Below, one piece after another: positions 1-64,000 of a stretch of DNA of 64,000 nucleotides (positions are counted from its first letter, which is position 1; the number at the start of each line of letters is the position of its first letter). This stretch comes from Candidatus Anderseniibacteriota bacterium. Lineage in GTDB: Bacteria > Patescibacteriota > Andersenbacteria > UBA10190. The notes under the pieces were generated by a model that searched no databases, was not told where the DNA came from, and saw nothing but the letters and a program-made list of their open reading frames with translations. The DNA lies in assembly GCA_016197005.1 (NCBI GenBank), contig JACPWO010000001.1, positions 346,544-410,543 of the forward strand, written 5' to 3'. Both the position numbers and the translations under genes were made by a program.

Positions 1-495
1 GGAGGGCTCGCTAAAGGGCATGTCTTCGTGCTTGGTGTTAGCTCCATGATCAAGGTGCAGATGGTCAAGTCCATGTTCGCTCAATTCTTCTTCGTATTGT
101 TGAATAAAAGGGTGCTCCTTTTCCGCACGTTCCCGCCAGCCCATCTTTTCAATACGAGGAAGGCCATATTCGGCAATGACATCACGCCGCGCTAAACGAT
201 CTATTAGTTCCTGCCAAAAGGTCTCGTCATCGTACTCCTCGATAAAGCGCTGAATGTCAGTTTCTTCTTCAAAGGCACGATTGGTAAATATTTCGCCGTC
301 AGCCTCATCAGGATCAAGGTACTTGGTTAACCCAGCGTCTTTGGCGTTCCGTAGAATAAGCTGCTCAATTTCCTCATACTGTTTTAGCGGATTGTCACGA
401 TGGCTGTTAATGAGCCAATTGCCGCAGTAGGCCAGCTTCATGAGGCGCTCATACTGCTCGGGAGAGAATTCAACGGTAATGGTGGATTTGGGCAT
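1..495 (-). CDS. Hypothetical protein, C-terminally truncated by the window edge (165 codons from ATG at 495 run off position 1 without a stop)
   Basis: Manual reverse-complement translation gives MPKSTITVEFSPEQYERLMKLAYCGNWLINSH... with no stop codon. The six-frame track omits it because it is open-ended. No recognisable family. Confidence 0.4.
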   Translation of the reverse strand, partial: MPKSTITVEFSPEQYERLMKLAYCGNWLINSHRDNPLKQYEEIEQLILRNAKDAGLTKYLDPDEADGEIFTNRAFEEETDIQRFIEEYDDETFWQELIDRLARRDVIAEYGLPRIEKMGWRERAEKEHPFIQQYEEELSEHGLDHLHLDHGANTKHEDMPFSEPS

Positions 496-499
496 AAAG

Positions 500-922
500 C
501 TACTGTAAGTTAGTTTCTTTAAAACCCCTCCGAACTACCTTGCGCATGACATCGGTGATAGGTTCAAGGCGATTTAGTTCCTCCGCTGTAACCCACATGA
601 ATTTTTGATGTTCAGGACTAAGTACTACATTCGGCTCTTCTATGAGTTTGCACAGATATGCAATCTCACACATCAAATGGCCATCTGCATGGGTATATTC
701 AAATTGGTGATATGAGTGTAAAGGCTTCACCGTTATTCCTGCTTCTTCTTTGACTTCTCGTATAACTGCTTCCTCATGACTTTCATTCGGTTCGACTTTA
801 CCACCAACTTGTTCCCAGTAATTCGGCAGGAATTCCTCACCTGCGACACGCTGCACTAAAAGGGCTTTTCCTTGCCATGGGATAAAGGCAGTGACGAAGA
901 TATTATCGTACTGCGCTTTCAT
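500..922 (-). CDS. NUDIX hydrolase
   Basis: Nudix box GGKVEPNESHEEAVIREVKEEAGI (GX5EX7REUXEEXGU). Size is about 140 aa. Confidence 0.8.
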   Translation of the reverse strand: MKAQYDNIFVTAFIPWQGKALLVQRVAGEEFLPNYWEQVGGKVEPNESHEEAVIREVKEEAGITVKPLHSYHQFEYTHADGHLMCEIAYLCKLIEEPNVVLSPEHQKFMWVTAEELNRLEPITDVMRKVVRRGFKETNLQ

Positions 923-940
923 AAAAGGGTAGAAAACTAC

Positions 941-1231
941 TCATTGCTTAACTATTTTCTTTGAGACAGCACCTGTAAACAACCTGTAGGCAGGTCTGTT
1001 TTCTTTTTTGTAGATCTTCTTAATTCCCAGAACCTCACTGCACTTTGGACACGACAACTTAGTTGCTGTTGTTGAATAATTCAAAATCCTATCGAGGTAG
1101 AGTCTCTTGAGAATGCCTGGGCCGTCTTTTTGATATCTAAATAGTTCTTTTCCGCAATGTGAGCACGATAACTGTAATATTCTTGAGTACCCTCCTCGCG
1201 CTTTGCGGTATTTATCGTTTTTCATAATCAA
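941..1231 (-). CDS. Small zinc-ribbon protein (CxxC...CxxC)
   Basis: Two Cys pairs, CSHCGK and CPKCSE, in a basic 96-aa protein. It sits between two NUDIX genes in the same operon. Confidence 0.45.
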   Translation of the reverse strand: MIMKNDKYRKARGGYSRILQLSCSHCGKELFRYQKDGPGILKRLYLDRILNYSTTATKLSCPKCSEVLGIKKIYKKENRPAYRLFTGAVSKKIVKQ

Positions 1232-1243
1232 CTCTGTACTATG

Positions 1244-1666
1244 TTACTCTTTCCATCTTCTGACAAATTCAAATCCGGCTAGGAGTGCTTGCCGTTCAGA
1301 ATCAGGCATAGGATTAACGGCCTTACCCCCTTCTTCTGTAACCCACTGGTATGCCTGATGTTCTGGGCTAAGGGAAATAGTTGGCTCACCGATTAATTCA
1401 CAAATAACTGCTATTTCTACTTCATGTTGTTCATCATTTCGAATAATGTCACATAGCCAATATGGTTGAACTGGTTTAATCTCTAAACCAGTTTCTTCCT
1501 TCACTTCACGAATTAAGCCGTCGAACGGCTTTTCACCCCACTCAATCTTGCCACCTACTTGTTCCCAATTATTGGGGCGGAAATTATCTTTGGCTGATCG
1601 TTGAACGATAAGAGCTTTATCGTCATGTACAATAAAGGCCGAGACCGCAATATTTTGGTACTTCAT
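1244..1666 (-). CDS. NUDIX hydrolase (second paralog)
   Basis: Nudix box GGKIEWGEKPFDGLIREVKEETGLEI. Paralogous to 500..922. Confidence 0.8.
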   Translation of the reverse strand: MKYQNIAVSAFIVHDDKALIVQRSAKDNFRPNNWEQVGGKIEWGEKPFDGLIREVKEETGLEIKPVQPYWLCDIIRNDEQHEVEIAVICELIGEPTISLSPEHQAYQWVTEEGGKAVNPMPDSERQALLAGFEFVRRWKE

Positions 1667-1668
1667 AA

Positions 1669-2436
1669 TTAATACTCTCGCTTCATTCCATCAAAGGCGA
1701 TTGTGTACTGTGGGAATTTCTGCTCTAAGTCAGCATGCGTCAGATCTTGATACGATCCAATATTTGTCAGAATAATCTCCTTCGCACTAAGCTTTCTTAA
1801 GAATGGAATAATCTGTTCCTTCTGAAGGTGGGTTGGATCATCACTAATATCTGATTCTAAATACGTAGCGTCCGTGATAATAGCGTCACTGTCTTTAACG
1901 AGTTCGGCTGTTTTTATGGGAATGCCGCGCAAGTCTGAAAGGTAAGCAATCTTTTTGTTGGTTGTCATGTCTTCAAAAAAGAATCCGTCCGTATCCTCAA
2001 CATGATTAATAGTGATAGGGGTGATACGGACATTATCTATCTCAAATGGTTTGTACGACTCAAATACCTGGAAATCTACGTTAATATGGCTCATACGGGA
2101 GTCGTACCACTCTTTTGTTATGCTGTTGCCATAGACGGTGAGTTTGTTTTTCTCGGTATACCAATCTAACTCCATTAACCCGAAAAGGTGATCATAGTGC
2201 CAGTGGGAAATGAGGAAAGCATCAGGTTTGCCGAGCTTGAATTTCCATGATTGGAGCCGAATATCTGGAGTAGCTTCGACAATAATATTTTTGCCATGTT
2301 CAGTTTGGATATGGGCTGAGGTTCTAAAACGAAAATCTTTGGAATCCCACTCTACCTTCTGGCTAATTTCGTCGTCGCCAAAAGGCGCTGGAATTCCTTG
2401 CCAACAACCGCTGCCGAGAAAAGTTAATTTAATCAT
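1669..2436 (-). CDS. MBL-fold metallo-hydrolase
   Basis: HxHxDH motif SHWHYDHLFG. There are 2 nt between its start and the stop of the upstream NUDIX gene. Confidence 0.7.
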   Translation of the reverse strand: MIKLTFLGSGCWQGIPAPFGDDEISQKVEWDSKDFRFRTSAHIQTEHGKNIIVEATPDIRLQSWKFKLGKPDAFLISHWHYDHLFGLMELDWYTEKNKLTVYGNSITKEWYDSRMSHINVDFQVFESYKPFEIDNVRITPITINHVEDTDGFFFEDMTTNKKIAYLSDLRGIPIKTAELVKDSDAIITDATYLESDISDDPTHLQKEQIIPFLRKLSAKEIILTNIGSYQDLTHADLEQKFPQYTIAFDGMKREY

Positions 2437-2517
2437 GTGAACTATATTTATACGAAAAATAGTCTTAACTATGTATTCAGATTAGACTAAATTTAGCGAG
2501 TATGACACGCCTATTTT

Positions 2518-3330
2518 ATGATCATTGACGCTCACACCCATATCGGCGCCATGGGTAAAGATGACCGCAATGTGACGGTGGCCGATTTACTGCAATCAAT
2601 GGATGAGGCAGGAATTGACATGTCGTTGATTCTCGCGAATGACATTGCCGTGTCGGATGATTGGCGTGGTATGTCAGCTGATGACATTCTGACTCAATGT
2701 GCAGGGAACGATCGAATAAAAGTGATTGGTAATATTACTATTAGTCGAGATATCAATGATCAGCTTCTACGACTCAGAGAACATGTGGAAGCTGGGGTTG
2801 TTGTTGGTATTAAACTGTACCCTGGCTATGAAAACTTTTATCCGTCAGACGAGCGACTGAAGCCAGTGTATGAGTTTTGCCAAAAATTTAATATTCCGGT
2901 CGTGCTGCACACAGGGTTTCTTCTGCAAGGATCTCCCGGTATTCAGGAGCAAGCCCATCCTAACAGTATTGATAAGATCGTTAATCTTTTCCCCGAGCTT
3001 ATTTTCATAATGGCTCATTTTGGCAATCCATGGACAGCTGAAGCAGCCAGGGTTATAGCCCAGCATCAAAACATTTACGCTGATCTTTCTGGTTTTTTTA
3101 CGGAATACGATGAACATATCTCTCTAGAAGAAAAGGCTGATTTTTACCAGAAAATGAAAGAATTTATTAGTATTACTGGCAATCTAAAGAAATGCCTCTT
3201 TGGTACTGATTGGCCACTCTACAGTCAGAAAGAATATCTGGCAGCAGTACAAGAACTGCCTATGAAAGATGAGGAGCGTGATCTCTTTTTTTGGAAAAAT
3301 TCGAGCAGGATATTTGGTCTGGCAGCATAA
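2518..3330 (+). CDS. Amidohydrolase-family metal-dependent hydrolase (TIM barrel)
   Basis: N-terminal IIDAHTHIG metal-binding motif typical of amidohydrolase_2 / TatD-like folds. Internal His/Asp residues are at expected positions. Confidence 0.6.
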   Translation: MIIDAHTHIGAMGKDDRNVTVADLLQSMDEAGIDMSLILANDIAVSDDWRGMSADDILTQCAGNDRIKVIGNITISRDINDQLLRLREHVEAGVVVGIKLYPGYENFYPSDERLKPVYEFCQKFNIPVVLHTGFLLQGSPGIQEQAHPNSIDKIVNLFPELIFIMAHFGNPWTAEAARVIAQHQNIYADLSGFFTEYDEHISLEEKADFYQKMKEFISITGNLKKCLFGTDWPLYSQKEYLAAVQELPMKDEERDLFFWKNSSRIFGLAA

Positions 3331-3352
3331 TTTTCTAATTCAATCTTATGAC

Positions 3353-4294
3353 TTATCTGCTAAGCGGTGTCACCGTATACTTCTTTAAAATCTGACAAGG
3401 ATAATAGCCTTTTTTAGCTTCCCTTAATCCAGGCAGTCCAGCATCCTGTTCGAGATTTAAGTATTGACACCCGCGCGTTGCCAGCGCTCGGGCCGTCTCC
3501 TGCCTCAAATAAGGATAGACTCCTGTAAATGAAATTGCATCGGCTTTTTCAAAATGCAAAAGAGCATAAGACTTTCCAACTACTTCGCTGATAGAAAATC
3601 CAATTAGCTGTTTATTAACGAATATCCCAATAGTAATAAGTTGAAATGACTTAGCATGTTTCAGAAGGCGATGAAATGGAAGAAACTCATCCGTCTCCTG
3701 CGTGTTAAACCCTTTTTGTTTTGCCCAGAATGAAAATAGTTCTTGAATCATCGTCTGAACATCAGGATCATTTAAATCACACTCATTCGTCGTTGACCGA
3801 TATAGCTTGCGGAAACGGTTTACGAAATTTCGCTTTCCGCGTAGGGCATGACTTCTGTATGTCATGAGTTCAGGGATAGACAGAATATAATCAAAATTGT
3901 TTGGGTCCTCCTTAATGGTAAACTGATCCGCTCTGATTCCATTGATGCATTCCTCAGGCACAAGACGTAATTTCTTCTTCAAACCTTTGTTGTCAACAAA
4001 AGCAAATAGCTGGTTCAGAGCTTCTTGGGATAGATGACGGCTTAAGAATGAATAAAATGGCTTTCCGGTAAAGTAGTCAGTAAATCGTACTATGAGGTTT
4101 TCTTCAAGCTGGGATAACTGTATTTCATCCTTTACGTTCCAAATCCATAAACTAGTAAAGTTGTAGTCTGAATAAGGCAAAAAAGATTGCGTAAAGGATT
4201 CAATCGCAAGGTGGTCAGCGAGCTGTAATTTCTTGAAATTAGGGAATTGAGGAATCACGTTCGTCATACTATTGCAGTAATCCTTGTTTTTCAA
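3353..4294 (-). CDS. Conserved hypothetical, DUF2156-like (MprF C-domain / VlmA-like aminoacyl-tRNA-dependent transferase fold); paralog of 16605..17534
   Basis: N-terminal pattern FPNFKKLQLADHLAIESF...YSDYNFTSLWIWN resembles the start of DUF2156 / LPG_synthase_C proteins of about 300 aa. There is a clear paralog elsewhere in the window. Family assignment is from memory, not a search. Confidence 0.45.
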   Translation of the reverse strand: MKNKDYCNSMTNVIPQFPNFKKLQLADHLAIESFTQSFLPYSDYNFTSLWIWNVKDEIQLSQLEENLIVRFTDYFTGKPFYSFLSRHLSQEALNQLFAFVDNKGLKKKLRLVPEECINGIRADQFTIKEDPNNFDYILSIPELMTYRSHALRGKRNFVNRFRKLYRSTTNECDLNDPDVQTMIQELFSFWAKQKGFNTQETDEFLPFHRLLKHAKSFQLITIGIFVNKQLIGFSISEVVGKSYALLHFEKADAISFTGVYPYLRQETARALATRGCQYLNLEQDAGLPGLREAKKGYYPCQILKKYTVTPLSR

Positions 4295-4349
4295 ATTATT
4301 ATCTTTCTGCTAGCTTAATTAGTTACGGCCAATAAGATATTTTCTCAAA

Positions 4350-5426
4350 ATGAACCATACCCCTACAACTGTGAATTCTTACAATGAATGGGATCCTCTG
4401 GAGGAGGTCATTGTTGGCGTTGTTGAGGGCTCAACCATTCCCCAGTGGCATGTGACGCTTGAGGCAACAATGCCAAAAAAATATTGGAGCCTATTTCGTC
4501 AAAAAGGCGGAAAATTGTTTCCAGAGGGTCAAATAACTGCGGCAAAAAAAGAACTTGATGAATTTTGTCGTTTATTGGAATCAGAAGGAGTTACTGTCCG
4601 TCGTCCTGATACAATTCCTTTCAATAAACCTTACTCCTCTCCAGAATGGACTTCTCACGGCGGATTATATGCTGCAATGCCGAGAGACATATTACTAGTC
4701 ATAGGAAACGAAATAATTGAATCGCCTATGGCTTGGCGATCCAGATATTTTGAGATTGAAGCCTATCGTTCACTTTTGAAGGATTACTTTGCAAAAGGAG
4801 CAAAGTGGAGTTCAGCACCCAAACCATTGCTGGGTGGTAAACTTTATAATGATGCCTATGGTAAAAACCAAACTCAGGACAAATTAGAATACGCAATCAC
4901 TGAACATGAACCTGTCTTTGATGCCGCAGATTTCATACGCTGCGGCAGAGATATTTTCGTACAGCAAAGCAACGTCACTAACCAATTAGGAATTGAGTGG
5001 TTGCAAAGACACTTGGGTAGTACTTACAGGATTCATACGCTTAAGTTTGAAGATAAACACCCAATGCATATCGATGCAACTTTTATGCCGCTAGCCCCAG
5101 GAAAGCTCCTCATTAATCCTGAGAGAGTCGGGCAGATTCCTTCAATGTTTAAGGGCTGGGATATTTTGACTGCACCGCGACCATCTATTCCAGGTGAACA
5201 CCCTCTTTATTTTACGAGCAAATGGGTAAGCATCAATGTCCTGATGCTCGATGAAGAAAGAGTGATTGTGGAGAAAAATGAATTACCGTTAATACATTCC
5301 TTCAAAAGCTGGGGTTTTAAAGTAATCCCTTGTAGTTTCCGTAATTTCAATACTTTTGGTGGTTCATTTCATTGCGCCACAGTGGACATTCGGAGAAGAG
5401 GTACGCTCCAATCATATTTTGACTAA
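4350..5426 (+). CDS. Amidinotransferase (AGAT / StrB1 family)
   Basis: N-terminal NEWDPLEEVIVG, catalytic-His region PMHIDATFMPL and C-terminal catalytic Cys in GGSFHCATVD. Length 358 aa is typical for the family. Confidence 0.75.
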   Translation: MNHTPTTVNSYNEWDPLEEVIVGVVEGSTIPQWHVTLEATMPKKYWSLFRQKGGKLFPEGQITAAKKELDEFCRLLESEGVTVRRPDTIPFNKPYSSPEWTSHGGLYAAMPRDILLVIGNEIIESPMAWRSRYFEIEAYRSLLKDYFAKGAKWSSAPKPLLGGKLYNDAYGKNQTQDKLEYAITEHEPVFDAADFIRCGRDIFVQQSNVTNQLGIEWLQRHLGSTYRIHTLKFEDKHPMHIDATFMPLAPGKLLINPERVGQIPSMFKGWDILTAPRPSIPGEHPLYFTSKWVSINVLMLDEERVIVEKNELPLIHSFKSWGFKVIPCSFRNFNTFGGSFHCATVDIRRRGTLQSYFD

Positions 5427-5451
5427 ATTGAAGCGTCGTCAGTTTACTGAA

Positions 5452-6657
5452 TCAAATTTTTTCAATTGCTTTCTCGAGCAAATCAATATCTCTTGTAACG
5501 CAGACCCGAGTCCATGATCCTTCATCCATAGGATTAAGCATAAATGCCTCACCGGGATAGGTGGCCAAGCCTTTACTCATAAATTCTCTTACAAAATCTG
5601 GTGCGGGAAGATCTTTATAGTAGCGAAAGAAAATACTATTTCCCCCATCGGGAGGGATTACGTCTTTTACTTTCGGATGGTTTTTTAGCTTGGCAACTAT
5701 ACGTTTGTTGTACTGTTCTTGAAGATTCATATTATTTGAAATTGTATCTGTATAATTTGTAATTTCTGGCTCTGAAAAATATTTAAGATCAGGATGTTTG
5801 ACTCCTGAAAGTTCTTTATAACGTAGTGCAATATCAAGAAGAAGGAGATAATCTGAAATAATCCCGTTCGAAATATTTCTGACCATTTGAATTTTTTCAA
5901 TACCGGGCAGTAGTCTCTTATCACCCACACAGTAACCACAACGAATTCCAGTCATTCCCGGCCGATCTTTAGACGGACCAAAAAACTTAACATAATTTTT
6001 ATAGCCACCATTGACCCCAGCAATATGGACGGGCTGTTGATCTCTATATAGAGAGTCAATGTAGATCTCATCAGACAATATAAAGAAATCGTACCGACGC
6101 GATAACTTAACTAAAGCATTAACCCATTCTCGAGAGAACGATTTACCAGTTGGATTATTTGGGTTAGAAAAAAGAACAGCTGCCGTCCTTGTGCTCACAG
6201 TATTCTCTAATTGATCAACTGTTGGTAGAAAATCATTCTCACGCAAGGAACGGATTACAATAGGCATTCCTTTCGCACTCTCAACCACCGAATGAAATAT
6301 TGGATAATCCGGAGAAAATAGTACTACCTCTCGTCTCTTATCATCCAAATCAAACACTGCTTGAAGAACAGGATATATAAGGTTGCTGACTCCGCTTCCA
6401 ATAAAAGAAAATGGCTTATCATTTGTCTTGCGTTGAGCTAGATACCCTTCATACTCAATCACTAGTTTTCTCAGACGTTTAATACCACCAAAGTCAGAAT
6501 AGGTTAGTCTATGGTACTCAAATACCAAGTCAATGGCGCGTTTAAATATTACGGGCATTTTAAATACACGAGTGTCATAGTCCATCCATTCCAGCCGATC
6601 TAGGCTTTCAAATTCAAGAAATTCCTTCTCGTAATCAAACATCCTCTTATAAATCAT
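5452..6657 (-). CDS. PLP-dependent aminotransferase, class I/II
   Basis: NPNNPTG motif and a lysine region SKDRPGMTGIRCGY. Length is about 400 aa. It is the last gene of the minus-strand operon. Confidence 0.7.
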   Translation of the reverse strand: MIYKRMFDYEKEFLEFESLDRLEWMDYDTRVFKMPVIFKRAIDLVFEYHRLTYSDFGGIKRLRKLVIEYEGYLAQRKTNDKPFSFIGSGVSNLIYPVLQAVFDLDDKRREVVLFSPDYPIFHSVVESAKGMPIVIRSLRENDFLPTVDQLENTVSTRTAAVLFSNPNNPTGKSFSREWVNALVKLSRRYDFFILSDEIYIDSLYRDQQPVHIAGVNGGYKNYVKFFGPSKDRPGMTGIRCGYCVGDKRLLPGIEKIQMVRNISNGIISDYLLLLDIALRYKELSGVKHPDLKYFSEPEITNYTDTISNNMNLQEQYNKRIVAKLKNHPKVKDVIPPDGGNSIFFRYYKDLPAPDFVREFMSKGLATYPGEAFMLNPMDEGSWTRVCVTRDIDLLEKAIEKI

Positions 6658-6672
6658 ATGCGAATAGCAAAG

Positions 6673-7077
6673 TTATGTACTCTTTTCATAAACAAAGCCG
6701 CGGCGAATTATTTTGACCTTAAATTTTTTAAGACCGTACGCTAAAAATTCTCTTTTAAGAGTATCAATCGCAACTTCTGTTTTCTCCCGCGCACTACAGG
6801 TAAAAAGATCAATAGCGATATATTTCTTCTCTGGCCATGTATGAAAGGCAAGGTGAGATTCAGAAAGTAGATAGAAACCTGTCAGTCCAAATTCCTTAAA
6901 TTCATGAAATTCCTTTTTGATTACATTCAATTCTGCATGGTTAACGACATTCTCGATTTTCTTCCCGAATGTTGTTGAATGATGCAATTCTTCTGGATAG
7001 TTCTTCAAAAGAATTTCAATCAGAGCGTGATATCCGCGATTTTGATTATTTTTTCTCTTGGTAAAAATGCCTAACAT
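6673..7077 (-). CDS. speH: S-adenosylmethionine decarboxylase proenzyme, pyruvoyl type (SpeH/class 1B)
   Basis: FGLTGFYLLSESHLAFHTWPE and AIDLFTC match the SpeH ESH-S-HTWPE processing motif. The start was moved to the internal Met (MLGIF...), because the track ORF 6673..7188 would overlap speE by about 100 nt. Confidence 0.8.
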   Translation of the reverse strand: MLGIFTKRKNNQNRGYHALIEILLKNYPEELHHSTTFGKKIENVVNHAELNVIKKEFHEFKEFGLTGFYLLSESHLAFHTWPEKKYIAIDLFTCSAREKTEVAIDTLKREFLAYGLKKFKVKIIRRGFVYEKST

Positions 7078-7084
7078 AGCTGCC

Positions 7085-7972
7085 TTACCCTGAATTACCA
7101 TTGAAAAAGTTTGGGACAGTAAAAATAGAACGTAGGTTCCGTGGAGTAATGTATTTGAGGCTAATTTTGGAATCCATGCGTTTTTCAAATTGATTTTCGG
7201 TCATATCCAAGGGGTTTAAAGCCTGATCGTTAGTGGCAAGTAAGAACCCCCAAGAACATTCAAAGAAAGGTACATAGACTCGATAGGAAAAGACGTTGGC
7301 GAAAATGTTGTGTAGGAGTTTACTCATAGCTAAATGCTTGTGATAGTGTATTTCGGTTAACTCGGAAGAATGCATAGCCAAGATACCATTCGTTTTTAAT
7401 CTTTTCTTAATTAATTCATAAAAATCAGCTTGCTCGCGAGCTTCGGCTGCGCCGAGATTAAAAAAGTTGACGTCAGTAATATCTGAAATTATTACATCGT
7501 ACTGATTAACTGTACTTTTAAGAAAATCGCCCGCGTTTCTAAATTGTAAATTCACTTTCTGATGGTCATACGAATTATGATGCATTTCCTTAAGGTGCTT
7601 TTGAAATAGCTGAACGGCCTGACGATCAACATCAATAGCGTCAATGTTTTTTATATGGTCATATTTTAGTAGCTCTCTCAAAGAAGCACCCTCGCCGGCA
7701 CCTAACACCAGTACACGAAAATTGTGATTGTGCTGGCTACAAACCATCGCGGGATGTACTAGGCATTCATGGTATATCCATTCATCTTTAGTCGCACTTT
7801 GCGGTATGCCGTCAATGAATAGACTCAATCCATAGTCATAGAGGTCATAAATTTCAACCTTTTGAAAAGGTGTTTGTTCTTGAACGATGACTTCTTTAAT
7901 CCGATGACGGATTATTTCGTTTTTACAGTAGGCATCTTCAGCCCATTCTTGTAGTAATAACATCGCTATCAA
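7085..7972 (-). CDS. speE: Polyamine aminopropyltransferase (spermidine synthase family)
   Basis: VLVLGAGEGASLRELLKY, IDAIDVDRQAV and YDVIISDITD (dcSAM and amine binding motifs). It sits directly upstream of speH. Confidence 0.75.
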   Translation of the reverse strand: MIAMLLLQEWAEDAYCKNEIIRHRIKEVIVQEQTPFQKVEIYDLYDYGLSLFIDGIPQSATKDEWIYHECLVHPAMVCSQHNHNFRVLVLGAGEGASLRELLKYDHIKNIDAIDVDRQAVQLFQKHLKEMHHNSYDHQKVNLQFRNAGDFLKSTVNQYDVIISDITDVNFFNLGAAEAREQADFYELIKKRLKTNGILAMHSSELTEIHYHKHLAMSKLLHNIFANVFSYRVYVPFFECSWGFLLATNDQALNPLDMTENQFEKRMDSKISLKYITPRNLRSIFTVPNFFNGNSG

Positions 7973-8916
7973 CTAGGATTAGACCCGGTAATAGGTCGCG
8001 TCTGGAATATGTAGAGGTGCTTACCAAAAAAGGACCATTCAATGTCCTGGGAAGCTTGCATGATCTTTTCAATTTTTGATGCCGTTTTAGCAACAGTCAT
8101 AATCGCTTCTCCCGTGAGCTTTTGATTCTTCTGTTCCTTTCTAATGATATTCTTTTGCAACTTTTCCCCTTTATAACTGTTCAGATTTTTGTTCTGAGAA
8201 CCTACTTCAATATCGAGAATTATTCCCTTTTTCTTATCGATCCAATATCTATCTGGTGTCACATCGCCATGAACCAAAAGTTCACCAAGCCCCCAAATGG
8301 CCTCGATAACGATGAGATTAGAATCGTCACTGCTGGGATCTTTCGTAAAACACACTCCGGATACGTCACTATTGATCATTTGTTGAACAAGCACTGCCAT
8401 GTCATTTGCAAAAGGCAGATTATGTTTATTCGCATACATCAATGCTCGGGATGTGTAGAGAGATGCCCAACATTTTTTAATATGCTGCATCAAACCACCT
8501 GCATTGACAAAGGTGTATGTATCGAATTCTCCGGCCCATGAGTGATTCTCTTGATCCTCACAAGACGCTGAGGATCGTACGGCTACATAGTCAGTATTGA
8601 GCTCTTGAAAGGCTGCACTAATTGCCGATTCAATGTGATGGGGAATTTTAAGTTCTTCCAAAACTTTTCGCAAACTTTGAGACACACTATCCACATTTTT
8701 CATTTTTGAGTCTCGAAGCTCAGTTAAAAGGCTATCTATTTTTTTGTCCAATCCATCTGACGTTCTAATATCACTCAAAACTGAAGCAAGGATAACAAAG
8801 CCCTTAGGAACATTTATATGATTTGTTACTAATGTGCCAAGAGGCAAGGCTTTACCACCCACCTCTTGTACATCGAATTTATGTACTTGAGCTAATGGTA
8901 TGGTTACTTTTGTCAT
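7969..8916 (-). CDS. PEP-utilising enzyme, ATP-binding N-domain only (PPDK_N / PEP synthase-like phosphotransferase)
   Basis: VQEVGGKALPLGTLV...VPKGFVI matches the PPDK_N consensus GGKxxNLxxL...VPxGFxI. There is no swivel His domain in this ORF. It overlaps the upstream gene by 4 nt. Confidence 0.7.
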   Translation of the reverse strand: MTKVTIPLAQVHKFDVQEVGGKALPLGTLVTNHINVPKGFVILASVLSDIRTSDGLDKKIDSLLTELRDSKMKNVDSVSQSLRKVLEELKIPHHIESAISAAFQELNTDYVAVRSSASCEDQENHSWAGEFDTYTFVNAGGLMQHIKKCWASLYTSRALMYANKHNLPFANDMAVLVQQMINSDVSGVCFTKDPSSDDSNLIVIEAIWGLGELLVHGDVTPDRYWIDKKKGIILDIEVGSQNKNLNSYKGEKLQKNIIRKEQKNQKLTGEAIMTVAKTASKIEKIMQASQDIEWSFFGKHLYIFQTRPITGSNPS

Positions 8917-8928
8917 ACAAAGTGCAGT

Positions 8929-10098
8929 TTAGATAATCGAGACTTCTGCATTGGTGGCGTCAACCAATAGCTGCATACCTGTTTTCAAAGTTTTAGTTGC
9001 ATAAGATGTTCCAACAATACAAGGTATCTTCATTTCTCGAGCAATTAAAGCTGCATGAGAAGTAATACCACCTTCATCCGTGACAATGGCTGCCACATCT
9101 TTAAATACTGGAACCAACTCTGGTGATGTCATGGGAGCGACTAATATACCACCCCTTTCAAAGTCCTCTATGAATTGTTCATATTCCTCAGTAGTAACGA
9201 TCGAGGGCAACACTACAGCCTTGCCAGTAACTCTTCCGGGATAAGCGGTTGAGCCCTTAATAGTACGTCCAGTCTGGGTGGGCATAAAAGAGTCTCTAAA
9301 ATCAATAAATTGCTTATCGGTAATCTCAATAAATTCAGTACCATTGACTTTGAGAGCAAACGCTTCCTTGCGTTTGTTGGCATTATTGATATCAGGCTTT
9401 ATGTCCTTCAAGAGCAGATCTTTAAGTTCTCGATAGTTGAGACTCGAAACTTGGGTTACTGCCAAATAAAACCTTCGTGCTGTTTCCTCAAGCAAGGCAT
9501 CAGCATAATGAGTTGTGATTAAACTGTTACGTTTTGCTTCAAATCGCTTTTTTGATATCTCGCGTAGAAACTGGATTATCTGCTTAATCTCCTGCTCAAG
9601 CGCCATACCAACATCAACCCCCGCTAAAAGTTTGGCTTTGAGATATTCTCTTTTTTCCTTGTTCTTCTCCTGCTTTTCTAAGAGTTGGTCTATTTTCCCC
9701 TCTAGTAAGTCAAGATAATGTGGCTCTGTATAACGATAGTAATACAAAAATCGCCTCATTAAATCGAACAATTCTTTATATAAATCAAACAGGGCGCTGT
9801 TACTTGCCTTTCTGAGTACTTGTTTGGAATAGCGTTTTCTTGTCACCTCTGTTTCTTTGGCTATAGCCAAAAGATTTTTCTCAACATCTGCATATTTATC
9901 TTGGACAAATAGAGATTCGCCAAGTTTTTGTATCATAGTGAGTTCTCTAACAGTAGCGTAGGCGCTGAGCTGAGTGTGCTCATACACCAATACCCCCTCT
10001 TTTTGAAAATAGGTTGGCGCAACTACGTTTTCTGTCCACAAATAATCGATATAGCTTTCTCTCCAAAGAAAAACATGCTTTTCTGCCGCCTTTTTCAT
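8929..10098 (-). CDS. PEP-utilising enzyme, substrate-domain plus C-terminal phospho-His swivel domain
   Basis: C-terminal DEGGITSHAALIAREMKIPCIVGT is the PEP-utilizers mobile-domain signature with the phosphoryl-carrier His. The N-terminal 280 aa have no recognisable motif. Confidence 0.7.
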   Translation of the reverse strand: MKKAAEKHVFLWRESYIDYLWTENVVAPTYFQKEGVLVYEHTQLSAYATVRELTMIQKLGESLFVQDKYADVEKNLLAIAKETEVTRKRYSKQVLRKASNSALFDLYKELFDLMRRFLYYYRYTEPHYLDLLEGKIDQLLEKQEKNKEKREYLKAKLLAGVDVGMALEQEIKQIIQFLREISKKRFEAKRNSLITTHYADALLEETARRFYLAVTQVSSLNYRELKDLLLKDIKPDINNANKRKEAFALKVNGTEFIEITDKQFIDFRDSFMPTQTGRTIKGSTAYPGRVTGKAVVLPSIVTTEEYEQFIEDFERGGILVAPMTSPELVPVFKDVAAIVTDEGGITSHAALIAREMKIPCIVGTSYATKTLKTGMQLLVDATNAEVSII

Positions 10099-11204
10099 AT
10101 ATTCTGCGTTCGTATTATAAATTTCAGTTGGTTTGTTCTAACTAAGTTAAATACATCATAGTTAGTCTCAGAAACTTTCTCGATTATTTTTCTGGATTGA
10201 GAAGCTGATATCTGGTCTACGTCAAGATAGATATAAGCAATTCCTTCCTTAACACTAACTTTGATCTTATATTGGGGGACATGTCCCAAGACTTCTTGCA
10301 GAATCTCTTGCATGTTTTTCTGTCTGATCTTCACCCCATCTAGCAGATAATGGGTTTTGCCAACCCGGCCACGTAGTATTAAACGAGGATTCCTTAAACC
10401 ACAAGAGCATTGATCTCGCAAAATTTTGCCAGCATCACCAGTGCAATAGCGAATAATCGGCTGAGCATGACACATTAAGTTAGTCATCACGATCTCGCCA
10501 AATCTACCATCTGGGACAATATTGTCGCTTTTAAGAGATTTAATCTCCAAATAGACTTTATCCTCTCGGTAGTGATAGCCATTATGATTTTTGCACTCTA
10601 CCCCAACTACTCCTTCCGTAAGACCATAAGCATCAAATATCTCTGCATTATAGATTTTCTCCAGCCTCGCTCTTTGTTTTTCATTCATGGGCTCACCTGT
10701 AGTTTCCAGAACCTTAAAGTTCCTTTTAGATAATATGTCCGCATACTCCTCAAGTTTTGAAGGCAACGTAGAGATCACTGTTGGAGCGACAGCATCCAAC
10801 ACTTCGGTAATTGCTTCTTTAGATCTTAAATCAATCGGTATAACAGAATTACCCGCTGCAATGTGACCAAGACACGTAAGCGGCCCAACAGCCCAGAACG
10901 AGTGATCCATGAGCACGGCCACTGTTTCGCCACCAGCAATTCCTTCTACCTCACAAAACCATTGAATATAATCAGCGGTATTTCGAATATCGCTTGAGTT
11001 GGAATAGAGCGCTTTAGGTTTCTTAGTCGTGCCGCTCGTAAAATATACGCGTAAATCACTCTCAAATCTGAAAAGTAACTCATTGATTTTTGCCTCAAGC
11101 GAAGTCTCGTGCATGAATGGTAGTGATTTCAGAAGAGCAGTGAAATTTCTGCCTAGAACCCGCTCTCTTGCCTCATCTTCTATTTTAGTAAAAATCTGAC
11201 TCAT
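10095..11204 (-). CDS. PaaK/CapK-like adenylate-forming ligase (coenzyme F390 synthetase family)
   Basis: YFTSGTTKKPKALY (SGTTGKPK-type AMP-binding loop) and YGLTEG. Length 369 aa fits PaaK-like enzymes. Confidence 0.65.
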   Translation of the reverse strand: MSQIFTKIEDEARERVLGRNFTALLKSLPFMHETSLEAKINELLFRFESDLRVYFTSGTTKKPKALYSNSSDIRNTADYIQWFCEVEGIAGGETVAVLMDHSFWAVGPLTCLGHIAAGNSVIPIDLRSKEAITEVLDAVAPTVISTLPSKLEEYADILSKRNFKVLETTGEPMNEKQRARLEKIYNAEIFDAYGLTEGVVGVECKNHNGYHYREDKVYLEIKSLKSDNIVPDGRFGEIVMTNLMCHAQPIIRYCTGDAGKILRDQCSCGLRNPRLILRGRVGKTHYLLDGVKIRQKNMQEILQEVLGHVPQYKIKVSVKEGIAYIYLDVDQISASQSRKIIEKVSETNYDVFNLVRTNQLKFIIRTQNI

Positions 11205-12523
11205 ACTCTTGAGCTCCTAAATTTTCTTAGATCACGAATTTCAACTTTTCTATTTTGCTGGGAAGTATCTCTATCTATGCTCCGGATAATAACAGCGATA
11301 TGTGCATACTCCTCAAACATTACATCATTAAAATCAAGCGATAATGTTCTAATAGCTTGAGTTACTTTTTGAGTGAGAAACTTTTTCTGCCTCTGTGTTG
11401 ATACATCTTTTGCATTAAAGAAAGCTGTAAATTTTATCAAATCTTTGCCGCCATGATCGTCTTTGATCACTACATCACATTTTTGAACTTTTGGATTGAG
11501 TCCGTCCAAAGCTTGTTCTACTTGATATGAATGGAGATTCACTCCTCCTGATATTTCATAGTAGTCACCATCTCTGCCAGTCCACTGCAGTCTTGGCCAA
11601 TCACTTCCGCACTGACATTTCTGGTAATTGATTTTTCCACGATCTCCAGACTTGTACCGAATAATAGGAATTGCCTCTGAGGTTAGATCGGTTAACAGAA
11701 CAGAACCTTCCGACTCAGTTGGTAAATTATTTTGTGGATCAACCACCTCAACTAGTATTCTGTCAGGATCAAAATGATAGCCACATTGATATTTACACTC
11801 CATTCCCATAAAACATTCACTTGATCCATACGATGCCAGAAGATTAACGCCGTACTTATCTTTGTAGTAACCCCTCAGCTCGTTTGAAACGTGATCTCCT
11901 GAAGTTATGACCTTCTCAATTGGAGAAAGCTTGCCTTCCTCAATCGAGCTTTCGATAAACTTTAGAATACTCGGCGTTGTGGCTATTATATTAATATTCA
12001 TTTGTTTAGCCTGATTCCATATGTGCCGCATGACATACTGGTCATTACTAAGACCAGCAGGAAGAACATTGGATTCCAAAATATGAAAAGCGTGCTGGGC
12101 AGAATGGCCAGCAGCCCACGGACCAAACGGCAATGCAATCCATACGCTGTCAAATTTCGTAATGCCAGCAAGCCGGTAACAATTAGCGCGGTATTCATTT
12201 CGAGCTCGCCATTCCTTTTTTGTTACTGGAATAACCTTTGGTTTTCCGGTAGTGTCGCCGGTCAAAAAATAATAAGCGACGTTACTTCGCTTAATAGCGA
12301 CATTTTTTATTGCGAATAATGACTTATCGGCCGGTTTAAGTTTGAAGAAGTCATCCCAATCAACCGAAGCCTCATTCCATATTCCTTCCCAGATCTGTTG
12401 ATAGTAAATAGATTTTTTGTATGCCTCTTTTGCCAGCGACCATACACTGGCTAAAACCTGATCCTGGTATGTTGTTTTAGGTTCGAGGTCGGCATTTTTG
12501 TTAATTGCTAAAATATTAGCCAT
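11201..12523 (-). CDS. PaaK/CapK-like adenylate-forming ligase, second paralog
   Basis: FLTGDTTGKPKVIPVT and YGSSEC. The start is placed at internal Met MANILAINK. The track ORF extends to 12568, which would leave only 37 bp to the divergent gene. Confidence 0.6.
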   Translation of the reverse strand: MANILAINKNADLEPKTTYQDQVLASVWSLAKEAYKKSIYYQQIWEGIWNEASVDWDDFFKLKPADKSLFAIKNVAIKRSNVAYYFLTGDTTGKPKVIPVTKKEWRARNEYRANCYRLAGITKFDSVWIALPFGPWAAGHSAQHAFHILESNVLPAGLSNDQYVMRHIWNQAKQMNINIIATTPSILKFIESSIEEGKLSPIEKVITSGDHVSNELRGYYKDKYGVNLLASYGSSECFMGMECKYQCGYHFDPDRILVEVVDPQNNLPTESEGSVLLTDLTSEAIPIIRYKSGDRGKINYQKCQCGSDWPRLQWTGRDGDYYEISGGVNLHSYQVEQALDGLNPKVQKCDVVIKDDHGGKDLIKFTAFFNAKDVSTQRQKKFLTQKVTQAIRTLSLDFNDVMFEEYAHIAVIIRSIDRDTSQQNRKVEIRDLRKFRSSRV

Positions 12524-12605
12524 ACGCCTAAAAATTGCATAGAATGCGGAATTTGGCAATATTGGCACACTATAAAAAACCTGATATAGTCCTCAGGATT
12601 ACCAT

Positions 12606-13076
12606 ATGCATATTTATGTCACATCCGGCACGGGCACCGGCCCCACCCCCTTAGCTGCTTTTGATGCGGCCGTGATGGCAGCCAGTGAATCGAATCATAA
12701 TATGATTTATCTTTCTTGCTTTATTCCCCCCGGCAGTGTGATAGTACGCGCTCGAAACCCTCTTCTACTTAAGTCGTGGGGTCAACGAATTTATGTTGTG
12801 ATGTCTCGTCAGGATGCTTCTGAAATAGGACAGGAAGCTTGGACTAGTTTGGGTTGGGTGCAGGATCAGAGCGGGCGAGGTATGTTTGTTGAACATCATG
12901 GAAGAAGCAAGAAGGAAGTTCATAATGATATTCAAGCCACTCTAAATTTTATGGTAAGAAGCCGCAATATGGACTTTGGCCCTATTGAGCACGAACTTAC
13001 GGGCATCAAATGTGAAGGCCAGCCCGTATGCGCCGTAACCATGGCAGTGTATAAAATTGAAAACTGGGAGAGTTAA
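12606..13076 (+). CDS. Pyruvoyl-dependent arginine decarboxylase-like protein (PdaD family)
   Basis: VTSGTGTGPTPLAAFDAAVMAA...NMIYLSCFIPP parallels the PdaD N-terminal consensus (tSGvGeGetpLnAFDaAL...NLvrvSSIiPP). It is 156 aa and transcribed divergently from the operon. Confidence 0.65.
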   Translation: MHIYVTSGTGTGPTPLAAFDAAVMAASESNHNMIYLSCFIPPGSVIVRARNPLLLKSWGQRIYVVMSRQDASEIGQEAWTSLGWVQDQSGRGMFVEHHGRSKKEVHNDIQATLNFMVRSRNMDFGPIEHELTGIKCEGQPVCAVTMAVYKIENWES

Positions 13077-13106
13077 AGCAGAGTGGCACAGCAGCTTTAC
13101 TGAGAA

Positions 13107-13583
13107 TTATTGGGATTCTTTTTCTTGTAAATCTCTAATTTTTCTTTCCGCACCCGCTATATCTATTACTCCCTTAGCAGCCGTGAATACCTCTTCAGGC
13201 GTTGTTTTTGCCTTCACTAAATAATCTGCCGCTTGTAGCTCCCTGGCTCTGTCGTGATCCTGTTTCGTATCAAGATTAGACAAAATAATGACTGGAATAT
13301 CCTTAATATCTGGATCTCCTTTCAGCATGATTAAAAAGTTGAAGCCATAATTCTTATCAGTCTCAGAGACTGGAGTATTAGGTTCTTTGCCTAAAATAAG
13401 ATCGAGTAAGATTACGTCGGGCTTCTTCTCTCGAGCCAAGCGATCACCCTCTACGGTATTGTTCGCGCTGATAAACTCGATCTCTTCATGGGATCGCGCA
13501 GTCATCTCATACAATTTAAGGAGCATTGGATCATCATCGATCATGAGAATCTTATTTTTTACTACATTTTTAGAATCAGTCAT
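13107..13583 (-). CDS. Response regulator, receiver domain only (CheY-like)
   Basis: ILMIDDDPMLL...DVILLDLILG...ILSN has the phospho-acceptor Asp and the acidic pocket. No output domain. Confidence 0.75.
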   Translation of the reverse strand: MTDSKNVVKNKILMIDDDPMLLKLYEMTARSHEEIEFISANNTVEGDRLAREKKPDVILLDLILGKEPNTPVSETDKNYGFNFLIMLKGDPDIKDIPVIILSNLDTKQDHDRARELQAADYLVKAKTTPEEVFTAAKGVIDIAGAERKIRDLQEKESQ

Positions 13584-13600
13584 AAGTGTGATAAAAAATA

Positions 13601-14011
13601 TTAACCCTGAAAATCGTGGCTGCCAAGAAATTGGTGAACATGCTCAACAATTTCTCGGGGTAGATACTTCGCTTTCAAAATATAGTCAGCTGCCCCTAAT
13701 CGTTTTACCTCATCAGCCATGTCTTTTTCCCTTTTATTAGACAGGATAATCACCGGAATATTTGCAGTCGAAGGATCTTCTTTAATTTTCTTTAAAACCT
13801 CTAGTCCGTCTAAATCTAGCGTCCCTTCCAAAATAAGGTCAAGCAAGACCAGATCAGGGAGATCATTCTTGACACTCTCCAATCCCTCCTGCGCTGTAGT
13901 CACTGCCTTAAAGTTTTTATACCCCAATTGTTTAAACTGAAAATCATACATAAAACGATGCTGCTTGTTATCTTCGATCATCAGTATCTTGGCTTCAGTG
14001 GCTTCTGGCAT
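13601..14011 (-). CDS. Response regulator, receiver domain only (CheY-like)
   Basis: ILMIEDNKQHRFMY...DLVLLDLILEG...IILSNK. Second stand-alone REC in tandem. Confidence 0.75.
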   Translation of the reverse strand: MPEATEAKILMIEDNKQHRFMYDFQFKQLGYKNFKAVTTAQEGLESVKNDLPDLVLLDLILEGTLDLDGLEVLKKIKEDPSTANIPVIILSNKREKDMADEVKRLGAADYILKAKYLPREIVEHVHQFLGSHDFQG

Positions 14012-14020
14012 AGGTTATGG

Positions 14021-15427
14021 CTAATGAGGTTGTTGCAAAGGAAGTGTAACCCTGAATGTTGTTCCCTTACCTACTCCTTCGCTTTCCAGCATAACACGCC
14101 CATTGTGCTCTTCGACAATCTTTTTGATAATAAAGAGGCCTAAGCCACTGCCGTCTGTGTGCATTCGTTCTGATTTTTTCCCACGTACAAACTTGCCAAA
14201 TAGCTTGTGGATTTCGGTTGAATCAATACCCATTCCAGTATCGGTAACTGCCACTTCAATTTCATTACTCTTAAGGTTAGCTTTGATGGTCACGCCGCCT
14301 TTCTCAGTATATTTTTCAGCGTTATCGATAATATTCAAAAAAACCTGACGTAAGTATCCCGGATCAGCTTCTAGTTTGGGTAGGGGTTTGCCAGATTTTT
14401 CAAAAACTAATGAGAGGCCTTTTTTATCATAATTCAGCTTAAGGGTCTTAATTGAGTCCTCAATAACATTTTCTAACTGAACAGGCTCCACCTTAAAGTT
14501 AAGGCTGCCACCCTCAAGCTCCATTGCATCTAATAAATCATTAACAATACTGTTGAGTTGGGTAGCTCCGCTAAACATGTTCTGTTGCAACTCCCTTCTC
14601 TCTTCAGTAGGAAGTTTGTCGAATTCTCCCTTAGCCTGCATTTCTAAAAATCCGCGCAAACTGGTCAGTGGCGTTCGCAGCTGATGAGAGGCAATATGCA
14701 AGAATTCTGTCTTAACATCCATGAGCTCCTTAAGGTGTTTATTAGCAGCGCTCAACTGTTTAGTAGTGCGTTGTAAGTCCTCGTAAATCTTCGCCTTGTA
14801 CATGGCTAACGACGTAAGGCTCACGACGCCTTCAATGGACTCATGTTCATATTTACTTAATTCATGAAGATTACGATCAGAGCTAAAGGTGAGCACACCC
14901 AAGGCTTTTTGCTCAAAAAAGAGTGGATAGATCATGGAGCTCTGTACTCTCTCCACCACGCTACTACCATTTACATCTTTAAGACGCTGCAGTAACTCAT
15001 GAGGGAAAACTCCCTCGGTACCTTTCACTAGAACAGGCTCCGTCTGTGTTCCCGTCAAAATATGAACCGAAGCAAGAGAATTGGTTACTGGAGCTTGAAG
15101 CGTACGAGGCGGAAAGTCACTGAGAATAGTAGCTAAGTCAGGCTCTGAAGAAGCGAGAGCTAACCACTGCAGAGCGTTGCCTTTCTCATCAAGAATAGCT
15201 ACTGATACCATTTCGTAACTAAACTCAACGGCGATAGCTAAAACAATCTCTCTGGCCATATTGTCCATACTCAGAGCCGAGAGCGATATTTCATCCAATT
15301 TTCTTAGTAAGGCGAGTGTCTTAATACGCACCGCCAATTCTGCATTGCGCTTGTATAGCTCACGATTAACTTCTTGAACGTCATCTGAGTTACTTCCCGG
15401 ATTTTCTTGATCTTCAGTGGTTGTCAT
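14021..15427 (-). CDS. Sensor histidine kinase, soluble, GAF-like sensory domain plus HisKA plus HATPase_c
   Basis: H-box HIASHQLRTPLTSLRGF and G-boxes DTGMGI...GSGLGLFIIKKIV. No predicted TM helix. The N-terminal coiled segment YKRNAELAVRIKTLALLRKLDE is shared with the 34662..36152 paralog. Confidence 0.8.
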   Translation of the reverse strand: MTTTEDQENPGSNSDDVQEVNRELYKRNAELAVRIKTLALLRKLDEISLSALSMDNMAREIVLAIAVEFSYEMVSVAILDEKGNALQWLALASSEPDLATILSDFPPRTLQAPVTNSLASVHILTGTQTEPVLVKGTEGVFPHELLQRLKDVNGSSVVERVQSSMIYPLFFEQKALGVLTFSSDRNLHELSKYEHESIEGVVSLTSLAMYKAKIYEDLQRTTKQLSAANKHLKELMDVKTEFLHIASHQLRTPLTSLRGFLEMQAKGEFDKLPTEERRELQQNMFSGATQLNSIVNDLLDAMELEGGSLNFKVEPVQLENVIEDSIKTLKLNYDKKGLSLVFEKSGKPLPKLEADPGYLRQVFLNIIDNAEKYTEKGGVTIKANLKSNEIEVAVTDTGMGIDSTEIHKLFGKFVRGKKSERMHTDGSGLGLFIIKKIVEEHNGRVMLESEGVGKGTTFRVTLPLQQPH

Positions 15428-15456
15428 AGAGAACGATGATCGGTCGGCCTCTCGAA

Positions 15457-15735
15457 CTATCGAAGAGCAGTTGGCAGCTGGTCTTCAGGAATTTTTGCAA
15501 TGAAAGGACGGACAGCGTCTCGGCATACATCGCGAGATACCTGTCCAAAGAGTCGCTCATAGCGAGCAACGAGTGCCTCAAGCACCGCCTTCACATCTCC
15601 CTCTACATAAACCATATGGGCTATTGCATCCAGACGTAACCCCGAAACCTTTCCGGCTTCTTTCCAGGCAAGAGGGCCAATAATGAGCTCCTGCTCCTTA
15701 ATGATTTGATTTGCGACTCGATCTTTAATATCCAT
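15457..15735 (-). CDS. Conserved 92-aa hypothetical protein; paralog of 36220..36498
   Basis: About 60% identical to the 36220 copy (KIIKEQELI-GP-AW-EAGKV-GLR-D...YERLFG--SR-VCRDAVRP). Same position between the membrane protein and the HK in both copies. Confidence 0.5.
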   Translation of the reverse strand: MDIKDRVANQIIKEQELIIGPLAWKEAGKVSGLRLDAIAHMVYVEGDVKAVLEALVARYERLFGQVSRDVCRDAVRPFIAKIPEDQLPTALR

Positions 15736-15742
15736 AATACTT

Positions 15743-16582
15743 TTACTTTACCGAATCTTCGGCTTCTATATACCTCATTTTAAGTTGGAATAATCCCAGG
15801 GCCATCAATAAATAAGCAAGTAGGTATATGTAGTCCCCATATCCACCGTTTTGCCATGTCTCATTGATAGTCTGGTATAAAAAGTTATAATCCGCCAAAT
15901 ATTGGACTACTAATGCTGCAAGAATAAAAAATATTCGAGGCCGCATGACTCCACCTAATGCTTTTTTTGATAGTAGGTAGGTCAAGATTGCAATTGATAC
16001 ATAAACCGCCTGCCCTAGAGGATAGCCAAAGTCAAAAAATATTCTGAATGGACTTGACCAATCAAATTCATAATTTCTTAAGAAAAAAATGTAAGAAAAA
16101 ATAAGCATTGCCAGCGGAATCAGCAAAGCCTGTATTTTATTCTTAAATGATCTTAAAGATACTGTGACGCCAGAGGCTCGAGCTAAAACAGCAATCCCAT
16201 AAATGTATAAGGGAATACTCCCAAAAAAACCAAGGTCTGCCAATGAAGGATACGGAATATCAACATTGAGTATGAGGTTATAGAAACTAAAAGTACTTTG
16301 CCCAAAAGTCTGCAGAAGAAGGCCTAGCGCAAAGGCTCCAATAGATCGACCCATGATACTCCGTAACCCTCCCCATGATCGAGCAATCAAAAGTCCCAAT
16401 ATACCCCCCAGAAAAGCAATAATTTGATAAGAAGCTGCCCAGATTAGATTTCTAAATTCACTCGTTTCTTCAAAGCCTATAATCTGCAATACTACCCACC
16501 ATATCGAAAGAACGACAAAGAGGAACAAGGCTACTTGAGCGGATCTATCTTTCATCAACAGCTGTCGTGCATTCTGCCACAT
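15743..16582 (-). CDS. Polytopic membrane protein (about 7-8 TM); paralog of 36505..37317
   Basis: Hydrophobic segments throughout. Conserved motifs WGG(L/V)...PYPS(L/V)ADLGF are shared with the paralog. No known family recognised. Confidence 0.55.
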   Translation of the reverse strand: MWQNARQLLMKDRSAQVALFLFVVLSIWWVVLQIIGFEETSEFRNLIWAASYQIIAFLGGILGLLIARSWGGLRSIMGRSIGAFALGLLLQTFGQSTFSFYNLILNVDIPYPSLADLGFFGSIPLYIYGIAVLARASGVTVSLRSFKNKIQALLIPLAMLIFSYIFFLRNYEFDWSSPFRIFFDFGYPLGQAVYVSIAILTYLLSKKALGGVMRPRIFFILAALVVQYLADYNFLYQTINETWQNGGYGDYIYLLAYLLMALGLFQLKMRYIEAEDSVK

Positions 16583-16604
16583 GTTTTCATACTAGCACAA
16601 AAGT

Positions 16605-17534
16605 CTATATTGAGGAAAAGGCACTGTCTTGGACGGTTAAAATGTATTTTTTTAAATACGCGCAAGGCTGATAGGACTCTTTGCATTTCTTTAGCCCAGG
16701 AATTCCTAGATCCTGTTCATAATTGAGAAATTCGCATTCTTGACTAAAGATTGCCTTGGCCGTCTCCTGCATAACATATGGGTAAATTCCGACATAAGAT
16801 ACTGTATCGGCTTTCTCGAAATGCAAAATTGCGTATCCGTTACCCACGATCTCATTAATTGAAAAACCGATTAAATTTTCGTTTGATAAGATGCCTACGG
16901 TAATGAATTGTGAGCATTGAGCAACGGTAAATACTCGAGATAGAGCAGCAAATTCATTCTCAATATCTTCATGGCTAAAGCTTTTATGTTTAGCCCACAA
17001 AAGAAACAAATCTTTGATTTTTTCCTGAACAATCTCGTCACTGAGATTAAGAATGTGAGTAGTGGATCGGTATTTTTTTTTAAAACGATTTACAAAGTTT
17101 CTTTTTGCTCCTAGTTTGTTTCCTTTGTACGTCATCAAATCAGGGACCGATAGAATATAATCAAAATTATTAGAATCCTCGCTGGTAATAATATCCCGAG
17201 AATTAATATTATGAATTGAATATTCTGGAAGCAGTTTCAATATTGGTGTGGCGCCTGTATTTTTTACCCAACGGAGCAATCTCCGTACCGTATTATCCGT
17301 TTCGTTGCTACCTAAAAAAGAATAAAATGGCTCACCAGTAATATAATCAGTGAATTTAATAACGAGACTGCCATTCAAAATTGAAACCTGGGCTTCATCT
17401 TTAGTATTCCAACTCCACAGACTGGTAAAGTTGTAATCAGAATAAGGTGGGTACTGCTTGGTGAAATTTTCGATGATAGGCTTATCGGTAATTTCGAGTT
17501 TCTTGAATCTTGGAAATTCAGGAATCATTGCCAT
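16605..17534 (-). CDS. DUF2156-like conserved hypothetical; paralog of 3353..4294
   Basis: FPRFKKLEITDKPIIENFTKQYPPYSDYNFTSLWSWNTKDE aligns with the 3353 copy along its whole length. Confidence 0.45.
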   Translation of the reverse strand: MAMIPEFPRFKKLEITDKPIIENFTKQYPPYSDYNFTSLWSWNTKDEAQVSILNGSLVIKFTDYITGEPFYSFLGSNETDNTVRRLLRWVKNTGATPILKLLPEYSIHNINSRDIITSEDSNNFDYILSVPDLMTYKGNKLGAKRNFVNRFKKKYRSTTHILNLSDEIVQEKIKDLFLLWAKHKSFSHEDIENEFAALSRVFTVAQCSQFITVGILSNENLIGFSINEIVGNGYAILHFEKADTVSYVGIYPYVMQETAKAIFSQECEFLNYEQDLGIPGLKKCKESYQPCAYLKKYILTVQDSAFSSI

Positions 17535-17631
17535 TAATTAAGGGTAACACTTAGGGCTACAGTCATAAACACATGTTATGAAAAAACCTGAGGGCTCGAA
17601 TGCGAACCGCTCAGGTTGACTCTCGCTTTGA

Positions 17632-17964
17632 TCATCCCGACTCCATGATCACAATGGCAACGATGGCCAAAATGATACCCGCCCACTTCTGAGCAGAAAT
17701 ATCCTCATGGAAGACAAGGTTGCTCACCGCAATAATGAAAATGCAGTTTGAGACTAAGAAAAGAATCACGCAGTGAGCCAGGGGACCCTTTTTTAACATG
17801 AGTAGAAAAAGGGTGAGGGCAACGATCCAAGACAGATAGCCGCCTCCGATCCACCACCACCTTCCTCCATGTTTCGCCCACTGATTCAGGAATGCATCAC
17901 CGATGCCTCCAATCAGCCCCGCCGAGATTGCCAGAAGGTAGAAAGCCCATCGGGGCATATCCAT
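17632..17964 (-). CDS. Small 4-TM membrane protein, SMR/EamA-like (DMT superfamily)
   Basis: 110 aa with four hydrophobic helices. Pattern resembles EmrE/ArnE-like small transporters. Confidence 0.5.
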   Translation of the reverse strand: MDMPRWAFYLLAISAGLIGGIGDAFLNQWAKHGGRWWWIGGGYLSWIVALTLFLLMLKKGPLAHCVILFLVSNCIFIIAVSNLVFHEDISAQKWAGIILAIVAIVIMESG

Positions 17965-18070
17965 GATAAATCTCCTCTGTTGGTGCCAAAGTAAAGGAAC
18001 GAACTGACTGCGTATAATACAGCAATATCATTTCCGTGTCAAATTTTGCTGGAAATTCTATCTGAAAAAA

Positions 18071-18430
18071 CTATCCACGATTTATAACTGTTGATTTAGC
18101 ATCCTGCGCTTGAAAATAAGCCTTGGAAAATTCTTCCGCTTTTTTAGCGTCGAAATCCTTACAGCTGAATATATCAATAAAAGCCCTGTTGCCTACCTCA
18201 TCTAAATGAACCGAAATAGAGGAGGTTTCAATAAATTGCATGGCTGAATATCCCTCAAGCTCTCCTTGACCAAATCTCTGCACATAGCATTCTCCTTGAG
18301 CAACCATATCAACTATGACAACAAGTTCGCTCACGAATTGTTTTAGCCCTTCAGAACTAATTAATTTATCATGCTCGCACCCGGCCAGATCAATGGCCAG
18401 GGACTTACCCCATGGCTTAGTTTTATCCAT
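18071..18430 (-). CDS. AdoMetDC-family (PF02675-like) pyruvoyl enzyme paralog, divergent active-site motif
   Basis: LAIDLAGCEHDKL...GYSAMQFIETSSISVHLDE...AFIDIFSCKDFD is collinear with SpeH (GRHVIAEFYGC...VTAVVLLAESHISIHTWPE...AAVDVFTCGD). ESH is replaced by ETS, and HTWPE by HLDE. Confidence 0.55.
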   Translation of the reverse strand: MDKTKPWGKSLAIDLAGCEHDKLISSEGLKQFVSELVVIVDMVAQGECYVQRFGQGELEGYSAMQFIETSSISVHLDEVGNRAFIDIFSCKDFDAKKAEEFSKAYFQAQDAKSTVINRG

Positions 18431-18479
18431 GTTTCTATTATACTAAAAGACTGGTTTAAAAACACGAGCAGTGAGCTTT

Positions 18480-18698
18480 TTACCGAAACACTTTAAATAT
18501 CTCAGCCAGCGATACATTAAGCGCTCGGGCAATCTTTTGGATATTTACAATCGATACGTTCTGCTCGCCCCGCTCGATTGATCCAATGTAGGTGCGATGA
18601 AGTTTTGACTTCATGCCCAAGCCCTCTTGCGATAGCCCCTGCTGTTCTCGTAGGTCGCGAATGCGCTGACCAAAGTAGTATCGAATATCCCTAGCCAT
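18480..18698 (-). CDS. XRE-family HTH transcriptional regulator
   Basis: LSQEGLGMKSKLHRTYIGSIERGEQNVSIVNIQKIARAL is a canonical HTH_3 motif. 72 aa. Confidence 0.75.
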   Translation of the reverse strand: MARDIRYYFGQRIRDLREQQGLSQEGLGMKSKLHRTYIGSIERGEQNVSIVNIQKIARALNVSLAEIFKVFR

Positions 18699-18716
18699 GC
18701 CCTAAATGCTGGCCGG

Positions 18717-18737
18717 CTGTAGTCAATAGTTCTACAG
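18717..18737. promoter_or_regulatory. Palindromic candidate operator CTGTAG-N9-CTACAG in the divergent promoter region
   Basis: ggCTGTAGtcaatagttCTACAGtcaataac has inverted hexamers with an internal TCAATA direct repeat. It lies between the start of the minus-strand XRE gene (18698) and the plus-strand gene at 18820. Confidence 0.3.
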
Positions 18738-18819
18738 TCAATAACTAGCGTTTTTACAGGGAAGCTGATACTGTGAGCTTACAAAAACGAGTTACCAACA
18801 GCTTCATTGAAGCACAACA

Positions 18820-19488
18820 GTGGGCTCAACCCGTCAAATAAAAGTGCTTAACCTTAATAATAATCATATGAACGAGAACAACGCTCAAAACCAACAACGC
18901 AAAAACTGGTTCGCCCGGCACAAAATTATGACGGGTATTATGGTAGTGATTATCTTCCTCATCGTGCTTGGCATGATTGGCGGTAGCGGTGATCAGTCAG
19001 GCAGCTCGACCTCTACTCAAAAGACAAGTTCGGGTGGTAGTGAGGCAGAGACAACCACCGCGACTGCTCCTGCGGCAACCGTGGCTAAGATCGGTGAGCC
19101 GGTGACTGATGGTGACCTGACCTTCACCGTCACGGGTGTCACCACGAAGCAAACTCTTGGCAACACATTCACCCAGCGTGATGCCCAAGGCACCTTCCAT
19201 GTAGTGATGCTCAAGATCGAGAACAAGGGCAAGGAAACAAAAACAACTGATAGCTCAATGTTCAAAATCGTGGACAGCCAAGGTAGAGAATTTGAACGGT
19301 CTATCGACGGGCAAACGGCTGTCGGGTTATCACAAGGAAAAGTTGATCTCTTCCTGCAGCAGATTCAGCCAGGACTCTCGGTCACCGGAGATATTGTCTT
19401 CGACCTCCCTGCCGATGCGACCGGTACACAGTTAATAGTCAAAGGCAGTCTCTTCAGCAAGGGAGCCAAGATTCTGCTGGAGCAATAG
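18820..19488 (+). CDS. DUF4352 domain protein, N-terminal TM anchor
   Basis: TM helix IMTGIMVVIIFLIVLGMIG, a Ser/Thr-rich linker, then LTFTVTGVTT...FHVVMLKIENKGKE...FKIVDSQGREFE...GDIVFDLP, typical of DUF4352. The true start is possibly the internal MNENNAQ. Confidence 0.6.
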   Translation: MGSTRQIKVLNLNNNHMNENNAQNQQRKNWFARHKIMTGIMVVIIFLIVLGMIGGSGDQSGSSTSTQKTSSGGSEAETTTATAPAATVAKIGEPVTDGDLTFTVTGVTTKQTLGNTFTQRDAQGTFHVVMLKIENKGKETKTTDSSMFKIVDSQGREFERSIDGQTAVGLSQGKVDLFLQQIQPGLSVTGDIVFDLPADATGTQLIVKGSLFSKGAKILLEQ

Positions 19489-19574
19489 GCTTGCTGAATC
19501 TTGGAGTTAAAATCCGCCTATGCCCGGGAGGGTACAGGTGGATTTGGGTGTGCCCAACGAAAGCGTTACTATGA

Positions 19575-20687
19575 GTGCATATGCCCGTCTTAAAAGAAAC
19601 AAAACGAAGCATGAAGAACACACCAAAGCGGTGGGCTGCCTCTGGGAATCAGAGATACTTGAGTGATCAGCAAAAAGAAGCATTGGGGCATGCAGTAAAT
19701 TTTCAGAACAAACTCTCCAGCATCTCAAACGCAGCTAATGTGTCCCTTACCAAACGGCAGGTTGATGTGGTTGTCCAAAGCCCAGCCTTACAAGTCGCTG
19801 TGCAGGTACAGGAAAATATCATTTCGATCCAGGATACGCATGATGCACTACTTGGTGGTTTTAGAGCTGTTGTACAAGTCAGCGAAGCTATCGGGCATGT
19901 CTTTAAGGCATACGAGCAGCAATTCAGCGCAATTGCCGAAGTCGCTAATAATATTGGCCGAACAGTAAAAACCGTGGGTGAGTGGCACAGCCAGGTTGTT
20001 GAGCGCGGAAACCTTCTGGGACATCAACTGCAGGTTGTGGGCGAGAATTTTAAATTAATCGCGGAGAGCATCTCCTTACAATCACCTAATACAAATCCCG
20101 AAATATACCCCGTGCGAGCTACATACCGAGAGGCTTCGGTCTCCGTTTGCCTCGAGCGGGACCAAGTGGAAGAAATAGCTGAACTCGCTGCACACTTGGT
20201 CTTAGGAAAACTGGAGGAGAAGCTTTTGTTATCCCTTAAGCCATTATCTGACCAGCCATCAATCGCGCCTGCGCTTGAAATAACAGCCCCATCACTAACG
20301 AGCACCGCCCTAACAGAAAAAAAGGGGGTTCAGTGGGGAGGGATTCTTATTGATCTTGACCATGCCACGTTGCAGTACAAAGAAAATCCCGCCATTGAAA
20401 TTGTGCCAAAAAATGCGGAAATAAAATGGCTGCTTTGTGTTCTTCGCAAAGAAGGAGAAGTGGCCGAGCATACTGAGATCGCCGTGGCCACCGGCATCAT
20501 TACTGATCAGCAGTCAGATAAAACCAATCAGGCCGTGGCACGACGAGTCCAGTTTATTAGAAAACGTGTTGTCCTTGTTTTAAAAAGTGCTGGTATGACA
20601 CCGGCAGAGATCAAGCAAATGCTCCTTTCTAAGCCTGGAATTGGCTATGCAGCAAGGAGTATTAATAATCACACCCATGCCGCATAA
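19575..20687 (+). CDS. Hypothetical protein (370 aa), GC-rich, island-encoded
   Basis: Long ORF with GC content matching the island. No recognisable motifs. It is followed by a strong rho-independent terminator. Confidence 0.4.
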   Translation: MHMPVLKETKRSMKNTPKRWAASGNQRYLSDQQKEALGHAVNFQNKLSSISNAANVSLTKRQVDVVVQSPALQVAVQVQENIISIQDTHDALLGGFRAVVQVSEAIGHVFKAYEQQFSAIAEVANNIGRTVKTVGEWHSQVVERGNLLGHQLQVVGENFKLIAESISLQSPNTNPEIYPVRATYREASVSVCLERDQVEEIAELAAHLVLGKLEEKLLLSLKPLSDQPSIAPALEITAPSLTSTALTEKKGVQWGGILIDLDHATLQYKENPAIEIVPKNAEIKWLLCVLRKEGEVAEHTEIAVATGIITDQQSDKTNQAVARRVQFIRKRVVLVLKSAGMTPAEIKQMLLSKPGIGYAARSINNHTHAA

Positions 20688-20715
20688 ATAGCCACACATA
20701 CGCCGTCGATCCCCT

Positions 20716-20752
20716 AAAACTGCTCCTCCATACTAGGAGCAGTTTTATTTTT
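20716..20752 (+). terminator. Rho-independent terminator
   Basis: aaaactgctcct-ccatact-aggagcagtttt followed by atttttaa: a 12-bp stem and 7-nt loop with a T-tract. Confidence 0.5.
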
Positions 20753-20764
20753 AATTACAAACCT

Positions 20765-22069
20765 ATGTCTAAAAAACGAAAGGCAGCAAAAAAGAAAAAC
20801 AAAAAGTTACAGGTGGTCTATGTTCCGATCGAGGAATTAAGGCCCGCCGACTATAACCCACGCAGGTGGGATGATGCGGCGATTGCGCAGCTACAAGAAA
20901 GCATTAAACGGTTTGGGGTGGTCGACCCCATAATCGTTAACTGCGCTCCCAACCGTCGCAATGTGGTAATCGGAGGCCACTTTAGGCTCAAGGTTGCTAA
21001 GGATCTTGGTATGACCGAGATCCCAGTGGTGTATGTCTACATTGCAAATATCGACATCGAAAAAGAGCTCAACCTGAGGTTAAACCGCAACACCGGCGCG
21101 TGGGATTTTAAACTACTCAAAAACTTTACCCTGGAGACTTTGCTCAATGTCGGCTTTGATGATACCGACCTCTCAAACATTTGGGACGATGTGTTGCAAA
21201 CCGAAGACGACGACTTCGATGTCGATAAGGCAGTCGCGGAAATTAAGACGCCCAAGACCAAACCGGGTGACATCTATCAAGTGGGCTCGCACACGGTAGG
21301 CTGTGGAGATTCTACTGACCCGACTTTCATTAAAAAAGTCATGGGAAAACTACAAGCCAGCATGGTGTACTGTGACCCTCCGTATAACATCGGGTTGGAT
21401 TACAACAATGGCCTCACCACGAAAGGAAAGTACCAGGGCCATAAAACTAAAGATCGTCTCACCAACAGTCAATACGCCACCTTGCTGTCTCAGACTATAG
21501 AAAACGCCTTGGCGGTATCTTACGACAATACACACGTCTTCTATTGGTGTGATGAGTCGTCAATCACCCTGATACAAAGTCTCTTCAATTATCATGACCT
21601 AAAGAATCGGCGGGTGTGTCTGTGGCTCAAGAATAACTTCAACATGACACCCCAGGTCGCCTTCAATAAAGTCTACGAGCCATGCATCTACGCCACCCGG
21701 GGAAAGCCATACCTCGCGCCTACAATCACCAACCTGAACGAGGTCATGAACAAAGAGGTTGGCACTGGCAACCGCCTAACTGATGATATCCTTGACCTCC
21801 TAAATATTTGGTTGGTAAACCGCGTAGCCGCGCAGGAGTACGAGCACCCGACCGAGAAGCCGCCGACCTTACACGAGAAGGCACTGCGCCGGTGCACGAA
21901 GCCTGGGGATGTCGTGCTCGATCTTTTCGGCGGCTCCGGCTCTACCCTCATTGCCTGCGAACAAATGAAACGACGGTGCGTCACGGTCGAACTCGAACCG
22001 GTGTTCTGCGATGTCATCATCAAGCGCTTTGAAGCCTTAACGAAAACCCATGCCAAAAAAATCAATTAA
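20765..22069 (+). CDS. ParB-like nuclease domain fused to a beta-class DNA (N6-adenine / N4-cytosine) methyltransferase
   Basis: N-terminal VVYVPIEELRPADYNPRRW...GVVDPIIVN is a ParB/Srx domain. The catalytic motif IV is VYCDPPYNIG. The AdoMet motif I, DLFGGSGSTLIACEQ, is near the C-terminus (order IV then I = beta class). Confidence 0.8.
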   Translation: MSKKRKAAKKKNKKLQVVYVPIEELRPADYNPRRWDDAAIAQLQESIKRFGVVDPIIVNCAPNRRNVVIGGHFRLKVAKDLGMTEIPVVYVYIANIDIEKELNLRLNRNTGAWDFKLLKNFTLETLLNVGFDDTDLSNIWDDVLQTEDDDFDVDKAVAEIKTPKTKPGDIYQVGSHTVGCGDSTDPTFIKKVMGKLQASMVYCDPPYNIGLDYNNGLTTKGKYQGHKTKDRLTNSQYATLLSQTIENALAVSYDNTHVFYWCDESSITLIQSLFNYHDLKNRRVCLWLKNNFNMTPQVAFNKVYEPCIYATRGKPYLAPTITNLNEVMNKEVGTGNRLTDDILDLLNIWLVNRVAAQEYEHPTEKPPTLHEKALRRCTKPGDVVLDLFGGSGSTLIACEQMKRRCVTVELEPVFCDVIIKRFEALTKTHAKKIN

Positions 22070-22811
22070 ATCTGGGGATGTTTTTCGGTTGGGTGCGCAC
22101 CTGTTGGGATGTGGCGATGCCCAGGATAAGGTCTTTGTAGATAGGCTGCTTGGTAAAGAAAAGATTAGCCTGGTACTTTGTGACCCGCCCTACGGCGTGG
22201 CGTATGTAGAAAATAAAAAAGGGTTTAATCCGAAGGGTAAAGAACACCGCGTCATCGTGAACGACCATGCACAAAGCGAGAGTGACTACCGGCATTTCAC
22301 ATACCAGTGGCTCGAAACAACCAAGACCCACCTTGCCCGCAAGAATTCACTCTACATTTTTAATTCGGACAAGATGCTCTTCGCCCTGCGCGACGGTATG
22401 CAAGATGCCGGAGTAAAGTTCGCGCAGTTATTGGTGTGGATTAAAAACCACGCCGTGGTCGGCCGGATGGACTATCTCCCCCAGCACGAATTGATTGCAT
22501 ATGGCTGGTATGGGACGCACGCTTTCCACAAAGCCAAGGATAAGAGCGTGCTGGTCTATCCGAAACCCAGCAAGAGCACGCTTCACCCGACCATGAAGCC
22601 AGTGGGGTTACTGCGTCGCCTCATTCTGAATAGCTCGAAGATTGGTGACGTAGTATACGACCCCTTTTTGGGATCAGGTAGCACGCTCCTGGCCTGTGAA
22701 CAGACGAAACGCGTCTGCTTTGGAATCGAGCTTGATCCGCACTACTGCCAAACCATCATGGATCGGTTTGAAAAACTCACGGGCATTACGCCCAAGAAAA
22801 TTAATCCTTAA
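22050..22811 (+). CDS. DNA methyltransferase, beta class (DPPY)
   Basis: VLCDPPYGVAY (motif IV) precedes DPFLGSGSTLLACEQ (motif I). It overlaps the upstream MTase by 20 nt. Confidence 0.8.
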   Translation: MPKKSIKSGDVFRLGAHLLGCGDAQDKVFVDRLLGKEKISLVLCDPPYGVAYVENKKGFNPKGKEHRVIVNDHAQSESDYRHFTYQWLETTKTHLARKNSLYIFNSDKMLFALRDGMQDAGVKFAQLLVWIKNHAVVGRMDYLPQHELIAYGWYGTHAFHKAKDKSVLVYPKPSKSTLHPTMKPVGLLRRLILNSSKIGDVVYDPFLGSGSTLLACEQTKRVCFGIELDPHYCQTIMDRFEKLTGITPKKINP

Positions 22812-22820
22812 AGCATCTGT

Positions 22821-23291
22821 ATGGAAAAGGTAGTCAGTAAAAACAAACAGGAGAAGCCGCCGGGCGCGGTCGAAGTCCGGCAGTCGAAACAAAAAGAAAT
22901 GTTCATCGAGCAGCTTAAGAAAACGCCTATCGTTCAGGTAGTGTGTGAGAAAATCGGCATCACTCGCACGACCTACTACCGGTGGCACAAAGCTGATCGG
23001 GAGTTCGCCGAAGCAGCGGACATGGCCTTGGCTGACGGATCGGGGTTGGTCAATGATTTAGCTGAAAGCCAGCTCATGACCGCTATCCGAGACGGCAACC
23101 TAACAGCCATCATTTTCTGGCTCAAGAATCATCACCGAGCGTATGCCAATCGCGTCGAGCTGTCGTTGCAACAACCGGTGAGCGAGCAACTCACGCCCGA
23201 GCAAGAAGCCGTAGTCAAAAAAGCCTTGGCTCTCGCCTCCCTCACGGAGCCGGAGCAAGAATCTAATTCTTCATCACAAAACCATGAGTAA
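22821..23291 (+). CDS. Putative terminase small subunit / HTH DNA-binding protein
   Basis: GITRTTYYRWHKADREF is an HTH. 156 aa. It lies immediately upstream of the large-terminase gene and overlaps it by 8 nt. Confidence 0.5.
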   Translation: MEKVVSKNKQEKPPGAVEVRQSKQKEMFIEQLKKTPIVQVVCEKIGITRTTYYRWHKADREFAEAADMALADGSGLVNDLAESQLMTAIRDGNLTAIIFWLKNHHRAYANRVELSLQQPVSEQLTPEQEAVVKKALALASLTEPEQESNSSSQNHE

Positions 23292-24750
23292 TAACATTTC
23301 AGACCCTGAAGTCATTCAGGAATTAATGAGTGACCGTACGGCTCGCTTGGCGAGTGCGCGGCAAAGTCACTACCTGTTCTTTCATCTCTATGAGGCTCGG
23401 TACGTCAAACACAAGACGGCGGAGTTCCAAAAGAACCTCTTCCGCATTACCGAGGACCAGAGCATCAAGCATGCGGCTATCGTCGCGTTTCGCGGATCAG
23501 CCAAGTCAACCATCATGACCTTATCGTACCCACTGTGGGCCGTGTTAGGAATTCAGCAAAAGAAATTTGTCTTACTGCTGAGCCAAACCCAAAATCAGGC
23601 ACGTTCTATGCTCATGAACCTGAAGCGAGAAATTGAGACCAATGACCTGCTGCGGGCAGACTTTGGTGCCCTCGAGTACCAAACGGACGAGTGGGGTCGC
23701 GATTCATTGGTCATTAAAAAGCACGGGGCTCGGATTATGGCTGCGTCTACAGAGACCAGTATTCGTGGACTGCGTCACGGAGAGCATCGCCCCGACCTTA
23801 TCATTGCCGACGACGTTGAGGATCAGAACTCTGTTAAGACACGCGAGGGACGCAACAAAACGTATAGCTGGCTCATGGGTGAAGTTATTCCGGCTGGCGA
23901 TGAGGGCACCAGGCTCATCGTGATTGGAAACCTACTCCATGAAGACTCCCTCTTAATGCGTCTCAAACATGATATTGCCGAGGAGAATCTCGACGGCATT
24001 TTCTGTTGGTACCCCTTGGTGGATAGCACTGGCAAAAGCCTGTGGTCAGGGAAGTACCCTGACCAGGCCAGTATCGACCGGCTTCATAAGAAGGTACCCA
24101 GCCGCGTTGATTGGGAGCGGGAGTATATGTTGAAAATTATCGCTACCCAAGAACAGGTCGTGCATCCTTCATGGATTCAGCCGTATAAGGAAATTCCAGT
24201 GGATACCCGACATTATCGGTATACCGCCATTGGTGTTGATTTGGCCATCTCCAAAAGTGATACGGCTGATTTTACCGCTATGGTGGCTGCTAAAGTGTAT
24301 GGCTCAGGTGAAGATATGCGGGTGTACATCTTGCCCCATCCGGTCAATGAGCGGCTGACGTTTCCGGAGCAAGTTGATCGTACCCGACTGTATTCGGATA
24401 CACTCGATAAGGCCTGGCTGTTTATTGAAGAGGTGGGCTACCAAAGCGCCTTAATCCAAGAACTCAAACAGCGGGGTTATACAGCCGAAGGAGTCAAGAC
24501 GCATGGGGCAGACAAGCGGTCGCGCTTGGCGATCGTCACCCACCTAATCCAAAACGGCCAGGTGTTATTCCCCGAGCATGGCTGCGAGGCCCTTATTCAA
24601 CAGCTGGTGGGCTTTGGAGTAGAGAGTCACGATGACCTGGCTGATGCCTTCGCGATCTTGATGCTGAAAGTGATGGAGAAAAATAACTTTAGTACCGGCA
24701 TGACTATCATCTGGTCGGGCGGGAGCGACTGGCTGCATCAAAACTTTTAA
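23284..24750 (+). CDS. Phage terminase large subunit (ATPase plus RNaseH-like nuclease)
   Basis: Walker A-like AIVAFRGSAKST and Walker B LIIADDVED. The C-terminal nuclease region has TAIGVDLAISKSD...HDDLADAF acidic residues. Confidence 0.75.
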   Translation: MSNNISDPEVIQELMSDRTARLASARQSHYLFFHLYEARYVKHKTAEFQKNLFRITEDQSIKHAAIVAFRGSAKSTIMTLSYPLWAVLGIQQKKFVLLLSQTQNQARSMLMNLKREIETNDLLRADFGALEYQTDEWGRDSLVIKKHGARIMAASTETSIRGLRHGEHRPDLIIADDVEDQNSVKTREGRNKTYSWLMGEVIPAGDEGTRLIVIGNLLHEDSLLMRLKHDIAEENLDGIFCWYPLVDSTGKSLWSGKYPDQASIDRLHKKVPSRVDWEREYMLKIIATQEQVVHPSWIQPYKEIPVDTRHYRYTAIGVDLAISKSDTADFTAMVAAKVYGSGEDMRVYILPHPVNERLTFPEQVDRTRLYSDTLDKAWLFIEEVGYQSALIQELKQRGYTAEGVKTHGADKRSRLAIVTHLIQNGQVLFPEHGCEALIQQLVGFGVESHDDLADAFAILMLKVMEKNNFSTGMTIIWSGGSDWLHQNF

Positions 24751-24883
24751 CCCCACTCCCTTTCCTTACACTCTGTGGCCTAATATGCGGCTTTGAGTTA
24801 CCTACAGCTTAGGCGACTTACCAACTGGATATGTGCACAAGGCAGCGGCACTGTGTCCTTACTAAGTCATATAACTAAGAGCC

Positions 24884-26164
24884 ATGCCCCCTACTCAATA
24901 TTGCCTCTACGCCCGGAAGTCCTCCGAGGACGATGAACGACAAGCCTTATCCATCGACTCGCAGATCAAAGAAATGGTGGCCGTCGCGCAACGTGAGAAT
25001 ATTGAGATCGCCGAAATTCGCAGAGAAAGTCATTCGGCCAAGGCTTCGGGGCAACGGCCGGTCTTCAATCAACTGCTCGGCGACATACGCGGCGGCATGT
25101 TCAGCGGCATCGTGGCCTGGGCACCTGACAGGTTGAGTAGGAATGCCGGGGATTTAGGAAGCTTGGTTGATCTGATGGATAGCAAGCACCTGGAAGAAAT
25201 TCGCACCCATGGACAAAAGTTCAGCAACTCACCGAATGAAAAGTTCCTGCTGATGATCTTGTGCAGCCAGGCCAAGCTCGAGAATGACAACCGAGGTATC
25301 AATGTTAAGCGAGGCCTCAAAAACAAAGCCGAGATGGGCGTGCGACCGGGAGTGGCACCACTGGGATATCTGAATGAACGGAGTCCCGATCGTAACAAGG
25401 GGAAAATAATTATCGACCCGATGCGAGCAACGATTATCAAGAACATGTTTCAGCATGTATCTGACTACGGAGCTAGCGGTAGGACACTCCTAAAATGGTT
25501 GAATAGCGAGGCTGGGTTTACTACCCGCAGCGGTAAGCGACTGACGCTGGGCGGCGTCTACAGAACATTACACAATGAGTTCTACTACGGCAGATTTGAG
25601 TACGGCGGGAAGTGGTATGACGGCACCCATGAGCCGCTCATAACTAAAGAGCTATTCGACGAGGTTCAGGAGCAACTAAAAACGGCACCTAAATCCCGAC
25701 CCGGCACGAAAGAGTTCGACTTCACCAAAATGATCCTCTGCGGAGGGTGTGGGTATGGCATTACGGCTGAGGAGAAATTTAAAAAGCGCCGGGATGGTTC
25801 GATCAAGAAGTATGTCTACTACCACTGCTCACGGTTCGACTACACGTGCAAGCAACCCTATGTCCGCGAGGACTTACTTCTCTCTCAGCTATTAACCCTG
25901 ATTGATCGGGTAGACTTAAGCCAGGTGGGAATCAAGAAAAAGTTGGAAGCTGAGATAGAGCGGCTACAAAAGTTCAGTGTTGGTATCCTCGGACATCGGC
26001 AATCAATAGTAGCGCCGAAAGTGGATACAAAAACGTATGCGAAATATGTCCTGCAGGAAGGTGGACGAGAAGAAAAACGAGAACTGCTCGGGTGCCTCAA
26101 GAGCAAACTCTATCTCAAAGATGAAATCTTAACCTTGAGTGAATCGGTAACGGAAAAAGTTTAG
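24884..26164 (+). CDS. Large serine recombinase (integrase)
   Basis: N-terminal catalytic region YCLYARKSSEDDERQALSIDSQ (Ser nucleophile). It also has a recombinase domain and a C-terminal Cys cluster CGGCGY...HC. 426 aa. Confidence 0.8.
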   Translation: MPPTQYCLYARKSSEDDERQALSIDSQIKEMVAVAQRENIEIAEIRRESHSAKASGQRPVFNQLLGDIRGGMFSGIVAWAPDRLSRNAGDLGSLVDLMDSKHLEEIRTHGQKFSNSPNEKFLLMILCSQAKLENDNRGINVKRGLKNKAEMGVRPGVAPLGYLNERSPDRNKGKIIIDPMRATIIKNMFQHVSDYGASGRTLLKWLNSEAGFTTRSGKRLTLGGVYRTLHNEFYYGRFEYGGKWYDGTHEPLITKELFDEVQEQLKTAPKSRPGTKEFDFTKMILCGGCGYGITAEEKFKKRRDGSIKKYVYYHCSRFDYTCKQPYVREDLLLSQLLTLIDRVDLSQVGIKKKLEAEIERLQKFSVGILGHRQSIVAPKVDTKTYAKYVLQEGGREEKRELLGCLKSKLYLKDEILTLSESVTEKV

Positions 26165-26185
26165 TCGGAGGTAATAATTTTTACC

Positions 26186-27085
26186 TTATATCTTTACCAA
26201 TTCCTCCCCCTGCACTTTATGCTGGGTGAAAAAGCGAAAGGTATCTGGTGACAGCGAATTAGTGGCTAAAGGATTATGAACTAAAATACAGTCCTCACCT
26301 AAACGCTTGGGGTGACGCAGAACAAACTCTTTAGAATAGATGACGGCACTAATGCCGGCATGAGCTGTATTACCAAAGAAATTCATTGGCACTGATCCGC
26401 CCTGCTTTTTTACTAATGAAATTCTCTGCGAGTAGTGAGAGTAAGGACTTCCAACGGTCTCACCTTTTTCCGGGGAAAAATCCATCGACAATGTGAGATG
26501 TCCTAAGCCAAAAAGACATTTGAATATTAATGGTAAATCCGTATCGGGGTAGTCAAAATTTCCGCGGTTAACCGCGATGATAAAAATGTCTTTCGGAGCA
26601 ACAATCCCTTTACTGAGATATTCCTGATATTTTATGAATTTCTCCTTTAAGGCGGCAGAGAGACGTAAGACCATTTCGTCTTCTGGCACCGAGTGAAGAC
26701 CTTCAGTTTGTACATTGGGCACCCTATCCGGGCCCGTTCCCTGGGCTGGAGCGATACATTCGATCCAGATAGTCTGGCCGTTTTTAAAAATCTTAATGTC
26801 TGGCCCCTTATTGCTCGAAGAAATTTGTATTCCATTGGCAATGAAAACGCAAGCGAGATACATCTCCCAAGTCCGTTGATGAAAATTCTTCTTAACCTGT
26901 CTCAAGAAATGACGATCTGCATAAGGCTCATAAGTTTTGTATAGCTCTTCAAATCGTTGCTTCCGGTCAGGAATTGATCCGCTGGCAATGTAATACTCGT
27001 CGTAAGCTGAATACTGAGCCTTCAAGACATTCAGCTCTTTATCACTTCGTACGGTTGGAAAGTTATCAGTGAACAGGGTCGTCAT
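26186..27085 (-). CDS. Hypothetical protein, island cargo
   Basis: 299-aa ORF with no recognisable motif. It sits between the integrase and the tRNAs. Confidence 0.4.
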   Translation of the reverse strand: MTTLFTDNFPTVRSDKELNVLKAQYSAYDEYYIASGSIPDRKQRFEELYKTYEPYADRHFLRQVKKNFHQRTWEMYLACVFIANGIQISSSNKGPDIKIFKNGQTIWIECIAPAQGTGPDRVPNVQTEGLHSVPEDEMVLRLSAALKEKFIKYQEYLSKGIVAPKDIFIIAVNRGNFDYPDTDLPLIFKCLFGLGHLTLSMDFSPEKGETVGSPYSHYSQRISLVKKQGGSVPMNFFGNTAHAGISAVIYSKEFVLRHPKRLGEDCILVHNPLATNSLSPDTFRFFTQHKVQGEELVKI

Positions 27086-27097
27086 GAGTAGCTCAAA

Positions 27098-27925
27098 TTA
27101 TTTCGGGGACAACGTCTGAGCTCTCTTGAACCTTTCACTGCCCATCATTTCTGCCTTGAGTTTTTTGTTTTGTGCCTCTAGATCTTTGAATCTAGGCAGG
27201 AAGTCGTCAACAAATTGAATTGCGTGGTACTTCTTATTGACCCCATAAAACAGGTCAAGAAGTCCCATCGCTATATTTGCTCCATACCATAAATGGCCTT
27301 TCACGTGATGATCATCTTCGAAATCAAAGAAGGGAGTGTGAAATTTTCCCTCTCTCAATAAAAACTTGAAATGCTGGAAGGCATACGCAAGATTGGCGTG
27401 GGCAAAAGATTTGTTAATCAGTTTTTTCGTTGTTTTGAGCGCATCTGATCCTGCCTTAAATTCTTGATCGAGCCACGCATCGCGTGCTTTCTGAAGTCTA
27501 TCTGGTATTTCAATCACACCGTCTTTATCTTCACAAAACCTGGCCTTCTCTTTAAAAGCCAGAGCGTAAGCTGCCCATGCCCCAGCTTCAACTACTTGGC
27601 GTAAATCCATTCCGGCTTGAACGCTATGTAATCGGACAGTGGAGAGTAAAGCAAGAGTATGATGTTTTTTAACCGACGAGAGGTATGCCATAAACATGAA
27701 TTTCTCCGGATCATCAACCGATTTTACAAAGTTGTTTAGTAGTGTATTGAATGCAGAGGCATGGGCAAAATATTCCCCGTATCGGTCACCTGCTGTTAGG
27801 AACATCTGTCGTTCACTATCGATGATGTCACCCATTGTTTTCTGTTTAAAATCCATATGAGGTTTTGAGAAAAAATAGCTAAATAGCTTGGATAATAGGG
27901 ATGAGATTCGAACAAAGAATAACAT
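27098..27925 (-). CDS. Hypothetical protein, island cargo
   Basis: 275-aa ORF. It forms a tight two-gene unit with 26186..27085 (12 bp spacer). No family recognised. Confidence 0.4.
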   Translation of the reverse strand: MLFFVRISSLLSKLFSYFFSKPHMDFKQKTMGDIIDSERQMFLTAGDRYGEYFAHASAFNTLLNNFVKSVDDPEKFMFMAYLSSVKKHHTLALLSTVRLHSVQAGMDLRQVVEAGAWAAYALAFKEKARFCEDKDGVIEIPDRLQKARDAWLDQEFKAGSDALKTTKKLINKSFAHANLAYAFQHFKFLLREGKFHTPFFDFEDDHHVKGHLWYGANIAMGLLDLFYGVNKKYHAIQFVDDFLPRFKDLEAQNKKLKAEMMGSERFKRAQTLSPK

Positions 27926-27960
27926 AAGAGGGTGGGTCGTTTAGACCCAAAACTATCGGG

Positions 27961-28047
27961 CGGACAGGGTGGGATTCGAACCCACGGAACCCTTTCGGGC
28001 TCAACACATTAGCAGTGTGCTGCTTTCGACCGCTCAGCCACCTGTCC
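27961..28047 (-). tRNA. tRNA-Ser (anticodon GCT), long variable arm
   Basis: Reverse complement GGACAGGTGGCTGAGCGGTCGAAAGCAGCACACTGCTAATGTGTTGAGCCCGAAAGGGTTCCGTGGGTTCGAATCCCACCCTGTCCG folds as a cloverleaf. Acceptor is GGACAGG/CCTGTCC, the T-loop is GGTTCGAATCC, and the anticodon loop is CTGCTAA. Confidence 0.85.
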
Positions 28048-28196
28048 CGTAGCTTGTTTCTACCTTATTACTGTCTATGCTTCAAGCGAGCGAGTACTAT
28101 TCACAGTAGTTGCCGATTCAACTTTACCTTCAAGGCGCTTCTTCATAAGACGGGTTGATAGAAGATGTAATTTCTGGTAAAACAGGCAAATAGTTC

Positions 28197-28269
28197 GCGC
28201 CCATAGCTCAGCTGGTAGAGCACCTGACTCTTAATCAGGTTGTCCCAGGTTCGATCCCTGGTGGGCGCA
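28197..28269 (+). tRNA. tRNA-Lys (anticodon CTT)
   Basis: GCGCCCATAGCTCAGCTGGTAGAGCACCTGACTCTTAATCAGGTTGTCCCAGGTTCGATCCCTGGTGGGCGCA. Acceptor is GCGCCCA/TGGGCGC and the anticodon loop is CTCTTAA. Confidence 0.9.
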
Positions 28270-28316
28270 CATCAAAAAAATTGAAGAAGGCGTAAAATTG
28301 TGCTAATATGTAATAT

Positions 28317-29882
28317 ATGACGCGATGGAAACTTCCGTCTTTTTTGATCCTCTTCCTTCTACTTCCAGTTGTTGCAGAGGCTGCTCTTATTGATCAAGTA
28401 AATCAAGCTTTCCGCTCTGTATACGGCCGCACCCCGACTACTACCGAATGGCAGTACTGGGCGGGTAGAGTTCAAAATAAAGAAAAAACGACTTACGACG
28501 CGCTCGTGGGCGCTATGTCGTATCAAAAAGGGTCGACGGGAACCGCGGCAACTGTTACCGTTGCCCCCTCCTCTATTGCTGCCTCCAGTGTGTTTAAAAC
28601 GAGTCGCTCAGCTTATCCATCCTCTCATAACCCCAACTTTCTTCCTGAGGGAACACTTGTAAAATCTGCGAGTAAACCCCAAGTATTTTATATTCAAAAT
28701 GGCAATAAAAGTTGGGTGCTCTCAAGCATTCTTGATCGTTGGCTCGGTGAAAACCATTACTATAAACACGACATCATCCTTACCATCTCGGACGCAGACT
28801 TAGCACGGTACACGCAAACAAAGTCGGTAAACCCTATATACATCGGGAAAATCCTTCAACACCCCGCCGGCACACAGTATTTTATAGACGACAAATTGCG
28901 CAAACGAGAAATCTCTCCAAGTGTACGTGCCGCCTTTAAAATTCCCGCCGGTAACTTGTACCCAACATCAAGCGCACACTTAAGTGAATTCCCTACCGGT
29001 CCCGCTATTACGAAGGCAGACAAATATCCTGGTGGCATGATTGTATACACCGGACCCTACCACGGTGGGCGTTTCTGGAAGATAGAAGAGGTTGAAGCCG
29101 GCAAACTTATCAAGCGTCTTTACCTTACCGACTACATCTACGAAGCAGATGCTAACCCTGACGAAAGTCATCGCGCTCCCGCAATAGATGCTATCTTGGC
29201 TCGGCATGAACGCGGCCCAAATATCGAGAGATATCCGGACGGCTGGACAGCTAGTCTGGATGGGAAAATATTCGTTGTTGAAAACGGGAGCCTGAGACAC
29301 GTCGGCTCTCCGGAGATCCTCGCAGCGATGGGGCACAATCCCAAAAATGCACTTTCGGTCTTCCCTGAATTCCTACGAAAATATCCTCGCGGTTATGCCA
29401 TTACCGCCTTCAAAAGTATTGTAGGCAATACGAGTGGTTCCGTTGGCCCAGCTGCTGCGCCAAACACCTCTGTAAACCTCACGAAAGTCCGCCCCGCCAT
29501 TCGCGCTATCATCGGGGACATGAATAACATCTACTACAGCGTATTCGACAAAGACGTAACGGCTGCAGAGAACAAGTTCTGGGTGGACTATATATACAAC
29601 GGTGAAGTGGCAACAAAAGTTGATCTCGTTGCCGCAATGAAGCGCACGAAGACAACTGGCATAAAGCCTGCTCGCACTTCCCGTACCGCCACCTTGTCGG
29701 AATCGAGACTTGAATCTCATTGGTTCCCTTACTTGTTCTACTTCGTTCATCAGAAAGAGGCTTCACAAGAAGATAAAAACTATTGGTATGGCCGAATTCA
29801 AGCTGGTGACCGCGATACAATCGAAGAACTTGGTGGCACTATCCAGTGGATTAAAGACAACTTCGGCGCAACTCGCAAGTAA
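28317..29882 (+). CDS. Secreted hypothetical protein (521 aa) with signal peptide
   Basis: N-terminal MTRWKLPSFLILFLLLPVVAEAA is a signal peptide. No recognised catalytic motif. Confidence 0.5.
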   Translation: MTRWKLPSFLILFLLLPVVAEAALIDQVNQAFRSVYGRTPTTTEWQYWAGRVQNKEKTTYDALVGAMSYQKGSTGTAATVTVAPSSIAASSVFKTSRSAYPSSHNPNFLPEGTLVKSASKPQVFYIQNGNKSWVLSSILDRWLGENHYYKHDIILTISDADLARYTQTKSVNPIYIGKILQHPAGTQYFIDDKLRKREISPSVRAAFKIPAGNLYPTSSAHLSEFPTGPAITKADKYPGGMIVYTGPYHGGRFWKIEEVEAGKLIKRLYLTDYIYEADANPDESHRAPAIDAILARHERGPNIERYPDGWTASLDGKIFVVENGSLRHVGSPEILAAMGHNPKNALSVFPEFLRKYPRGYAITAFKSIVGNTSGSVGPAAAPNTSVNLTKVRPAIRAIIGDMNNIYYSVFDKDVTAAENKFWVDYIYNGEVATKVDLVAAMKRTKTTGIKPARTSRTATLSESRLESHWFPYLFYFVHQKEASQEDKNYWYGRIQAGDRDTIEELGGTIQWIKDNFGATRK

Positions 29883-29992
29883 TACGCCCGGGTCATCTTT
29901 CGTCGCACAGAGGGCTCTGGTATCATAAGGCTTACATGAATATCCTTCACGAAGTTCCTGTAGCTGTTGCAGCTTAGGGGAAATAACTTGAT

Positions 29993-31018
29993 ATGAGACC
30001 GAGAATCGCTGTTTTTTATGGTGGAGAAGCTGCTAACCATGATCTTTCCATGGAAACAGGTACGTGGGTATGTCAGTATGTACCCCGCGGAGAATACGAT
30101 ATTACCCCGATTGAAGTGACGTCTCAAGGTAAATGGAAAGTACCACTCGGCAACCTGCCTCGCAGCGGCTCCGTTACAACAACCTTGAAGCGCCTGTCCG
30201 AAGCAGTGAAACCAGTTATTCCGGCAGAAGGTATCAACCGTCTACTCTCTCGCCCGATTGATGGTGTTGTAACCGTTGTTCGAGGACACGGTGGTGATGA
30301 TGGTGCGCTTCACAGTTTTGGTTCACTTATTAACGCTGCGGTAGCCGGTTCTCCTTTAGCTGCCTGCCAACAAACATCCGATAAATACGCGTTTAATCAG
30401 TCAGTGAGCGACATTGTTAATACCCCATATACTCAGCGTTTTTCTAAAAAAATGTCCGTCGATTCCATTGTGTCGGAAATCCAAGAAGATTTCTTGCCTC
30501 CCCTTTTCCTCAAGCCAGCTACCCAAGAAGGTAGTTTTGGTATTGAGCACGTTGAAAGTCCGCACCAACTCAAAGCAGCAGTGTCGCGTATTGTGACTAC
30601 CAGCGATCTTATTGCTCAAGAAGCTTTGCCTGGTACCGAATACGCAGTATCAGTAGCCCAAGATGAGCGCGGGAAGATCCACACCCTGCCATCAGTGGCA
30701 GTTCATCCAACCAAAGCATCATTTTATGATCATTTAGCAAAACGCCGCGATGGTCGCGTACAACTTCACACCGCCGATCACTCACCTATTACCGAAGAAT
30801 TAGAAGAGATTGCTCAAGAAATATATGAAGAACTAGGATGTCGCGGCGTTGTCACGATGGATTTTGTAGTAAATGGTGATGATATTTCTATTCTTGAAGC
30901 AAATACTGTTCCAACACTTTCCTCACATACCCCTCTGGTACAGCAACTAAAGGCTGGCGGTCTTCACCCCAGTATCTTGCTCGGCAATACAATCCGTCGC
31001 AGTCTCGAAGAACGTTAA
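29993..31018 (+). CDS. ddl: D-alanine--D-alanine ligase-like ATP-grasp enzyme
   Basis: N-terminal RIAVFYGGEAANHDLSMETG resembles Ddl KIAVLFGGRSAEHEVS. C-terminal GCRGVVTMDFVVNGDDISILEANTVPTLS resembles Ddl GCRGWGRVDFML...LEVNTSPGMT. Confidence 0.7.
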   Translation: MRPRIAVFYGGEAANHDLSMETGTWVCQYVPRGEYDITPIEVTSQGKWKVPLGNLPRSGSVTTTLKRLSEAVKPVIPAEGINRLLSRPIDGVVTVVRGHGGDDGALHSFGSLINAAVAGSPLAACQQTSDKYAFNQSVSDIVNTPYTQRFSKKMSVDSIVSEIQEDFLPPLFLKPATQEGSFGIEHVESPHQLKAAVSRIVTTSDLIAQEALPGTEYAVSVAQDERGKIHTLPSVAVHPTKASFYDHLAKRRDGRVQLHTADHSPITEELEEIAQEIYEELGCRGVVTMDFVVNGDDISILEANTVPTLSSHTPLVQQLKAGGLHPSILLGNTIRRSLEER

Positions 31019-31647
31019 GCGTGTACTCGTACACCCCCACGTCGAGGTGTATGAGTAGATGAGGTTTCTCCAGTCAATTTTTCTTTTGCCTTGGCAACAA
31101 TATGTTTGTCAGTGTCGTACTCAAGCATAGTAATCGCGACATCAAGTGGAAACCATCCAGCTTCATAAAAAAATTCTTCTTTCTGTGGTGAGAGTGCTTT
31201 TTGCTGCGTGATCATGAGATAGTAATGAACTGTTTTACGAACAAGGACGCCTTCGGCTTGGAACGAAAACCGCGCTATTCCTAATTGATCTTTTATGGAT
31301 AGATCTTTTAGACCCGTTTCTTCCCCGACTTCTCGCTTTGCCGCGTCTGATATTCGCTCTTTCTTTTCCAATTCAACGTGCCCTTTTGGTAATACCCATA
31401 CTTTCCCCTTGCGATGTTCGGTTTTAAGTAAAGCTGCCACCCACATACCACGTTCTTGGCGCACAGCTAATCCGCCCGCCGACAGTTCGCGGCGGATGGG
31501 ACGACGACCATGAGCTACCTTTTTACGAGTTGGCTTTGGCGGTCGATTAGTTCGGTTGAGAGGCCGGCGGCTTCGTGTTTTGAGGTGCCGGATTGGGGGT
31601 GGGGGTGGTTGGTGTGGCATTAGGTGGTACGGGTTCACCGTTGGCAA
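31015..31647 (-). CDS. NUDIX hydrolase with basic proline-rich N-terminal extension
   Basis: Nudix box LPKGHVELEKKERISDAAKREVGEETGL. The N-terminal 45 aa are Pro/Arg-rich and overlap the 3' end of the VanW gene in another frame. The true start is possibly downstream. Confidence 0.7.
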   Translation of the reverse strand: MPTVNPYHLMPHQPPPPPIRHLKTRSRRPLNRTNRPPKPTRKKVAHGRRPIRRELSAGGLAVRQERGMWVAALLKTEHRKGKVWVLPKGHVELEKKERISDAAKREVGEETGLKDLSIKDQLGIARFSFQAEGVLVRKTVHYYLMITQQKALSPQKEEFFYEAGWFPLDVAITMLEYDTDKHIVAKAKEKLTGETSSTHTPRRGGVRVHA

Positions 31648-33328
31648 CTAGGACCTTCGGGAACAATTTAGGAGATTTATAATTACTGTAAAATGTATCC
31701 TCGCGCAGCACTTGTCCGTCTTTAGTAACGACCTGCGTTAGCGTCGCTTTCACGGCGCCATCAGGCTGTCGGTTATACGGAGTTGGTCCTGCTATTTCTA
31801 CATCTCGCCCATCATCCGTGCCCCAGAAATCGAAGAGGAGTCTTGTTCCTATGATTCTGGTCTGAACCAGGATATATCCGGGCGTGTTATTGAGGAAACG
31901 TAAATCAGTATACGGAGGGTAGATGGTCGCGTCAAACCCAGGTGTGCCATAGTACGACACAGCGTAGGAATGATTACGACGTTGAGTTATTTCCAGTCCA
32001 GAGTTCAGGGCAGCTCTGAAAGCCGTGGTCGATACTTGGCAGAGTCCCCCACCAAACTCAGGGACAGTAACGTTACTCTTAATAACGAGCTCCGGCTTAA
32101 ATCCGGCTTCGCCTGTTACCGGGCCCAAGTATTTAAGAAAAGAAAATTCTTCTCCGGGAGATATGAGTAGTCCATTATATTTCCCTGCCCCTACTCGAAT
32201 ATTGTGAACACGATTAGCTGGAGAGCCAGCAAAATTAGATTCGCCTTGGGCTAGCAGTGTACGAATACCCAACCGCTCCATATCCGCCACACTGGTAATA
32301 TCAGGTTCAGTGACTGTAACCGCGAGTGGAGAGCGAGGTTCATGCTTCACCAAAGCCTCTTCTACTGTTTTTATGGTGAATGCCAGGTCAACTTCTTGTC
32401 CGCGTTGTGGTTCAGCAAACTGCTGTACGGCTACAGGACCGCTGCCCCCTTCTTGTACTTCAAAACGAGCATCTACCGCTGCTTGGTTCACTTCCGGTGC
32501 AATGGTGTTTTCGAGATAGGCAGTGAGCTCAGCTTCATCAAACGCCACTCCCAAAATCTTATTAACAGCATTTCCCGGGTCCGTTTGGGGAACAAACGTC
32601 AGCATACGACGAACCGAGACCGGTTTAATGACCATCTCTGAATCCTCAAACGTCAACACAAACCCACCAATTAACAGCTGTTGGGCAAATGCACGAGCAC
32701 TTTCTACTTCCTCATCCTGAATATCTGCCGCGGCAGATATAATAGTGAGATCAATCGGACGATCAGTTCCGGCTTTTGCTTTAAGCTCTTCGGCTAAAGA
32801 AATAACATCAATGCGCTCCCCCGGAGCACTCTTCTTAAGGGCGAGGCCAAGACCCGTCGTAACGATAAGAGAGGCGTCTTGTGGCAGTTGCAACCGTTGC
32901 CCAAATCGTTTGTGCACGGTGTCGTAAAGAACGGTGTCTTCAACCGTAACTACTGGCGAGATAGGACTTCTTCCCAGCGATTGCAAAAGTGAAATCGAAA
33001 CTGCTTTTTGTTGTGTTTTTTCAAAATCTAAACTCGCTCCCAGTTCAGCTAACGTAAATATTTGAGATTCTCCTTCGAATAGCAGCGTCACCGTACGATT
33101 CTGGAGTTCCTTATCGTATGCAGCCAGTAGACCTCTGGTATCACTGGCCGAAGCTGCTCCTAGGGCTACTTCCCCCAATGTTACGAGCGGTAATATTCGG
33201 CCATGCATAACAAGTGGCAGGCCGGCCATACCGACTCCCGCTACCACAGCGGCAGTAAGCGCACTTAAGAGTATTTCATGCACGTTCATAGTGTTTTCCC
33301 ATGATGGCACACCGTTAGCTTTCAGCAA
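31547..33328 (-). CDS. VanW-family protein with Pro/Thr-rich C-terminal tail
   Basis: GGGLCQVSTTAFRAALNSGLEITQRRNHSYAVSYY matches the VanW core (GGGVCQVSTTLYNAAL..GLEIVERHNHS). There is an N-terminal TM helix. The C-terminus is PVPPNATPTTPTPNPAPQNTKPP. Confidence 0.75.
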   Translation of the reverse strand: MLKANGVPSWENTMNVHEILLSALTAAVVAGVGMAGLPLVMHGRILPLVTLGEVALGAASASDTRGLLAAYDKELQNRTVTLLFEGESQIFTLAELGASLDFEKTQQKAVSISLLQSLGRSPISPVVTVEDTVLYDTVHKRFGQRLQLPQDASLIVTTGLGLALKKSAPGERIDVISLAEELKAKAGTDRPIDLTIISAAADIQDEEVESARAFAQQLLIGGFVLTFEDSEMVIKPVSVRRMLTFVPQTDPGNAVNKILGVAFDEAELTAYLENTIAPEVNQAAVDARFEVQEGGSGPVAVQQFAEPQRGQEVDLAFTIKTVEEALVKHEPRSPLAVTVTEPDITSVADMERLGIRTLLAQGESNFAGSPANRVHNIRVGAGKYNGLLISPGEEFSFLKYLGPVTGEAGFKPELVIKSNVTVPEFGGGLCQVSTTAFRAALNSGLEITQRRNHSYAVSYYGTPGFDATIYPPYTDLRFLNNTPGYILVQTRIIGTRLLFDFWGTDDGRDVEIAGPTPYNRQPDGAVKATLTQVVTKDGQVLREDTFYSNYKSPKLFPKVLVANGEPVPPNATPTTPTPNPAPQNTKPPASQPN

Positions 33329-34658
33329 GGTTTCCTCGCCCCAGCTGAGCGGCTTGAATAGTAACCTCTGCCTTCTGCCCTGCTCGGAGACTCTCGCTGC
33401 TTCCCGCCGTCGGCAGAAGCATAGAAAAGGTGCTTCCCATGCCTTCCCCCGAACTGTCTACCTGTACTTCCCCGTGGTGCTCTTTTACAATTTGGCGCGC
33501 CACGTAGAGCCCGAGTCCGGTACCCTCAGTGTTAAACCGAGAGGCGCCACCCACCCGCATAAATTTATTAAACAGATGCGCCATATCCTGCTGCTTTATC
33601 CCCTTCCCGGTATCTTTAACTGCAAAGCTAATGTGACGGCCCACTTGTTTCACTCGCACGTCTATTCTCCCGGAAGAGGTGTACTTAATAGCGTTATCAA
33701 TGAAGTTAAGCATTACCTGACGAATACGTTCACGATCAGCTACTACCGGATGAACTGGCTCTTTTGGTTCATGAAATTCTAGTTTGAGTTCCTTGTGCAT
33801 GGCATTCGGAAGTAAATCGGCAACTATTTCTTTACTCATTTCTGGCAAATCCACCATTTCCAAGTTGAGTTCCAGTCGACCGCTCTCAATACGGGAAATA
33901 TCAAGAAGATTTTTAATAAGATCAATAAGACGAGTCGCACTTTTGCCGAGAATCTCGAGGATGGGACGCTGTTTATCAGGTACCGCCCCGTAGTCCCCTT
34001 CCCGCAGCATCGAAATATATCCACGCAGTGCGGTTAAGGGAGTATATAACTGATGACTGGCAATGCTTAAAAATTCGCTCTTCGCTCTGTCTAAGTTCTT
34101 GAGCTGAATACTGGTGCGAGAAAGCTCGTTCATTTTTTCTTCAAGTTCAAGGCGAAGAGAAGCAGTTTCTGCTTGAGATTTCTGGTAGAGATAGGAGCGG
34201 TACAAAGCGGTAGCGACAGATGGCGCCAATTCTTGTAAGAAACTAGCTGCCCCGCGCCCTATTTTTGTCGTGGCTGCTTGATCAAGCAGCAATAACCCAA
34301 CCAATTGACCACGCACAACAAGAGGAATTAAGGCAGTTACCTGGAGCCAATCAATAGCCTCTCGCACTACGGGCGGGGTAGAACGACTCAACCTGCTCTT
34401 GAGCAATGGAATTGGGTGAGACCGGATATATACAGCTAGGGGATGCTGTGAAGCTACTGAAAGCGCCAAATTTCCCGCATTAAACCCTCCGGCCACAACA
34501 AATGCATCGCGCTGATCATTCCACATAAGCACGACTGCCTTACGACAGGCTGCTGCCTCCGCCATTATTTCAAAGACAGTGTCCAGGGCTTCTCCCCACT
34601 CAATTGTCTCGCTGAGCACATCTTTAATGCGTTCAAGTTTTCGTGAAGTCCTCTGCAT
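33315..34658 (-). CDS. Sensor histidine kinase, soluble, GAF-like plus HisKA plus HATPase_c
   Basis: H-box SIASHQLYTPLTALRGY and G-boxes DTGKGI...GTGLGLYVARQIV. Paralog of 14021..15427 and 34662..36152. Confidence 0.8.
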   Translation of the reverse strand: MQRTSRKLERIKDVLSETIEWGEALDTVFEIMAEAAACRKAVVLMWNDQRDAFVVAGGFNAGNLALSVASQHPLAVYIRSHPIPLLKSRLSRSTPPVVREAIDWLQVTALIPLVVRGQLVGLLLLDQAATTKIGRGAASFLQELAPSVATALYRSYLYQKSQAETASLRLELEEKMNELSRTSIQLKNLDRAKSEFLSIASHQLYTPLTALRGYISMLREGDYGAVPDKQRPILEILGKSATRLIDLIKNLLDISRIESGRLELNLEMVDLPEMSKEIVADLLPNAMHKELKLEFHEPKEPVHPVVADRERIRQVMLNFIDNAIKYTSSGRIDVRVKQVGRHISFAVKDTGKGIKQQDMAHLFNKFMRVGGASRFNTEGTGLGLYVARQIVKEHHGEVQVDSSGEGMGSTFSMLLPTAGSSESLRAGQKAEVTIQAAQLGRGNLAES

Positions 34659-34661
34659 ATA

Positions 34662-36152
34662 TTACTTTTCGCTTTCGGCTGCCTTAATTTCTATCTCTCG
34701 CTTATCTCCCACCTTTAGACTGTCAGGTGTTCCTTCAGCCGGAAGAATGAGAGTAAAGGTACTACCCTTTCCTTCTCCAGGACTATCTGCCTTTACGTCT
34801 CCTTTGTGCTCACGAACGATTTGTTCAGCTACATACAATCCCAACCCAGTGCCTTCAGTATGGAACCGAGAAGCGCCCCCTACCCGACTGAATTTGTGGA
34901 ACAGCTTAGGAAGGTCATCTTTACTAATACCCTTACCAGTATCCTGAACAGCAAATACTATTTTCCCTTGATCATTTTTTACCGAAACATCTATCCGACC
35001 TTTCTCGGTGTACTTGATGGAGTTATCAATAAAATTAAGAAGGATTTGTCGAATACGCTCGCGATCGACCACAACGTTAGTACTTCCTGTAGTAGTAGGA
35101 TGAAATTCAAGCTTAAGGCCCTTCTGGACGGCATTGGGTAATAGGTCTCGCACTAATTCTTGTGCCATATCAGCCAAACTTGTCGATTGTAGGTTGAGTT
35201 CAAACTTACCGCGCTCAATACGAGAAATGTCGAGGAGGCCTTTAATAAGACTAATGAGACGCTTAGCACTTTGATCCAAGATACCAAGTACCTTCATTTG
35301 TCCCTCTGGTACCTTGCCAAAGTCTCCCTCTTGCAACATGGAAACATATCCACGCAGTGCCGTGAGAGGGGTGTACAACTGATGACTGGCAACACTTAAG
35401 AACTCGCTTTTTGCTTTATCTAAATCCTTGAGCTGCTGATTGGCTGATGCCAATTCAGCTGAAGTTTCTTGTAAGTCTACGTACAAGTCAGTTTTATACA
35501 TCGCCAACGCAACGAGGCCAATAATGCCCGTTACTGCTTCTTGTTCGTAGCGGGAAAGGTTGCGCAGTTGTCGACTCGAAGAAAGAGTTAATACTCCGAG
35601 CGTTTTACCACCGTAACGAAGCGGATACAACATCGTGTGCTTTACCTCTTCCACATCGGGTGACTGATCAGCAGCGGCAAGGGCAGTAATAAGTTCAGCC
35701 GGATATACGAGCTGGGAATCATCAGCGAAGAGTCGTTTCGTTCCTTGCAGAATCTCTGTAGAAACAAGTCGTTGCGTAAGTGGCACGACGAGCTTCTTCA
35801 TGTCTATTTTCTGGAGCACGGATGTAATCCATGCTACCGAAGATCCCATACCCACCCACTGGAGTGCTTGGCCATCCTCACTCGTAATGGCAATTGAAGC
35901 CACATCATATCCAAGGGCAATGGCGATAGCTCCTGTCATTTTCTTCGCTAAGTCCTCTATTTTAGCTGCCTCGAGTGACAGCTCATCAAGCTGACGCAGC
36001 AAAGCCAGTGTTTTGTTTCTAACAGCAAGTTCTGCGTTCTGCTTATACAACTCCTGAGTAATCCGAGAAGTTTCATCGTGAAAAACTGCATCGTTAGAAG
36101 CATTCACTTTTTTCCTACTCAATACATTCTTTAACTTCCCTCCTAAAGTCAT
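34662..36152 (-). CDS. Sensor histidine kinase, soluble, GAF-like plus HisKA plus HATPase_c
   Basis: H-box SVASHQLYTPLTALRGY and G-box GTGLGLYVAEQIV. The N-terminal YKQNAELAVRNKTLALLRQLDE is shared with the 14021 paralog. Confidence 0.8.
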   Translation of the reverse strand: MTLGGKLKNVLSRKKVNASNDAVFHDETSRITQELYKQNAELAVRNKTLALLRQLDELSLEAAKIEDLAKKMTGAIAIALGYDVASIAITSEDGQALQWVGMGSSVAWITSVLQKIDMKKLVVPLTQRLVSTEILQGTKRLFADDSQLVYPAELITALAAADQSPDVEEVKHTMLYPLRYGGKTLGVLTLSSSRQLRNLSRYEQEAVTGIIGLVALAMYKTDLYVDLQETSAELASANQQLKDLDKAKSEFLSVASHQLYTPLTALRGYVSMLQEGDFGKVPEGQMKVLGILDQSAKRLISLIKGLLDISRIERGKFELNLQSTSLADMAQELVRDLLPNAVQKGLKLEFHPTTTGSTNVVVDRERIRQILLNFIDNSIKYTEKGRIDVSVKNDQGKIVFAVQDTGKGISKDDLPKLFHKFSRVGGASRFHTEGTGLGLYVAEQIVREHKGDVKADSPGEGKGSTFTLILPAEGTPDSLKVGDKREIEIKAAESEK

Positions 36153-36219
36153 ACGTATATATTACCAGACAACAAAGCACAGCCGAACGGCTGTGCTGAT
36201 GCATAGAAACAAACTCAGA

Positions 36220-36498
36220 TTATTTCAGAACTTCGGGGATCTGATCCTGAGGAAATTGAGACAGCAGGGGACGAACTGCGTCGCGACATACTTCGCGAGA
36301 GGCGCGGCCGAAAAGTCGTTCGTATTGAGCAACCAGTTTTTCCAGTACGTCTCGTGGACTACCTTCAATACTGGCGACATGACCGGTTACATCCACGCGT
36401 AGCCCAGTAACTTTTCCAGCCTGTTCCCAGGCCACCGGTCCCATGATCAGTTCTTGTTCCTTTATTATCTTGACTGCAATTTGATCAAGTGCATTCAT
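36220..36498 (-). CDS. Conserved 92-aa hypothetical protein; paralog of 15457..15735
   Basis: Same length and collinear identity with the 15457 copy. It sits between the membrane protein and the HK. Confidence 0.5.
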   Translation of the reverse strand: MNALDQIAVKIIKEQELIMGPVAWEQAGKVTGLRVDVTGHVASIEGSPRDVLEKLVAQYERLFGRASREVCRDAVRPLLSQFPQDQIPEVLK

Positions 36499-36504
36499 GG
36501 ATGT

Positions 36505-37317
36505 TTATACCTCTACCTCTTTTAACTTGTAGAACCCAAGGACGCCTAAGCTGAGAAGAAACGTGCCTGTTGTCAGTAACAAATCTCCCCAATTAGCGTT
36601 GTAATAGGTACCCACCGTCGTAGCGTATGAGAAAGCAGTATCGCCTAAGAACATAACGCCGAGACCTAACAAGATAGCCACAATATCTCCAGTGTGCCGT
36701 CCGCCCATGTATTGGAAAGAGAGTCCCGAGATAATAACCGCAACCGCGAGACTTAGGAAATCACCCAGAGGATACGCAATATCTAAAACTATTTTCAAAG
36801 GAGTTTCTCCTTCTGGTACCAGGACACCACCACGCGCCACAACTACCAGAAGATAATAAGAGGCAGCAAGTATAGCAAAAGGAGCGATTGTCACGAAAAC
36901 TTTAGCGGTTTTACTTCGGAGACCATACTTTGCTCCCGTTACCTTAGATAAATAAAAGGCGCCTAATCCATAAAAGAAAATACTAGGAGCGAATCCAAGG
37001 TCAGCGACCGAAGGATATGGAGCAGGCACACCCAAAAAGAAGTTGTAGTAAGACCAGATCATCTCTCCTGCACCCCAAAACAGAATACCTAGACCCACAA
37101 AGAAAACTGCCTTACCAATAGCGGTTTTAACTCCACCCCACCTCTTGGCACTGAAGATCGCGACAATACCAGCAATCAAAGGAATCAATCCAAAGAGGAA
37201 TGAGTAGAAGTAATTGTAAAAACCTTCAGTAGTATTAGTGAAGAAGAGCGCCACCCAAAAAATCAGTAGAAAAATGTAGAATGCGAGGCTGATTTTTTGA
37301 GGAGTATTTAGGTTCAT
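36505..37317 (-). CDS. Polytopic membrane protein; paralog of 15743..16582
   Basis: Shared motifs KRWGGVKTAIGKAVFF and PYPSVADLGFAPSIFFYG. About 7-8 TM. Confidence 0.55.
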   Translation of the reverse strand: MNLNTPQKISLAFYIFLLIFWVALFFTNTTEGFYNYFYSFLFGLIPLIAGIVAIFSAKRWGGVKTAIGKAVFFVGLGILFWGAGEMIWSYYNFFLGVPAPYPSVADLGFAPSIFFYGLGAFYLSKVTGAKYGLRSKTAKVFVTIAPFAILAASYYLLVVVARGGVLVPEGETPLKIVLDIAYPLGDFLSLAVAVIISGLSFQYMGGRHTGDIVAILLGLGVMFLGDTAFSYATTVGTYYNANWGDLLLTTGTFLLSLGVLGFYKLKEVEV

Positions 37318-37359
37318 AGACCAGTGTTGCTCGTATTATATTCCTTCTATTTTTGCGGG

Positions 37360-38499
37360 TCAAACAAAGTAAACAGCGGGGCGTGGAAACCCATTAAAAG
37401 GACTAGTTGCTACCAGACTATATGCTCCGGCGTCGTGGAATATAAGTTTGTCCCCTACTTCTAGGTCTTGCGGAAGCAATGCTTCACGAGTAATAACATC
37501 AGGAGAATCTCCGGTTGGTCCAGCGAGGGCAAATAACATTTCTCCAGAATCGTATGAGTGCCGCATACTTGTTACTTTGTATCGAGTTGATCCTTGATAC
37601 GCCATGGCTTCAAAAAGCGCACTGTATACGCCTGCATCCAGGAAGAGCCAGGTAGCGCCTTGTCGCTCTACCCTCCCGATAACACTGGTGACTAACACTG
37701 CCGTGGTCGCCACTATCCCCCGCCCCGGCTCCAGTATGAGTTTTGGCTGGTATGGTAATTTCTCGTACTGCGGAAGAGTGTGCTCGGCGATCTCTTCCAG
37801 GGTAAGAGCAGTTTCTGTCGTGCCGTACGCGCACGGGTATCCACCCCCAATATTCAAAACATCTAGTTTAATATCGAGCTTATGCAAGTGCTCAATGGCC
37901 GGCTGAATACTTGTTATAGCATTAGCCCAACTCATCGGATTACTTGCCTGAGAACCCACGTGAAAACTAATCCCGATTGGATCCATTCCTCGCTCTTTTG
38001 CCCGTTGTAGTAGTGGAACAATGTTATCTTTGCTTGTTCCAAACTTTTCTGAAAAACGAAAAACACTGCCGGTGTCGTTGACCGCTACCCGGACATATAC
38101 TTTGGAGCCTGGCGCGACCGAGGCAATCTTTTCTAGTTCGGGGAGAGAGTCAAACGCGAAACGATCAACTCCATACTCAAAAAATTCTTTAATATGTGAA
38201 ATTGGTTTCACAGATGTGCCATAAATGATCTTATCAGCCGGCACACCAATTTTCTTAAGCATGTTGAGCTCGTATACGGAGGCAACCTCGAATCCACTCC
38301 CAGCTTCAAATAAGGTCTGTAGTACTTCCGGCTCAGCATTCGCCTTCATTGCATACTGAATTAAGGCACTGGGAAAGTATTTTTTGAAGTCCTTTAAATT
38401 GTCGGTGAGTCTCTTTTTTGAAAAAACGAAAAAGGGTGTCTCGTGCGTTAAGCTCTCGAGAAATTCAGTGTTAAATTCTGTGTGAGAAGCAGTAGACAT
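37360..38499 (-). CDS. PLP-dependent decarboxylase, fold III (Orn/DAP/Arg/carboxynorspermidine decarboxylase family)
   Basis: ALIQYAMKANAEPEVLQTLFEAGSGFEVASVYE is the PLP-lysine region. NIGGGYP and EPGRGIVA are also present. 379 aa, closest in size to CANSDC or LysA-like enzymes. Confidence 0.7.
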   Translation of the reverse strand: MSTASHTEFNTEFLESLTHETPFFVFSKKRLTDNLKDFKKYFPSALIQYAMKANAEPEVLQTLFEAGSGFEVASVYELNMLKKIGVPADKIIYGTSVKPISHIKEFFEYGVDRFAFDSLPELEKIASVAPGSKVYVRVAVNDTGSVFRFSEKFGTSKDNIVPLLQRAKERGMDPIGISFHVGSQASNPMSWANAITSIQPAIEHLHKLDIKLDVLNIGGGYPCAYGTTETALTLEEIAEHTLPQYEKLPYQPKLILEPGRGIVATTAVLVTSVIGRVERQGATWLFLDAGVYSALFEAMAYQGSTRYKVTSMRHSYDSGEMLFALAGPTGDSPDVITREALLPQDLEVGDKLIFHDAGAYSLVATSPFNGFPRPAVYFV

Positions 38500-38520
38500 A
38501 TTGGGTAAGCCGTGCTCGGG

Positions 38521-39417
38521 TTATAGCACGGACAACATCATAATTCCAACAATAATGATGAGACTTCCGACTGTTTGAATAAGGGTTATCTTTTCTTTTA
38601 AGAACATTCTTGCCAGGATAATTGTCGGCAAAGAAAATGCTCCACTCAGAAGGGCGACGACGCTGGTACGTGGCGTTGCACTGTACCCTAAGCTAATTGC
38701 TAAATAGGCGAAAGTTTCGCATACACCAATTAAGATCAAGAATTTCCAGATAGAAGATTTCACCGCAAACAGGTCAACTCGCTGCACGGCCGATGCTACC
38801 AAAATGGCGAATGTCATAAATGAGTACATAAAGAATGTATACGACAGCCAATCCGCTCCCCCGATAAAAACATCCCATGATAATGTCCACAGACCAGCCA
38901 TGAGCGTGGCAAACGCTACTTCTTTAAAGCCAGGGATACGAGTAAACCTAAGGCGCCGAGAAAAGAATGCCTTAATATCAATGTTCACTAGCAAAATTCC
39001 AATAAAAATAGTTACTAGCCCTACTAAGAGATATCCACCAATTATTTCTCCAAAGAAGACAATGGATAAGACAGCAGTTATACCCGAAAAAGCCGCAAAT
39101 ACTGGACTGAGCAGTCCTACCTGCCCCTTACCAAATCCCTTGTAGACCAAAAAGTAGATAAGAGCCTGCATGACGCCAAAAATGATCATGAAAATCCATG
39201 TTTGTGGATTTTCTGGTAGCGCAATTTCTTTACCTCGTACTTCCATCTGATAAAAAACCATGGTCAGAAGCGTAAGCGTTCCAAATACGTGTCCCCACGC
39301 TAAGCTAGCTATATCCCCAATTTGATCAATTGTTTTTTTCGCAAAAAAGTCAGCAAACCCCCAACCAAGCATTCCTCCGAGTCCGGCAAGTATGGCAACA
39401 AGTAGTTCTGTTTGCAT
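38521..39417 (-). CDS. EamA/DMT-family transporter (10 TM)
   Basis: Two repeated 5-TM halves and a hydrophobic profile typical of EamA. Confidence 0.6.
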   Translation of the reverse strand: MQTELLVAILAGLGGMLGWGFADFFAKKTIDQIGDIASLAWGHVFGTLTLLTMVFYQMEVRGKEIALPENPQTWIFMIIFGVMQALIYFLVYKGFGKGQVGLLSPVFAAFSGITAVLSIVFFGEIIGGYLLVGLVTIFIGILLVNIDIKAFFSRRLRFTRIPGFKEVAFATLMAGLWTLSWDVFIGGADWLSYTFFMYSFMTFAILVASAVQRVDLFAVKSSIWKFLILIGVCETFAYLAISLGYSATPRTSVVALLSGAFSLPTIILARMFLKEKITLIQTVGSLIIIVGIMMLSVL

Positions 39418-39573
39418 GTGCTTAAAAGTGTACTTAATAACTCAGATTTTGTCTTTTAGTAAAGTACTCTACGGGCTTACGCCCGTAGTATCTACTCTAG
39501 TACAAGCTGCGCTTCGCCACCTTGCTGGTGACCCTTAACTACATTACAAAACAAACACTGCATACTTGCTAGT

Positions 39574-39888
39574 TTACGTGCTTGGTATTTCTTTAATCCA
39601 TTTATCATGAAGTGCGCGCTCTAAGTCAACTCCCATCACATCCGCAGCTACAATTGCCATACCAACAACATCAGCAAGCTCTTGAGCAACTTTCTTCGCT
39701 GATTGATCAGGAGGAAGTAGTTTTTCCGGCCGACTCTTTTTTTCCTGAGTTAATATTGCTTCAGCAAATTCTCCTATTTCTTCAACTAGTTTTAGCAACA
39801 CAAAATCCTTATCAATGATGACATTATAGCGTTCACCATAATCTTGGGCATTTGCTATAATCTTCTTTTGTAAATCGTTAAATTCCAT
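39574..39888 (-). CDS. MazG-like nucleotide pyrophosphohydrolase domain protein
   Basis: LVEEIGEFAEAI...ELADVVGMA is the EExxE...D MazG-type motif. 104 aa. Confidence 0.6.
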   Translation of the reverse strand: MEFNDLQKKIIANAQDYGERYNVIIDKDFVLLKLVEEIGEFAEAILTQEKKSRPEKLLPPDQSAKKVAQELADVVGMAIVAADVMGVDLERALHDKWIKEIPST

Positions 39889-40023
39889 ATGAGATCTTTA
39901 AATAAATCTTCAAAATTAAATGCTATCGAACTAACAGTACCCATTACCTATAGATTGCGATTAATTGCCTAATTACCAACTCGTCCGATTTAATATAATG
40001 ACCCGTAAAATCAAACCGAACTT

Positions 40024-40752
40024 TCATAAAATCCTCTCTCCGAGAAAAACCCTTTCAAGTCTAGCACCCTCAAGCAGGGACTTGGGGTTTGGTTCATCAA
40101 TTACAACCTTTCCTCTAGCAAGCACGAAAACTCTATCGGCAACTTCAAGCAATGGTCTAATATTGTGCTCAACTACAAGAATAGCTGTGTTCCTTCTTTC
40201 TTTGATTTCTATTATTTTTTCAAATACCTCTTTTGCAATTTTGGGGGCGAGGCCTAGAGAGGGTTCATCTAGCATGAGAACTTTCGGATCAGTTATCAGT
40301 CCACGAGCCAACGCAAGCATTTGTTGCTGCCCTCCAGAAAGCTCTCTGCCTTTTGCAGATAGTTTATTCTTGAGATCAGGAAACATATCCAAGACATCAG
40401 CAATTCGACTCCGCATGATTTTTTTATCTTTTATTACCACACCTCCTATTTCTAGGTTGTCTTGAACAGTAAGATTAGAAAATATTTGTCGTCCTTGAGG
40501 TACATACGCAACGCCTTGTTGCACCATTTTATAGGACACGGGTTCTATTTCTTTCTCGTGCCATAAAATATGTCCACTTTGGATCGGAGCAAGTCCAAAT
40601 ACACTCTTTATAACAGTTGACTTTCCTGCTCCATTAGGACCTATAAGAGCAACAATTTGCCCCTCACCAATTTCTATTGAGGCTTCATCAAGGGCTTTAA
40701 CACCGCCATAATGCACCGAGACACCAACTAGTTGTAACAGTGTTCCTTTCAT
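40024..40752 (-). CDS. livF: Branched-chain amino acid ABC transporter ATP-binding protein
   Basis: Walker A GPNGAGKST, signature LSGGQQQML and Walker B VLMLDEPS. Confidence 0.8.
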   Translation of the reverse strand: MKGTLLQLVGVSVHYGGVKALDEASIEIGEGQIVALIGPNGAGKSTVIKSVFGLAPIQSGHILWHEKEIEPVSYKMVQQGVAYVPQGRQIFSNLTVQDNLEIGGVVIKDKKIMRSRIADVLDMFPDLKNKLSAKGRELSGGQQQMLALARGLITDPKVLMLDEPSLGLAPKIAKEVFEKIIEIKERRNTAILVVEHNIRPLLEVADRVFVLARGKVVIDEPNPKSLLEGARLERVFLGERIL

Positions 40753-40754
40753 AC

Positions 40755-41486
40755 TTAATCCCCAAGATATGCCGCAATAACACGTTTGTCCTTCAAAACA
40801 TCTTCGGGTTTACCCTCAGCCAATAAAGTCCCTGCATTCATTACAATTACGCGATCACAAAGTCCTCGGATTAACTCTATGTCATGCTCAATAAGTACAA
40901 CGGTCTTATCTTGTATTTTAAGGTCGTAAATTATATCAATGACAATTTTTCTCATCTCTGGAAAGAGACCCGCAAATGGTTCATCAAAAAAATAAATTTC
41001 TGATTTCATTGCAATCGCTCGCGCAATCTCTAGAAGTTTTCTTTGCCCGTATGAAAGTCTTTCAACATTATCATCTTTCTTTTCCCACAGATTTACTCCT
41101 TTTAAAATGGCTTCCGCTTCCGAAATGTGATGTATTTTGTGTCGTTCGAATAGTGCTGAAAAAACATTACGTTCAGTGAGTACGACAAGAATATTATCGA
41201 GGACACTCATTTGTTCAAAAAGTCGCACCGCTTGAAATGTGCGTGTTATGCCATAAGCATGTATGTTAAATGGTTTTACTTTTTCTCGTTTTGTTTCTGA
41301 AACAATTACAGAACCTTTTTCAAAAGGAATTACTCCCGTAAGAATGTTAACGAGAGTAGTTTTGCCAGATCCATTAGGCCCAATAATTCCCGTTATATTT
41401 CCATCTCTGATCTCAATAGTTAAATCGTCTACGGCTTTTATACCGTTAAATATCTTTGTTAAATCTTTGGCTCGGACTTGTGACAT
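40755..41486 (-). CDS. livG: Branched-chain amino acid ABC transporter ATP-binding protein
   Basis: Walker A GPNGSGKTT, signature LSYGQRKLL and Walker B IYFFDEPFAG. Confidence 0.8.
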   Translation of the reverse strand: MSQVRAKDLTKIFNGIKAVDDLTIEIRDGNITGIIGPNGSGKTTLVNILTGVIPFEKGSVIVSETKREKVKPFNIHAYGITRTFQAVRLFEQMSVLDNILVVLTERNVFSALFERHKIHHISEAEAILKGVNLWEKKDDNVERLSYGQRKLLEIARAIAMKSEIYFFDEPFAGLFPEMRKIVIDIIYDLKIQDKTVVLIEHDIELIRGLCDRVIVMNAGTLLAEGKPEDVLKDKRVIAAYLGD

Positions 41487-41549
41487 GGCATCAATTATAA
41501 CAAACCCCCCTTTTATCGGGAGGGCTTTGAGATTCTATTCTTATGGTGG

Positions 41550-42635
41550 CTATTTAATTGTTACTGGCTGACCGTTTTGGATTATTCTTACGGCTGCTGG
41601 TGAAAGAATGATATCGTTTTCTCCCACACTAAGATTCCCCAAAGCACCGTTGAAGTTTTCTACGTCTTTAAGACCTTCAGCTATGTCCTTTGGTGTTGGT
41701 CGCTGAGGTTCGTCTTCAGTAACTGAAACAACAAGATTGAAGATGTCATAGGCGTTTGGAGCACCTAATGTTTGATTCTTACCAGTTCTTGAGTTGAATG
41801 CTTGATTGAATTCATTTGTTGGCTCTGCGGCGTTTACATACCAGTACCCCTCAAACAAGTCCCGTTCCTCAGTCAGTTCAAAAGCTTCGATTGAAGTTAA
41901 AGGAGTTGTAATTCCAGCTTCTTTCATTTGTCTTCCTAGGATTTCAAGCTCAGGAGTAAAAGCAAAAAGAAGATAAATTTCTGGGTTGCCATCCTTTGCC
42001 TTGTTAACTGCGGTTCTAAAATCAGTATCACCAGCATTTATGGTTTGTTCATTAACAATCTCTATATCAGTTCCTTCTAATCTTTCCTTTACAGCATCAG
42101 CAACAGCTACCGCTCCTTGCTGATTAGGAACAATCATTCCAAGACGAGAAATGTTTCTTTTTTCTAATTCTTCCACAAATACACGAGCCTCCTCTGCCGG
42201 AGGGGTCCAGTGAATAAAGTTATAGAAACCATTAGCGACATTTGGGTCAGAAGCGATCCCGAGATGCACAATCTCATTTCTTTCAGCAATAGGTGCTACA
42301 ACATTACCTGAGCCAGAAGAAAAAGATACGAGCACATCTACTCCATCGATATCAATTAATTTATTTGTCGCACTCGCTGTCATTTTCGGATCAAGTTGAT
42401 CGTCTTCGAATATCAACTCGTATTGATATTCAGTATCACCCAATTGTTCCTTAGCTAATAGCATTGCCTCCCTTACTCCTTCTCCCAGGAAAGCAGTGTC
42501 ACCTGTCAGTGGGGCAACTACCCCAATTTTTATAAGACCAGCCTCTGCTTGATCTGGGGATCGATCAAATAGCGCAATCCCGACGATTACAAGAATTACT
42601 GCCGCGATTATTCCAATTATCCATTTAGTTTTCAT
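41550..42635 (-). CDS. ABC transporter substrate-binding protein (type I PBP, LivJ/K-like), N-terminal TM/signal anchor
   Basis: IKIGVVAPLTGDTAFLGEG is the LivJ-like N-terminal motif. 361 aa. It sits between the ATPase and permease genes. Confidence 0.7.
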   Translation of the reverse strand: MKTKWIIGIIAAVILVIVGIALFDRSPDQAEAGLIKIGVVAPLTGDTAFLGEGVREAMLLAKEQLGDTEYQYELIFEDDQLDPKMTASATNKLIDIDGVDVLVSFSSGSGNVVAPIAERNEIVHLGIASDPNVANGFYNFIHWTPPAEEARVFVEELEKRNISRLGMIVPNQQGAVAVADAVKERLEGTDIEIVNEQTINAGDTDFRTAVNKAKDGNPEIYLLFAFTPELEILGRQMKEAGITTPLTSIEAFELTEERDLFEGYWYVNAAEPTNEFNQAFNSRTGKNQTLGAPNAYDIFNLVVSVTEDEPQRPTPKDIAEGLKDVENFNGALGNLSVGENDIILSPAAVRIIQNGQPVTIK

Positions 42636-42672
42636 ATTATTAATATATTACCCCCCGAAACTTAAAATGCAA

Positions 42673-43539
42673 TCAGAGCCTGTACTTACCCAAAAAACCT
42701 TGTGGTCGATAGATCATCAAAACAATAAGAAGGAGGCCATATATAACCTGTCTCATCTGCGCAGCGATATCACTTGGCATGCCGACAAACCTCAAGAATT
42801 CCGGCAAAAGAATGATTGTAGCAGCGCCTAAAGCCGCGCCTTTATTGTCAGCAAGCCCCCCAAGGATAACCATCGAGAGGATAAACACCGATTCAGTAGC
42901 AGCAAAAGAGGAGGGGTCGATAAAAGTGATGTATGAAGCAAAGAATGAACCGGCTACGGCCGCCATCCCCGCGCTTATCATGAATATCGTTAGTTTGTAA
43001 TAATGCGTGCGATAACCAAATATTTGCAGAGCTTTTTCGTCATCTCGTATAGCCTTTATTACTCGACCAAAAGAAGAATTTACTATGAAGTGAGATAAAA
43101 AGTACAAAGCAACAAGAGCAATTAGCGTCAAAGCCAAAAAACTCACATTCGATGTAAAAATAAATCCAAAAAGCTCGGGTCTATCAATACCAGAAATGCC
43201 AAATGGACCTCCCGTTACAGACTGTAGATTAAGAAAAATACTAAAAACGATAATGTTAAATCCTAAAGACGCAAGCGCATAGAAGTCGTCATCAAATTTT
43301 GAAAGTATAAGTCCAATCAGAAAAGAACTGGTAAGCGCCGCAATTATTCCGACAACAACTGACGTAAAGAATCCAATATCTGTCATTGTTAAAAGAATTG
43401 CAGTCGCGTAAGCCCCTATACCGAAAAATGCCACATGCGTGACACTCAATAAACCAGTGTAACCAACCACAAGGTTTAAAGACATGCTCAGCATGACAAA
43501 AATTGAAATCAATATTCCTAAGTGCGCAAGGTATGCCAT
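42673..43539 (-). CDS. livM: Branched-chain amino acid ABC permease
   Basis: Polytopic membrane protein in the Liv operon position. GYTGLLSVTHVAFFGIGAY is the LivM-like N-terminus. Confidence 0.75.
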   Translation of the reverse strand: MAYLAHLGILISIFVMLSMSLNLVVGYTGLLSVTHVAFFGIGAYATAILLTMTDIGFFTSVVVGIIAALTSSFLIGLILSKFDDDFYALASLGFNIIVFSIFLNLQSVTGGPFGISGIDRPELFGFIFTSNVSFLALTLIALVALYFLSHFIVNSSFGRVIKAIRDDEKALQIFGYRTHYYKLTIFMISAGMAAVAGSFFASYITFIDPSSFAATESVFILSMVILGGLADNKGAALGAATIILLPEFLRFVGMPSDIAAQMRQVIYGLLLIVLMIYRPQGFLGKYRL

Positions 43540-44405
43540 TATTTTCTAAATATTCCTTGTGGTCGGAAATATAAGAATAAAATCAGTAGCCCGAAAGCAA
43601 TCGCATCCTTCCACTCTGTACTGATATGCCAAATTCCATAATTTTCAATCAGCCCCAAAAACAAGGCGCCAACTACACCACCATACACATTTCCAACGCC
43701 ACCAATGATTGAAGCAACAACCCCTTTCAAAAGAAGTGAAAATCCCATGGTTGGTGTAATGCCTGTATCAAATCCGACCAATATACCTACCAAGCCTGCT
43801 ATTGCTGACCCAATGAAAAGTACATAGCCAATAATTCTGGATGTGTTGATTCCAACTATTTTTGAAACCTCTTCGCTATCACCAATTGCTCTTATCGATT
43901 TACCAAACGTAGTAAATCGGAAAATTATGGCCAAAGCAAACATTACAACAATACTCGTCCCCAAAATGATTACTTGAATTCTCGTGATAGATCCCCCAAA
44001 CACATGAAATATTCTCTCCGCGTCTACTGGGCCCGATAGAGTGCGAAACTGGCTACTAAAAAAAATCCCAATCACTGCTTGTATAACCGTAAAAATACCT
44101 AAGGAAGCGACAAGTAGAGCCATGTTACTTGCCTTTCTTTTACGTAGAGGCACATAAACAAGTAGATAGATAATGTATCCCGCTATTCCAGCCATAATTG
44201 TTCCAATCAAGATACTTATCGGAAGTGGCAGACCAATCTGTCTCGACAAGAAGAAAACGGTGTAGCCACCTACTGCTATTAAAGCACTGTATCCAAGATC
44301 AAAAAAACGCATTGTGCCATAACTGAGGTTAAAGCCTAAGGCAACCAACGCATATATCGACCCAGCGATCAGTCCGTTTAGAGTCAGTTGAATAAATATG
44401 TCCAT
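43539..44405 (-). CDS. livH: Branched-chain amino acid ABC permease
   Basis: Start MDIFIQLTLNGLIAGSIYALVALGFNLSYG is the classic LivH N-terminus. Confidence 0.75.
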   Translation of the reverse strand: MDIFIQLTLNGLIAGSIYALVALGFNLSYGTMRFFDLGYSALIAVGGYTVFFLSRQIGLPLPISILIGTIMAGIAGYIIYLLVYVPLRKRKASNMALLVASLGIFTVIQAVIGIFFSSQFRTLSGPVDAERIFHVFGGSITRIQVIILGTSIVVMFALAIIFRFTTFGKSIRAIGDSEEVSKIVGINTSRIIGYVLFIGSAIAGLVGILVGFDTGITPTMGFSLLLKGVVASIIGGVGNVYGGVVGALFLGLIENYGIWHISTEWKDAIAFGLLILFLYFRPQGIFRK

Positions 44406-44463
44406 AGCTTGATTACACGATGCTCGAACCTACTTATTCAAAATCTTAAAAGATATAATATAT

Positions 44464-45915
44464 TTAATACGCTTTAGCAAAAATTACTCGTCCTTCTGAC
44501 GGTTTTCCACTTTTGATACACATTCCAGCCTCTTGTACTTGATCAAAAGGAATACAGCGAATGGTCGCACCAGTTTCTTCCTTGATTTGTTCTTCGACCC
44601 CTGCATCTCCGCACCAATGGGCAAGAACGAAGTTTCCTTCCTTGATCTTTTGAGTAAAGTCATCCCATGAGTCTACGGTCTTTGTGTTAGTAACTCTTCT
44701 TTCAAGCGCTTTTGTGTAGAGGTCTTTTTGAATCGTCTCTAAGAGCGTTGTGGTTTCGCTCGCAAGAGCATCGAGCGAAATATGCTGCTTCTCGCCCGTA
44801 TCTCGACGAACAACTACCGCTGTATTCTTTGCGACATCTTTCGGTCCCAACTCCACACGCACTGGTATCCCCTTCTTTTCCCATTCATAGAATTTTTCGC
44901 CTGGACGTAACTCGCGAGCATCTACCTCTGCGCGGATGCCAGCAACTTGAAGTTCCTTCATTATCTCCCGAGCCTTTTCTTCGATACTAGTCGTGTCGTC
45001 ACCATGCCCGATAGTGGTAATAATGACCTGAATCGATGCCAGACGAGGAGGCAAAACAAGCCCTTTATCGTCGCCATGTGCCATAATAAGTCCGCCGATA
45101 GTGCGCGTTGATAACCCCCAACTTGTCTGCGAACCATACTCTTGCTCCCCATTTCTACCAAGAAACGATACATCAAATACTTTTGCGAAATTGGTGCCGA
45201 GGTTGTGCGAAGTTGCGAGCTGAAGCGCTTTACCATCTTGCATCATCGCTTCTATGGAGTAGGTGCGTAGAGCACCGGCGAATTTCTCTGACTCTGACTT
45301 AACTCCGGAAATAACCGGAATTGCCATAACACGTTCTGCAAAGTCCTTATAGACGTCGAGCATCTGACGTGCACGCTTATCGGCGTCTTCCATGGTTTCG
45401 TGTACTGTATGACCTTCCTGCCATAAGAATTCCGTAGTACGCAGAAAAAGTCGTGGGCGCATCTCCCAGCGCACAACATTAGCCCACTGATTGATGAGAA
45501 GCGGTAGATCGCGATACGACTGTATCCAACGAGAAAATGTGTCGTATATAATTGTCTCTGACGTCGGCCTAACAACGAGGGGTTCCTCAAGCTTTTTACC
45601 ACCCGCATGCGTTACTACTGCAATCTCCGGTGCGAATCCTTCTACATGATCCGCTTCGCGCTTTAAGAATTTTTCCGGAATGAACATTGGAAAGTATGCG
45701 TTCTGTACTCCAGTTTCCTTGAATCGCGCATCAAGAATATCCTGAATTCTCTCCCAGAGCGCGTAACCATATGGCTTGATAATCATAGTACCTCGTACCG
45801 GTCCATTCTCCGCCAAATCTGCTGCCGTAATGACGTCAAGGTACCACTGCGAAAAATCATTTGCGCGAGAAGTTATGCTCTTTTCTGACGCTTTAATATT
45901 TTTGACATGTGACAT
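44464..45915 (-). CDS. proS: Prolyl-tRNA synthetase, archaeal/eukaryotic-type (short, no editing insertion)
   Basis: FSQWYLDVITAADLAENGPVRGTMIIKPYGYALWERIQD and class II motifs. 483 aa. Confidence 0.85.
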   Translation of the reverse strand: MSHVKNIKASEKSITSRANDFSQWYLDVITAADLAENGPVRGTMIIKPYGYALWERIQDILDARFKETGVQNAYFPMFIPEKFLKREADHVEGFAPEIAVVTHAGGKKLEEPLVVRPTSETIIYDTFSRWIQSYRDLPLLINQWANVVRWEMRPRLFLRTTEFLWQEGHTVHETMEDADKRARQMLDVYKDFAERVMAIPVISGVKSESEKFAGALRTYSIEAMMQDGKALQLATSHNLGTNFAKVFDVSFLGRNGEQEYGSQTSWGLSTRTIGGLIMAHGDDKGLVLPPRLASIQVIITTIGHGDDTTSIEEKAREIMKELQVAGIRAEVDARELRPGEKFYEWEKKGIPVRVELGPKDVAKNTAVVVRRDTGEKQHISLDALASETTTLLETIQKDLYTKALERRVTNTKTVDSWDDFTQKIKEGNFVLAHWCGDAGVEEQIKEETGATIRCIPFDQVQEAGMCIKSGKPSEGRVIFAKAY

Positions 45916-46028
45916 AATATATCTTACGAAATTATTCCACTATTTTTTACCGTGTTTGGCGTTAAGAATTATTTTTCCACATATTTTAAGAATAACTTAA
46001 CTCCACATTTTGCATAGCAGCTTTACTA

Positions 46029-46808
46029 CTAGTTTATTACTTCTTTTTTTAACTTCTTCCCAGTGACAATACACTCAATACTCGCTACATCTCGTAACTT
46101 TTGTTTAATTTCTTGATGCCTCTTCAAGTAGTTGACTAGACTTTCTGCTACCACCTTCGGTTGATCAAAGAGCTGAATGGTGTTTGGAATGAGTTCAGCA
46201 AAGAGTTGATGCTTGAAAGAATAATGAGTGCAACCAAGTAAGATCGCATCCGGTGGATGATCACTCTTTTTGAGTAGCATACTAACGAATACAGCCGCCT
46301 TTTCCTTTATTTCCTCATCCGGTGCTCCCTCCTCAATGAGATCCACAAGACCTGGGCAAGCTTGCTCAATCAATTTCATATCTGGTGCTCGCTTTTTTAT
46401 TTCCCGCTCGTACGCACCGCTGGCAATAGTAGCCTTCGTGGCCAAAATACCAAGCGATTTATATGTATCCGTTGTTACCTGCTCAATCGTCGGCACGAGG
46501 ATTCCTAATACCTTTCGATCAGGATAATGAATAGGTAGCCATTCTTGCTGCAGACGTCGTAGTGCGCACGCAGAGGCAGAATTACAGGCCAAGATCACTA
46601 AAATACAGCCCTTTTCAAACAGAATTTCTACTGATTTTTTTGTAAGTACGTAAATTTCTTCTGCCGTCTTATCTCCATACGGCGTATTCGCGTTGTCAGC
46701 TAGATAGATATACGAATATTGCGGGAGCAGCTTTCGGATTGCGCTCAGAATTGATAACCCTCCAATACCAGAGTCAAAGACGCCAATACTACTGCCCGCT
46801 TTTGACAT
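46029..46808 (-). CDS. murI: Glutamate racemase
   Basis: IGVFDSGIGGLSIL, ACNSASA and GCTHY motifs. The start is placed at internal Met MSKAGSS. The track ORF extends to 46895 through an Arg-rich extension that would overlap rfbB. Confidence 0.8.
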   Translation of the reverse strand: MSKAGSSIGVFDSGIGGLSILSAIRKLLPQYSYIYLADNANTPYGDKTAEEIYVLTKKSVEILFEKGCILVILACNSASACALRRLQQEWLPIHYPDRKVLGILVPTIEQVTTDTYKSLGILATKATIASGAYEREIKKRAPDMKLIEQACPGLVDLIEEGAPDEEIKEKAAVFVSMLLKKSDHPPDAILLGCTHYSFKHQLFAELIPNTIQLFDQPKVVAESLVNYLKRHQEIKQKLRDVASIECIVTGKKLKKEVIN

Positions 46809-47793
46809 ACAGCTGCTCAGCTTCCTCTTTGAGCGGACGCCACCACGCCTCATTCTGCTGGTACCACGTAATTGTTTCCTTAAGCCACTCTTCAAATGAA
46901 TGCTCAGGTTCCCATCCTAGATCTTTATTAATTCGGCTCCAGTCTACTGCGTAGCGCCGATCGTGTCCGGGCCGATCCTTCACAAATTCAATCTTATCTT
47001 CACTAAGATTCATGTGTTGCAGCAGTAGCTTAGCAACCTCGAGGTTATTAACATCATTGGACATTCCACCAACCAGATATGTCTCTCCACTCTTTCCAGA
47101 TTGCAATACCGCATCGATGGCTCGACAGTGATCTAAGACGTGCAGCCAATCCCGAACATATTTACCATCCCCATATACTTTTACTGGCTGGCCATCACTG
47201 AGGTTCGTAATCATGCGGGGAATAAATTTTTCTGGGTGCTGATACGGACCAAAGTTGTTCGAACAATTAGTAATAGTATACGCGAGACCGTAGGTGTCGC
47301 CATATGCCCGCACTAGATGGTCAGAGGCAGCTTTACTAGCGGAATATGGACTATGTGGATAGTATGGAGTCGCTTCGGTAAACTTTTCCGCAGAATCCAA
47401 AGCGAGGGCTCCAAATACTTCGTCAGTTGAAATATGGTGAAAATGTATTTTTCTTTGGCGGACGGCGTCGAGTAATACAAACGTGCCTTTTACGTTCGTT
47501 TCAACAAATGCTTCGGGACCTAAAATGGAGCGATCCACATGGGATTCAGCAGCAAAGTGAACCACTATATCTGCCTCCCCTACCAGTCGACCCACAATCT
47601 CCTTATCTAAAATATTTCCTTTCAGGAAAGAGTATTTTGAATTGTCTTGAACGTCGGCTAAGTTAGCCTCATTACCCGCGTACGTTAAGGCATCAAGATT
47701 AGTAATAGAATCTTCAGGGTGTTGCGAGAGCCAGTAACTAATAAAGTTACTACCAATAAAGCCCGCCCCACCGGTAACTAACAGTTTAGACAT
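46789..47793 (-). CDS. rfbB: dTDP-glucose 4,6-dehydratase
   Basis: MSKLLVTGGAGFIGSNF Rossmann motif and catalytic YSASKAASD. The start is at the internal Met (track ORF 46789..47862). Confidence 0.8.
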   Translation of the reverse strand: MSKLLVTGGAGFIGSNFISYWLSQHPEDSITNLDALTYAGNEANLADVQDNSKYSFLKGNILDKEIVGRLVGEADIVVHFAAESHVDRSILGPEAFVETNVKGTFVLLDAVRQRKIHFHHISTDEVFGALALDSAEKFTEATPYYPHSPYSASKAASDHLVRAYGDTYGLAYTITNCSNNFGPYQHPEKFIPRMITNLSDGQPVKVYGDGKYVRDWLHVLDHCRAIDAVLQSGKSGETYLVGGMSNDVNNLEVAKLLLQHMNLSEDKIEFVKDRPGHDRRYAVDWSRINKDLGWEPEHSFEEWLKETITWYQQNEAWWRPLKEEAEQLYVKSGQ

Positions 47794-47961
47794 ACCCTTA
47801 TACTTCAGGAGAGTTTGAATATTGACAAGGGAGTAAGATTTAATTGCACAACCCAGAAACAATTTTTCATCCAGGACAGAGACTCATACCAACAAATCTA
47901 ATGTAGGTTTCAATGAGAGAATCATGGCTTTTTATTTGAGGTAGTTTTAAGCTAATGAGCT

Positions 47962-48696
47962 ATGCTTGATCTTCTATTAACTTTTGGAGTCGGGGTCCTA
48001 GCCAGTATTGTTAGTGGCATGGCTGGAGGCGGAGGTGGCCTTATTTCTGCTCCTTTTTTCATTTTTATCGGCCTGCCACCTCAAATTGCTCTAGCCACTA
48101 CGAAGTTCGGTGCGCTTGGACTCACGCTTGGCGCAATAGCTAAATTCAGAAAAACTGAACATGTCAGAAAAGATTTTGTCATCTTTCTATCTCTTTTAAG
48201 TATCGCGGCTGCAATTGCGGGAAGCAGAATTTTACTATCTTCTACTGATGAATACATTGAGAAACTTGTCGGCATGATGATGCTTGCCACGATTCCATTC
48301 CTCTTTATGAAAGAAATGGGATTGCAAAGTTTTAAGCCTAGTTATTGGAAAGAAGTGTTAGGCTACATCTTCTACTTTGTAGTTTTAGTGTTACAAGCTG
48401 CTTTTGGTGCTGGCGTAGGAATGATGTTGATGGTTGTCATGATGGGTCTGTTTGGATTTACGGCCTTAGAATCGAATGCCACAAGGCGCATTCCTGGATT
48501 TATTCTCGCAGCTGTTTCTCTAGGAATTTATATATTCAACGATGTTGTGTATTACGGACACGGATTAGCCATGCTTGCCGGCATGATAGTAGGAGGATAC
48601 ATAGGAACGCATATCGCGATTAAAAAAGGAAGCGGATTTGTGAAAATGGTTTTTGCCATTGTCGTAGCTATTATGGGACTTCAACTGGTAGTTTAA
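47962..48696 (+). CDS. TSUP-family membrane transporter (TauE/SafE sulfite/sulfonate exporter-like)
   Basis: GMAGGGGGLISAPFFIFIGLPPQIALATTKF is the TauE signature. Two 4-TM repeats. Confidence 0.7.
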   Translation: MLDLLLTFGVGVLASIVSGMAGGGGGLISAPFFIFIGLPPQIALATTKFGALGLTLGAIAKFRKTEHVRKDFVIFLSLLSIAAAIAGSRILLSSTDEYIEKLVGMMMLATIPFLFMKEMGLQSFKPSYWKEVLGYIFYFVVLVLQAAFGAGVGMMLMVVMMGLFGFTALESNATRRIPGFILAAVSLGIYIFNDVVYYGHGLAMLAGMIVGGYIGTHIAIKKGSGFVKMVFAIVVAIMGLQLVV

Positions 48697-48776
48697 CATT
48701 TACAAAATAGGTAAACTGTGCCATTGTCTACGGTTGTTCTTTACCAACCTATTCTCAAACAAGCGAGGCTATAATC

Positions 48777-49676
48777 GTGGCACAAAAGAAAATGAAGGTT
48801 ACCGACCGGGATCAACGCAAAGAGCTTGATCGGTGGCAGTGCAAGGATTTTCAAGATTGCTACGAAGACACCAGCAATTTCGTCTCCAACAAGCGGATCT
48901 TCGTAATCTGCGGCTGCGGACGAAGCGGCACTAGTCTGCTGCGGGTGATGCTTGATACGCACTCTTTGTTAGCCTGCGGACCGGAAACATTGCTGTTTCT
49001 GCCAATTCCTACCAAGGTGGATGACCTCCACCGGAAGTTCGAGATTCCTTTGAAGGATCTGCGTTCATGGAAGCGTTTGGGTGAATCGCGAGCAGAGTTT
49101 GCCATTCGCCTTCAGGAAGCATATCTTTCGCTGCGTGAGCGGAATATCTGGGGTGACAAGACATCCCGCAATATCCACCGACTTAAGCAGATTTGGCGAC
49201 ATTTTCCAAATGCGAAGATTATCCATGTGGTACGAGATGCGCGGGATGTAGTGCGCTCGCTCAAGACTCACCGCAAACGCAAAGTGGTGGAAGGTCAAGT
49301 CGTGCCTACGGGTTGGATTCAACCACTGGACGATTGCATTGGGCGCTGGTTGCGAGCAATGCAAGATGCTTGGTCATTTCGCGACCATTCGAATTATATA
49401 GAGATGAAATATGAGGATCTCATTTTCAATACGGTCCCCACACTTACGAAGGTCTGCTGCCATATCGGTGTTTACTTCGAAGAGCAAATGCTCGAATTCC
49501 ATACAGTGAAAGGTAGGTCTCGAGACGCTGCGCTCTTTCCCCAGAACATTGAGGCTATTCAACCATTGTCGACTACCTCAGTTGGAAAGTGGAAAGAAGA
49601 ACTGACCAATGAAGAGGCAGAAGAGGTTATGCGGCGTACGCAGAACTACATGATCCAACTCGGCTACGAACTCTGA
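48777..49676 (+). CDS. Sulfotransferase (PAPS-dependent, Sulfotransfer_3-like)
   Basis: The 5'-PSB motif is ICGCGRSGTSLL and the 3'-PB motif is VVRDARDVVRSL. Confidence 0.65.
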   Translation: MAQKKMKVTDRDQRKELDRWQCKDFQDCYEDTSNFVSNKRIFVICGCGRSGTSLLRVMLDTHSLLACGPETLLFLPIPTKVDDLHRKFEIPLKDLRSWKRLGESRAEFAIRLQEAYLSLRERNIWGDKTSRNIHRLKQIWRHFPNAKIIHVVRDARDVVRSLKTHRKRKVVEGQVVPTGWIQPLDDCIGRWLRAMQDAWSFRDHSNYIEMKYEDLIFNTVPTLTKVCCHIGVYFEEQMLEFHTVKGRSRDAALFPQNIEAIQPLSTTSVGKWKEELTNEEAEEVMRRTQNYMIQLGYEL

Positions 49677-49693
49677 CACAGGAGATATGCCTA

Positions 49694-50659
49694 ATGGCAA
49701 GCATCATTCTTATCGACAAAGATCGCGTGGCAGGCGTGATCAACAACATGGCGTTAGTTAAGCAAGCCGTTCTCGAAGCGCTGCGTGTGCACTATGAGGC
49801 GACATATGTGCAGCCTCCTAAGGTGTATCTGCAGGAAGGGCCGCGTGCGCACACGGCCGATCGGATCATTGCCATGCCGGTGTATGTGAAAAGTTACGCA
49901 CCGGTGTCCGGCCTTAAATGGATCGGCAGTAAGCACACTAACCCGCAACGCGGACTGAATCGTGCCAGCGCGTTAATTGTACTGAACGACCAGACCACGA
50001 ATGCACCAATGGCCTTGCTGGACGGTACGCTCATCAGTGCTATGCGTACGACAGCTGTGTCGCTGATTGCAATTGACCGCCTGCGGCCAAGTTTTCGCAC
50101 AGCTGCCATTCTCGGTATGGGTCGTCTTGGTAAGATGCACGCGGAGATTCTGGTAAAGGAATACCACTCTGTGCAGGAAATTCGTTGCTTTAGCCAGCAT
50201 GCTCTGTTCGATGATTTGATGAATCAGATTCCTCAAATAGTTAGGTGCAGCACATTCGAGGACGCACTCAAGGGAGCTGATGTGGTAGTCACCACGACCA
50301 CCGCTAACAGCCCCTACATTGAGCCACATCATGTCCCTGGCGATCCCCTGCTTATCAACTTGTCACTTATGGACTTCACAATTCCCATCTTCACTGACTC
50401 GGACATCATCGTGGATGACTGGCGGCAGTGTCGACTAGCAAAGAAAGTTCTCAAGGAAGCCATTGATCAGGGATTAGTGTTACAGGCTGATGCGCATGAG
50501 CTGTCTGAGGTGCTGTATGGAGCGATGAAGCACAAGCAGTTTCCCGGACGCACCATCGTCAACCCGCTTGGCATGGCGCTCGAGGATATTATCGTTGCTT
50601 GGGAAGTGTATCAGCAAGTGAAAGACGATCCATCGCTTCCCTTGTTTGAGATTGAATAA
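49694..50659 (+). CDS. Ornithine cyclodeaminase / mu-crystallin family NAD(P)-enzyme
   Basis: Rossmann AILGMGRLGKMHAEIL. The family N-terminal region and a length of 321 aa also fit. Confidence 0.7.
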   Translation: MASIILIDKDRVAGVINNMALVKQAVLEALRVHYEATYVQPPKVYLQEGPRAHTADRIIAMPVYVKSYAPVSGLKWIGSKHTNPQRGLNRASALIVLNDQTTNAPMALLDGTLISAMRTTAVSLIAIDRLRPSFRTAAILGMGRLGKMHAEILVKEYHSVQEIRCFSQHALFDDLMNQIPQIVRCSTFEDALKGADVVVTTTTANSPYIEPHHVPGDPLLINLSLMDFTIPIFTDSDIIVDDWRQCRLAKKVLKEAIDQGLVLQADAHELSEVLYGAMKHKQFPGRTIVNPLGMALEDIIVAWEVYQQVKDDPSLPLFEIE

Positions 50660-50673
50660 ATTTCGATTGAACG

Positions 50674-50708
50674 CCTCGATTGGCTGTATGCTAGTCGAGG
50701 ATTTTTTC
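50674..50708. terminator. Hairpin plus T-tract between convergent genes
   Basis: cctcga-ttggctgtatgctag-tcgagg followed by attttttc. Confidence 0.4.
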
Positions 50709-50757
50709 AACCTTAAAAACCTGCCTTTAATGCAAGGATAATTTGATTTGCGCCTTT

Positions 50758-52194
50758 TTATTTTCTCAAAAAAAGTGGAGTGGGTGGCTTTAGAATTGGG
50801 CGTGCAGATAATATGGCAGAAAGTTTTTCGTGTGTCTGGGGTAAAAATGGCGCAAGATGCATATTCACAGCTACCAACGTAGCGTAGAGCTCCTGGAGGA
50901 TACCCGTAACACGTGCTGTGTCGCCCGCTTTTGCTAGTTGCCATGGTTTCGTCTCTTCGATTAACCCGTCAGCCCAGGCAATTGCCTGCCAAATACTTTC
51001 GAGAGCCTTATCAAATGCAAGAGATTCAATATAAGCAGATACCGAGGAAAGGGTGGCGTCTACTTCGGCAGGCAGCTGCGCACCATCAGCGTCAAATGTA
51101 TCTCCACCAAATTGCTGAATCATATTGAGTGTACGCGAAACTAGGTTGCCTAAACCGTTTGCTAAATCAGCGTTATACCGTTCTTTCAGTCGCTCGTGAG
51201 AAAAGTCACCATCGTTTCCAAAAGGAATATCTCGTAATACATAGTAGCGAATAACATCAAACGGGTATTCTTTGGCTAGTGTCATTGGATCAATAGCATT
51301 ACCTAAGCTTTTGCTTATTTTTTGTCCGTCGACAGTGAAAAACCCATGAGCAAAGACTCGTTTAGGTAACGGTAAACCCGCAGACAGCAACATTGCCGGC
51401 CAAATCGCACAGTGAAACTTAATAATATCCTTCCCAATTAAGTGAAGATCAGCCGGCCAGAACTTTTCGAATTTCTTATCTGGGAAGCCAGTAACGGTAA
51501 GGTAATTAATAAGAGCATCGAACCACACATAGACTGCATGGTCATCATTCTGGGGAAGGCGTATCCCCCATTTTTGTGACTGCCGCGAAATTGAAACGTC
51601 TTCCATTTCATGTTCGATGTAATGAAGCATTTTATTACGAGCGGAGGAAGGCTGGAGAAACTCTGGATTATCTTTGAAATGATCCAGAAGTTTTTGGCGA
51701 TACTTAGACAGTGCAAAAAAATAATTCTTCTCGGTTATTTTTTGCGGAACTGTTTTGTGAATCGGGCATTTGCCATCCACGAGTTCGTCTTCCTTTAGAA
51801 ATGTTTCGCAACCAACGCAGTACAGTCCCTCGTAGTCACCAACGTACATGTCCCCCGCCTTATCAATCCGCTCAATGAATGCTTGAACGGCTTGGACGTG
51901 TTCAGGCGCCGTGGTTCGAATAAAGGTATCAAAGGAAAAGCCGAGGTCAGTAAAAATCCGTTTCCATTCTTCTGCCATCTCGTCGACGTACCCCTGCACA
52001 TCCTTACCCGCTTTTTCGGCTGCTTCAACGTTCTTTTGCGAGTTCTCGTCAGTGCCTGTAGAAAACAGAACCTCGCGTCCTTTGGCGCGATAATACCGAG
52101 CCAGCACATCAGCAGCGATATTGGTATATACGTGGCCAATATGTGGCCGCGCATTTACATAGTAGATGGGGGTAGTTAGGAAAAACTTGTCCAT
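50758..52194 (-). CDS. metG: Methionyl-tRNA synthetase (short form)
   Basis: HIGH region TTPIYYVNARPHIGHVYT, KMSKS as KISKSLGN, and Cys knuckle CVGCETF...CPIH. Confidence 0.85.
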   Translation of the reverse strand: MDKFFLTTPIYYVNARPHIGHVYTNIAADVLARYYRAKGREVLFSTGTDENSQKNVEAAEKAGKDVQGYVDEMAEEWKRIFTDLGFSFDTFIRTTAPEHVQAVQAFIERIDKAGDMYVGDYEGLYCVGCETFLKEDELVDGKCPIHKTVPQKITEKNYFFALSKYRQKLLDHFKDNPEFLQPSSARNKMLHYIEHEMEDVSISRQSQKWGIRLPQNDDHAVYVWFDALINYLTVTGFPDKKFEKFWPADLHLIGKDIIKFHCAIWPAMLLSAGLPLPKRVFAHGFFTVDGQKISKSLGNAIDPMTLAKEYPFDVIRYYVLRDIPFGNDGDFSHERLKERYNADLANGLGNLVSRTLNMIQQFGGDTFDADGAQLPAEVDATLSSVSAYIESLAFDKALESIWQAIAWADGLIEETKPWQLAKAGDTARVTGILQELYATLVAVNMHLAPFLPQTHEKLSAILSARPILKPPTPLFLRK

Positions 52195-52234
52195 GCCGCG
52201 AAGCGTACTGCCTTATGCCTTATGCGTAAAGATA

Positions 52235-52762
52235 TTATGAACTTTGTACTGCTCTTGGATCGTATACATATATAGCGGCACACTTAGGTTCTTTTATGAC
52301 CTTAACGGGAACAATGTCCTTAAAAGGAAAAGCATAGCTCATAACATATTTGAGTGTTGGCATGGACTGCTCTTTTAAATATTTCTTCAGACGTGGCATT
52401 GTCTCTGGGAGTAGAAATACAAACACGGCCGTCGTATTAGCTGGCAGCGGCTTTTTATAAAAATTTCCCCATATCACTTGAGCTCGTCCAAGCGTCCGTA
52501 GTGTGGCAATAACCCACATAATTGGTGAAAGTTCGAAACCAATGGCAGTAGCCCCATTACTTACTGCGGCAACTAGGACTTTTCCATCGCCTGCACCAAG
52601 GTCAACAACAGTGCTGCCTTTCCCTATCTCTAATTCTTGCAGGGCCTTCATAATAGCTCGTTTACGAGTTGGGACCCATGGGGCACCAATTTTTCCAGCG
52701 TAGGCCGTCGGAATAAGTAAAATAACTCCAACTACAAGAAGCCAGTACCAGACCGATGGCAC
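52235..52762 (-). CDS. Class I SAM-dependent methyltransferase with N-terminal TM helix
   Basis: VVDLGAGDGKVLVAA is motif I. 175 aa. Confidence 0.6.
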   Translation of the reverse strand: MPSVWYWLLVVGVILLIPTAYAGKIGAPWVPTRKRAIMKALQELEIGKGSTVVDLGAGDGKVLVAAVSNGATAIGFELSPIMWVIATLRTLGRAQVIWGNFYKKPLPANTTAVFVFLLPETMPRLKKYLKEQSMPTLKYVMSYAFPFKDIVPVKVIKEPKCAAIYVYDPRAVQSS

Positions 52763-53319
52763 TAGCTTGCCTTAACTTTCAGTTTTCTTGTTACCGCGGT
52801 ATTAGCTTTTGGAATGCGAATAGTGAGGATGCCGTTCTTGATCCGAGCTTCTGCCCGGTCAGCATCAATTTCAACAGGGAGAATAATAGAGCGGGAGAAT
52901 GTTCCCCAATAACACTCTTGGTAGAAATAATCTTCTTCGTCAGTAGTATATTGTTTGCGGCGCTCGCCCCGAATCGTGACCATGTCGTTGGTAATTGAAA
53001 CATCAAGGTCTTCAGAAGCAACGCCGGCAATGGTGCTTTGGATAATAATATTTTCATCGTCTTGAAAGACATCAACGGTAAGTTGTCCTTCCTGCTCTTC
53101 TTCCGGAGCAGCTGGTGTGGGTAAGTCTTCTTCAAACGTTTCTGATTCTACTTCTGTTTCCTCAAGTGCATCTTCATCCTGAGAAGCAAATGGTGGTTGG
53201 TATGGGACGTCCCGATTCGACGTTACTTCGGGTGCGTACTGCTCTTCGTCCTCAACCGAAGGGTTTAAAACCCGGGCTCCGGTTAACCGTTCAAAAAAAC
53301 TTTTTGGCTCTGATGGCAT
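52762..53319 (-). CDS. Hsp20/alpha-crystallin small heat-shock protein with acidic N-terminal extension
   Basis: Alpha-crystallin domain LTVDVFQDD...FSRSIILPVEID...GILTIRIPK. Confidence 0.8.
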   Translation of the reverse strand: MPSEPKSFFERLTGARVLNPSVEDEEQYAPEVTSNRDVPYQPPFASQDEDALEETEVESETFEEDLPTPAAPEEEQEGQLTVDVFQDDENIIIQSTIAGVASEDLDVSITNDMVTIRGERRKQYTTDEEDYFYQECYWGTFSRSIILPVEIDADRAEARIKNGILTIRIPKANTAVTRKLKVKAS

Positions 53320-53385
53320 GGATTTAATATTACTACGTTTATTATGTTGTGAATACTATACCACTGCAACCAGAAGGACGTAAGA

Positions 53386-55953
53386 CTACTCGTCAAGTAA
53401 GTCGTAGCTACGACGAATATCTTCTAGCTGCTGTTCTGTTGTAGCAACCAACGCTTCTTTCTCACTAATTTTGTCTTCAGCTGCCCTTCCGCGCATGGCG
53501 GCAATGATGCGCTTGGTACTAGTAATTAAGTTTTCTGCTTTTTCTTCGGTTTTCTTAAGTCGCGCTCGCGCCGCGGCCAGACTATCTGGAGTAATTTCAT
53601 CTGATCCAAAAAACAGTTGAGTGCCTGACTGAAGGGGCAATGCACGCATACCTTCCTTCTTTTCCGAAGAAATAGTTATCTTAGCCAGCGCTTCCAATGC
53701 CTGCGAGAGCGGCAGTGCGTTTTCAGTAAATATCGTAATCTTGCTGCCTGGCTTTATCCCCAGCAAAATACGTGCCGAGCGGATAGCACCCACAACTTCT
53801 TGAAATATGGCAATATCTTTACTGGTGTCATCAACAACGACTCCTTCTGCCGTCCATGCTGAGATAGCAAGAAGTTTAGGTTCTCCTGCTTGTGCCCATA
53901 ACACTTCCGTTATATGTGGCATAAATGGGTGTAGCAGTCGAAGCGTCGTTTTAAATACTTCGCGAGCAATTACAGTTGAGCCCTCTACTTTTATAATCTC
54001 AAGGTACCAGTCAGCGTAATCTCCCCAAACAAACTCGTGAAGAATGCGCGCAGCTTCCCCAAATTTATATAGAGACAAAAGGTTAGTAACTTCACTCGCC
54101 ACGGCCTGCAGACGATTTTGAATCCAGGCGTCGGCAACCGATTCGGTAGCTCGATCCGGCAAACTTTCCAGTAGTCGAGCAATATTCCACAGCTTATTTG
54201 AGAAGTTGCGAGCAGCTTTTATTCCTTCTTCATCAAACTTAATTGCCTGGCTGTCGTAACTCATCTGGTACATGAGCCCAAAGCGCGTCGCATCAGCCCC
54301 ATATTTTTCAATAAGTTCAAGTGGATCAATCCCCGTGCCAAGACTTTTACTCATACGCTGTCCTTTTTTTGTAAGAACAGTGGGATGGATAAACACATCG
54401 TGAAAAGGAATACGAGCTTCTATGGCTGGCCGACTGTATTTTTTATCTTTCAAAAGCTCAAGGCCGGAGAAAATCATACGAGCTACCCATAAATACAAAA
54501 TGTCTCGACCGGTAACTAGTACACTGGTTGGATAATATGTTTTTAAGTCATCTGTTGGCTCTGGCCAGCCGAGGGTGGCAAATGGCCACAAAGCGGACGA
54601 AAACCAGGTATCAAGTACATCCGGGTCTTGTTCGTAGTCTCCAGCTGGCTTTTCAATGGAGACAACAAAATTTCCTTCTTCACTATCCGTACCGTGTGTT
54701 CCAGCCTTCCACCACACCGGCAGTCGGTGTCCTAACCAGATTTGGCGGTTGATATTCCAGTCATAGACATTCTCCATCCAATCAATAAAGTGTTTTTTCC
54801 AGCGTGGGGGTACAAATCTGATCAAGTCTTTTTTGGCAACTTCAATCGTGTCCCCTTTCAACTTCTTCATATCCACGAACCACTGACGCATGACCTGTGG
54901 CTCAATGACTCCTTTGCCGCGATCGTTGAGCGCTACATTGTGTTCGTAGTTTTCATTAATGCTTACCAGCAGCCCCTTGGCTTGTAGTTTTTCGACGATT
55001 TTTGGGCGAGCCTCGGATGTTTCAAGTCCAGTGAATTCTCCGGCAACTGGCAGTAATTTTCCGTCAAAACCAATGATTTGCTCCATATCCAAGTTGTGCC
55101 GCCGAGCAATTTCAAAATCGGTCGTATCATGCCACGGCGTTATGGTCATAACACCGGTACCAAATTTCATATCAATAACTTCATCTTTAATGACCGTGGC
55201 TGTAACTGATCCATTGATCCACTCCGCTTCAAACATCTCTCCGTCTTTGTACTTGGCGTATCTCTTATCATCAGGATGCATAACGACATACTTGTCACCG
55301 AACTTTGTTTCAGGACGAGCGGTTGAAATTTCAAACGGGCCGTAGGTAAAGGTATACAAAGGAGCCTTTTCTGTTTTCCAATCTATTTCTAGATCAGATA
55401 CAGTCGTTTGTGTTTTTGGATCCCAATTCACAATACGAGCGCCACGATAGATATATCCCTGTTCGTAGTAGCGAACGAATGCTTCATTAACTGCTTCTAC
55501 GTAGCCATCATCCTGAGTAAAACGAGCTCGTCCCCAATCGCAAGAACAACCCAGACGCTTCATCTGATTTAATATTTCGGCGCCGGTTTTTGCGTACCAC
55601 TGCTCCGTCCGCTCCATGAATGCTTCCCGGCCAATATCCCATCGAGTTTTTCCTTCTGTATATAACTGGTTTTCTATTACTTTATTCGTGGCAATGGCCG
55701 CGTGGTCAGTTCCGGGCACCCATACTGTTTTATCGCCCATCATGCGATGCCAGCGAATAAGGATGTCCATGATTGTATCCTGCAAGGCATGGCCCATATG
55801 CAAGCTGCCCGTGATGTTTGGAGGTGGCAACATAATAACGAAGGGCTTTCCAGACGCTTTTTCTGACGGGGCAAAGATACCAGCATCCTCCCACTTCTTA
55901 TATATCTTCTCTTCGTGCTGTTTTGGATCGTATTGTTTGGGTAATTCTGCCAT
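53386..55953 (-). CDS. valS: Valyl-tRNA synthetase
   Basis: PPPNITGSLHMGHAL (HIGH), RMSKSLGT (KMSKS), a C-terminal coiled coil and 855 aa. Confidence 0.85.
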   Translation of the reverse strand: MAELPKQYDPKQHEEKIYKKWEDAGIFAPSEKASGKPFVIMLPPPNITGSLHMGHALQDTIMDILIRWHRMMGDKTVWVPGTDHAAIATNKVIENQLYTEGKTRWDIGREAFMERTEQWYAKTGAEILNQMKRLGCSCDWGRARFTQDDGYVEAVNEAFVRYYEQGYIYRGARIVNWDPKTQTTVSDLEIDWKTEKAPLYTFTYGPFEISTARPETKFGDKYVVMHPDDKRYAKYKDGEMFEAEWINGSVTATVIKDEVIDMKFGTGVMTITPWHDTTDFEIARRHNLDMEQIIGFDGKLLPVAGEFTGLETSEARPKIVEKLQAKGLLVSINENYEHNVALNDRGKGVIEPQVMRQWFVDMKKLKGDTIEVAKKDLIRFVPPRWKKHFIDWMENVYDWNINRQIWLGHRLPVWWKAGTHGTDSEEGNFVVSIEKPAGDYEQDPDVLDTWFSSALWPFATLGWPEPTDDLKTYYPTSVLVTGRDILYLWVARMIFSGLELLKDKKYSRPAIEARIPFHDVFIHPTVLTKKGQRMSKSLGTGIDPLELIEKYGADATRFGLMYQMSYDSQAIKFDEEGIKAARNFSNKLWNIARLLESLPDRATESVADAWIQNRLQAVASEVTNLLSLYKFGEAARILHEFVWGDYADWYLEIIKVEGSTVIAREVFKTTLRLLHPFMPHITEVLWAQAGEPKLLAISAWTAEGVVVDDTSKDIAIFQEVVGAIRSARILLGIKPGSKITIFTENALPLSQALEALAKITISSEKKEGMRALPLQSGTQLFFGSDEITPDSLAAARARLKKTEEKAENLITSTKRIIAAMRGRAAEDKISEKEALVATTEQQLEDIRRSYDLLDE

Positions 55954-56061
55954 AACGTGGATAAGTATAACGTAAATCGTTCTTGCCAGGCATTTTTAGA
56001 ACAAAAGCAGTACAAGAACTGCTTATTATGCGAACCTTTCCGATAAAAAACAACCTAGTAA

Positions 56062-56538
56062 ATGGGTGCGTGGCACGGTATGCTGAAGCTTATCATGCCT
56101 ACTTCGATCGCATTTGGCGGCTTAACAGCGACAATTTCTGACGCGTTCGATAATTTTCCAACACAGTATGACTGCCAAGACGCGTACCACGGCTGCATGC
56201 CCTCTTTTGTCTTTAGTATTGCCGGACAAGTACGTTTTCGAGCGGCGCTGGATCACATGCTCACCTGTAACAAACAAATGTGTATGTCACTTCGGAAAAA
56301 AGTAAAAGATGGTATGCACGTAAAATTACAATGGTTGTTTCAAGAAGATGCTCTTTTGGGATGCGTTCACGTCCAACCGTTTTTGTATGGGTCAAAAAAT
56401 CCGGTAGATATTCGGATGCAGCGTCGCTTTTTACCAGTTGCTTCTCACCTCGCTCAATGTCCACATGATTCTTGTTCTCGACTGCGTCGAGCAATGTTAC
56501 TCACCATTCGCGATCTCGTTAGTCCGAACGCGCGCTAA
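56062..56538 (+). CDS. Questionable ORF: Cys-rich hypothetical protein in a 565-bp gap
   Basis: It is the only long ORF in the tsaD-valS spacer. There is no motif support. It may be non-coding. Confidence 0.2.
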   Translation: MGAWHGMLKLIMPTSIAFGGLTATISDAFDNFPTQYDCQDAYHGCMPSFVFSIAGQVRFRAALDHMLTCNKQMCMSLRKKVKDGMHVKLQWLFQEDALLGCVHVQPFLYGSKNPVDIRMQRRFLPVASHLAQCPHDSCSRLRRAMLLTIRDLVSPNAR

Positions 56539-57574
56539 AACTTTCTAAACTCATACGCGCCTTGGCATCAACGTTCTGCCAAGATTCTTTGCGTCCGGCT
56601 TCAAATGCCAGCAAACCTACCTGTCCAATCATGACCGCGTTGTCTCCGCAAAGAGATAGCGGTGCAATGCAAAGTTTAATTCCTTGATTGACTGCTAATG
56701 TTCCTATTTCTGCTCGCAGAAGTGCATTGGCCGCAACTCCTCCCGAGAGCAACAGGGTTTTGTATTCCTCTATCTCTAACGCCTGCTCAGTCTTTTTGAG
56801 TAAGGAATCTACAACCGCCATCTGAAAACTGGCGGCAATATCTTCTTTTTTTGCACTGGGATTGTCTCGCAGTGCGTAAAGCACAGCCGTTTTTAGACCA
56901 GAAAAACTAAAATGTAAGTCTCCTGAGTGAATCATTGGTCGGGGGAACTTGAAGGCATTTACATCTCCCCGCTCAGCTATTTTGCTAACGTGCGGACCGC
57001 CTGGGTACGGCAGCTTGAGCATACGCGCTACTTTGTCGAATACTTCACCAGCAGCATCATCCTTGGTCTGTCCTAAAAGCTGGTAGTGCAAGAAGTCATC
57101 TGTCCGCACCAGCATAGTGTGTCCCCCAGAGACAATGAGAGCCAGAGCCGGAAAAGGAGAAGCTGGAATAGTGTACGTGCTCTTTATTCCTTCTTCACCT
57201 AAAAGGGCGGAAACAATGTGCCCTTCTAAGTGATGGACAGGAACAAGAGGTTTATTCCAGGCAAAGGCGAGCGTTCGTGCTGCTTGTACGCCAACGGATA
57301 ATGCCGGCATAAGCCCAGGACCAACGGTAACGGCAATAGCATCAATTGTTTCTTTGTTTTTTCCCGACTGCTGCAGGATTTTTTTTATCAGAGGGGTAAT
57401 TACTTTGACGTGCTCACGCGCCGCTACGTCTGGCACAACTCCGCCGGTTTCCGCATGAATATCTATTTGAGAAGCAACCGCACTAGCATAAACGGTAATT
57501 TTCTCCCCCTTCTTTTCCATCACAGCGACGCCGGTTTCGTCACACGAAGTTTCAATTGCTAGTACGGTGGACAT
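56519..57574 (-). CDS. tsaD: tRNA N6-adenosine threonylcarbamoyltransferase
   Basis: LAIETSCDETGVAV and HHLEGH metal-binding motif. The start is at the internal Met MSTVLAIE (track ORF extends to 57658). Confidence 0.8.
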   Translation of the reverse strand: MSTVLAIETSCDETGVAVMEKKGEKITVYASAVASQIDIHAETGGVVPDVAAREHVKVITPLIKKILQQSGKNKETIDAIAVTVGPGLMPALSVGVQAARTLAFAWNKPLVPVHHLEGHIVSALLGEEGIKSTYTIPASPFPALALIVSGGHTMLVRTDDFLHYQLLGQTKDDAAGEVFDKVARMLKLPYPGGPHVSKIAERGDVNAFKFPRPMIHSGDLHFSFSGLKTAVLYALRDNPSAKKEDIAASFQMAVVDSLLKKTEQALEIEEYKTLLLSGGVAANALLRAEIGTLAVNQGIKLCIAPLSLCGDNAVMIGQVGLLAFEAGRKESWQNVDAKARMSLESFSARSD

Positions 57575-57667
57575 ATAGGTAGTGTATTGGTTGTCAGCTA
57601 TCTTGGCATAGCACTGTAGAAGAAACCAGTATTCCTCGGCAAGGTAGGCGCATGACACTTCTAGGAG

Positions 57668-57874
57668 GTGATCAGCATGCCATATAGTACTCGAACGCAG
57701 CTGCCGCAGTCAGTGCGGTCGCACCTACCACCGTATGCACAGGAGATTTACAAGGAAGCATTCAATAGTGCTCGGAGGCAGTATGGGCAAGAATCCCGCG
57801 CTCACAAAGTAGCGTGGGCAGCGGTTAAGAAAAAGTATGCAAAAGGCAGTGATCGGGACTGGCATCGGAAGTAG
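57668..57874 (+). CDS. ChaB-family small protein
   Basis: LPQSVRSHLPPYAQEIYKEAFNSA...RAHKVAWAAVKKKY matches the ChaB pattern. Confidence 0.55.
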   Translation: MISMPYSTRTQLPQSVRSHLPPYAQEIYKEAFNSARRQYGQESRAHKVAWAAVKKKYAKGSDRDWHRK

Positions 57875-57937
57875 CGATACAAAAAAGAGTGCTTTTCCTT
57901 AAAGGCACTCTTTCTTGGTACAACCTATCTTTTTTAC

Positions 57938-58441
57938 TTAAGCTGTCGCGCGCGCTCGCGCTGTTTGATGTTGATACACCTCATACGCACCATAATCTCT
58001 CAAGGTCTGGGCAACTACTTCCCGGCCTGTTCTCCCCGTCGTAACCGCAACCAGTATGTCTCCATGCTCGAGTGCTGTCTGAACTTTCACTGCTTCGTCT
58101 TCCGCACCAAACCATTTTTTGAAAAGACCAATGATTCCCCCAGCGGCGGCACCAACTCCGGCGCCTGATAGAGCACCAGCAATGAGTGTCCCCGCTCCAA
58201 TAACCGGACCTATACCGGGAATGACGAATGGAGCTGCTCCCGCCAAAAGACCAATGAGACCACCAATACCCGCTCCCTTACCAGCATCCTCAGCCGCTTC
58301 GGAATGATGGTGTTCGCTTGTCAAAGCTTCTGCTTGTCCTAAAACGCTAATATTACTTGTCCCATAGCCAATCGCATTTAAGGCAGCGACCGCTTGGTCA
58401 GCTTCCTGAAAGGTCTCAAAGAGACCTGATACAACATGCAT
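57938..58441 (-). CDS. Glycine-zipper membrane protein (general stress protein-like)
   Basis: Central Gly-rich GxxxG repeats IGGLIGLLAGAAPFVIPGIGPVIGAGTLIAGALSGAGVGAAAGGIIG. Confidence 0.45.
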   Translation of the reverse strand: MHVVSGLFETFQEADQAVAALNAIGYGTSNISVLGQAEALTSEHHHSEAAEDAGKGAGIGGLIGLLAGAAPFVIPGIGPVIGAGTLIAGALSGAGVGAAAGGIIGLFKKWFGAEDEAVKVQTALEHGDILVAVTTGRTGREVVAQTLRDYGAYEVYQHQTARARATA

Positions 58442-58579
58442 GTGCAGTCACCTCCCCTCGATAGATCATATATTCACCCTACTGGCCTCGTGCCTTCGCT
58501 CAAGGTTATATTGGTACTTTGCTGTCAGATTTACTGACAGGGTGGACGGAAGAGGGAAAAACCGTTAAAACATATTCAC

Positions 58580-58651
58580 GGCTCCATCGTCTAATGGCTA
58601 GGACGCTAGATTTTCACTCTGGCAATAGGGGTTCGATTCCCCTTGGAGCTA
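58580..58651 (+). tRNA. tRNA-Glu (anticodon TTC)
   Basis: GGCTCCATCGTCTAATGGCTAGGACGCTAGATTTTCACTCTGGCAATAGGGGTTCGATTCCCCTTGGAGCTA. The anticodon loop is TTTTCAC and the T-loop is GGTTCGATTCC. Confidence 0.85.
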
Positions 58652-59344
58652 CTTTCTTGGTGAGGCAAATAGTCGTCTTACCCGATATACCCCCAAAAGC
58701 ATCTCCGCCCGTCCAATTTGTAGAATCATACGTATTCGCCTCCACATACCGGCCACCACTCCATACTTCTTCTCCTTTATTGTTTGCGAAAGCCCAGTAA
58801 ATACTTTGTACTGAAATCCCTTGCCTTCATGTTTAGAAAATGAGTTTAATGCAGCTTCAATAAGAAAGCGCTGCTTAAAATGAATTGGCACCTTCTCCCA
58901 CAACTCGCGCGTCACTGCTCGCTCGCCTCCGAGCAGCATGACGTACGGTAAAATAAAGTCGTTCGTGAAAATTTTCCGGTCACGCATTGCTACTGACATA
59001 TCTACTTTTCCTTCTAGTACCGGCTCCAGTATTTCTCGGAGCATGTAGTGTGTAAGACCACTGACGTCAGCATCAGAGAAAAAGAAAACATCACCTGAGG
59101 CTTCGGCAGCAGCTCGCCCCATTGCTTGTCCCTTTCCATAATTTTTTTCTTGCATGAGTACTCGCACTGGGAATTGGGCGGCAATGGCGGCCGTATTATC
59201 AGTTGAGCCATCGTCAACAACAATGACTTCTGTAAAATCGGGATAGGTGGTTAGTACTTCAAGTACCACACCGATCCGCTTTGCCTCGTTATATGCCGGA
59301 ACAATTGCGGTTATGGCTGTTTTGTTACCTTTTTTGTTATCCAT
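58649..59344 (-). CDS. Family 2 glycosyltransferase (Dpm1/polyprenol-phosphate sugar transferase-like)
   Basis: AIVPAYNEAKRI...VIVVDDGSTDNT...FFSDADV (DxD-type motifs). Confidence 0.75.
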   Translation of the reverse strand: MDNKKGNKTAITAIVPAYNEAKRIGVVLEVLTTYPDFTEVIVVDDGSTDNTAAIAAQFPVRVLMQEKNYGKGQAMGRAAAEASGDVFFFSDADVSGLTHYMLREILEPVLEGKVDMSVAMRDRKIFTNDFILPYVMLLGGERAVTRELWEKVPIHFKQRFLIEAALNSFSKHEGKGFQYKVFTGLSQTIKEKKYGVVAGMWRRIRMILQIGRAEMLLGVYRVRRLFASPRK

Positions 59345-59898
59345 AGACTAATGAATCGGTATACAACTCCACTTATAACTAATACAAATATCGCGACTTG
59401 AAGAACGTTTAAACTGGGCAGAGCATCAGCTGTTCCTTTAGCGGCGAGGTACCCGAGCGGGAGAATAACAATGAGCCAAATAATTGTTCCCAGGCAGTCA
59501 AAGAAGATGAAAGCCGGCAACGACACTCGTCTAGCAGCGAGATATAAAATCATAGCCGTTCGACTACCATACAGAAACTTTACAAATAAGAGAGCAATGA
59601 ATGGTCGCTGACCAACGAGTTTTTCTAGAAGCGTACTTACTTTCTGACGTTGTTTTTGCCACCGCTTCAGACGAGAAAATTTCTCTCGTAAAAACCCACC
59701 GGCTAGAAACCAGCCAATATCTGCTAAAACCGTACCCACAAACGCAGCGGCAAATATCCGGGGCATGTCCCAGCTCAATTGCGCTGCCAAGTACGCCGCC
59801 GTAATGATGACGCTTTCTCCAAAGAAGAAGGAACCAATAAACACTGCGGAAACATAGTGGAGAATGAAGAGCTGTTCAATTGTGGGAATGTCTATCAT
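59311..59898 (-). CDS. DedA/VTT-domain membrane protein
   Basis: Hydrophobic 195-aa protein with the FxGxxxxxxAA...GxxxxxxxW pattern of the DedA family. Confidence 0.55.
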   Translation of the reverse strand: MIDIPTIEQLFILHYVSAVFIGSFFFGESVIITAAYLAAQLSWDMPRIFAAAFVGTVLADIGWFLAGGFLREKFSRLKRWQKQRQKVSTLLEKLVGQRPFIALLFVKFLYGSRTAMILYLAARRVSLPAFIFFDCLGTIIWLIVILPLGYLAAKGTADALPSLNVLQVAIFVLVISGVVYRFISLWITKKVTKQP

Positions 59899-59957
59899 GT
59901 GAACTATTTAAGTATTGTGGTTGTTGAACTTCTTTACCATCCGCCTATACTAAAGGT

Positions 59958-60503
59958 ATGCAATGGAAATGGAAATTCTCGTTTATGAGCGGCGCATTTG
60001 GAATAGCGCTTGGCTTGTTTTATATTCTCCTTCTGAGAGCGATTGCAGTACAGGTTACCCCACCCCCCGACATCATGAACGAACCATATCCAGACATCAG
60101 CACGGAACAATTATGCGATGAAGCTGGAGGCAGATGGGTGCCAAATCCTTCCAAAGAAACATCTTCTACTGCTCCAGTCCGTATTGAGGATGGTCAGGTA
60201 GTTGCCTACTGCCAAGGACCTCTGAAATTTGAACGAGAGCGAGAAATCCAGCTTGAGGATAGTCGTCAAACTTCTCTCTTAGTATTTGCCATTGGCGGAG
60301 CACTCGCGGTAGCCGGGGCTCTTCTCTGGCCCGTACTTGCTCCAATTGCTCCCGGACTTATGGTTGGTGGTATTGTTTCCTTCTTCATTACGGCCGTGCA
60401 TGTCTGGATGTTATCCGCAAGTATTGGACGCCTCATAACACTTGTTGTGATCTTTGCCGCTTTAGCAGTTGCTGGCCTATACGCTTTCCGGGACAAGAAT
60501 TAG
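59958..60503 (+). CDS. Hypothetical membrane protein
   Basis: N-terminal and C-terminal TM segments. It is followed by a terminator hairpin. Confidence 0.4.
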   Translation: MQWKWKFSFMSGAFGIALGLFYILLLRAIAVQVTPPPDIMNEPYPDISTEQLCDEAGGRWVPNPSKETSSTAPVRIEDGQVVAYCQGPLKFEREREIQLEDSRQTSLLVFAIGGALAVAGALLWPVLAPIAPGLMVGGIVSFFITAVHVWMLSASIGRLITLVVIFAALAVAGLYAFRDKN

Positions 60504-60524
60504 CTACGAGCGTTCTCGCAATAA

Positions 60525-60555
60525 AAGGAGCGCCCTTTCGGGCGCTCCTTTATTT
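60525..60555. terminator. Bidirectional rho-independent terminator
   Basis: aaggagcgccc-tttc-gggcgctcctt with a T-rich tail on the plus strand. It lies between convergent genes. Confidence 0.5.
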
Positions 60556-60569
60556 CCAACTAAAAGCCT

Positions 60570-60875
60570 TTAGGCTCGTTTGAAGTGCTCTCGGCAATAT
60601 ACCGGGCGTCCTTCTGTTGGTTTGAAAGGCACCTGCGTTGGTGCACCACAAGTGGCGCATACTGCATCGTGCATTTCACGTGGGCCGCGGGAGAATCCCC
60701 CGTTGCTTCCACCACTCCCACCCCGGTCTGAACGACGCTTTGCGAAGCAGTCGCGGCAGTACACTGGGCGTTCGCCGGATGGTTTGAACGGAACTTGCGT
60801 TGCGTTTCCACACTCGGCGCATGTAGCATCGTGCATCTCACGTGCTGGCATAGATTGGTCCATGGTTTTGTGCAT
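60570..60875 (-). CDS. Tandem zinc-ribbon protein (two CxxC-x17-C-x2-C repeats)
   Basis: The units REMHDATCAECGNATQVPFKPSGERPVYCRDCF and REMHDAVCATCGAPTQVPFKPTEGRPVYCREHF form an internal duplication, also visible at the nucleotide level. Confidence 0.5.
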   Translation of the reverse strand: MHKTMDQSMPAREMHDATCAECGNATQVPFKPSGERPVYCRDCFAKRRSDRGGSGGSNGGFSRGPREMHDAVCATCGAPTQVPFKPTEGRPVYCREHFKRA

Positions 60876-60998
60876 TAAGGATTAAGATTCGAGGTCTGTT
60901 GACTCACTTTCGACGCTCGAATCTTAACGATTGACCACGCCTCACTTGAGTTTATTTCCTCGTGCCGTCACTATTAATCATTTACGGTTGGATGTCAA

Positions 60999-61493
60999 AT
61001 GAATTACACTTTTCTTATGATCCTGAAGCTCGTATACAGAAAACAAAAATATCCCCATAGCTGTGGTCCAGCGGTGCTCGAAATGATGCTCCATGCAGCC
61101 GGAACACGCGTATCCCACGAACGCCTGATTCGAGATACCAAGGCTACCCCCACTTATGGCACGAGTAGAGCAGACATGATTCGAGTACTGCGTCAATATG
61201 GCCTGCACACCCATACGCACATTAATAGTAGCCTCGCAGAGATTACGTTCTTTTTACAACACCACATTCCGGTGGCTGTAAACTACCGCGACTTGGTAGA
61301 AAACCAAGGACATTTTGCGGTAGTAGTCGGCATAAAGAATAATGTCGTGTATTTGCACGATCCCGACTACCAAGCTCATTACAAAATACCAGCCAAAGTG
61401 TTTATGCGCCGCTGGCACGGACGTCACCTTACAACTAACCGAAAATGGATCCTTACTGCTTCTAATTCGCCGCTACCGTCGTTCCACCACTAG
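60999..61493 (+). CDS. Peptidase C39-like (papain-fold Cys protease) domain protein
   Basis: Candidate catalytic Cys in YPHSCGPAVLEMML, His in QGHFAVVVG and Asp in LHDPD. 164 aa. Confidence 0.5.
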   Translation: MNYTFLMILKLVYRKQKYPHSCGPAVLEMMLHAAGTRVSHERLIRDTKATPTYGTSRADMIRVLRQYGLHTHTHINSSLAEITFFLQHHIPVAVNYRDLVENQGHFAVVVGIKNNVVYLHDPDYQAHYKIPAKVFMRRWHGRHLTTNRKWILTASNSPLPSFHH

Positions 61494-62182
61494 ACGTCCT
61501 TCGCCATACAATCAACGTCGAAGCGATTTACATCTTTAGATACCTTGGCACCAATGTAGTTTGCTAGGGTTGTCACCGTATCTGCCAAACGAGTCCAGAC
61601 AGAAGGATCCCCGATTTGTTCTTCTGCGATTGGTTCCTTCTTTAGTTCCACTTTCTGTTTTACTTCCCGAATAGGGGCGCCGGCCTCGGTGTAGCCTTTG
61701 ACGGTTACGGTTTGTTTGCGACGACCAAATTCTAAAGCAGAAGAGGTGGAGGGGAACCAAAGATCAATAAAGTATCCACTGTACCGTGAATTCATGCGAT
61801 CTTCGACAATATATTCCTCCCCATTAATATCGAGGAGTGTACCGATTGGCAAAAAGTTTGAAGCAACTACTCCAGGACGAACGCGCGTCCCAGCCGCAGT
61901 CACACAGGGAGTAGCATCTGTTTGGTACGGCGAAGAGGCATAAGCGCTTGATTGGACAATAAACTTCGTACCGACAGCTGGTTTTTGCCTAGCCGGTGCT
62001 CGTACGCCGAGTAATCCTTTAATCCGTCCCCAAAATGTTACTGGCTCAGTTGAGCCAGACGGTTGCACAATCTCCAAACGTACCGATGCGTCTGAAGTAT
62101 CTGATAAGTATTGTTCTACTGACTGCGCATATACCGGCAGCGCTAAAGCACTTAATACGACTAGGCTAATAATTTTTTTCAT
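61490..62182 (-). CDS. Secreted 3D-domain protein (MltA/RlpA-like fold)
   Basis: Signal peptide MKKIISLVVLSALALPVYAQS. 3D-domain region with conserved Asp residues ...TDATPCVTAAG...LLDINGEEYIVEDR... Confidence 0.6.
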   Translation of the reverse strand: MKKIISLVVLSALALPVYAQSVEQYLSDTSDASVRLEIVQPSGSTEPVTFWGRIKGLLGVRAPARQKPAVGTKFIVQSSAYASSPYQTDATPCVTAAGTRVRPGVVASNFLPIGTLLDINGEEYIVEDRMNSRYSGYFIDLWFPSTSSALEFGRRKQTVTVKGYTEAGAPIREVKQKVELKKEPIAEEQIGDPSVWTRLADTVTTLANYIGAKVSKDVNRFDVDCMAKDV

Positions 62183-62846
62183 GAAGGTAAATTTAATACT
62201 TGATACTTCATACTATATACTTTTATGCATGGCAGGCGAAGTAGGACATGTTGTGTATGCCGCTCGCATCCTTCACTATCTCGGCGAGCATGTTTCCGAT
62301 CCATCGTATTGGGCCGGTACTCTCCTTCCAGATATTAAACACTTTGGAATTATTAGTCGTCGCCGTACCCACGCGGAGGGCGTCAGTCTTTCCAATCTCG
62401 TTGGAAAAACAGATTTTCAAACTGGAATGCGCGTTCATGCCTGGATTGATGCCACTCGAGAAAAATTTCTAAACGAGCAACATATTAAAGAGGCACTCCC
62501 TTGGCATCCGTTCGTACCGCATGCACTGAAACTGGCCGAAGATGAACTCATGTACGACATGTATGATGATTGGAATTTAATTCATCGAGTCTTAAACGAA
62601 GTTCGAGGTGAAGAACTGGAATACATTCCTTCACGAGATCACGTACAAAAGTGGCACACTATCTTACAGGATTACTTCAAACAAAAACCTACGAATGAGT
62701 CACGGCGTCGACTATCACTCGGAATTGGATTATCTGAACACAGCAGCGATGAATTAAATAGTGTGGTGACAATGTTACGACAACAAGCAAAAGTACAACA
62801 ACTACTTACCGACTTTGCCAGTCGTCTAGAAGATATTCTGAAGTAG
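62181..62846 (+). CDS. Hypothetical protein
   Basis: 221-aa ORF with no recognised motifs. A terminator lies downstream. Confidence 0.4.
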   Translation: MKVNLILDTSYYILLCMAGEVGHVVYAARILHYLGEHVSDPSYWAGTLLPDIKHFGIISRRRTHAEGVSLSNLVGKTDFQTGMRVHAWIDATREKFLNEQHIKEALPWHPFVPHALKLAEDELMYDMYDDWNLIHRVLNEVRGEELEYIPSRDHVQKWHTILQDYFKQKPTNESRRRLSLGIGLSEHSSDELNSVVTMLRQQAKVQQLLTDFASRLEDILK

Positions 62847-62871
62847 GCGGAAGAATAACTCGAGAAATATC

Positions 62872-62899
62872 AAAACCCCGCCAGAAGGCGGGGTATTTG
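62872..62899. terminator. Rho-independent terminator (best fit for the minus-strand mini-gene)
   Basis: aaaaccccgcc-agaa-ggcgggg. On the minus strand the hairpin is followed by TTTTGATATTT. Confidence 0.55.
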
Positions 62900-62921
62900 A
62901 TCCTGTAGACATTACGAAAGT

Positions 62922-63062
62922 TTATCGCCTCTTGCGTCGTGAGGTGGTCTTTCGACGGCGAGTCGTTTTTCGACCGCTGCTGCGCTTGCGAGTCGTCTTA
63001 CGACGAGTTGTTCGCTTGCGAGCTGTTGCCTTACGGCGTGTCTTTCGTTTTCGAGCTGCCAT
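62922..63062 (-). CDS. 46-aa Lys/Arg/Thr-rich mini-protein
   Basis: Minus-strand ATG at 63062 lies 5 nt after a GGAGGTGG Shine-Dalgarno. It encodes MAARKRKTRRKATARKRTTRRKTTRKRSSGRKTTRRRKTTSRRKRR and ends just before the terminator. The track shows only the plus-strand mirror ORF 62932..63117. Confidence 0.4.
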   Translation of the reverse strand: MAARKRKTRRKATARKRTTRRKTTRKRSSGRKTTRRRKTTSRRKRR

Positions 63063-63226
63063 ACGTACCACCTCCTTCACATTAAAATATATTTTTCTGC
63101 AACGAACTGTTTGTTGAACTGTTTCCTCTCCGAATAAACATTTCTGTCGTGCGTTCGTTCGCAGTTACCTATCATTAAAACAAGAAAGCAGTGCACATGC
63201 AATGAAGTTATGCACATCACGTAAAT

Positions 63227-63736
63227 CTAAATTGATTTTTTTATGTTCAATGTGTACCCAATGTAACTCACACCAAATGAAAGTGCACCAAATAATATGA
63301 TGGCAAACATAACTTGTTGCCAAGTAAGTGAAACAAAAAACAGTGCAACAATTAAAGCACCAATGACGTAATCAATTTGATCAAACGGTCGCCATGGTTT
63401 TCCTGAACTGATACGAAGTCTGCGTTTGAAAAAACTTTTTATCATATCTCCGCCGATTGCACCTGCCCCAAGGAGTGCCCCAAGTGTCAGTGAGAATACC
63501 GAGCTCTCATATATATACACATCAAAAAGACTGATAATATATCCCGCAATAGAGCCAAATAGTAAGCCGATAATAAGCCCTCTTACTGTTTTGTTATCTC
63601 CTACTATTCCTCTGCCGCCATCAATTGGCTTGTTCAGACCAGGGAGCCAATTATACCGGGCTGCAAATATCGGCATTGTGTTGGCAACCCCCGCCGGCAA
63701 CAGTAACAGTAGTACTTCTAATATTGCGTGCGTCAT
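63227..63736 (-). CDS. CTP-transferase family membrane protein, CarS-like (CDP-archaeol synthase / DUF46-like)
   Basis: GDNKTVRG (GxNKTxxG) motif, a basic loop FFKRRLRISSGKPWRPFDQID and about 5 TM in 169 aa, resembling CarS. Confidence 0.5.
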   Translation of the reverse strand: MTHAILEVLLLLLPAGVANTMPIFAARYNWLPGLNKPIDGGRGIVGDNKTVRGLIIGLLFGSIAGYIISLFDVYIYESSVFSLTLGALLGAGAIGGDMIKSFFKRRLRISSGKPWRPFDQIDYVIGALIVALFFVSLTWQQVMFAIILFGALSFGVSYIGYTLNIKKSI

Positions 63737-63787
63737 ATTTCGATTGTACGTTTAGTAGTTACGAGTTGCTAGACCTTACACATTGAT

Positions 63788-64000
63788 ATGAAAATAAAAC
63801 GTTTGCCAAAGAAATTTTATTCGCGCGACACACACATTGTTGCAAAAGATCTGCTGGGTAAGTTACTTGTGCGTACATATCGCAATCACACGTATATTGC
63901 ACGTATTTGTGAAGTTGAGTGTTATGCCGGCGAAAATGACGGCGCATCACATGCACGACGCGGCAAAACAAAACGCACCGAAGTTATGTTTGGTGAAGCG
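63788..64000 (+). CDS. DNA-3-methyladenine glycosylase (Mpg/AAG family), 5' fragment running off the window
   Basis: MKIKRLPKKFYSRDTHIVAKDLLGKLLVRTY...ARICEVECYAGENDGASHARRGKTKRTEVMFG matches the Mpg N-terminal consensus (FF.R.T..VA..LLGK.LV...GRIVETEAY.G..D.ASHA). Confidence 0.7.
   Translation, partial: MKIKRLPKKFYSRDTHIVAKDLLGKLLVRTYRNHTYIARICEVECYAGENDGASHARRGKTKRTEVMFGEA

Follow-up and report, generated by a model that had tools for sequence, protein, structure and literature searches.

The window (the whole stretch of DNA analysed, 64,000 nucleotides) carries an integrated insert of ~9.5 kb, from ~18466 to ~27958, in the chromosome of a Candidatus Andersenbacteria bacterium (CPR/Patescibacteria). 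Its central block of genes, namely ParB-MTase/MTase, TerS, TerL and a large serine recombinase, recurs at ~130 independent loci, and we name the family here MT-TerS-TerL-LSR elements. This island family is apparently undescribed, as no prior description of such islands was found in the literature searched; it is large and, as far as organism names show, belongs to the ultra-small bacteria of the CPR/Patescibacteria. The backbone is conserved, selectively maintained, free of virion genes and distinct from true phages, and it is found at different sites with defence-type cargo. Comparative evidence inclines us to see the element as a helper-dependent, satellite-like island with its own terminase, a reading that we hold to be somewhat probable.

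Composition and backbone of the insert

Synteny with four sister Andersenbacteria genomes (L170-L173, 80-83% nucleotide identity) ends at 18465, 35 nt past the AdoMetDC start. Host synteny is kept in these genomes, but the island that they hold here is a different one (type III RM/HD/Abi_C). The comparison with related genomes proposed in the earlier note yielded a synteny border, but not an empty site. The GC content of the backbone (18820-26164) is 0.498, versus 0.405 in the left host flank, 0.452 in the right one and 0.443 in the 64-kb window. GC3 is a clearer compositional signal: it amounts to 0.56-0.62 in the genes for DUF4352, both MTases, TerS, TerL and the recombinase and to 0.35-0.48 in host genes, with 0.52 in the XRE gene and 0.45 in the 370-aa gene. 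As the two ORFs located 3' of the recombinase show host-like GC3 (0.44 and 0.41), the compositional block ends at ~26.17 kb, in agreement with the ~26.2 kb proposed earlier. The earlier note had also called for composition to be recalculated: neither GC nor GC3 is uniform, the backbone standing above the host. The GC shift that it described is therefore real but smaller than claimed, and the two 60-nt values that it quoted were reproduced (0.667 and 0.333) but are not representative. All ten of its gene calls and both tRNAs were recovered (Table 1), and its claim that portal, capsid and tail genes are missing holds, as no virion family was detected in the ORFs scanned in the element, 18 kb to its left and 36 kb to its right.

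Table 1. Features of the insert and its borders (positions in the window)
Feature	Position	Strand	Evidence or remark
Left junction of insert/variable region	18466..18479	.	synteny with sister genomes stops at 18465
XRE-family HTH regulator (72 aa), divergent from DUF4352	18480..18698	-	PF01381 (HTH_3) E=1.2e-16
Operator-like inverted repeat CTGTAG-N9-CTACAG with overlapping AGTCAATA direct repeat	18717..18737	.	repeat search
DUF4352 protein, N-terminal hydrophobic segment	18820..19488	+	PF11611 E=1.3e-28; phrog_806 E=1e-37
370-aa near-orphan protein	19575..20687	+	358 aa if alternative start 19611 is used
Strong terminator-like hairpin, 13 pairs and T-run	20715..20747	+	just 5' of the MTase-terminase-recombinase operon
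ParB_N + N6_N4_Mtase fusion, 434 aa, core gene	20765..22069	+	PF02195 E=1.5e-11; PF01555 E=2.8e-30; phrog_498 E=2e-98
Second N6/N4 DNA methyltransferase, 253 aa	22050..22811	+	PF01555 E=5.7e-31
TerS-like HTH protein, 156 aa	22821..23291	+	phrog_309, 4044, 24579 ('terminase small subunit'), best E=1.5e-11; PF13022
TerL, 488 aa	23284..24750	+	phrog_38 E=1.6e-73; PF17289 (Terminase_6C)
Large serine recombinase, 426 aa, last backbone gene	24884..26164	+	PF00239 Resolvase, PF07508 Recombinase, PF13408 Zn_ribbon_recom
Cargo gene 1, PD-T7-1/PD-T7-5-like candidate anti-phage protein, 299 aa	26186..27085	-	PADLOC PDLC04073 E=2.1e-16, PDLC04110 E=1.8e-15; phrog_8571
Cargo gene 2, 275-aa protein	27098..27925	-	cluster c18
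Conserved tRNA-proximal segment, candidate right attachment region	27894..27958	.	L009 homology resumes at 27894
tRNA-Ser(gct), 3' end towards recombinase, integration landmark	27959..28047	-	ARAGORN
tRNA-Lys(ctt)	28197..28270	+	ARAGORN

The backbone genes are co-directional and partly overlapping, in the order ParB-MTase, MTase, TerS, TerL and large serine recombinase; the second MTase overlaps the ParB-MTase by 20 nt and TerS overlaps the TerL start by 8 nt. TerL exhibits Walker A (FRGSAKST), Walker B (DLIIADDVED) and nuclease (GVDLA and HDDLADA) motifs, whose residues are invariant across 36 relatives. None of the backbone genes is disrupted, and strong purifying selection acts on them (dN/dS 0.015-0.08), with values of 0.057 for the second MTase (versus the close copy L009), 0.081 for TerS, 0.035 and 0.028 for TerL, and 0.015 for the recombinase. 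No PADLOC model matched TerS, TerL or the recombinase of the window.

A family of islands in CPR bacteria

The element had been taken for a single curiosity in the earlier note, whereas it is one of the ~130 loci of its family. Among the loci, which were chosen by TerL similarity and subjected to a crude ORF calling (code 11, greedy), gene clusters were present at 166 loci for TerL, 123 for the MTase, 112 for TerS and 79 for the recombinase, and at no more than 23 for any other family. Membership of these loci in IMG/VR rests on TerL itself and is not an independent sign of encapsidation. The recombinase lies 3' of TerL on the same strand at 76 loci, with a gap of less than 300 nt in 32 of them and cargo in between in the other 44. 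The contiguous MT-to-recombinase span (4.1-7.3 kb, 30 loci) is too small to encode a virion. In a midpoint-rooted TerL tree, the window TerL falls in a clade of 129 members with no portal or capsid and 82 recombinases; the sister clade (n=36) has 23 portals, 7 capsids and no recombinase, its portal (PF04860 and PF04233) and capsid (PF05065) being confirmed by domain.

All relatives bearing an organism name are CPR bacteria (Andersen-, Kuenen- and Moranbacteria, Saccharimonadales, Saccharibacteria and 'Patescibacteria group'). The copy L009 is 86% identical at the DNA level and occupies the same tRNA-Ser/tRNA-Lys site, with a different gene in the slot held in the window by cargo gene 1. Another copy (L169) lies in another genomic context and shares 97% identity in TerL, 70% in TerS and 60% in the recombinase. 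Seven loci carry two tandem TerL paralogues with intact catalytic motifs. Terminal overlaps indicative of a circular or excised form were found in none of the loci fetched, no helper phage was identified or co-resident in any locus examined, and no capsid gene occurred within 10 kb on either side on three large genome contigs, nor in the 64-kb window. Similarly, no replication gene was recognisable in any backbone; the source of packaging substrates such as concatemers is a point against the satellite reading.

Ends, regulators and cargo

The tRNA-proximal segment, which we regard as a putative att region, contains a hairpin (GGGTCTAAACGACCC, 27934-27948) and a T-arm-like fragment (~27899-27913). 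A TAGT...GACCCA motif is located 10-30 nt past tRNA-Ser in the window and in four relatives (L009, L099, L123 and L149), and GACC[CG] accompanies 10 of 25 recombinase-facing tRNAs versus 3 of 23 other tRNAs (p=0.05). As neither direct repeats nor inverted half-sites above chance were found in the window, the right boundary of the insert is either 26165 or ~27958. The direct repeats expected in the earlier note thus did not appear, and a serine recombinase is not expected to leave them. Across the family, a facing tRNA occurs within 300 nt of the recombinase stop at 6 of 70 loci, versus 11 of 2074 other ORFs, and within 1.5 kb at 11 of 50 loci (tRNA-Ser in eight cases). A compact arrangement is exemplified by L149 and L099, which consist of one small gene followed by MT-MT-TerS-TerL-recombinase, with a tRNA within ~220 nt.

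At the other end, the XRE gene belongs to a cluster (c7) of 16 genes across the family loci. XRE and DUF4352 form an opposite-strand pair at four loci, at differing positions in the element, and the window XRE may be part of a DUF4352 cassette rather than a master repressor. The 'palindromic operator' reported earlier does exist as an inverted repeat (overlapped by an 8-nt direct repeat), but its 6-nt arms are modest and statistically not compelling; a function as operator is plausible. The DUF4352 protein also weakly matches Sie-like PHROGs, and its gene is likely an exclusion-type or surface accessory gene. The 370-aa protein has only three homologues among 5.8 billion proteins. Its residues 237-350 resemble the C-termini of many 220-250-aa proteins, which show sub-threshold Trans_reg_C matches, and this part is predicted to be a divergent, DNA-binding OmpR-like winged helix; long helices are predicted with low confidence in the N-terminal half (AF2 model pLDDT 37). 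A homologue lies immediately 5' of the ParB-MTase in L174, and a winged-helix domain of the same type precedes the MTase in L092. The protein is a candidate regulator of the packaging operon. At least 20 relatives carry an S24 repressor (LexA/CI-type) in the upstream regulator region, where the window has XRE and the winged-helix protein; 17 of 20 S24 genes point away from the first MTase, a divergent arrangement with 134-1080 nt in between. A hairpin comparable to that of the window is found within 130 nt 5' of the first MTase at 21 of 89 family loci, versus 6.7% of control upstream regions.

Cargo occupies one of two intervals, that from TerL to the recombinase or, as in the window, that from the recombinase to the attachment end. 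A homologue of the PD-T7-1/5-like gene follows the recombinase in L161. The 275-aa protein had no family match in Pfam, PHROG and PADLOC profile searches; its cluster occurs at seven loci, including L006, L101 and L161 (five loci without the window duplicates L001 and L002), at varying positions. Cargo of relatives includes ResIII, N6_Mtase, Eco57I, DRT-like reverse transcriptases, PLD, SNase, DUF4352 and Ltp, and DUF4352 accounts for 6 of the 93 cargo proteins encoded in the TerL-recombinase interval of other elements. Family cargo is variable and for the most part serves defence, with RM systems of types I, IIG and III, DRT-like reverse transcriptases and DUF4352/Ltp-type proteins.

Nature of the island and comparison with known systems

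Under the satellite-like reading, a repressor would hold the island silent until induction or helper infection led to operon expression. The recombinase would then excise the island, possibly with a directionality factor from the helper or the island, and TerS and TerL would recognise island DNA and load it into the procapsids of a co-infecting tailed phage. Candidate helpers are members of the sister clade: their TerL shows 36-42% identity, and next to it lie an HK97 capsid gene and a portal-MuF fusion. Once in a new cell and free of repression, the operon would provide methylases shielding the incoming DNA as well as recombinase, which would insert the island beside a tRNA 3' end (tRNA-Ser(gct) in the window's sub-lineage). 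Delivery of anti-phage and exclusion genes would be the island's benefit to its host. The earlier note had already suggested a satellite, which is now supported comparatively by site mobility, the sister phage clade, repressor-controlled operons and defence cargo; the mechanism, including packaging by its own terminase, is what we infer, since the analysis revealed neither a helper nor an excision product, and no sign of a replication function or an encapsidated form.

The earlier note had alternatively proposed a decayed prophage, i.e. a temperate phage with a serine integrase that lost its structural, lysis and replication genes and left MTases, terminase and integrase as debris. TerS, TerL and ParB-MTase are indeed of phage origin, true phages of the sister clade share the MT-TerS-TerL order, and virion genes are absent. 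However, the backbone is fully intact and constrained, the same 'truncation' at ~130 loci constitutes a separate TerL clade with zero portal or capsid, TerL and the recombinase are immediate neighbours in a compact operon, no true phage of the sister clade has a recombinase of this kind, and close copies occupy different sites with different cargo. The intact, selected backbone and the virion-less clade effectively refute this very improbable explanation, which we rejected. We find it still harder to credit a complete, extremely divergent minimal virus with structural genes hidden among unannotated ORFs. Several ORFs lack detectable homology (the 370-aa and 275-aa proteins and many in relatives) and the 370-aa structure prediction is of low confidence, but no unannotated family is conserved clade-wide, the compact copies leave room for a single small gene besides the backbone, and the 370-aa protein would combine a winged helix with long helices (the latter predicted with low confidence).

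The terminase might also serve another role, either in situ packaging and lateral or GTA-like transduction with capsids from elsewhere, or poisoning of phage packaging motors, with the recombinase only moving the island. Passages of PMC12829572 document lateral transduction of defence genes driven by PICIs and phages. The absence of a replication module, the mostly defensive cargo and neighbourhood, the position of the recombinase at the end of the packaging operon (which fits late or no excision) and the tandem intact TerL pairs (odd for simple packaging) all point the same way. On the other hand, PADLOC has no model for these proteins, the retained ATPase and nuclease motifs and the cognate TerS suggest real packaging, and the contigs and window searched hold no capsid genes; we consider this alternative unlikely, if worth serious attention. 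Less likely again is a simple integrative island that relies on its serine recombinase and travels by transformation or in some other way, with MT-TerS-TerL as a passenger phage fragment that plays no part in transfer. Natural competence is assumed for CPR bacteria, and modules are mosaic, blocks having been swapped as in L169; yet a passenger is not expected to be the most conserved part at ~130 loci or the most constrained gene, and TerL-recombinase linkage defines the clade.

Among known systems, cf-PICIs are likewise small integrative islands with accessory cargo and their own TerS and TerL, hence satellite-owned packaging specificity, the rest of the virion coming from a helper (presumably so in the present family). 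Their 11 core components include major capsid, head-tail adaptor and connector, and primase-replicase (PMC10085698), all of which are absent from the window family. They are found in Proteobacteria and Firmicutes, and the present family differs by its paired MTases and by a large serine recombinase within the terminase operon. Classical PICIs/SaPIs resemble it in size (PICI median ~9.5 kb), integrase, regulator, TerS-based packaging redirection and defence cargo. In contrast, they lack TerL and possess a primase-replicase module and usually capsid-morphogenesis genes, whereas here TerL is the most conserved gene, and the family shows no replicase and no cpm gene; at most three of the five core components of PICIs are present.

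PLEs of Vibrio cholerae encode their own RepA; they are not known to possess a terminase or to occur outside V. cholerae. They are phage-parasitic islands guarding their host population, as the present elements would be, and the homology to the window family does not extend beyond the recombinase superfamily. According to PMC9638900, their integrase is a large serine recombinase. Published abstracts describe that PLEs excise and replicate when ICP1 infects the cell, and that they take over structural and packaging proteins of this phage.

Finally, temperate tailed phages make up the sister clade (for example L054, L062, L076 and L085, among IMG/VR contigs of 13-55 kb). They share a homologous TerL and, in several cases, an upstream MTase of the same cluster. 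What sets them apart is a portal-MuF fusion with an HK97 capsid, connectors and a protease-like gene, long arrays of co-directional structural genes, and the lack of a serine recombinase of the island cluster. That recombinase has the Resolvase, Recombinase and Zn ribbon architecture of the SPbeta SprA/YokA, A118 and TP901-1 integrases, with significant but distant matches in PDB (E ~1e-10 at best). Unlike these classical serine integrases, it closes a terminase operon, and often a facing tRNA 3' end is found 95-222 nt away, a type of target that is not the classical one for such enzymes.

Gene content and integration site

The insert is about 9.5 kb long, and every gene that the earlier note had named in it was recovered by ORF listing and HMM scans (see table). 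Both 60-nt GC values quoted in that note can be reproduced exactly (0.667 and 0.333), although they are not representative; the shift itself holds, as the backbone (mean GC 0.498) lies above the left (0.405) and right (0.452) host flanks. GC3 discriminates insert from host better than plain GC. It reaches 0.56-0.62 in the DUF4352 gene, both methyltransferase (MTase) genes, TerS, TerL and the large serine recombinase (LSR), versus 0.35-0.48 in host genes, with 0.52 for the XRE gene and 0.45 for the 370-aa gene; both ORFs past the LSR are host-like (0.44 and 0.41). The proposed palindromic operator exists as an inverted repeat, but its arms are only 6 nt long. The LSR combines N-terminal resolvase catalytic, recombinase and zinc-ribbon domains (PF00239, E=1.7e-20; PF07508, E=4.7e-14; PF13408, E=1.6e-7), the architecture that defines the large serine recombinase family; it carries an N-terminal YARKSS motif and matches SprA, A118 and TP901-1 in PDB.

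Features of the insert and its right-hand border (window coordinates)
Feature	Position	Strand	Matches and remarks
XRE regulator	18480-18698	-	HTH_3
Inverted repeat	18717-18737		putative operator
DUF4352 protein	18820-19488		PF11611
370-aa ORF	19575-20687		no family match
Terminator-like hairpin	20715-20747		
ParB_N-N6/N4 methyltransferase fusion	20765-22069		PF02195 + PF01555
Second N6/N4 methyltransferase (MT2)	22050-22811		PF01555
TerS-like HTH protein	22821-23291		PHROG small terminase families, E=1.5e-11
TerL	23284-24750		phrog_38, E=1.6e-73; Terminase_6C
LSR	24884-26164		three-domain architecture
299-aa ORF	26186-27085	-	PD-T7-1 and PD-T7-5, E=2e-16
ORF	27098-27925	-	
tRNA-Ser(gct)	27959-28047	-	ARAGORN
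tRNA-Lys(ctt)	28197-28270	+	ARAGORN
521-aa ORF	28317-29882		weak DUF4214 only

The earlier note had allowed that structural genes immediately outside the window might turn the insert into an ordinary prophage. Within the window, over 18 kb left and 36 kb right of the insert, the scanned ORFs are ordinary chromosomal genes or lack a virion match, and none hits a virion family. Two-component systems, AdoMetDC, acyl-AMP ligases, an ATP-grasp protein, a VanW-like protein, ABC transporters and aminoacyl-tRNA synthetases are among them. Judging by the names given to its ValRS, MetRS and ProRS, the host is a Candidatus Andersenbacteria MAG. The 521-aa ORF directly right of tRNA-Lys gave no PHROG, NCBIfam or PADLOC match; its GC (0.48) exceeds that of the left flank, and its source may be the host or another island.

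In sister Andersenbacteria genomes, similarity to the left host block (80-83% DNA identity) extends to window position 18465; past this point lies a different island, encoding a type III RM together with HD and Abi_C proteins. This end of synteny, with another island at the same place, puts the XRE gene inside the insert and marks the site as a hotspot. As these genomes are occupied by another island, the comparison with genomes lacking the insert, proposed in the earlier note, provides no clean attB. At this AdoMetDC-side site (window 18431-18479; positions 1-10000 of the sister loci L170-L173), GCA_001817065.1, for example, carries a 705-aa N6/N4 MTase and an 895-aa ResIII protein, which form a type III RM.

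The closest relative, locus L009 (86% DNA identity over 21964-26161), adjoins the same tRNA-Ser(gct)/tRNA-Lys(ctt) pair. Homology between L009 and the window ends at the LSR stop codon (26161) and restarts at 27894; in between, L009 carries one unrelated 227-aa gene versus two ORFs in the window, the 299-aa ORF and one of 275 aa to which no function can be assigned. The right end likely falls at ~27894-27958, so that the two ORFs occupy a cargo slot, and could conceivably lie at ~26165 instead, directly past the LSR. Another relative, L169, has host neighbours different from those of the window (glycosyltransferase, PPIase, rpoD, dnaG), and its LSR is 60% identical to the window's, with DNA similarity gone past the catalytic domain. 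The placements of L009 and L169 indicate that close relatives occupy different sites, and that site and recombinase change together.

In 6 of 70 loci, the LSR stop has a facing tRNA 3' end no more than 300 nt away, versus 11 of 2074 other ORFs. A tRNA lies within 1.5 kb of the LSR in 11 of 50 loci, always facing it (eight are tRNA-Ser). In five loci from different hosts, a TAGT...GACCCA motif is found 10-30 nt past tRNA-Ser; enrichment of GACC[CG] past tRNAs is only borderline (p=0.05). Integration by a large serine recombinase should leave attL and attR with a 2-bp crossover and quasi-palindromic half-sites, and the conserved segment beside tRNA-Ser is a candidate for such a site. No att-type direct or inverted repeat between the junction regions scored above chance (best score 22 versus 21 +/- 2 for shuffles), so that the direct repeats invoked in the earlier note were not recovered at the window junctions, as is expected for a serine recombinase. 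No terminal overlap suggestive of a circular form was detected in any retrieved contig. The left junction (18459-18477) resembles the tRNA-Ser anticodon arm (28003-28021) at 15 of 19 bases in direct orientation, which may be due to chance, the score being inside the shuffled range. A tRNA T-arm-like fragment, GTTCGAATCTCATCC, is located at ~27899-27913, ~45-60 nt past the 3' end of the intact tRNA-Ser; it is kept in L009 (~5033-5050) and may be the fossil of an earlier tRNA-targeted integration.

Relatives of the island and separation from tailed phages

Search of a phage collection for near-identical DNA returned no match, and among deposited phages the best TerL hit is only 27% identical (Haemophilus phage SuMu), so that none of them is a close relative. 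In contrast to these deposited phages, a metagenome protein collection contains more than 3,600 TerL relatives at E<=1e-10 (phage TerLs included), the best 120 of which are all 53-97% identical. The family is abundant: a relative is encoded on more than 500 contigs from metagenomes and on 264 from IMG/VR. All organism-named relatives are Patescibacteria (CPR), namely Kuenenbacteria, Moranbacteria, Saccharimonadales and 'Patescibacteria group', plus one Saccharibacteria MAG. Three long genome contigs repeat the block of the window, with a (ParB-)MTase, an MTase, TerS and TerL, and an LSR close by. No virion Pfam family was detected within +/-10 kb in these three contigs, where neighbours include ThsB-TIR, caspase, SduA, DruA, NurA/DUF87 and type IIG RM genes.

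We drew 160 loci from IMG/VR and metagenomes with a 36-sequence TerL alignment, called ORFs on the retrieved loci and clustered all 2,365 proteins. Four families dominate: TerL (166 loci), MTase (123), TerS (112) and LSR (79), any other family being present in at most 23 loci. The LSR is on the same strand as TerL and downstream of it in 76 loci, with a gap of less than 300 nt in 32 and inserted genes in 44. The contiguous span from MTase to LSR is 4.1-7.3 kb (median 4.8 kb). Among the window ORFs, none matched a primase, replicase or helicase family, and no such cluster is conserved across the family loci. What stands out is how large and coherent this family is, and that, as far as names show, it is restricted to Patescibacteria.

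The family is sharply separated from tailed phages. Loci whose TerL is at least ~44% identical to that of the window have the MTase-TerS-TerL-LSR backbone and no virion genes, whereas loci at 36-42% identity are long co-directional arrays with a portal-MuF fusion (PF04860+PF04233), an HK97 capsid (PF05065), and protease-like and connector-like genes. In a midpoint-rooted neighbour-joining tree of 165 TerLs, the deepest split coincides exactly with this divide: among the 129 TerLs on one side there are no portals, no capsids and 82 LSRs, versus 23 portals, seven capsids and no LSR among the 36 on the other. This split in architecture indicates that the virion-less elements form a lineage of their own, which either derives from a group of tailed phages or is sister to it. 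In some phages of this sister clade, the terminase genes are likewise preceded by an MTase belonging to the MTase cluster of the family.

The genes inserted between TerL and LSR vary. Among the 93 proteins of at least 100 aa located strictly in this interval, the commonest Pfam families are ResIII (8), DUF4352 (6), N6_Mtase, Eco57I, RVT_1 and Helicase_C (5 each), PLD (4), SNase (3) and Ltp (2). PADLOC calls on this cargo are RM, DRT and related systems, and no virion family is found among the 25 families listed by member count.

Seven loci (L015, L017, L018, L019, L020, L052 and L151) carry two full-length tandem TerL paralogues in the order MT-MT-TerS-TerL-TerL-LSR (for example at 2581-4179 and 4200-5732 of L151). 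These are 55-67% identical to each other, and both copies have intact Walker A, Walker B and nuclease motifs in the aligned pairs (L151, L052 and L019); we know of no phage precedent for such a layout. In addition, two contigs of 39-55 kb, both classed as viral by IMG/VR, each carry two separate elements (3300032737_000190 with L021 and L034; 3300033402_000781 with L037 and L040), and L056 has a partial second TerL copy 8 kb away (99.7% identical).

Selective maintenance and mode of life

The earlier note had offered two readings of the insert, a decayed prophage or a phage satellite. Decay is ruled out by low dN/dS values and invariant TerL catalytic residues. Between the window and L009, dN/dS is 0.035 for TerL, 0.081 for TerS, 0.057 for MT2 and 0.015 for the LSR, and it is 0.028 for TerL between the window and L169. 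TerL (PF17289), which had no match in a sequence search of PDB, carries the ATPase Walker A, Walker B and catalytic Glu as well as the acidic residues of an RNase H-like nuclease; K74, D176/D177/E179, D319 and D450/D451 are invariant in 36 relatives averaging 56% identity. The island is a conserved, selectively maintained operon in which two methylases are combined with a complete terminase and an integrase, with repressor-type regulators upstream and neither virion nor replication genes; such islands move between chromosomal sites and carry defence-type cargo. L169 (1-3839) and the window (22821-26164) share 97% protein identity in TerL, 70% in TerS and 60% in the recombinase, and dS varies several-fold among backbone genes between the window and L009; judging from these mosaic identities and uneven dS values, elements exchange modules with one another.

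This gene set does not coincide with that of known elements. Under the SatelliteFinder definitions, the PICI core comprises an integrase (tyrosine or serine, treated as exchangeable), alpA/merR/stl-type regulation, a primase-replicase, a capsid-morphogenesis gene and a small terminase (PMC10085698). The island has at most three of these five components: the LSR and TerS provide the integrase and the small terminase, for regulation it encodes an XRE HTH and a winged-helix protein, although no AlpA, MerR or Stl family gave a Pfam/PHROG match, and both the primase-replicase module and the capsid-morphogenesis gene are absent (no capsid-related Pfam/PHROG match). With cf-PICIs, as defined in the same source, it has self-encoded TerS and TerL in common, but major capsid, protease and portal genes are absent from the window (none of the 129 virion-less family members has a portal or capsid cluster), as are head-tail adaptor and connector genes from the element (Pfam, PHROG). 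PLEs likewise have a large serine integrase. The gene set of the island differs from that of EPIPs, a recently proposed satellite class of Mycobacteriaceae. A complete temperate prophage (Caudoviricetes) would have portal, capsid, tail and lysis genes next to the terminase, unlike this insert. What sets the island apart is the joining of a serine integrase and TerS/TerL, without capsid or replicase, to paired methylases. The literature searched, whose coverage is incomplete, yielded no account of such an architecture in CPR bacteria, and an earlier description may exist.

We rate the island as a phage-satellite-like integrative element. The satellite reading is the best available and is unproven; its own terminase, the lack of virion genes and the sister phage clade support it indirectly. 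The island would be induced or triggered by a helper and excised by the LSR, and its own TerS and TerL would then package its DNA into procapsids of a co-infecting tailed phage; in the new cell, the island methylases would protect the DNA and the LSR would integrate it beside a tRNA. The main rival holds that the terminase is active in another role, either in in-situ lateral or GTA-like packaging or in interference with the packaging motor of an invader. The weak points of the satellite reading are that a replication function is missing and that no helper, excised form or encapsidated form has been observed.

Patescibacteria represent a large share of bacterial diversity, and their phages, mobile elements and immunity are little known. 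If the satellite interpretation is true, the islands would provide a concrete horizontal route for RM, DRT and other defence genes in reduced genomes, and a new phage-satellite architecture with a terminase but neither capsid nor replicase. When viruses are called by their TerL, chromosomal islands of CPR are probably mistaken for viruses; under the same interpretation such calling would inflate 'viral' counts in metagenomes rich in CPR, as many of the IMG/VR entries in this set are such islands. The compact serine integrases, with their natural tRNA-adjacent targets, might also become genetic tools for CPR. It is quite possible, if somewhat short of probable, that these islands form an unrecognised CPR-wide class of phage parasites, which have a complete terminase, lack capsid and replication genes, and are a principal vehicle of defence systems among ultra-small episymbionts; tandem TerLs and tRNA-adjacent integration by a serine recombinase would then be new mechanistic features. 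In a more radical version of this view, which is conceivable, the terminase would package in situ and the islands would be dedicated lateral transduction engines in CPR genomes.

Regulatory genes

An S24 peptidase repressor of LexA/CI type (PF00717) is present in 20 loci; 17 of these are oriented divergently from the first MTase, 134-1080 nt away from it. Terminator-like hairpins such as that of the window occur upstream of the first MTase in 21 of 89 loci, versus 6.7% of controls (~3.5-fold enrichment), which hints at control of the packaging operon by read-through or antitermination.

The 370-aa protein is a near-orphan, with a homologue directly upstream of the ParB-MTase in one other locus (L174). 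The last 110 residues make up a divergent winged helix of OmpR type, whereas the structure prediction of the protein has a mean pLDDT of only 37. We read the protein as a candidate operon regulator rather than a capsid or replicase. A conserved family of 'first genes' preceding the MTase was considered and dropped, as an HMM of the C-terminal domain found only one further element with the domain upstream of the MTase. Finally, the opposite-strand XRE/DUF4352 pair recurs in three other loci at differing positions, and thus behaves as a cassette.

Follow-up and report, generated by a model that had tools for sequence, protein, structure and literature searches.

A predicted PD-(D/E)xK nuclease gene and a gene of an orphan all-helical family in a tRNA-Ser(gct)/integrase hotspot of a Candidatus Andersenbacteria genome

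PD-T7-1 and PD-T7-5 are described as single-gene systems. Both are tabulated as PD(D/E)XK nuclease systems in the literature (PMC10952713), and Vassallo et al. 2022 (PMC9519451) report PD-T7-1 as a validated anti-phage system of E. coli and state that most putative DNases of this type gave direct immunity and were judged unlikely to be restriction-modification (R-M) enzymes. Precedents for genes embedded within type I R-M systems are PrrC in EcoprrI and TgvAB in V. cholerae VPI-2, and guilt-by-embedding is a framework that predicts embedded defence genes from type I R-M operons (Payne et al. 2024, bioRxiv 10.1101/2024.01.29.577857). In the integrase-proximal or tRNA-proximal defence hotspots of prophages, satellites and genomic islands, such as the P2/P4 hotspots (PMC13586616), a variable set of genes lies between the integrase and the tRNA junction.

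The stretch of DNA analysed in this study (64,000 nucleotides, hereafter the window) comes from a Candidatus Andersenbacteria (CPR) genome and contains two adjacent minus-strand genes, designated A and B, that are flanked by a large serine recombinase on one side and by tRNA-Ser(gct) and tRNA-Lys(ctt) on the other. The coordinates are given in Table 1. A preliminary description of the region had reported two minus-strand ORFs of 299 and 275 residues, 12 bp apart, between a serine integrase and a tRNA and with a GC content below that of the island; strand, spacing, position and composition are all as it described, and the 275-residue ORF exists but the protein that it encodes almost certainly has 252 residues, as discussed below. 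In our preferred interpretation, to which we assign a probability of roughly 0.55, A and B are two unrelated, autonomous single-gene modules of defence type that are stacked and co-transcribed in a variable tRNA-Ser(gct)/integrase hotspot.

Table 1. Features of the locus in window coordinates (L001, L129 and L137 are homologous loci in related genomes)
Feature	Position	Strand	Length or content	Basis
Island core	20765-24750	+	ParB-N6/N4 methyltransferase, N6/N4 methyltransferase, small-terminase-like HTH protein, large terminase	Pfam
Large serine recombinase, integrase of adjacent island	24884-26164	+	426 aa	Pfam Resolvase, Recombinase, Zn_ribbon_recom
Junction, recombinase stop to A stop (convergent genes)	26165-26185		21 nt	
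Gene A	26186-27085	-	299 aa	ORF list
B-A spacer	27086-27097	-	12 nt	Sequence
Gene B, corrected start (almost certain)	27098-27856	-	252 aa	Homologue starts
Gene B, ORF as first called	27098-27925	-	275 aa	ORF list
Upstream in-frame extension of B	27857-27925	-	23 codons; most likely non-coding leader	
Leader, tRNA-Ser 3' end to B start	27857-27958	-		Near-identical in L129
tRNA-Ser(gct), 3' end toward gene B; landmark of integration and hotspot	27959-28047	-		ARAGORN and Rfam
tRNA-Lys(ctt), syntenic partner of tRNA-Ser(gct)	28197-28270	+		ARAGORN/Rfam; synteny in L001 and L137

Gene A matches the PADLOC models for PD-T7-1 (PDLC04073, E = 2.1e-16) and PD-T7-5 (PDLC04110, E = 1.8e-15) as well as PHROG 8571 (E = 1.7e-25), and four further members of its family match the PD-T7-1 and PD-T7-5 models, with E values over the whole set of 1e-12 to 1e-23. 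The alignments cover profile positions 141–353 of 452 in PD-T7-1 and 44–234 of 346 in PD-T7-5, which is 47–55% of the models and not their full-length architecture. Because the core domain is matched and not the whole protein, A is a relative within the superfamily and a member of neither PD-T7-1 nor PD-T7-5. The residues predicted to be catalytic are E74, P95-D96, E109 and K149/K152, together with R71 and N173; no member of the set varies among 32 CPR sequences or in distant homologues from plasmids. E74 is located in a helix, P95-D96 in a strand, E109 in the next strand, and K149 and K152 in the helix that follows, an arrangement that places the acidic and lysine residues on the α-β-β-β-α-β core characteristic of PD-(D/E)xK nucleases, with the lysine outside the classical ExK position. 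The AlphaFold2 model of A (pLDDT 93) has an N-terminal helical region and a β-rich C-terminal region of its own. When this model is compared with the PDB using Foldseek, the named top matches are PD-(D/E)xK nucleases, at weak scores (best E = 0.055); a sequence-profile search of the PDB gives no match, nor does a tblastn search of cultured phage genomes. The family has hundreds of homologues with no conserved partner gene across loci, indicating genomic autonomy, and A itself is under strong purifying selection (dN/dS 0.066 against L129, a relative with 82% nucleotide identity). Gene A thus is a predicted PD-(D/E)xK nuclease of the PD-T7-1/PD-T7-5 superfamily. It resembles PD-T7-1 and PD-T7-5 in its nuclease core and enzyme class, in having no conserved partner gene, and in the occurrence of its family in defence-island and mobile-element contexts. 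It differs from them in the absence of the N- and C-terminal regions of the models and in its CPR host. Homologues of A on enterobacterial plasmids (E. coli and Providencia) retain the catalytic residues. These plasmid proteins were considered as bona fide PD-T7-1 or PD-T7-5 and rejected, since the E. coli protein has no PADLOC match and the Providencia protein matches only PD-T7-5, at 2e-05.

The homologues of B have about 252 residues and all begin M-[DE]-F-K-Q, and the database gene call is also of 252 residues. The 23-codon (69-nt) extension is missing from all homologues, and its equivalent in L129 has 70 nt and is out of frame; this comparison makes the Met at 27856 the almost certain true start of B. 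The leader between the tRNA and B contains two small hairpins, GGGUC-UAAAC-GACCC and AGCU-AUUU-AGCU, the latter followed by a U-run, and has a folding z-score of -2.6; an Rfam scan of the locus matches the two tRNAs and nothing else, so that the leader has no family there. Purifying selection on B is as strong as that on A (dN/dS 0.061 against L129), and its family comprises 677 representative clusters at E ≤ 1e-3 with a patchy distribution that includes CPR, DPANN, Proteobacteria, Binataceae and Lentisphaerae. For the purposes of this analysis, B is the founding example of the family. The AlphaFold2 model is helical (pLDDT 91.9). Nine polar residues, E15, R75, H77, Q80, R86, E90, K144, H153 and D178, are invariant and N155 is nearly so, a cluster that appears enzyme-like. 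Two members of the family are larger, P0243 with a four-transmembrane N-terminal region and P0249 with 150 additional residues at its C terminus; neither protein has a Pfam domain or is related to A.

Scans of B against Pfam, NCBIfam and PADLOC v2.0.0 give no match, and in PHROG there is a single non-significant one (phrog_20294, E = 0.14). When 32 members of the family were scanned at E ≤ 10, only scattered chance matches were found. Foldseek comparisons with the PDB and BFVD yield no significant fold match, and tblastn finds no match in cultured phage genomes. A profile match in the PDB to aldehyde decarbonylase, a ferritin-like di-iron oxidase (E = 1e-3), was rejected because it covers one helix motif around E90 and because the ExxH iron ligands of the target align with residues that vary in B. 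The best, non-significant Foldseek matches include Csm6 and the sacsin HEPN domain (probability 0.3–0.44), and genes of this RNase class, which includes Abi-type HEPN proteins, are found in slots like that of B. However, B has no invariant Rx4-6H motif, none of the 32 members has a Pfam or PADLOC HEPN match at E ≤ 10, and the TM-scores are 0.33 or lower, so that assignment as a HEPN RNase was also rejected. The preliminary description had recognized no family for either protein, which is still true of B but not of A. It had proposed searches with PADLOC and with Foldseek on predicted structures: the first identifies A and returns nothing for B, and the second gives weak nuclease matches for A and no significant ones for B. 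Since there is no homology or structural link to characterised proteins, the proposed role of B rests on its genomic context.

Two slots recur in both families. In the first, homologues are nested co-directionally in complete type I systems, at the hsdM/hsdS or the hsdS/hsdR junction: the order is HsdM-[B]-HsdS-HsdR in L003/6/8/12/27 and L124 and HsdM-[A]-HsdS in L062/67/72/94/99/101, among others. Hsd genes are present within three genes of A in 18 of 80 A loci, a count that, like the other locus counts given here, overstates the number of independent events because the metagenomic loci are partly redundant (e.g. L045-47, L060/61, L099/101). In this nesting the homologues resemble PrrC and TgvAB, but embedding is a property of the families and not of the window copies, which are outside any R-M system. 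No sequence relation of A or B to PrrC or GmrSD was detected. A search for type I R-M or Hsd genes in the window found none, which rules out a role for these copies as guardians of an R-M system. The second slot has a tRNA on one side and, on the other, the 3' end of a large serine recombinase of the same family as that in the window, with which B or A is arranged tail-to-tail (L005/9/20/26/34 and L086/46/47; the B-recombinase gaps in the first group are -29 to 13 bp). Nine B loci have a serine recombinase no more than about four genes away, and 13 of the 43 loci of the B set contain cluster 3; in about 70% of B loci there is no recombinase close by. A co-oriented tRNA is found no more than 450 bp upstream of B in 6 of 43 loci, as compared with roughly 1% expected. 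An EcoRI-type methylase and GmrSD adjoin both families, an AbiEii/AbiGii toxin gene adjoins a B homologue on a Caulobacter plasmid, and a HEPN gene directly follows B in L137. In most B loci (about 60%), no defence or mobile gene could be recognised at a distance of up to two genes, and the neighbours of B are often housekeeping genes (HAD hydrolases, CTP synthase, ribosomal proteins, AlaX).

The arrangement in the window is best seen in relation to its relatives. Homology with L129 stops exactly at the stop codon of A (26186), and the intrinsic terminator of L129 is replaced by the sequence at 26165-26185, a recombination breakpoint. The order in L129 is tRNA-Ser, B, A, the terminator and then a different gene, whereas in the more distant but syntenic L137 it is tRNA-Ser(gct), B and the HEPN gene; the L137 contig ends about 600 bp beyond B and a recombinase could lie further out. 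The same tRNA-Ser(gct) thus precedes B in both, and in L001 a serine recombinase adjoins it. The position of B beside the tRNA is also conserved in L133 and L134, short contigs that contain no recombinase. The gene that occupies the hotspot varies between relatives, being A, the HEPN gene, an AlaX-like gene, or a 153-aa ORF followed by a methylase, GmrSD and DUF2130, and these different genes at one place support the hotspot proposed in the preliminary description. The terminase/methyltransferase module of the island core recurs in L005 and L125, and the tRNA-B-recombinase architecture recurs in other genomes. A search for direct and inverted repeats (att sites) in 17000-28400 found short, chance-level repeats only.

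The GC content of the A/B pair is 0.42–0.43 as compared with 0.497 for the island (19575-26164) and its GC3 is 0.41–0.44 as compared with 0.59–0.62 for the island core genes; among the 1740-bp windows of the whole stretch, the pair lies at the 32nd percentile in GC and is unremarkable. Composition and breakpoint set A and B apart from the terminase/integrase core. The defence cargo that had been suggested stands in one part, the defence-type associations of both genes, and is uncertain in the other, that A and B are cargo of the serine-integrase island: the recurrent tRNA-B-recombinase architecture speaks for this, and the host-like GC3 and the end of L129 homology at the A stop speak against it. 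The locus is like the P2/P4 hotspots in its variable genes between integrase and tRNA junction and unlike them in that the integrase is the large serine recombinase of a CPR terminase/methylase island and that A and B may lie outside the element.

Among the alternatives, the one that survives best, although it is still unlikely, is that A and B are ordinary accessory or housekeeping genes that play no part in conflict, their genomic context simply reflecting a location in a recombination hotspot. The many housekeeping neighbours of B, the host-like codon composition of both genes and the stable position of B by tRNA-Ser within the lineage are consistent with this. It is countered by the homology of A to validated defence nucleases, by the precise co-directional embedding at the hsdM/hsdS junction that both families show, and by their patchy distribution across phyla.

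It is less probable that A is the endonuclease of an R-M system in which the methylase is a neighbouring methyltransferase, namely the ParB-methyltransferase or the N6/N4 methyltransferase in the window and HsdM or an EcoRI-type enzyme elsewhere. DNA methyltransferases very often adjoin A homologues (N6_N4_Mtase in L125, EcoRI_methylase in L075/83/103/112 and HsdM in many loci), and the two in the window are about 3.4–5.4 kb from A. However, the family of the adjacent methylase differs between loci and many A loci are without any; where A lies in a type I operon, the methylase there is already explained by the complete HsdMSR. The methyltransferases of the window have an island-type GC3 of 0.60 as compared with 0.44 for A, and L129 carries A without them. 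The judgement of Vassallo et al. (PMC9519451) that such nucleases are unlikely to be R-M enzymes points in the same direction.

The preliminary description had treated A and B as a two-gene unit, and one functional system, either a toxin-antitoxin pair or a sensor with a nuclease effector, has to be considered. The genes share a strand and a common conserved leader, and no terminator-like site was found in the spacer of 12 nt (9 nt in L129), which makes their co-transcription likely. Purifying selection is equally strong on both, and L129 retains B-A as an operon with a single downstream terminator, leaving room for cooperation specific to this lineage. Beyond these close relatives the families do not occur together: A is present in 0 of 43 B-homologue loci and B in 0 of 80 A-homologue loci, and the two are found side by side only in the genome of the window and in L129. 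A is missing from the loci of the nearest homologues of B (79%, 78% and 64% identity), and B from that of an A homologue at 61% identity. Type I R-M operons hold each family alone, and the PD-T7-1 and PD-T7-5 relatives have been described as acting singly. Neither co-occurrence nor adjacency is conserved, and the missing co-occurrence largely refutes a two-gene system, which we consider very improbable; the toxin-antitoxin reading found no support.

Least probable is that B, perhaps together with A, works for the mobile element and not for host defence, for instance as a recombination directionality factor or another accessory protein of its large serine integrase, because the tail-to-tail position of B in L005/9/20/26/34, the recombinases near other B genes and a length of about 250 residues, which some serine-integrase directionality factors share, are outweighed by the majority of B loci with no recombinase nearby, by the presence of B in recombinase-free type I R-M operons, beside the Abi toxin gene on a plasmid and by the tRNA in L133 and L134, and by the same positional pattern in A, an unrelated nuclease, which suggests that the integrase is linked to the slot and not to the protein.

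With A and B regarded as separate modules of a shared hotspot, A would be a metal-dependent nuclease homologous to the PD-T7-1/PD-T7-5 core that needs no cognate methylase and cuts the nucleic acid of invaders, whether directly or once activated by infection. B may be an independent effector or sensor directed against phages or mobile elements, possibly a second-line module like the genes embedded in R-M systems. The defence function of both genes at this locus is inferred from these relationships, as are any activity of B and, for A, its substrate and what triggers it. A more specific proposal for B, which we put forward tentatively and at less than even odds, is that it represents a new single-gene family of anti-phage or anti-plasmid defence, widespread in CPR bacteria and in archaea of the DPANN group, with sporadic occurrences among Proteobacteria, a fold that has no significant Foldseek match in the PDB or BFVD and a new catalytic constellation formed by the nine invariant residues, and interchangeable with nuclease effectors at the position between hsdM and hsdS.

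The genomes of CPR bacteria (Patescibacteria) are tiny and contain few recognised defence systems beyond R-M, and their immune repertoire is consequently poorly known. The present results fit an established pattern of embedded and hotspot candidates, of which hundreds have been predicted already, and for this reason they are useful but unsurprising. A is an ordinary new addition to a known kind of nuclease and B a modestly interesting candidate for defence. The locus is also a caution that tightly spaced, adjacent genes in a hotspot need not form one system. For the CPR, it indicates that these genomes commonly carry a relative of the PD-T7-1 and PD-T7-5 nucleases of E. coli and that an unannotated family of 252-residue proteins uses exactly the same genomic slots as the relatives of A. 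Should B prove to be a defence gene, the known repertoire would gain a family that is missed by current tools (PADLOC v2.0.0) and for which a confidently predicted structure could be used in studies of mechanism.

The two adjoining minus-strand ORFs between the large serine recombinase and the tRNA genes, gene A and gene B, are best explained as autonomous defence-type modules of one gene each that lie stacked and are transcribed together, a reading to which we assign a probability of about 0.55. The sequence comes from a MAG of Candidatus Andersenbacteria (CPR/Patescibacteria). The spacer between A and B is 12 nt, and the recombinase lies to the left of A, convergent with it and 21 nt away. 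The preliminary description of this arrangement was correct in its coordinates and in the length of A, but B is almost certainly 252 rather than 275 residues long, with its start at 27856. This start was placed from the motif M-[DE]-F-K-Q, which begins every B homologue at the corresponding position, from the 252-aa database gene call of a protein identical to B, and from L129, a relative keeping both genes, in which the extension upstream of 27856 is out of frame. A and B are real genes, each with homologues in the hundreds and with dN/dS against L129 (82% nucleotide identity) of 0.066 for A and 0.061 for B.

Features of the locus and the adjacent island (window coordinates)
Feature	Position	Strand	Description
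Island	18820-26164		left of A
ParB-methyltransferase and second methyltransferase genes	20765-22811		both N6_N4_Mtase family
Large serine recombinase	24884-26164	+	426 aa; domains Resolvase, Recombinase, Zn_ribbon_recom
Gene A	26186-27085	-	299 aa, ORF
Gene B, longest ORF	27098-27925	-	275 aa
Leader	27857-27958	-	about 100 nt, tRNA-Ser 3' end to B start
tRNA-Ser(gct)	27959-28047	-	right of B
tRNA-Lys(ctt)	28197-28270	+	right of tRNA-Ser(gct)

The leader is near-identical in L129 despite saturated synonymous sites (dS>1) and its predicted fold has small hairpins (z = -2.6), one of which is followed by a U-run immediately ahead of the start codon of B. The leader may serve as terminator of the tRNA or have a regulatory role for B-A; an Rfam search of it gave no family match.

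The GC content of A and B (0.42-0.43) is below that of the island (0.497), as had been noted, and the difference is sharper at GC3, which is 0.41-0.44 in A and B, 0.59-0.62 in island core genes and 0.35-0.48 in chromosomal genes on both flanks; the composition of A and B looks host-like, unlike the island. Over the whole window, GC is 0.38-0.43 in positions 1-19000, clearly below positions 19000-64000 (mostly 0.43-0.51, with a dip to 0.38-0.40 near 39-44 kb), so that the island region divides two compositionally different chromosome stretches. The match between L129 and the window runs from inside tRNA-Ser (27986) exactly to the A stop codon (26186) and then ends, a terminator and a Methyltransf_23/DUF268 gene taking the place of the integrase. 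In L137, which is more distantly related and shares synteny with the window's right flank (VanW, NUDIX, Ddl, tRNA-Lys, tRNA-Ser(gct)), B comes next and then a HEPN gene, and in L001, from another Andersenbacteria genome, a serine recombinase directly adjoins this tRNA-Ser(gct)/tRNA-Lys pair, no cargo lying between them, and B adjoins tRNA-Ser(gga) instead. These loci and the host-like GC3 speak for A and B being separable from the island. The order tRNA, B, recombinase nevertheless recurs in unrelated genomes, and in L125 an A homologue lies beside the same methylase/terminase module, which speaks for an association with such elements; the earlier assignment of A and B to the island as cargo is uncertain. 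Whether they lie in or out, the tRNA-integrase segment is a variable hotspot, as proposed previously, and carries different genes in different relatives. No att repeats were found around the island and A/B, which is the expectation for serine integrases.

The island (GC3 about 0.60) encodes a DUF4352 protein, a 370-aa unknown protein, the ParB-methyltransferase, a second N6/N4 methyltransferase, a small-terminase-like HTH protein, a large terminase and the recombinase. Apart from the terminase genes, no genes for capsid, tail or replication could be recognised, and the island is possibly a satellite-like element or a degraded prophage of a sort typical of CPR bacteria; its module of methylase, TerS, TerL (and recombinase) is present again in L005 and L125, from other CPR genomes. 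The two methyltransferase genes overlap by 20 nt and have short repeats in common (direct repeat family D2, at 21845, 22584 and 23194). L001 has a different large serine recombinase (37-45% identity over aligned segments). The L001 sites are at about 300-1960 and 1794-2169 (window counterpart 27959-28270), and the recombinase ORF, by our own call, appears to enter the tRNA gene; because the NCBI protein list of the contig lacks a recombinase gene, it may be a pseudogene. The position beside the tRNA-Ser(gct)/tRNA-Lys(ctt) pair suggests that this tRNA is a recurrent serine-integrase target in this clade.

For comparison, 43 genome loci with B homologues and 80 metagenome loci with A homologues were fetched with flanks of up to 8 kb, every ORF was searched with profiles of both families, and neighbours in all 123 loci were clustered and the recurrent clusters annotated. 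This shows that A and B fill the same kinds of slot. The first is the hsdM/hsdS junction in type I R-M operons that are complete and co-directional, with the orders HsdM-[B]-HsdS-HsdR(-YgjP) (L003, L006, L008, L012, L027, L124) and HsdM-[A]-HsdS (L062, L067, L072, L094, L099, L101); A is also found as HsdR-HsdM-[A] or HsdS-[A]-HsdR. Hsd genes lie within three genes in 18/80 A loci and 6/43 B loci. The second slot is tail-to-tail with a large serine recombinase: a tRNA, B and then directly recombinase(-) in L005, L009 and L026 (tRNA-Gln(ctg), tRNA-Gln(ttg), tRNA-Asp), of which L005 shares the window's methylase, small-terminase, terminase and recombinase module; B with tRNA-Ser(cga) about 2.5 kb upstream in L020 and without a tRNA in L034; and A then recombinase(-) in L086, L046 and L047. 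Six of the 43 B loci have a tRNA of the same orientation that ends no more than 450 bp upstream of B, against roughly 1% by chance as estimated from tRNA density.

An EcoRI-type methylase and GmrSD-HNH cassette recurs beside both families, and other recurrent neighbours are DUF4145, HNH, GIY-YIG, OLD-like ATPase/TOPRIM and Fic; an AbiEii/AbiGii toxin gene adjoins a plasmid copy of B. Guilt-by-embedding, which rests on nesting inside multi-gene defence operons, has given seven validated systems and 145 further predictions (bioRxiv 10.1101/2024.01.29.577857). PrrC and TgvAB are experimental precedents of genes inside type I R-M loci, and the A and B families nest likewise. That A and B are accessory genes without a conflict role would agree with their host-like composition, but is unlikely given this nesting. 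The two-gene cassette (EcoRI-type adenine methylase, type IV restriction-like GmrSD_N-HNH) occurs in L001, where DUF2130 follows it, L075, L083, L103 and L112. In several type I operons (L087/L073/L074/L091) a 220-aa DUF4145 gene separates HsdM from A. An HNH_5 protein (372-388 aa) directly precedes A in L045-L047 and B in L024, which has a C5 cytosine methylase close by as well.

Neither protein had been placed in a recognisable family, which does not hold for A: it matches PADLOC PD-T7-1 (E=2.1e-16) and PD-T7-5 (1.8e-15) and PHROG 8571 (1.7e-25), and four further family members match the two PADLOC models at 1e-12 to 1e-23. These matches, with the type I R-M operons, bear out the defence flavour proposed earlier. 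The coverage is of the central core only (47-55%), so that A is a superfamily relative with a common nuclease core and not a full-length member of either. The confident AlphaFold model of A (pLDDT 93) has PD-(D/E)xK nucleases as its leading identifiable Foldseek PDB matches, all weak (best E 0.055), including the DdmD nuclease domain, FokI, Hjc, HincII, CdiA-CT, Bax1, Cdn1 and LmuA. R71, E74, P95-D96, E109, K149, K152 and N173 are invariant in 32 CPR sequences and likewise in plasmid-borne homologues from E. coli and Providencia that are very distant; this set is of the PD-(D/E)xK type, with the lysine predicted to come from the following helix. PD-T7-1 is reported to be a validated E. coli defence system from a functional selection (PMC9519451), and a published table lists it and PD-T7-5 as PD(D/E)XK nuclease systems, its entries describing no mechanism (PMC10952713). 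By analogy with this class, A would cleave invading nucleic acid in a Mg2+-dependent manner at the predicted E74/D96/E109/K149 site, without a cognate methylase. An R-M endonuclease partnered by the neighbouring methylases is improbable; in their account of the selection, Vassallo et al. attribute direct immunity to most such putative DNases and regard them as unlikely R-M enzymes (PMC9519451). The JGI label "type I restriction enzyme S subunit" on the A-family proteins P0125, P0138, P0168 and P0237 is probably a misannotation carried over from neighbouring hsdS; a Pfam scan found no Methylase_S domain in A.

A true two-gene system, as envisaged in the preliminary description, would fit L129, where A and B are 9 nt apart with a strong intrinsic terminator after them, suggesting a small A/B operon in this lineage. 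The profile searches make it very improbable: an A homologue was absent from 43/43 B loci and a B homologue from 80/80 A loci. The closest B homologues outside the window's genome (79% identity, in another Andersenbacteria; 78%; 64%) have no adjoining A, and an A homologue at 61% identity has no B. Both genes together were found at just two loci, L128, which is of the window's own genome and 100% identical, and L129 (B 88%, A 85%). A and B are stacked, independently distributed genes and not a conserved two-component system.

B has no match in Pfam, NCBIfam or any PADLOC v2.0.0 model, and only a non-significant one in PHROG (E=0.14); 32 aligned members scanned at E<=10 gave no consistent weak match. 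When 1.84 billion cluster representatives were searched with a profile of its family, 677 clusters reached E<=1e-3. The hosts include many CPR lineages, DPANN archaea, Alpha-, Beta- and Gammaproteobacteria, Binataceae and Lentisphaerae, with a further copy on one Caulobacter plasmid, a patchy spread typical of mobile accessory genes. E15, R75, H77, Q80, R86, E90, K144, H153 and D178 are invariant and N155 nearly so, a pattern that suggests an enzyme or a specific ligand-binding site. Extra regions are fused to the B-family members P0243 (498 aa), P0249 (396 aa, with an unannotated C-terminal 150 aa) and P0255 (334 aa); the N-terminal region of P0243, about 245 aa, has four hydrophobic, membrane-helix-like segments, a hint that the B domain can couple to a membrane module. 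That B is an integrase accessory factor or RDF, in keeping with its place beside recombinases, is the least probable reading, B also occupying R-M operons. As an autonomous module, B would from its context be an independent effector or sensor, able to replace a nuclease in the same slots and perhaps serving as a second-line module like those embedded in R-M operons. A is an addition to an already known kind of nuclease, and B is reasonably regarded as an uncharacterised family and a candidate new defence gene.

Follow-up and report, generated by a model that had tools for sequence, protein, structure and literature searches.

A proposed split three-part membrane sensor kinase of Patescibacteria, encoded beside a predicted VanW-domain L,D-transpeptidase in Andersenbacteria

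In the MCP-CheW-CheA, H-NOX-HnoK, NosP-NahK and LiaF-LiaS systems a histidine kinase that is soluble or separate is controlled in trans by a membrane receptor or a stand-alone sensor. Here we propose, from sequence comparisons, that a membrane protein (mem270), a 92-aa protein (p92) and a soluble kinase (HK496) together make up one split three-part sensor kinase, previously uncharacterised and found across Patescibacteria. A gene of the VanW family lies close by, and its association with vancomycin and cell-wall stress, as put forward in the original prediction for this locus, is outdated, VanW domains being L,D-transpeptidase catalytic domains with a Cys-His-Asp triad (PMC11348318).

The window, by which we mean the whole 64-kb stretch of DNA that was analysed, is about a ninth of a contig of ~576 kb; the host, a Candidatus Andersenbacteria organism, is uncultured. 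The open reading frames of all six minus-strand genes are present (Table 1) with their domains confirmed by Pfam, and the close packing described for the kinases, VanW and NUDIX is borne out, the arrangement being kept in the Andersenbacteria clade. Some details of the layout require revision: ddl and the NUDIX gene, described as head-to-head, are convergent, tail to tail, with stop codons that share TTAA at 31015..31018, and the 14-nt overlap between HK447 and VanW holds with the TTG start at 33328 but not with the gene caller's ATG at 33289; with the latter the two genes lie 25 nt apart. There is no strand switch upstream, the minus-strand genes running on to ~47.9 kb, and therefore strand and spacing are not in themselves enough to define an operon.

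Table 1. Genes and predicted transcription signals in the window
Feature	Coordinates	Strand	Description
ddl	29993..31018	+	divergent D-Ala-D-Ala ligase, convergent with NUDIX
NUDIX hydrolase	31015..31620	-	201 aa; longer ORF 31015..31647
VanW	31547..33328	-	membrane-anchored PG_binding_4 + VanW; predicted L,D-transpeptidase; alternative start ATG 33289
HK447	33315..34658	-	GAF_3 + HisKA + HATPase_c (Pfam); lineage-specific second kinase without N-terminal helix
HK496	34662..36152	-	soluble; N-terminal helix, GAF, HisKA, HATPase_c (Pfam); proposed kinase part of split sensor
Extended -10 element TGGTAATAT	36159..36167	-	ends 6 nt before HK496 ATG; predicted promoter
Terminator-like hairpin	36176..36197	-	9-bp stem, GTTC loop, then TTGTTGT; in 67-nt p92/HK496 spacer
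p92	36220..36498	-	92 aa, cytoplasmic; uncharacterised, highly conserved family; proposed adaptor/juxtamembrane domain
mem270	36505..37317	-	270 aa; uncharacterised family; proposed sensor (input) part of split histidine kinase
Predicted sigma-70-type promoter	37335..37363	-	TTGACC-17-TATAAT; in 42-nt spacer before mem270
LysA-like PLP decarboxylase	37360..38499	-	conserved upstream neighbour of mem270-type modules
EamA transporter	38521..39417	-	conserved upstream neighbour of mem270-type modules
Copy 1	13107..16582	-	mem279, p92', HK468, REC136, REC158; paralogous compact module, archetypal

The order mem, p92, HK recurs in 47 loci from other genomes, representing at least eight named candidate lineages, and because of this recurrence we regard the six-gene arrangement as not a chance feature. 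mem precedes p92 in every locus where the contig permits, and in roughly three quarters of the informative loci the kinase starts no more than ~300 nt away, often at 0-45 nt. The same parts also occur naturally joined. p92 forms the C-terminal domain of mem in P0193, P0238, P0250 and P0326, the first three being mem-p92 fusions and the last a three-part protein that continues through helix, GAF, HisKA and HATPase in the same order as the split genes; in P0349 mem is joined to PAS and HK. Because full fusions exist, we propose that mem, p92 and HK correspond to a single-chain kinase that has been split, and synteny and natural fusions thus uphold the idea of one sensory module made up of the membrane protein, p92 and a kinase.

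No entry in Pfam, NCBIfam or PDB matched p92 or the sequence of mem270. The AF2 model of mem270 (pLDDT 79.7) has eight TM helices in an N-in/C-in topology and gave only weak 7TM-like matches with Foldseek, and there is no similarity to any transporter family. A profile search found 3089 cluster representatives of the mem family, whose invariant polar and aromatic motifs include PYPSxAD and DxxYPLGD, with the conserved motifs situated on the outer face. The domain is fused to p92, GAF-HK and PAS-HK, and also to NB-ARC NTPases and TrmB-type HTH; from the fusions to kinases alone we infer a sensing role for mem270. For p92 there are 577 homologues, all from Patescibacteria among the matches listed, with identities of 63-79% among the best 120 of the 577 and 30 invariant alignment columns in the family. 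Its AF2 model (pLDDT 90.6) has no significant structural match, although the N-terminal half of H-NOX matched weakly.

H-box and catalytic-domain motifs are intact in HK496 (H-box His257), HK447 and HK468. The motif ELYKxNAELAVRNKTLALLR at the N-terminus of HK496 is common to HK468, L011_491, L051_457 and the three-way fusion P0326; thus the helix motif is present in HK496, HK468, their orthologues and the fusion, and HK447 is without it. The assignment of HK496 as the partner of mem270 and p92, and not HK447 or a kinase elsewhere, rests on this motif together with ancestral adjacency. HK447 is 75% identical to HK496 in the DHp domain and 70% in the catalytic domain, compared with 16% in the GAF region, and among the recovered loci it has orthologues in L004 and L011 only, the latter having, near its N-terminus, hydrophobic segments interpreted as a pair of TM helices, which HK447 does not have. 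A plausible explanation is that HK447 is a lineage-specific duplicate of the HK496 transmitter, joined to a different sensor, which probably feeds the regulator of HK496 or heterodimerises with it. As for the split sensor kinase itself, mem270, with its conserved residues outward, would perceive a signal from the membrane or cell-wall side, and p92, acting as its detached juxtamembrane domain, would pass this on to the N-terminal helix and GAF domain of HK496, which would then autophosphorylate on His257 and hand the phosphate on to a response regulator whose gene lies elsewhere.

We lean towards a reading in which this region comprises two adjacent functional units, with mem270, p92 and HK496 forming the split sensor kinase, and is not one six-gene operon. 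Unit A would be mem270 and p92, with a conserved promoter at the start and a hairpin after; unit B would be HK496, HK447, VanW and NUDIX, starting at the conserved extended -10 and ending against the convergent ddl. The promoter and terminator calls were made solely from consensus and conservation. The mem270 promoter matches consensus at 11 of 12 positions, and the stop codon of the upstream decarboxylase falls inside its -35 hexamer; eight of nine orthologous decarboxylase/mem270 spacers (the window's own contig copy, L001, being included in the count) have a -35-like TGAC or TTGAC followed by TAtAAT, which is absent in L010, and in most of them the -35-like element overlaps the decarboxylase stop codon. 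The hairpin after p92 (-20.9 kcal/mol; z = -3.1 against shuffles) matched no Rfam family and has only a weak T tract, TTGTTGT; in L012 and L013, too, p92 is followed by such a hairpin, there with a T run. None was found between p92 and the kinase in L007 and L016, and therefore read-through is possible. Further along, 11 of 12 orthologous loci have TGnTAtA(a/c)T at 6-7 nt ahead of the kinase ATG, irrespective of what precedes it, and extended -10 elements at such a position occur at 5 of the 66 window genes against a background of 0.5%. There is no Shine-Dalgarno sequence in front of the HK496 ATG, and the position of the element suggests a leaderless transcript. In addition, p92 and the kinase are 2-4 kb apart in several relatives (L008, L010, L011, L018 and L050), with unrelated genes in the gap. 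Given the promoter at the start of HK496, the hairpin and these unrelated genes, co-transcription of all six genes, as originally predicted, is unlikely, and they probably form two units instead of one operon.

Within unit B, VanW scores 135 bits against a Pfam cutoff of 27, and Cys417, His440 and Asp453 (580-aa numbering) show no variation among the aligned orthologues, matching the LDT triad at the level of motifs as opposed to a residue-by-residue alignment to Ldt4/Ldt5; the protein is predicted to be a peptidoglycan cross-linking enzyme. NUDIX comes next after VanW in the closest VanW orthologues. Its start best backed by ortholog conservation is ATG 31620, giving a 74-nt overlap with the 3' end of VanW; a Nudix-box, REVGEETGL, is readable in its sequence, and a Pro-rich, basic N-terminal extension is kept in five of seven aligned sequences. 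The best model for ddl is TIGR01205, at 130.7 bits and under its cutoff, with D-Ala-D-Lac and D-Ala-D-Ser models lower. VanW and NUDIX would be enzymes of the cell wall or of housekeeping that are expressed along with the kinases and are not signalling components, although HK-VanW co-transcription could reflect a regulatory link instead of mere co-expression.

The original prediction was of one operon whose kinases, HK496 and HK447, along with HK468, all phosphorylate the REC proteins of copy 1 in a branched relay sensing envelope or peptidoglycan state. The six genes do share a strand and have short spacers, L007 and L016 are without a terminator between p92 and the kinase, and the residues immediately after the phospho-accepting His are near-identical in the three kinases (SHQLYTPLTALRGY vs SHQLRTPLTSLRGF). 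As predicted, the six-gene locus is without a REC gene, and no REC domains were detectable outside copy 1 in the window; the statement that the only REC proteins are those of copy 1 is limited to these 64 kb, about a ninth of the contig. Against this reading stand the HK496 promoter, the hairpin and the unrelated genes at the p92/kinase junction of relatives, and so does the divergence of the HK468 transmitter, which in the DHp domain is 43% identical to HK496 and 42-43% across HK496 and HK447, with a strongly different second DHp helix; sharing of the copy-1 REC proteins by HK496 and HK447 is therefore unsupported. Copy 1 is compact (gene gaps of 7, 29, 9 and 17 nt; an extended -10, TGCTAGTAT, stops 6 nt short of the mem279 ATG), and REC136 and REC158, single-domain proteins without an output domain, directly follow HK468 both here and in the orthologue in L019, fitting a dedicated pair, whereas in L053 a distinct REC gene lies immediately upstream of the orthologue of HK496. 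A phosphorelay that branches onto the REC proteins of copy 1 is thus somewhat disfavoured, and the full scheme with a single operon is unlikely. We think it similarly improbable that mem270 is a transporter or membrane enzyme acting with the EamA exporter and LysA-like decarboxylase, its activity or substrate being monitored by p92 and the kinase. The order EamA, decarboxylase, mem270, p92 (L005, L007, L010, L011, L012, L016, L023 and L051, and in part L039, whose contig begins inside the decarboxylase gene) is kept more widely than the VanW linkage, polyamine genes flank copy 1, and PYPSxAD and DxxYPLGD could line a substrate site; however, a conserved promoter intervenes between the decarboxylase gene and mem270, copy-1-type modules have another upstream neighbour (LPG_synthase_C), mem resembles no transporter family, and it is fused to kinases, NB-ARC NTPases and TrmB-type HTH in the manner of input domains.

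A van-like or WalK-like circuit, in which the kinases sense cell-wall status and, via a regulator, adjust the expression or activity of VanW, NUDIX and ddl, is a doubtful alternative but the least so of those weighed here. The order HK, VanW, NUDIX and convergent ddl is kept in about a dozen Andersenbacteria-type loci, most orthologous loci having a tight HK/VanW junction of -4 to +50 nt; mem270 has its conserved residues pointing outside; and other peptidoglycan-related genes, for the LysA-like decarboxylase and an Asp/Glu racemase, are nearby. However, this linkage is confined to the Andersenbacteria clade: the module occurs without VanW in L016, L023, L039 and L051, VanW-NUDIX-ddl in L052 is not preceded by a kinase within 1.6 kb, and none of these neighbours occurs at 74 more distant VanW loci. 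Moreover, no DNA-binding regulator turned up among the window proteins scanned, the REC proteins all being single-domain, and the kinases would share a transcript with the very genes they are supposed to control, an unusual wiring for regulation. Far less probable still is a van-type glycopeptide resistance cluster, even though a kinase lies alongside a VanW-family gene and a ligase of the ddl family and there are partial hits to VanS and VanW models. In NCBIfam, vanW-gen scores 57.5 against a cutoff of 365 and VanS 133-141 against 400, the D-Ala-D-Lac and D-Ala-D-Ser ligase models rank below that for D-Ala-D-Ala, and the convergent position of ddl is kept in relatives, as expected of a conserved core gene. 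With all van models far under their cutoffs, membership of such a cluster is effectively refuted.

The locus resembles vanB/vanG-type clusters, then, in its kinase, VanW-family gene and ddl-family ligase, but VanR, VanH, VanX and VanY were not detected among the scanned neighbours, and the ligase is convergent and resembles D-Ala-D-Ala ligases. VanW itself is like C. difficile Ldt4/Ldt5 (PMC11348318) in architecture, with an N-terminal membrane anchor, PG_binding_4, a VanW domain and Cys, His and Asp invariant among orthologues, although the Patescibacteria member, whose activity is predicted, shares its orientation, and probably its transcript, with histidine kinases and NUDIX. HK496, HK447 and HK468 are each like class I (HisKA-type) GAF sensor kinases in having GAF, HisKA and HATPase_c with the His and catalytic motifs intact, but here the membrane input is in two separate genes of uncharacterised families, and the HK496 locus is missing a REC gene. 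With the receptor-adaptor-kinase systems the proposed split sensor kinase shares the in-trans logic, with p92 in the place of the small coupling protein; it differs in that it is related to MCP, CheW, H-NOX or NosP neither in sequence nor significantly in fold, and in that mem, p92 and HK also exist as a full single-chain fusion.

Of most interest among the results is an uncharacterised sensor kinase in three parts that occurs across Patescibacteria, along with a natural series of fusions between those parts. At the locus studied the parts are an 8-TM membrane protein (mem270), a 92-aa protein (p92) and the kinase HK496, and they recur as mem279, p92' and HK468 in a paralogous locus of the window, copy 1. 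We find 577 homologues of p92; the listed ones come from Patescibacteria, the best 120 are 63–79% identical, and none of these 120 carries a Pfam domain. The p92 alignment has 30 invariant columns, conservation of mem270 is similar, and a mem270 profile retrieves 3089 cluster representatives. Among 47 loci from other genomes (Andersen-, Doudna-, Vogel-, Nomura-, Kerfeld-, Zambryskii-, Uhr- and Colwellbacteria), the mem gene lies upstream of p92 wherever the contig allows this to be seen, and in about three quarters of the informative loci a gene for a GAF-HisKA-HATPase kinase follows immediately 3' on the same strand, often after 0–45 nt.

Natural fusions settle the functional link between mem, p92 and kinase. 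Three homologous proteins (P0193, P0238 and P0250) join mem to p92, P0349 joins mem to PAS and a kinase, and P0326 carries mem, p92, helix, GAF, HisKA and HATPase_c on one chain with the gene order kept. The N-terminal motif ELYKxNAELAVRNKTLALLR, common to HK496, HK468 and their orthologues, is also present in P0326, directly after the p92 domain. AF2 models mem270 with 8 helices, and the distribution of Lys and Arg places both termini in the cytoplasm and the motifs PYPSxAD, DxxYPLGD and YYNAxxGD (invariant) at the outer face. We read the module as a sensor histidine kinase split into a receptor, a juxtamembrane adaptor and a soluble kinase. The original prediction had proposed that the membrane protein, the 92-aa protein and the kinase form a sensory module, and the conserved gene order and natural fusions support and strengthen that idea. 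In the literature on CPR kinase modules we found no specific description of such a module.

Other homologues (P0264, P0302, P0243 and P0242) include fusions of the mem domain to NB-ARC/STAND NTPases and to a TrmB-type winged helix, and of mem and p92 to a MazG-like domain; the window itself has a free-standing MazG-like gene at 39574..39888, three genes upstream of mem270. One Andersenbacteria genome (L049; 831..3296, 7966..10258) has several modules side by side, among them a copy in which mem and p92 are broken by frameshifts and apparently decaying, and two mem-p92 pairs in tandem with no kinase directly after either.

Mem270, mem279 and p92 have no match in Pfam, NCBIfam or PDB sequences, even at E <= 10. 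To assign p92 to the H-NOX or V4R-like sensors would take a complete domain of about 185 aa that includes a heme-ligating His, as well as a fold match of significance. Its best Foldseek match has E = 0.5 (TM-score 0.53) and covers the N-terminal part of H-NOX only, p92 is 92 aa long, and it has no HNOB or V4R Pfam match even at E <= 10; we do not take the fold match as homology. The idea, prompted by PMC8612252, that mem270 is a microbial rhodopsin or heliorhodopsin calls for 7 TM helices, the last of them with a retinal-binding Lys, and for a rhodopsin match in Pfam, and we reject it. Mem270 has 8 predicted helices and no Pfam match, its sole invariant Lys (K139) is in a cytoplasmic loop, the last helices have no conserved Lys, and the Foldseek TM-scores are 0.35–0.47 with an rmsd of 8–10 Å. 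The matches to generic 7TM receptors in the PDB, with TM-scores in that same range, are weak and we do not take them as homology. There is a weak hint of an internal 4+4 TM duplication in mem (hhalign, E = 0.009, probability 4%).

All six predicted minus-strand open reading frames are present where they had been placed, with their domain content confirmed (see table), and upstream of them minus-strand genes run on to about 47.9 kb. The start given for the NUDIX gene is preferred because the Pro-rich, basic N-terminus is conserved, and it produces a 74-nt overlap with the VanW gene. The D-Ala-D-Ala ligase gene ddl and the NUDIX gene, described previously as head-to-head, are in fact convergent, and one TTAA serves both stop codons. 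The window belongs to a metagenome-assembled genome of Candidatus Andersenbacteria (Patescibacteria/CPR). The same stretch is carried by a 60.7-kb Logan contig, and p92 is 100% identical to NCBI HYZ61_02025, which is on a 576-kb contig.

Coordinates of the genes and sequence features discussed
Feature	Coordinates	Strand	Domains or remarks
mem270	36505..37317	-	no family
p92	36220..36498	-	no family
HK496	34662..36152	-	GAF + HisKA + HATPase_c
HK447	33315..34658	-	GAF_3 + HisKA + HATPase_c
VanW protein	31547..33328	-	PG_binding_4 + VanW; start may be ATG 33289, not TTG 33328
NUDIX protein	from 31015	-	ATG 31620 is the start best backed by conservation
ddl	29993..31018	+	
Copy 1	13107..16582		compact unit mem279, p92', HK468, REC136, REC158
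C-terminal tail, 3' end of HK447	33315..33400		
C-terminal tail, 3' end of HK496	34662..34750		
Window genes with extended -10 at start	15743..16582, 28317..29882, 34662..36152, 40755..41486		start regions

HK496 and the second kinase of the locus, HK447, have the domain make-up of HisKA-type sensor histidine kinases, and kinase activity is predicted for both. Each scores 63 bits with HisKA (PF00512) and about 100 bits with HATPase_c (PF02518), and the N, G1, F and G2 boxes that define the latter are present in both (NFIDN, DTGKGI, LFxKF, GTGLGL); His257 of HK496, within SHQLYTPLT, occupies an invariant alignment column as the phospho-accepting His. HK447 lacks the N-terminal helix, and its orthologues are confined to two loci (L004 and L011), in the second of which the protein begins with hydrophobic segments, interpreted as two TM helices, which HK447 of the window does not have. 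A conserved C-terminal tail, SLKVGxKxEVxIKAAE, follows the ATPase domain in HK496, HK447 and their orthologues in L011 and L053, and is missing in HK468, L051 and P0326.

As had been noted originally, no cognate REC is encoded with HK496 or HK447 in the 29–40 kb region; within the window, the sole REC genes are those adjoining HK468 (13107..14011), and no REC domain is detectable outside copy 1. The proposal that these copy-1 REC proteins are common to all three kinases is not supported by the identity pattern. Identity between HK447 and HK496 is 75% in the HisKA domain (DHp) and 70% in the catalytic domain, as against 16% in the GAF region, and because of this transmitter pattern we suggest that the two have a common downstream partner or that they heterodimerise. 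HK468 shares with HK496 the helix and 39% identity in the GAF region, but only 43% in the DHp, and its more likely partners are the REC proteins encoded next to it. In the locus L053 a different REC gene lies just 5' of the HK496 orthologue. Because of the divergent HK468 DHp and this other REC gene, we regard branching of the relay onto the copy-1 REC proteins as possible but do not favour it, and a branched phosphorelay that senses peptidoglycan is speculation. The L053 segment just 5' of that orthologue (3102..4258) encodes a 261-aa membrane protein, which has a DHp-like segment without the His (IRQPLSFI), and a 122-aa single-domain REC, a candidate partner regulator with no counterpart detectable in the window.

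The six genes had also been proposed to form a single operon, an arrangement that is disfavoured by signals at both ends of the mem270-p92 pair, by an element at HK496 and by insertions in relatives. The 42-nt spacer 5' of mem270 contains a predicted TTGACC-17-TATAAT promoter, with the stop codon of the decarboxylase gene within its -35 hexamer, and this arrangement is conserved in 8 of 9 orthologous loci. Downstream of p92 there is a hairpin with a 9-bp stem followed by TTGTTGT (stability z = -3.1 relative to shuffled sequence), and classical hairpins with T runs are seen at the same site in L012 and L013; the hairpin is absent between p92 and kinase in L007 and L016, and therefore some read-through is possible. 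An extended -10 element, TGGTAATAT, ends 6 nt 5' of the HK496 ATG, upstream of which there is no Shine-Dalgarno sequence, and 11 of 12 orthologous loci have TGnTAtA(a/c)T 6–7 nt 5' of the ATG of the kinase gene, irrespective of the upstream content. Five loci (L008, L010, L011, L018 and L050) have 2–4 kb of unrelated genes between p92 and kinase. Because of this promoter, the p92 hairpin, the kinase -10 element and the inserted genes, we propose that there are probably two units, one of mem270 and p92 and the other a leaderless transcript of HK496, HK447, VanW and NUDIX. Elements of the form TGnTAnnnT that end 6–7 nt 5' of the start codon occur in 5 of the 66 window genes as against a background of 0.5%, one of the five being mem279, the first gene of copy 1; they point to leaderless transcription as a common feature of operon starts in this genome. 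The spacers in 29–40 kb have no Rfam match to a riboswitch or known RNA.

Since 2024 the VanW domain has been known to act as the catalytic domain of L,D-transpeptidases and to carry a Cys-His-Asp triad, and only 3 of 7 tested VanW proteins from outside C. difficile were active (PMC11348318). The VanW protein of the locus matches PF04294 at 135 bits (cutoff 27) over residues 372–502 of a 593-aa ORF. In all 7 sequences of alignment A4 and all 9 of a local alignment, its C417 (GGGLCQVSTT), H440 (RRNHSYAV) and D453 (PGFDATIYP) do not vary, the correspondence to Ldt4 C286 being judged by motifs and not by direct alignment. A hydrophobic N-terminal segment, taken as a membrane anchor, precedes PG_binding_4 and VanW and indicates an extracytoplasmic location; domain, triad and location together make this a predicted L,D-transpeptidase. 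We found no solved structure containing VanW. The NUDIX protein scores 46.7 bits with PF00293 (cutoff 21.1) and has a Nudix box (REUxEE) as REVGEETGL, with a Gly-to-Glu spacing upstream that is two residues longer than in the textbook box.

The association with vancomycin drawn originally from VanW is not supported, and we reject the reading of the locus as a resistance cluster. A van-type glycopeptide resistance cluster comprises VanR/VanS, VanH/VanX (or VanT/VanXY) and a D-Ala-D-Lac or D-Ala-D-Ser ligase. The kinases score 133–141 with the VanS model (cutoff 400) and the VanW protein 57.5 with vanW-gen (cutoff 365), no VanR, VanH, VanX, VanT or VanXY is assigned by Pfam or NCBIfam among the neighbours, and the ligase has its highest score with the D-Ala-D-Ala model TIGR01205, not with the D-Ala-D-Lac or D-Ala-D-Ser models. 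The order kinase, VanW, NUDIX and convergent ddl is conserved in about a dozen Andersenbacteria-type loci. An unbiased VanW-seeded scan finds NUDIX and ddl retained only by the closest VanW orthologues, and none of the NUDIX, ddl and kinase neighbours at 74 more distant VanW loci; L052 has no kinase within 1.6 kb 5' of VanW, the two are 3 kb apart in L054, and four loci (L016, L023, L039 and L051) possess the module but no VanW gene beside it. The kinase-VanW linkage is lineage-specific. Either co-expression in a compact genome or a genuine functional tie may lie behind it, and we prefer neither.

Several features of the neighbourhood are worth recording. Directly upstream of copy 1 is a gene (16605..17534, minus strand) for an LPG_synthase_C protein (DUF2156, MprF C-terminal-like), and a protein of about 300 aa has the same position 5' of mem279-like modules in many Patescibacteria loci (L017, L019, L024, L027, L028, L030, L040, L048 and others), which suggests a fourth conserved partner tied to membrane lipids. 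An EamA transporter and a LysA-like PLP decarboxylase (37360..39417, minus strand) immediately precede mem270, and the pair is conserved 5' of mem270-type modules in seven other genomes and in L051, which carries a mem-p92 fusion, and can be seen in part in L039. On either side of copy 1 are genes for a pyruvoyl arginine decarboxylase and an AdoMet decarboxylase (12606..13076, plus strand; 18071..18430, minus strand), and from these decarboxylase and EamA neighbours the signal could relate to amino acids or polyamines. Beyond the arginine decarboxylase, downstream of copy 1, is a tandem pair of AMP-binding (adenylate-forming) enzyme genes (10095..12568, minus strand). Between the two modules, at about 18480..26164, lies a mobile-element-like island with genes for a Cro/C1 HTH protein, DUF4352, a ParB-N6/N4 methylase, a second methylase, small and large terminase-like proteins and a large serine recombinase. 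The island has a G+C of 0.46–0.51 as against about 0.40–0.43 on the flanks.

The genomes of Patescibacteria (CPR) are tiny and encode few regulators, and to our knowledge almost nothing is known of how they sense their surroundings or hosts. A three-gene sensor kinase, highly conserved among the loci examined, is a testable candidate for a core signalling device of the radiation, and the series from split to fused forms is a natural experiment on communication between membrane sensor and kinase. We offer tentatively, as a possibility we think rather unlikely in its entirety, that mem and p92 are an undescribed receptor-adaptor pair which with the helix-GAF kinase would constitute the main membrane signalling device of Patescibacteria, re-wired in Andersenbacteria. 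Its logic would be comparable to MCP-CheW-CheA, with every state represented from three separate genes to one fused chain, and in Andersenbacteria the kinase arm would, via the leaderless promoter, be in one transcript with the VanW-type L,D-transpeptidase. If this were true, an outside signal would be coupled to cell-wall cross-linking in host-attached organisms. The presence of such a transpeptidase in a CPR lineage, next to ddl and behind a promoter predicted to be shared with the kinases, is also a lead on how the wall is built or remodelled. Two of the three parts of the module, mem and p92, are in no described protein family; the three-part sensor kinase falls within two-component signalling, a known kind of system.
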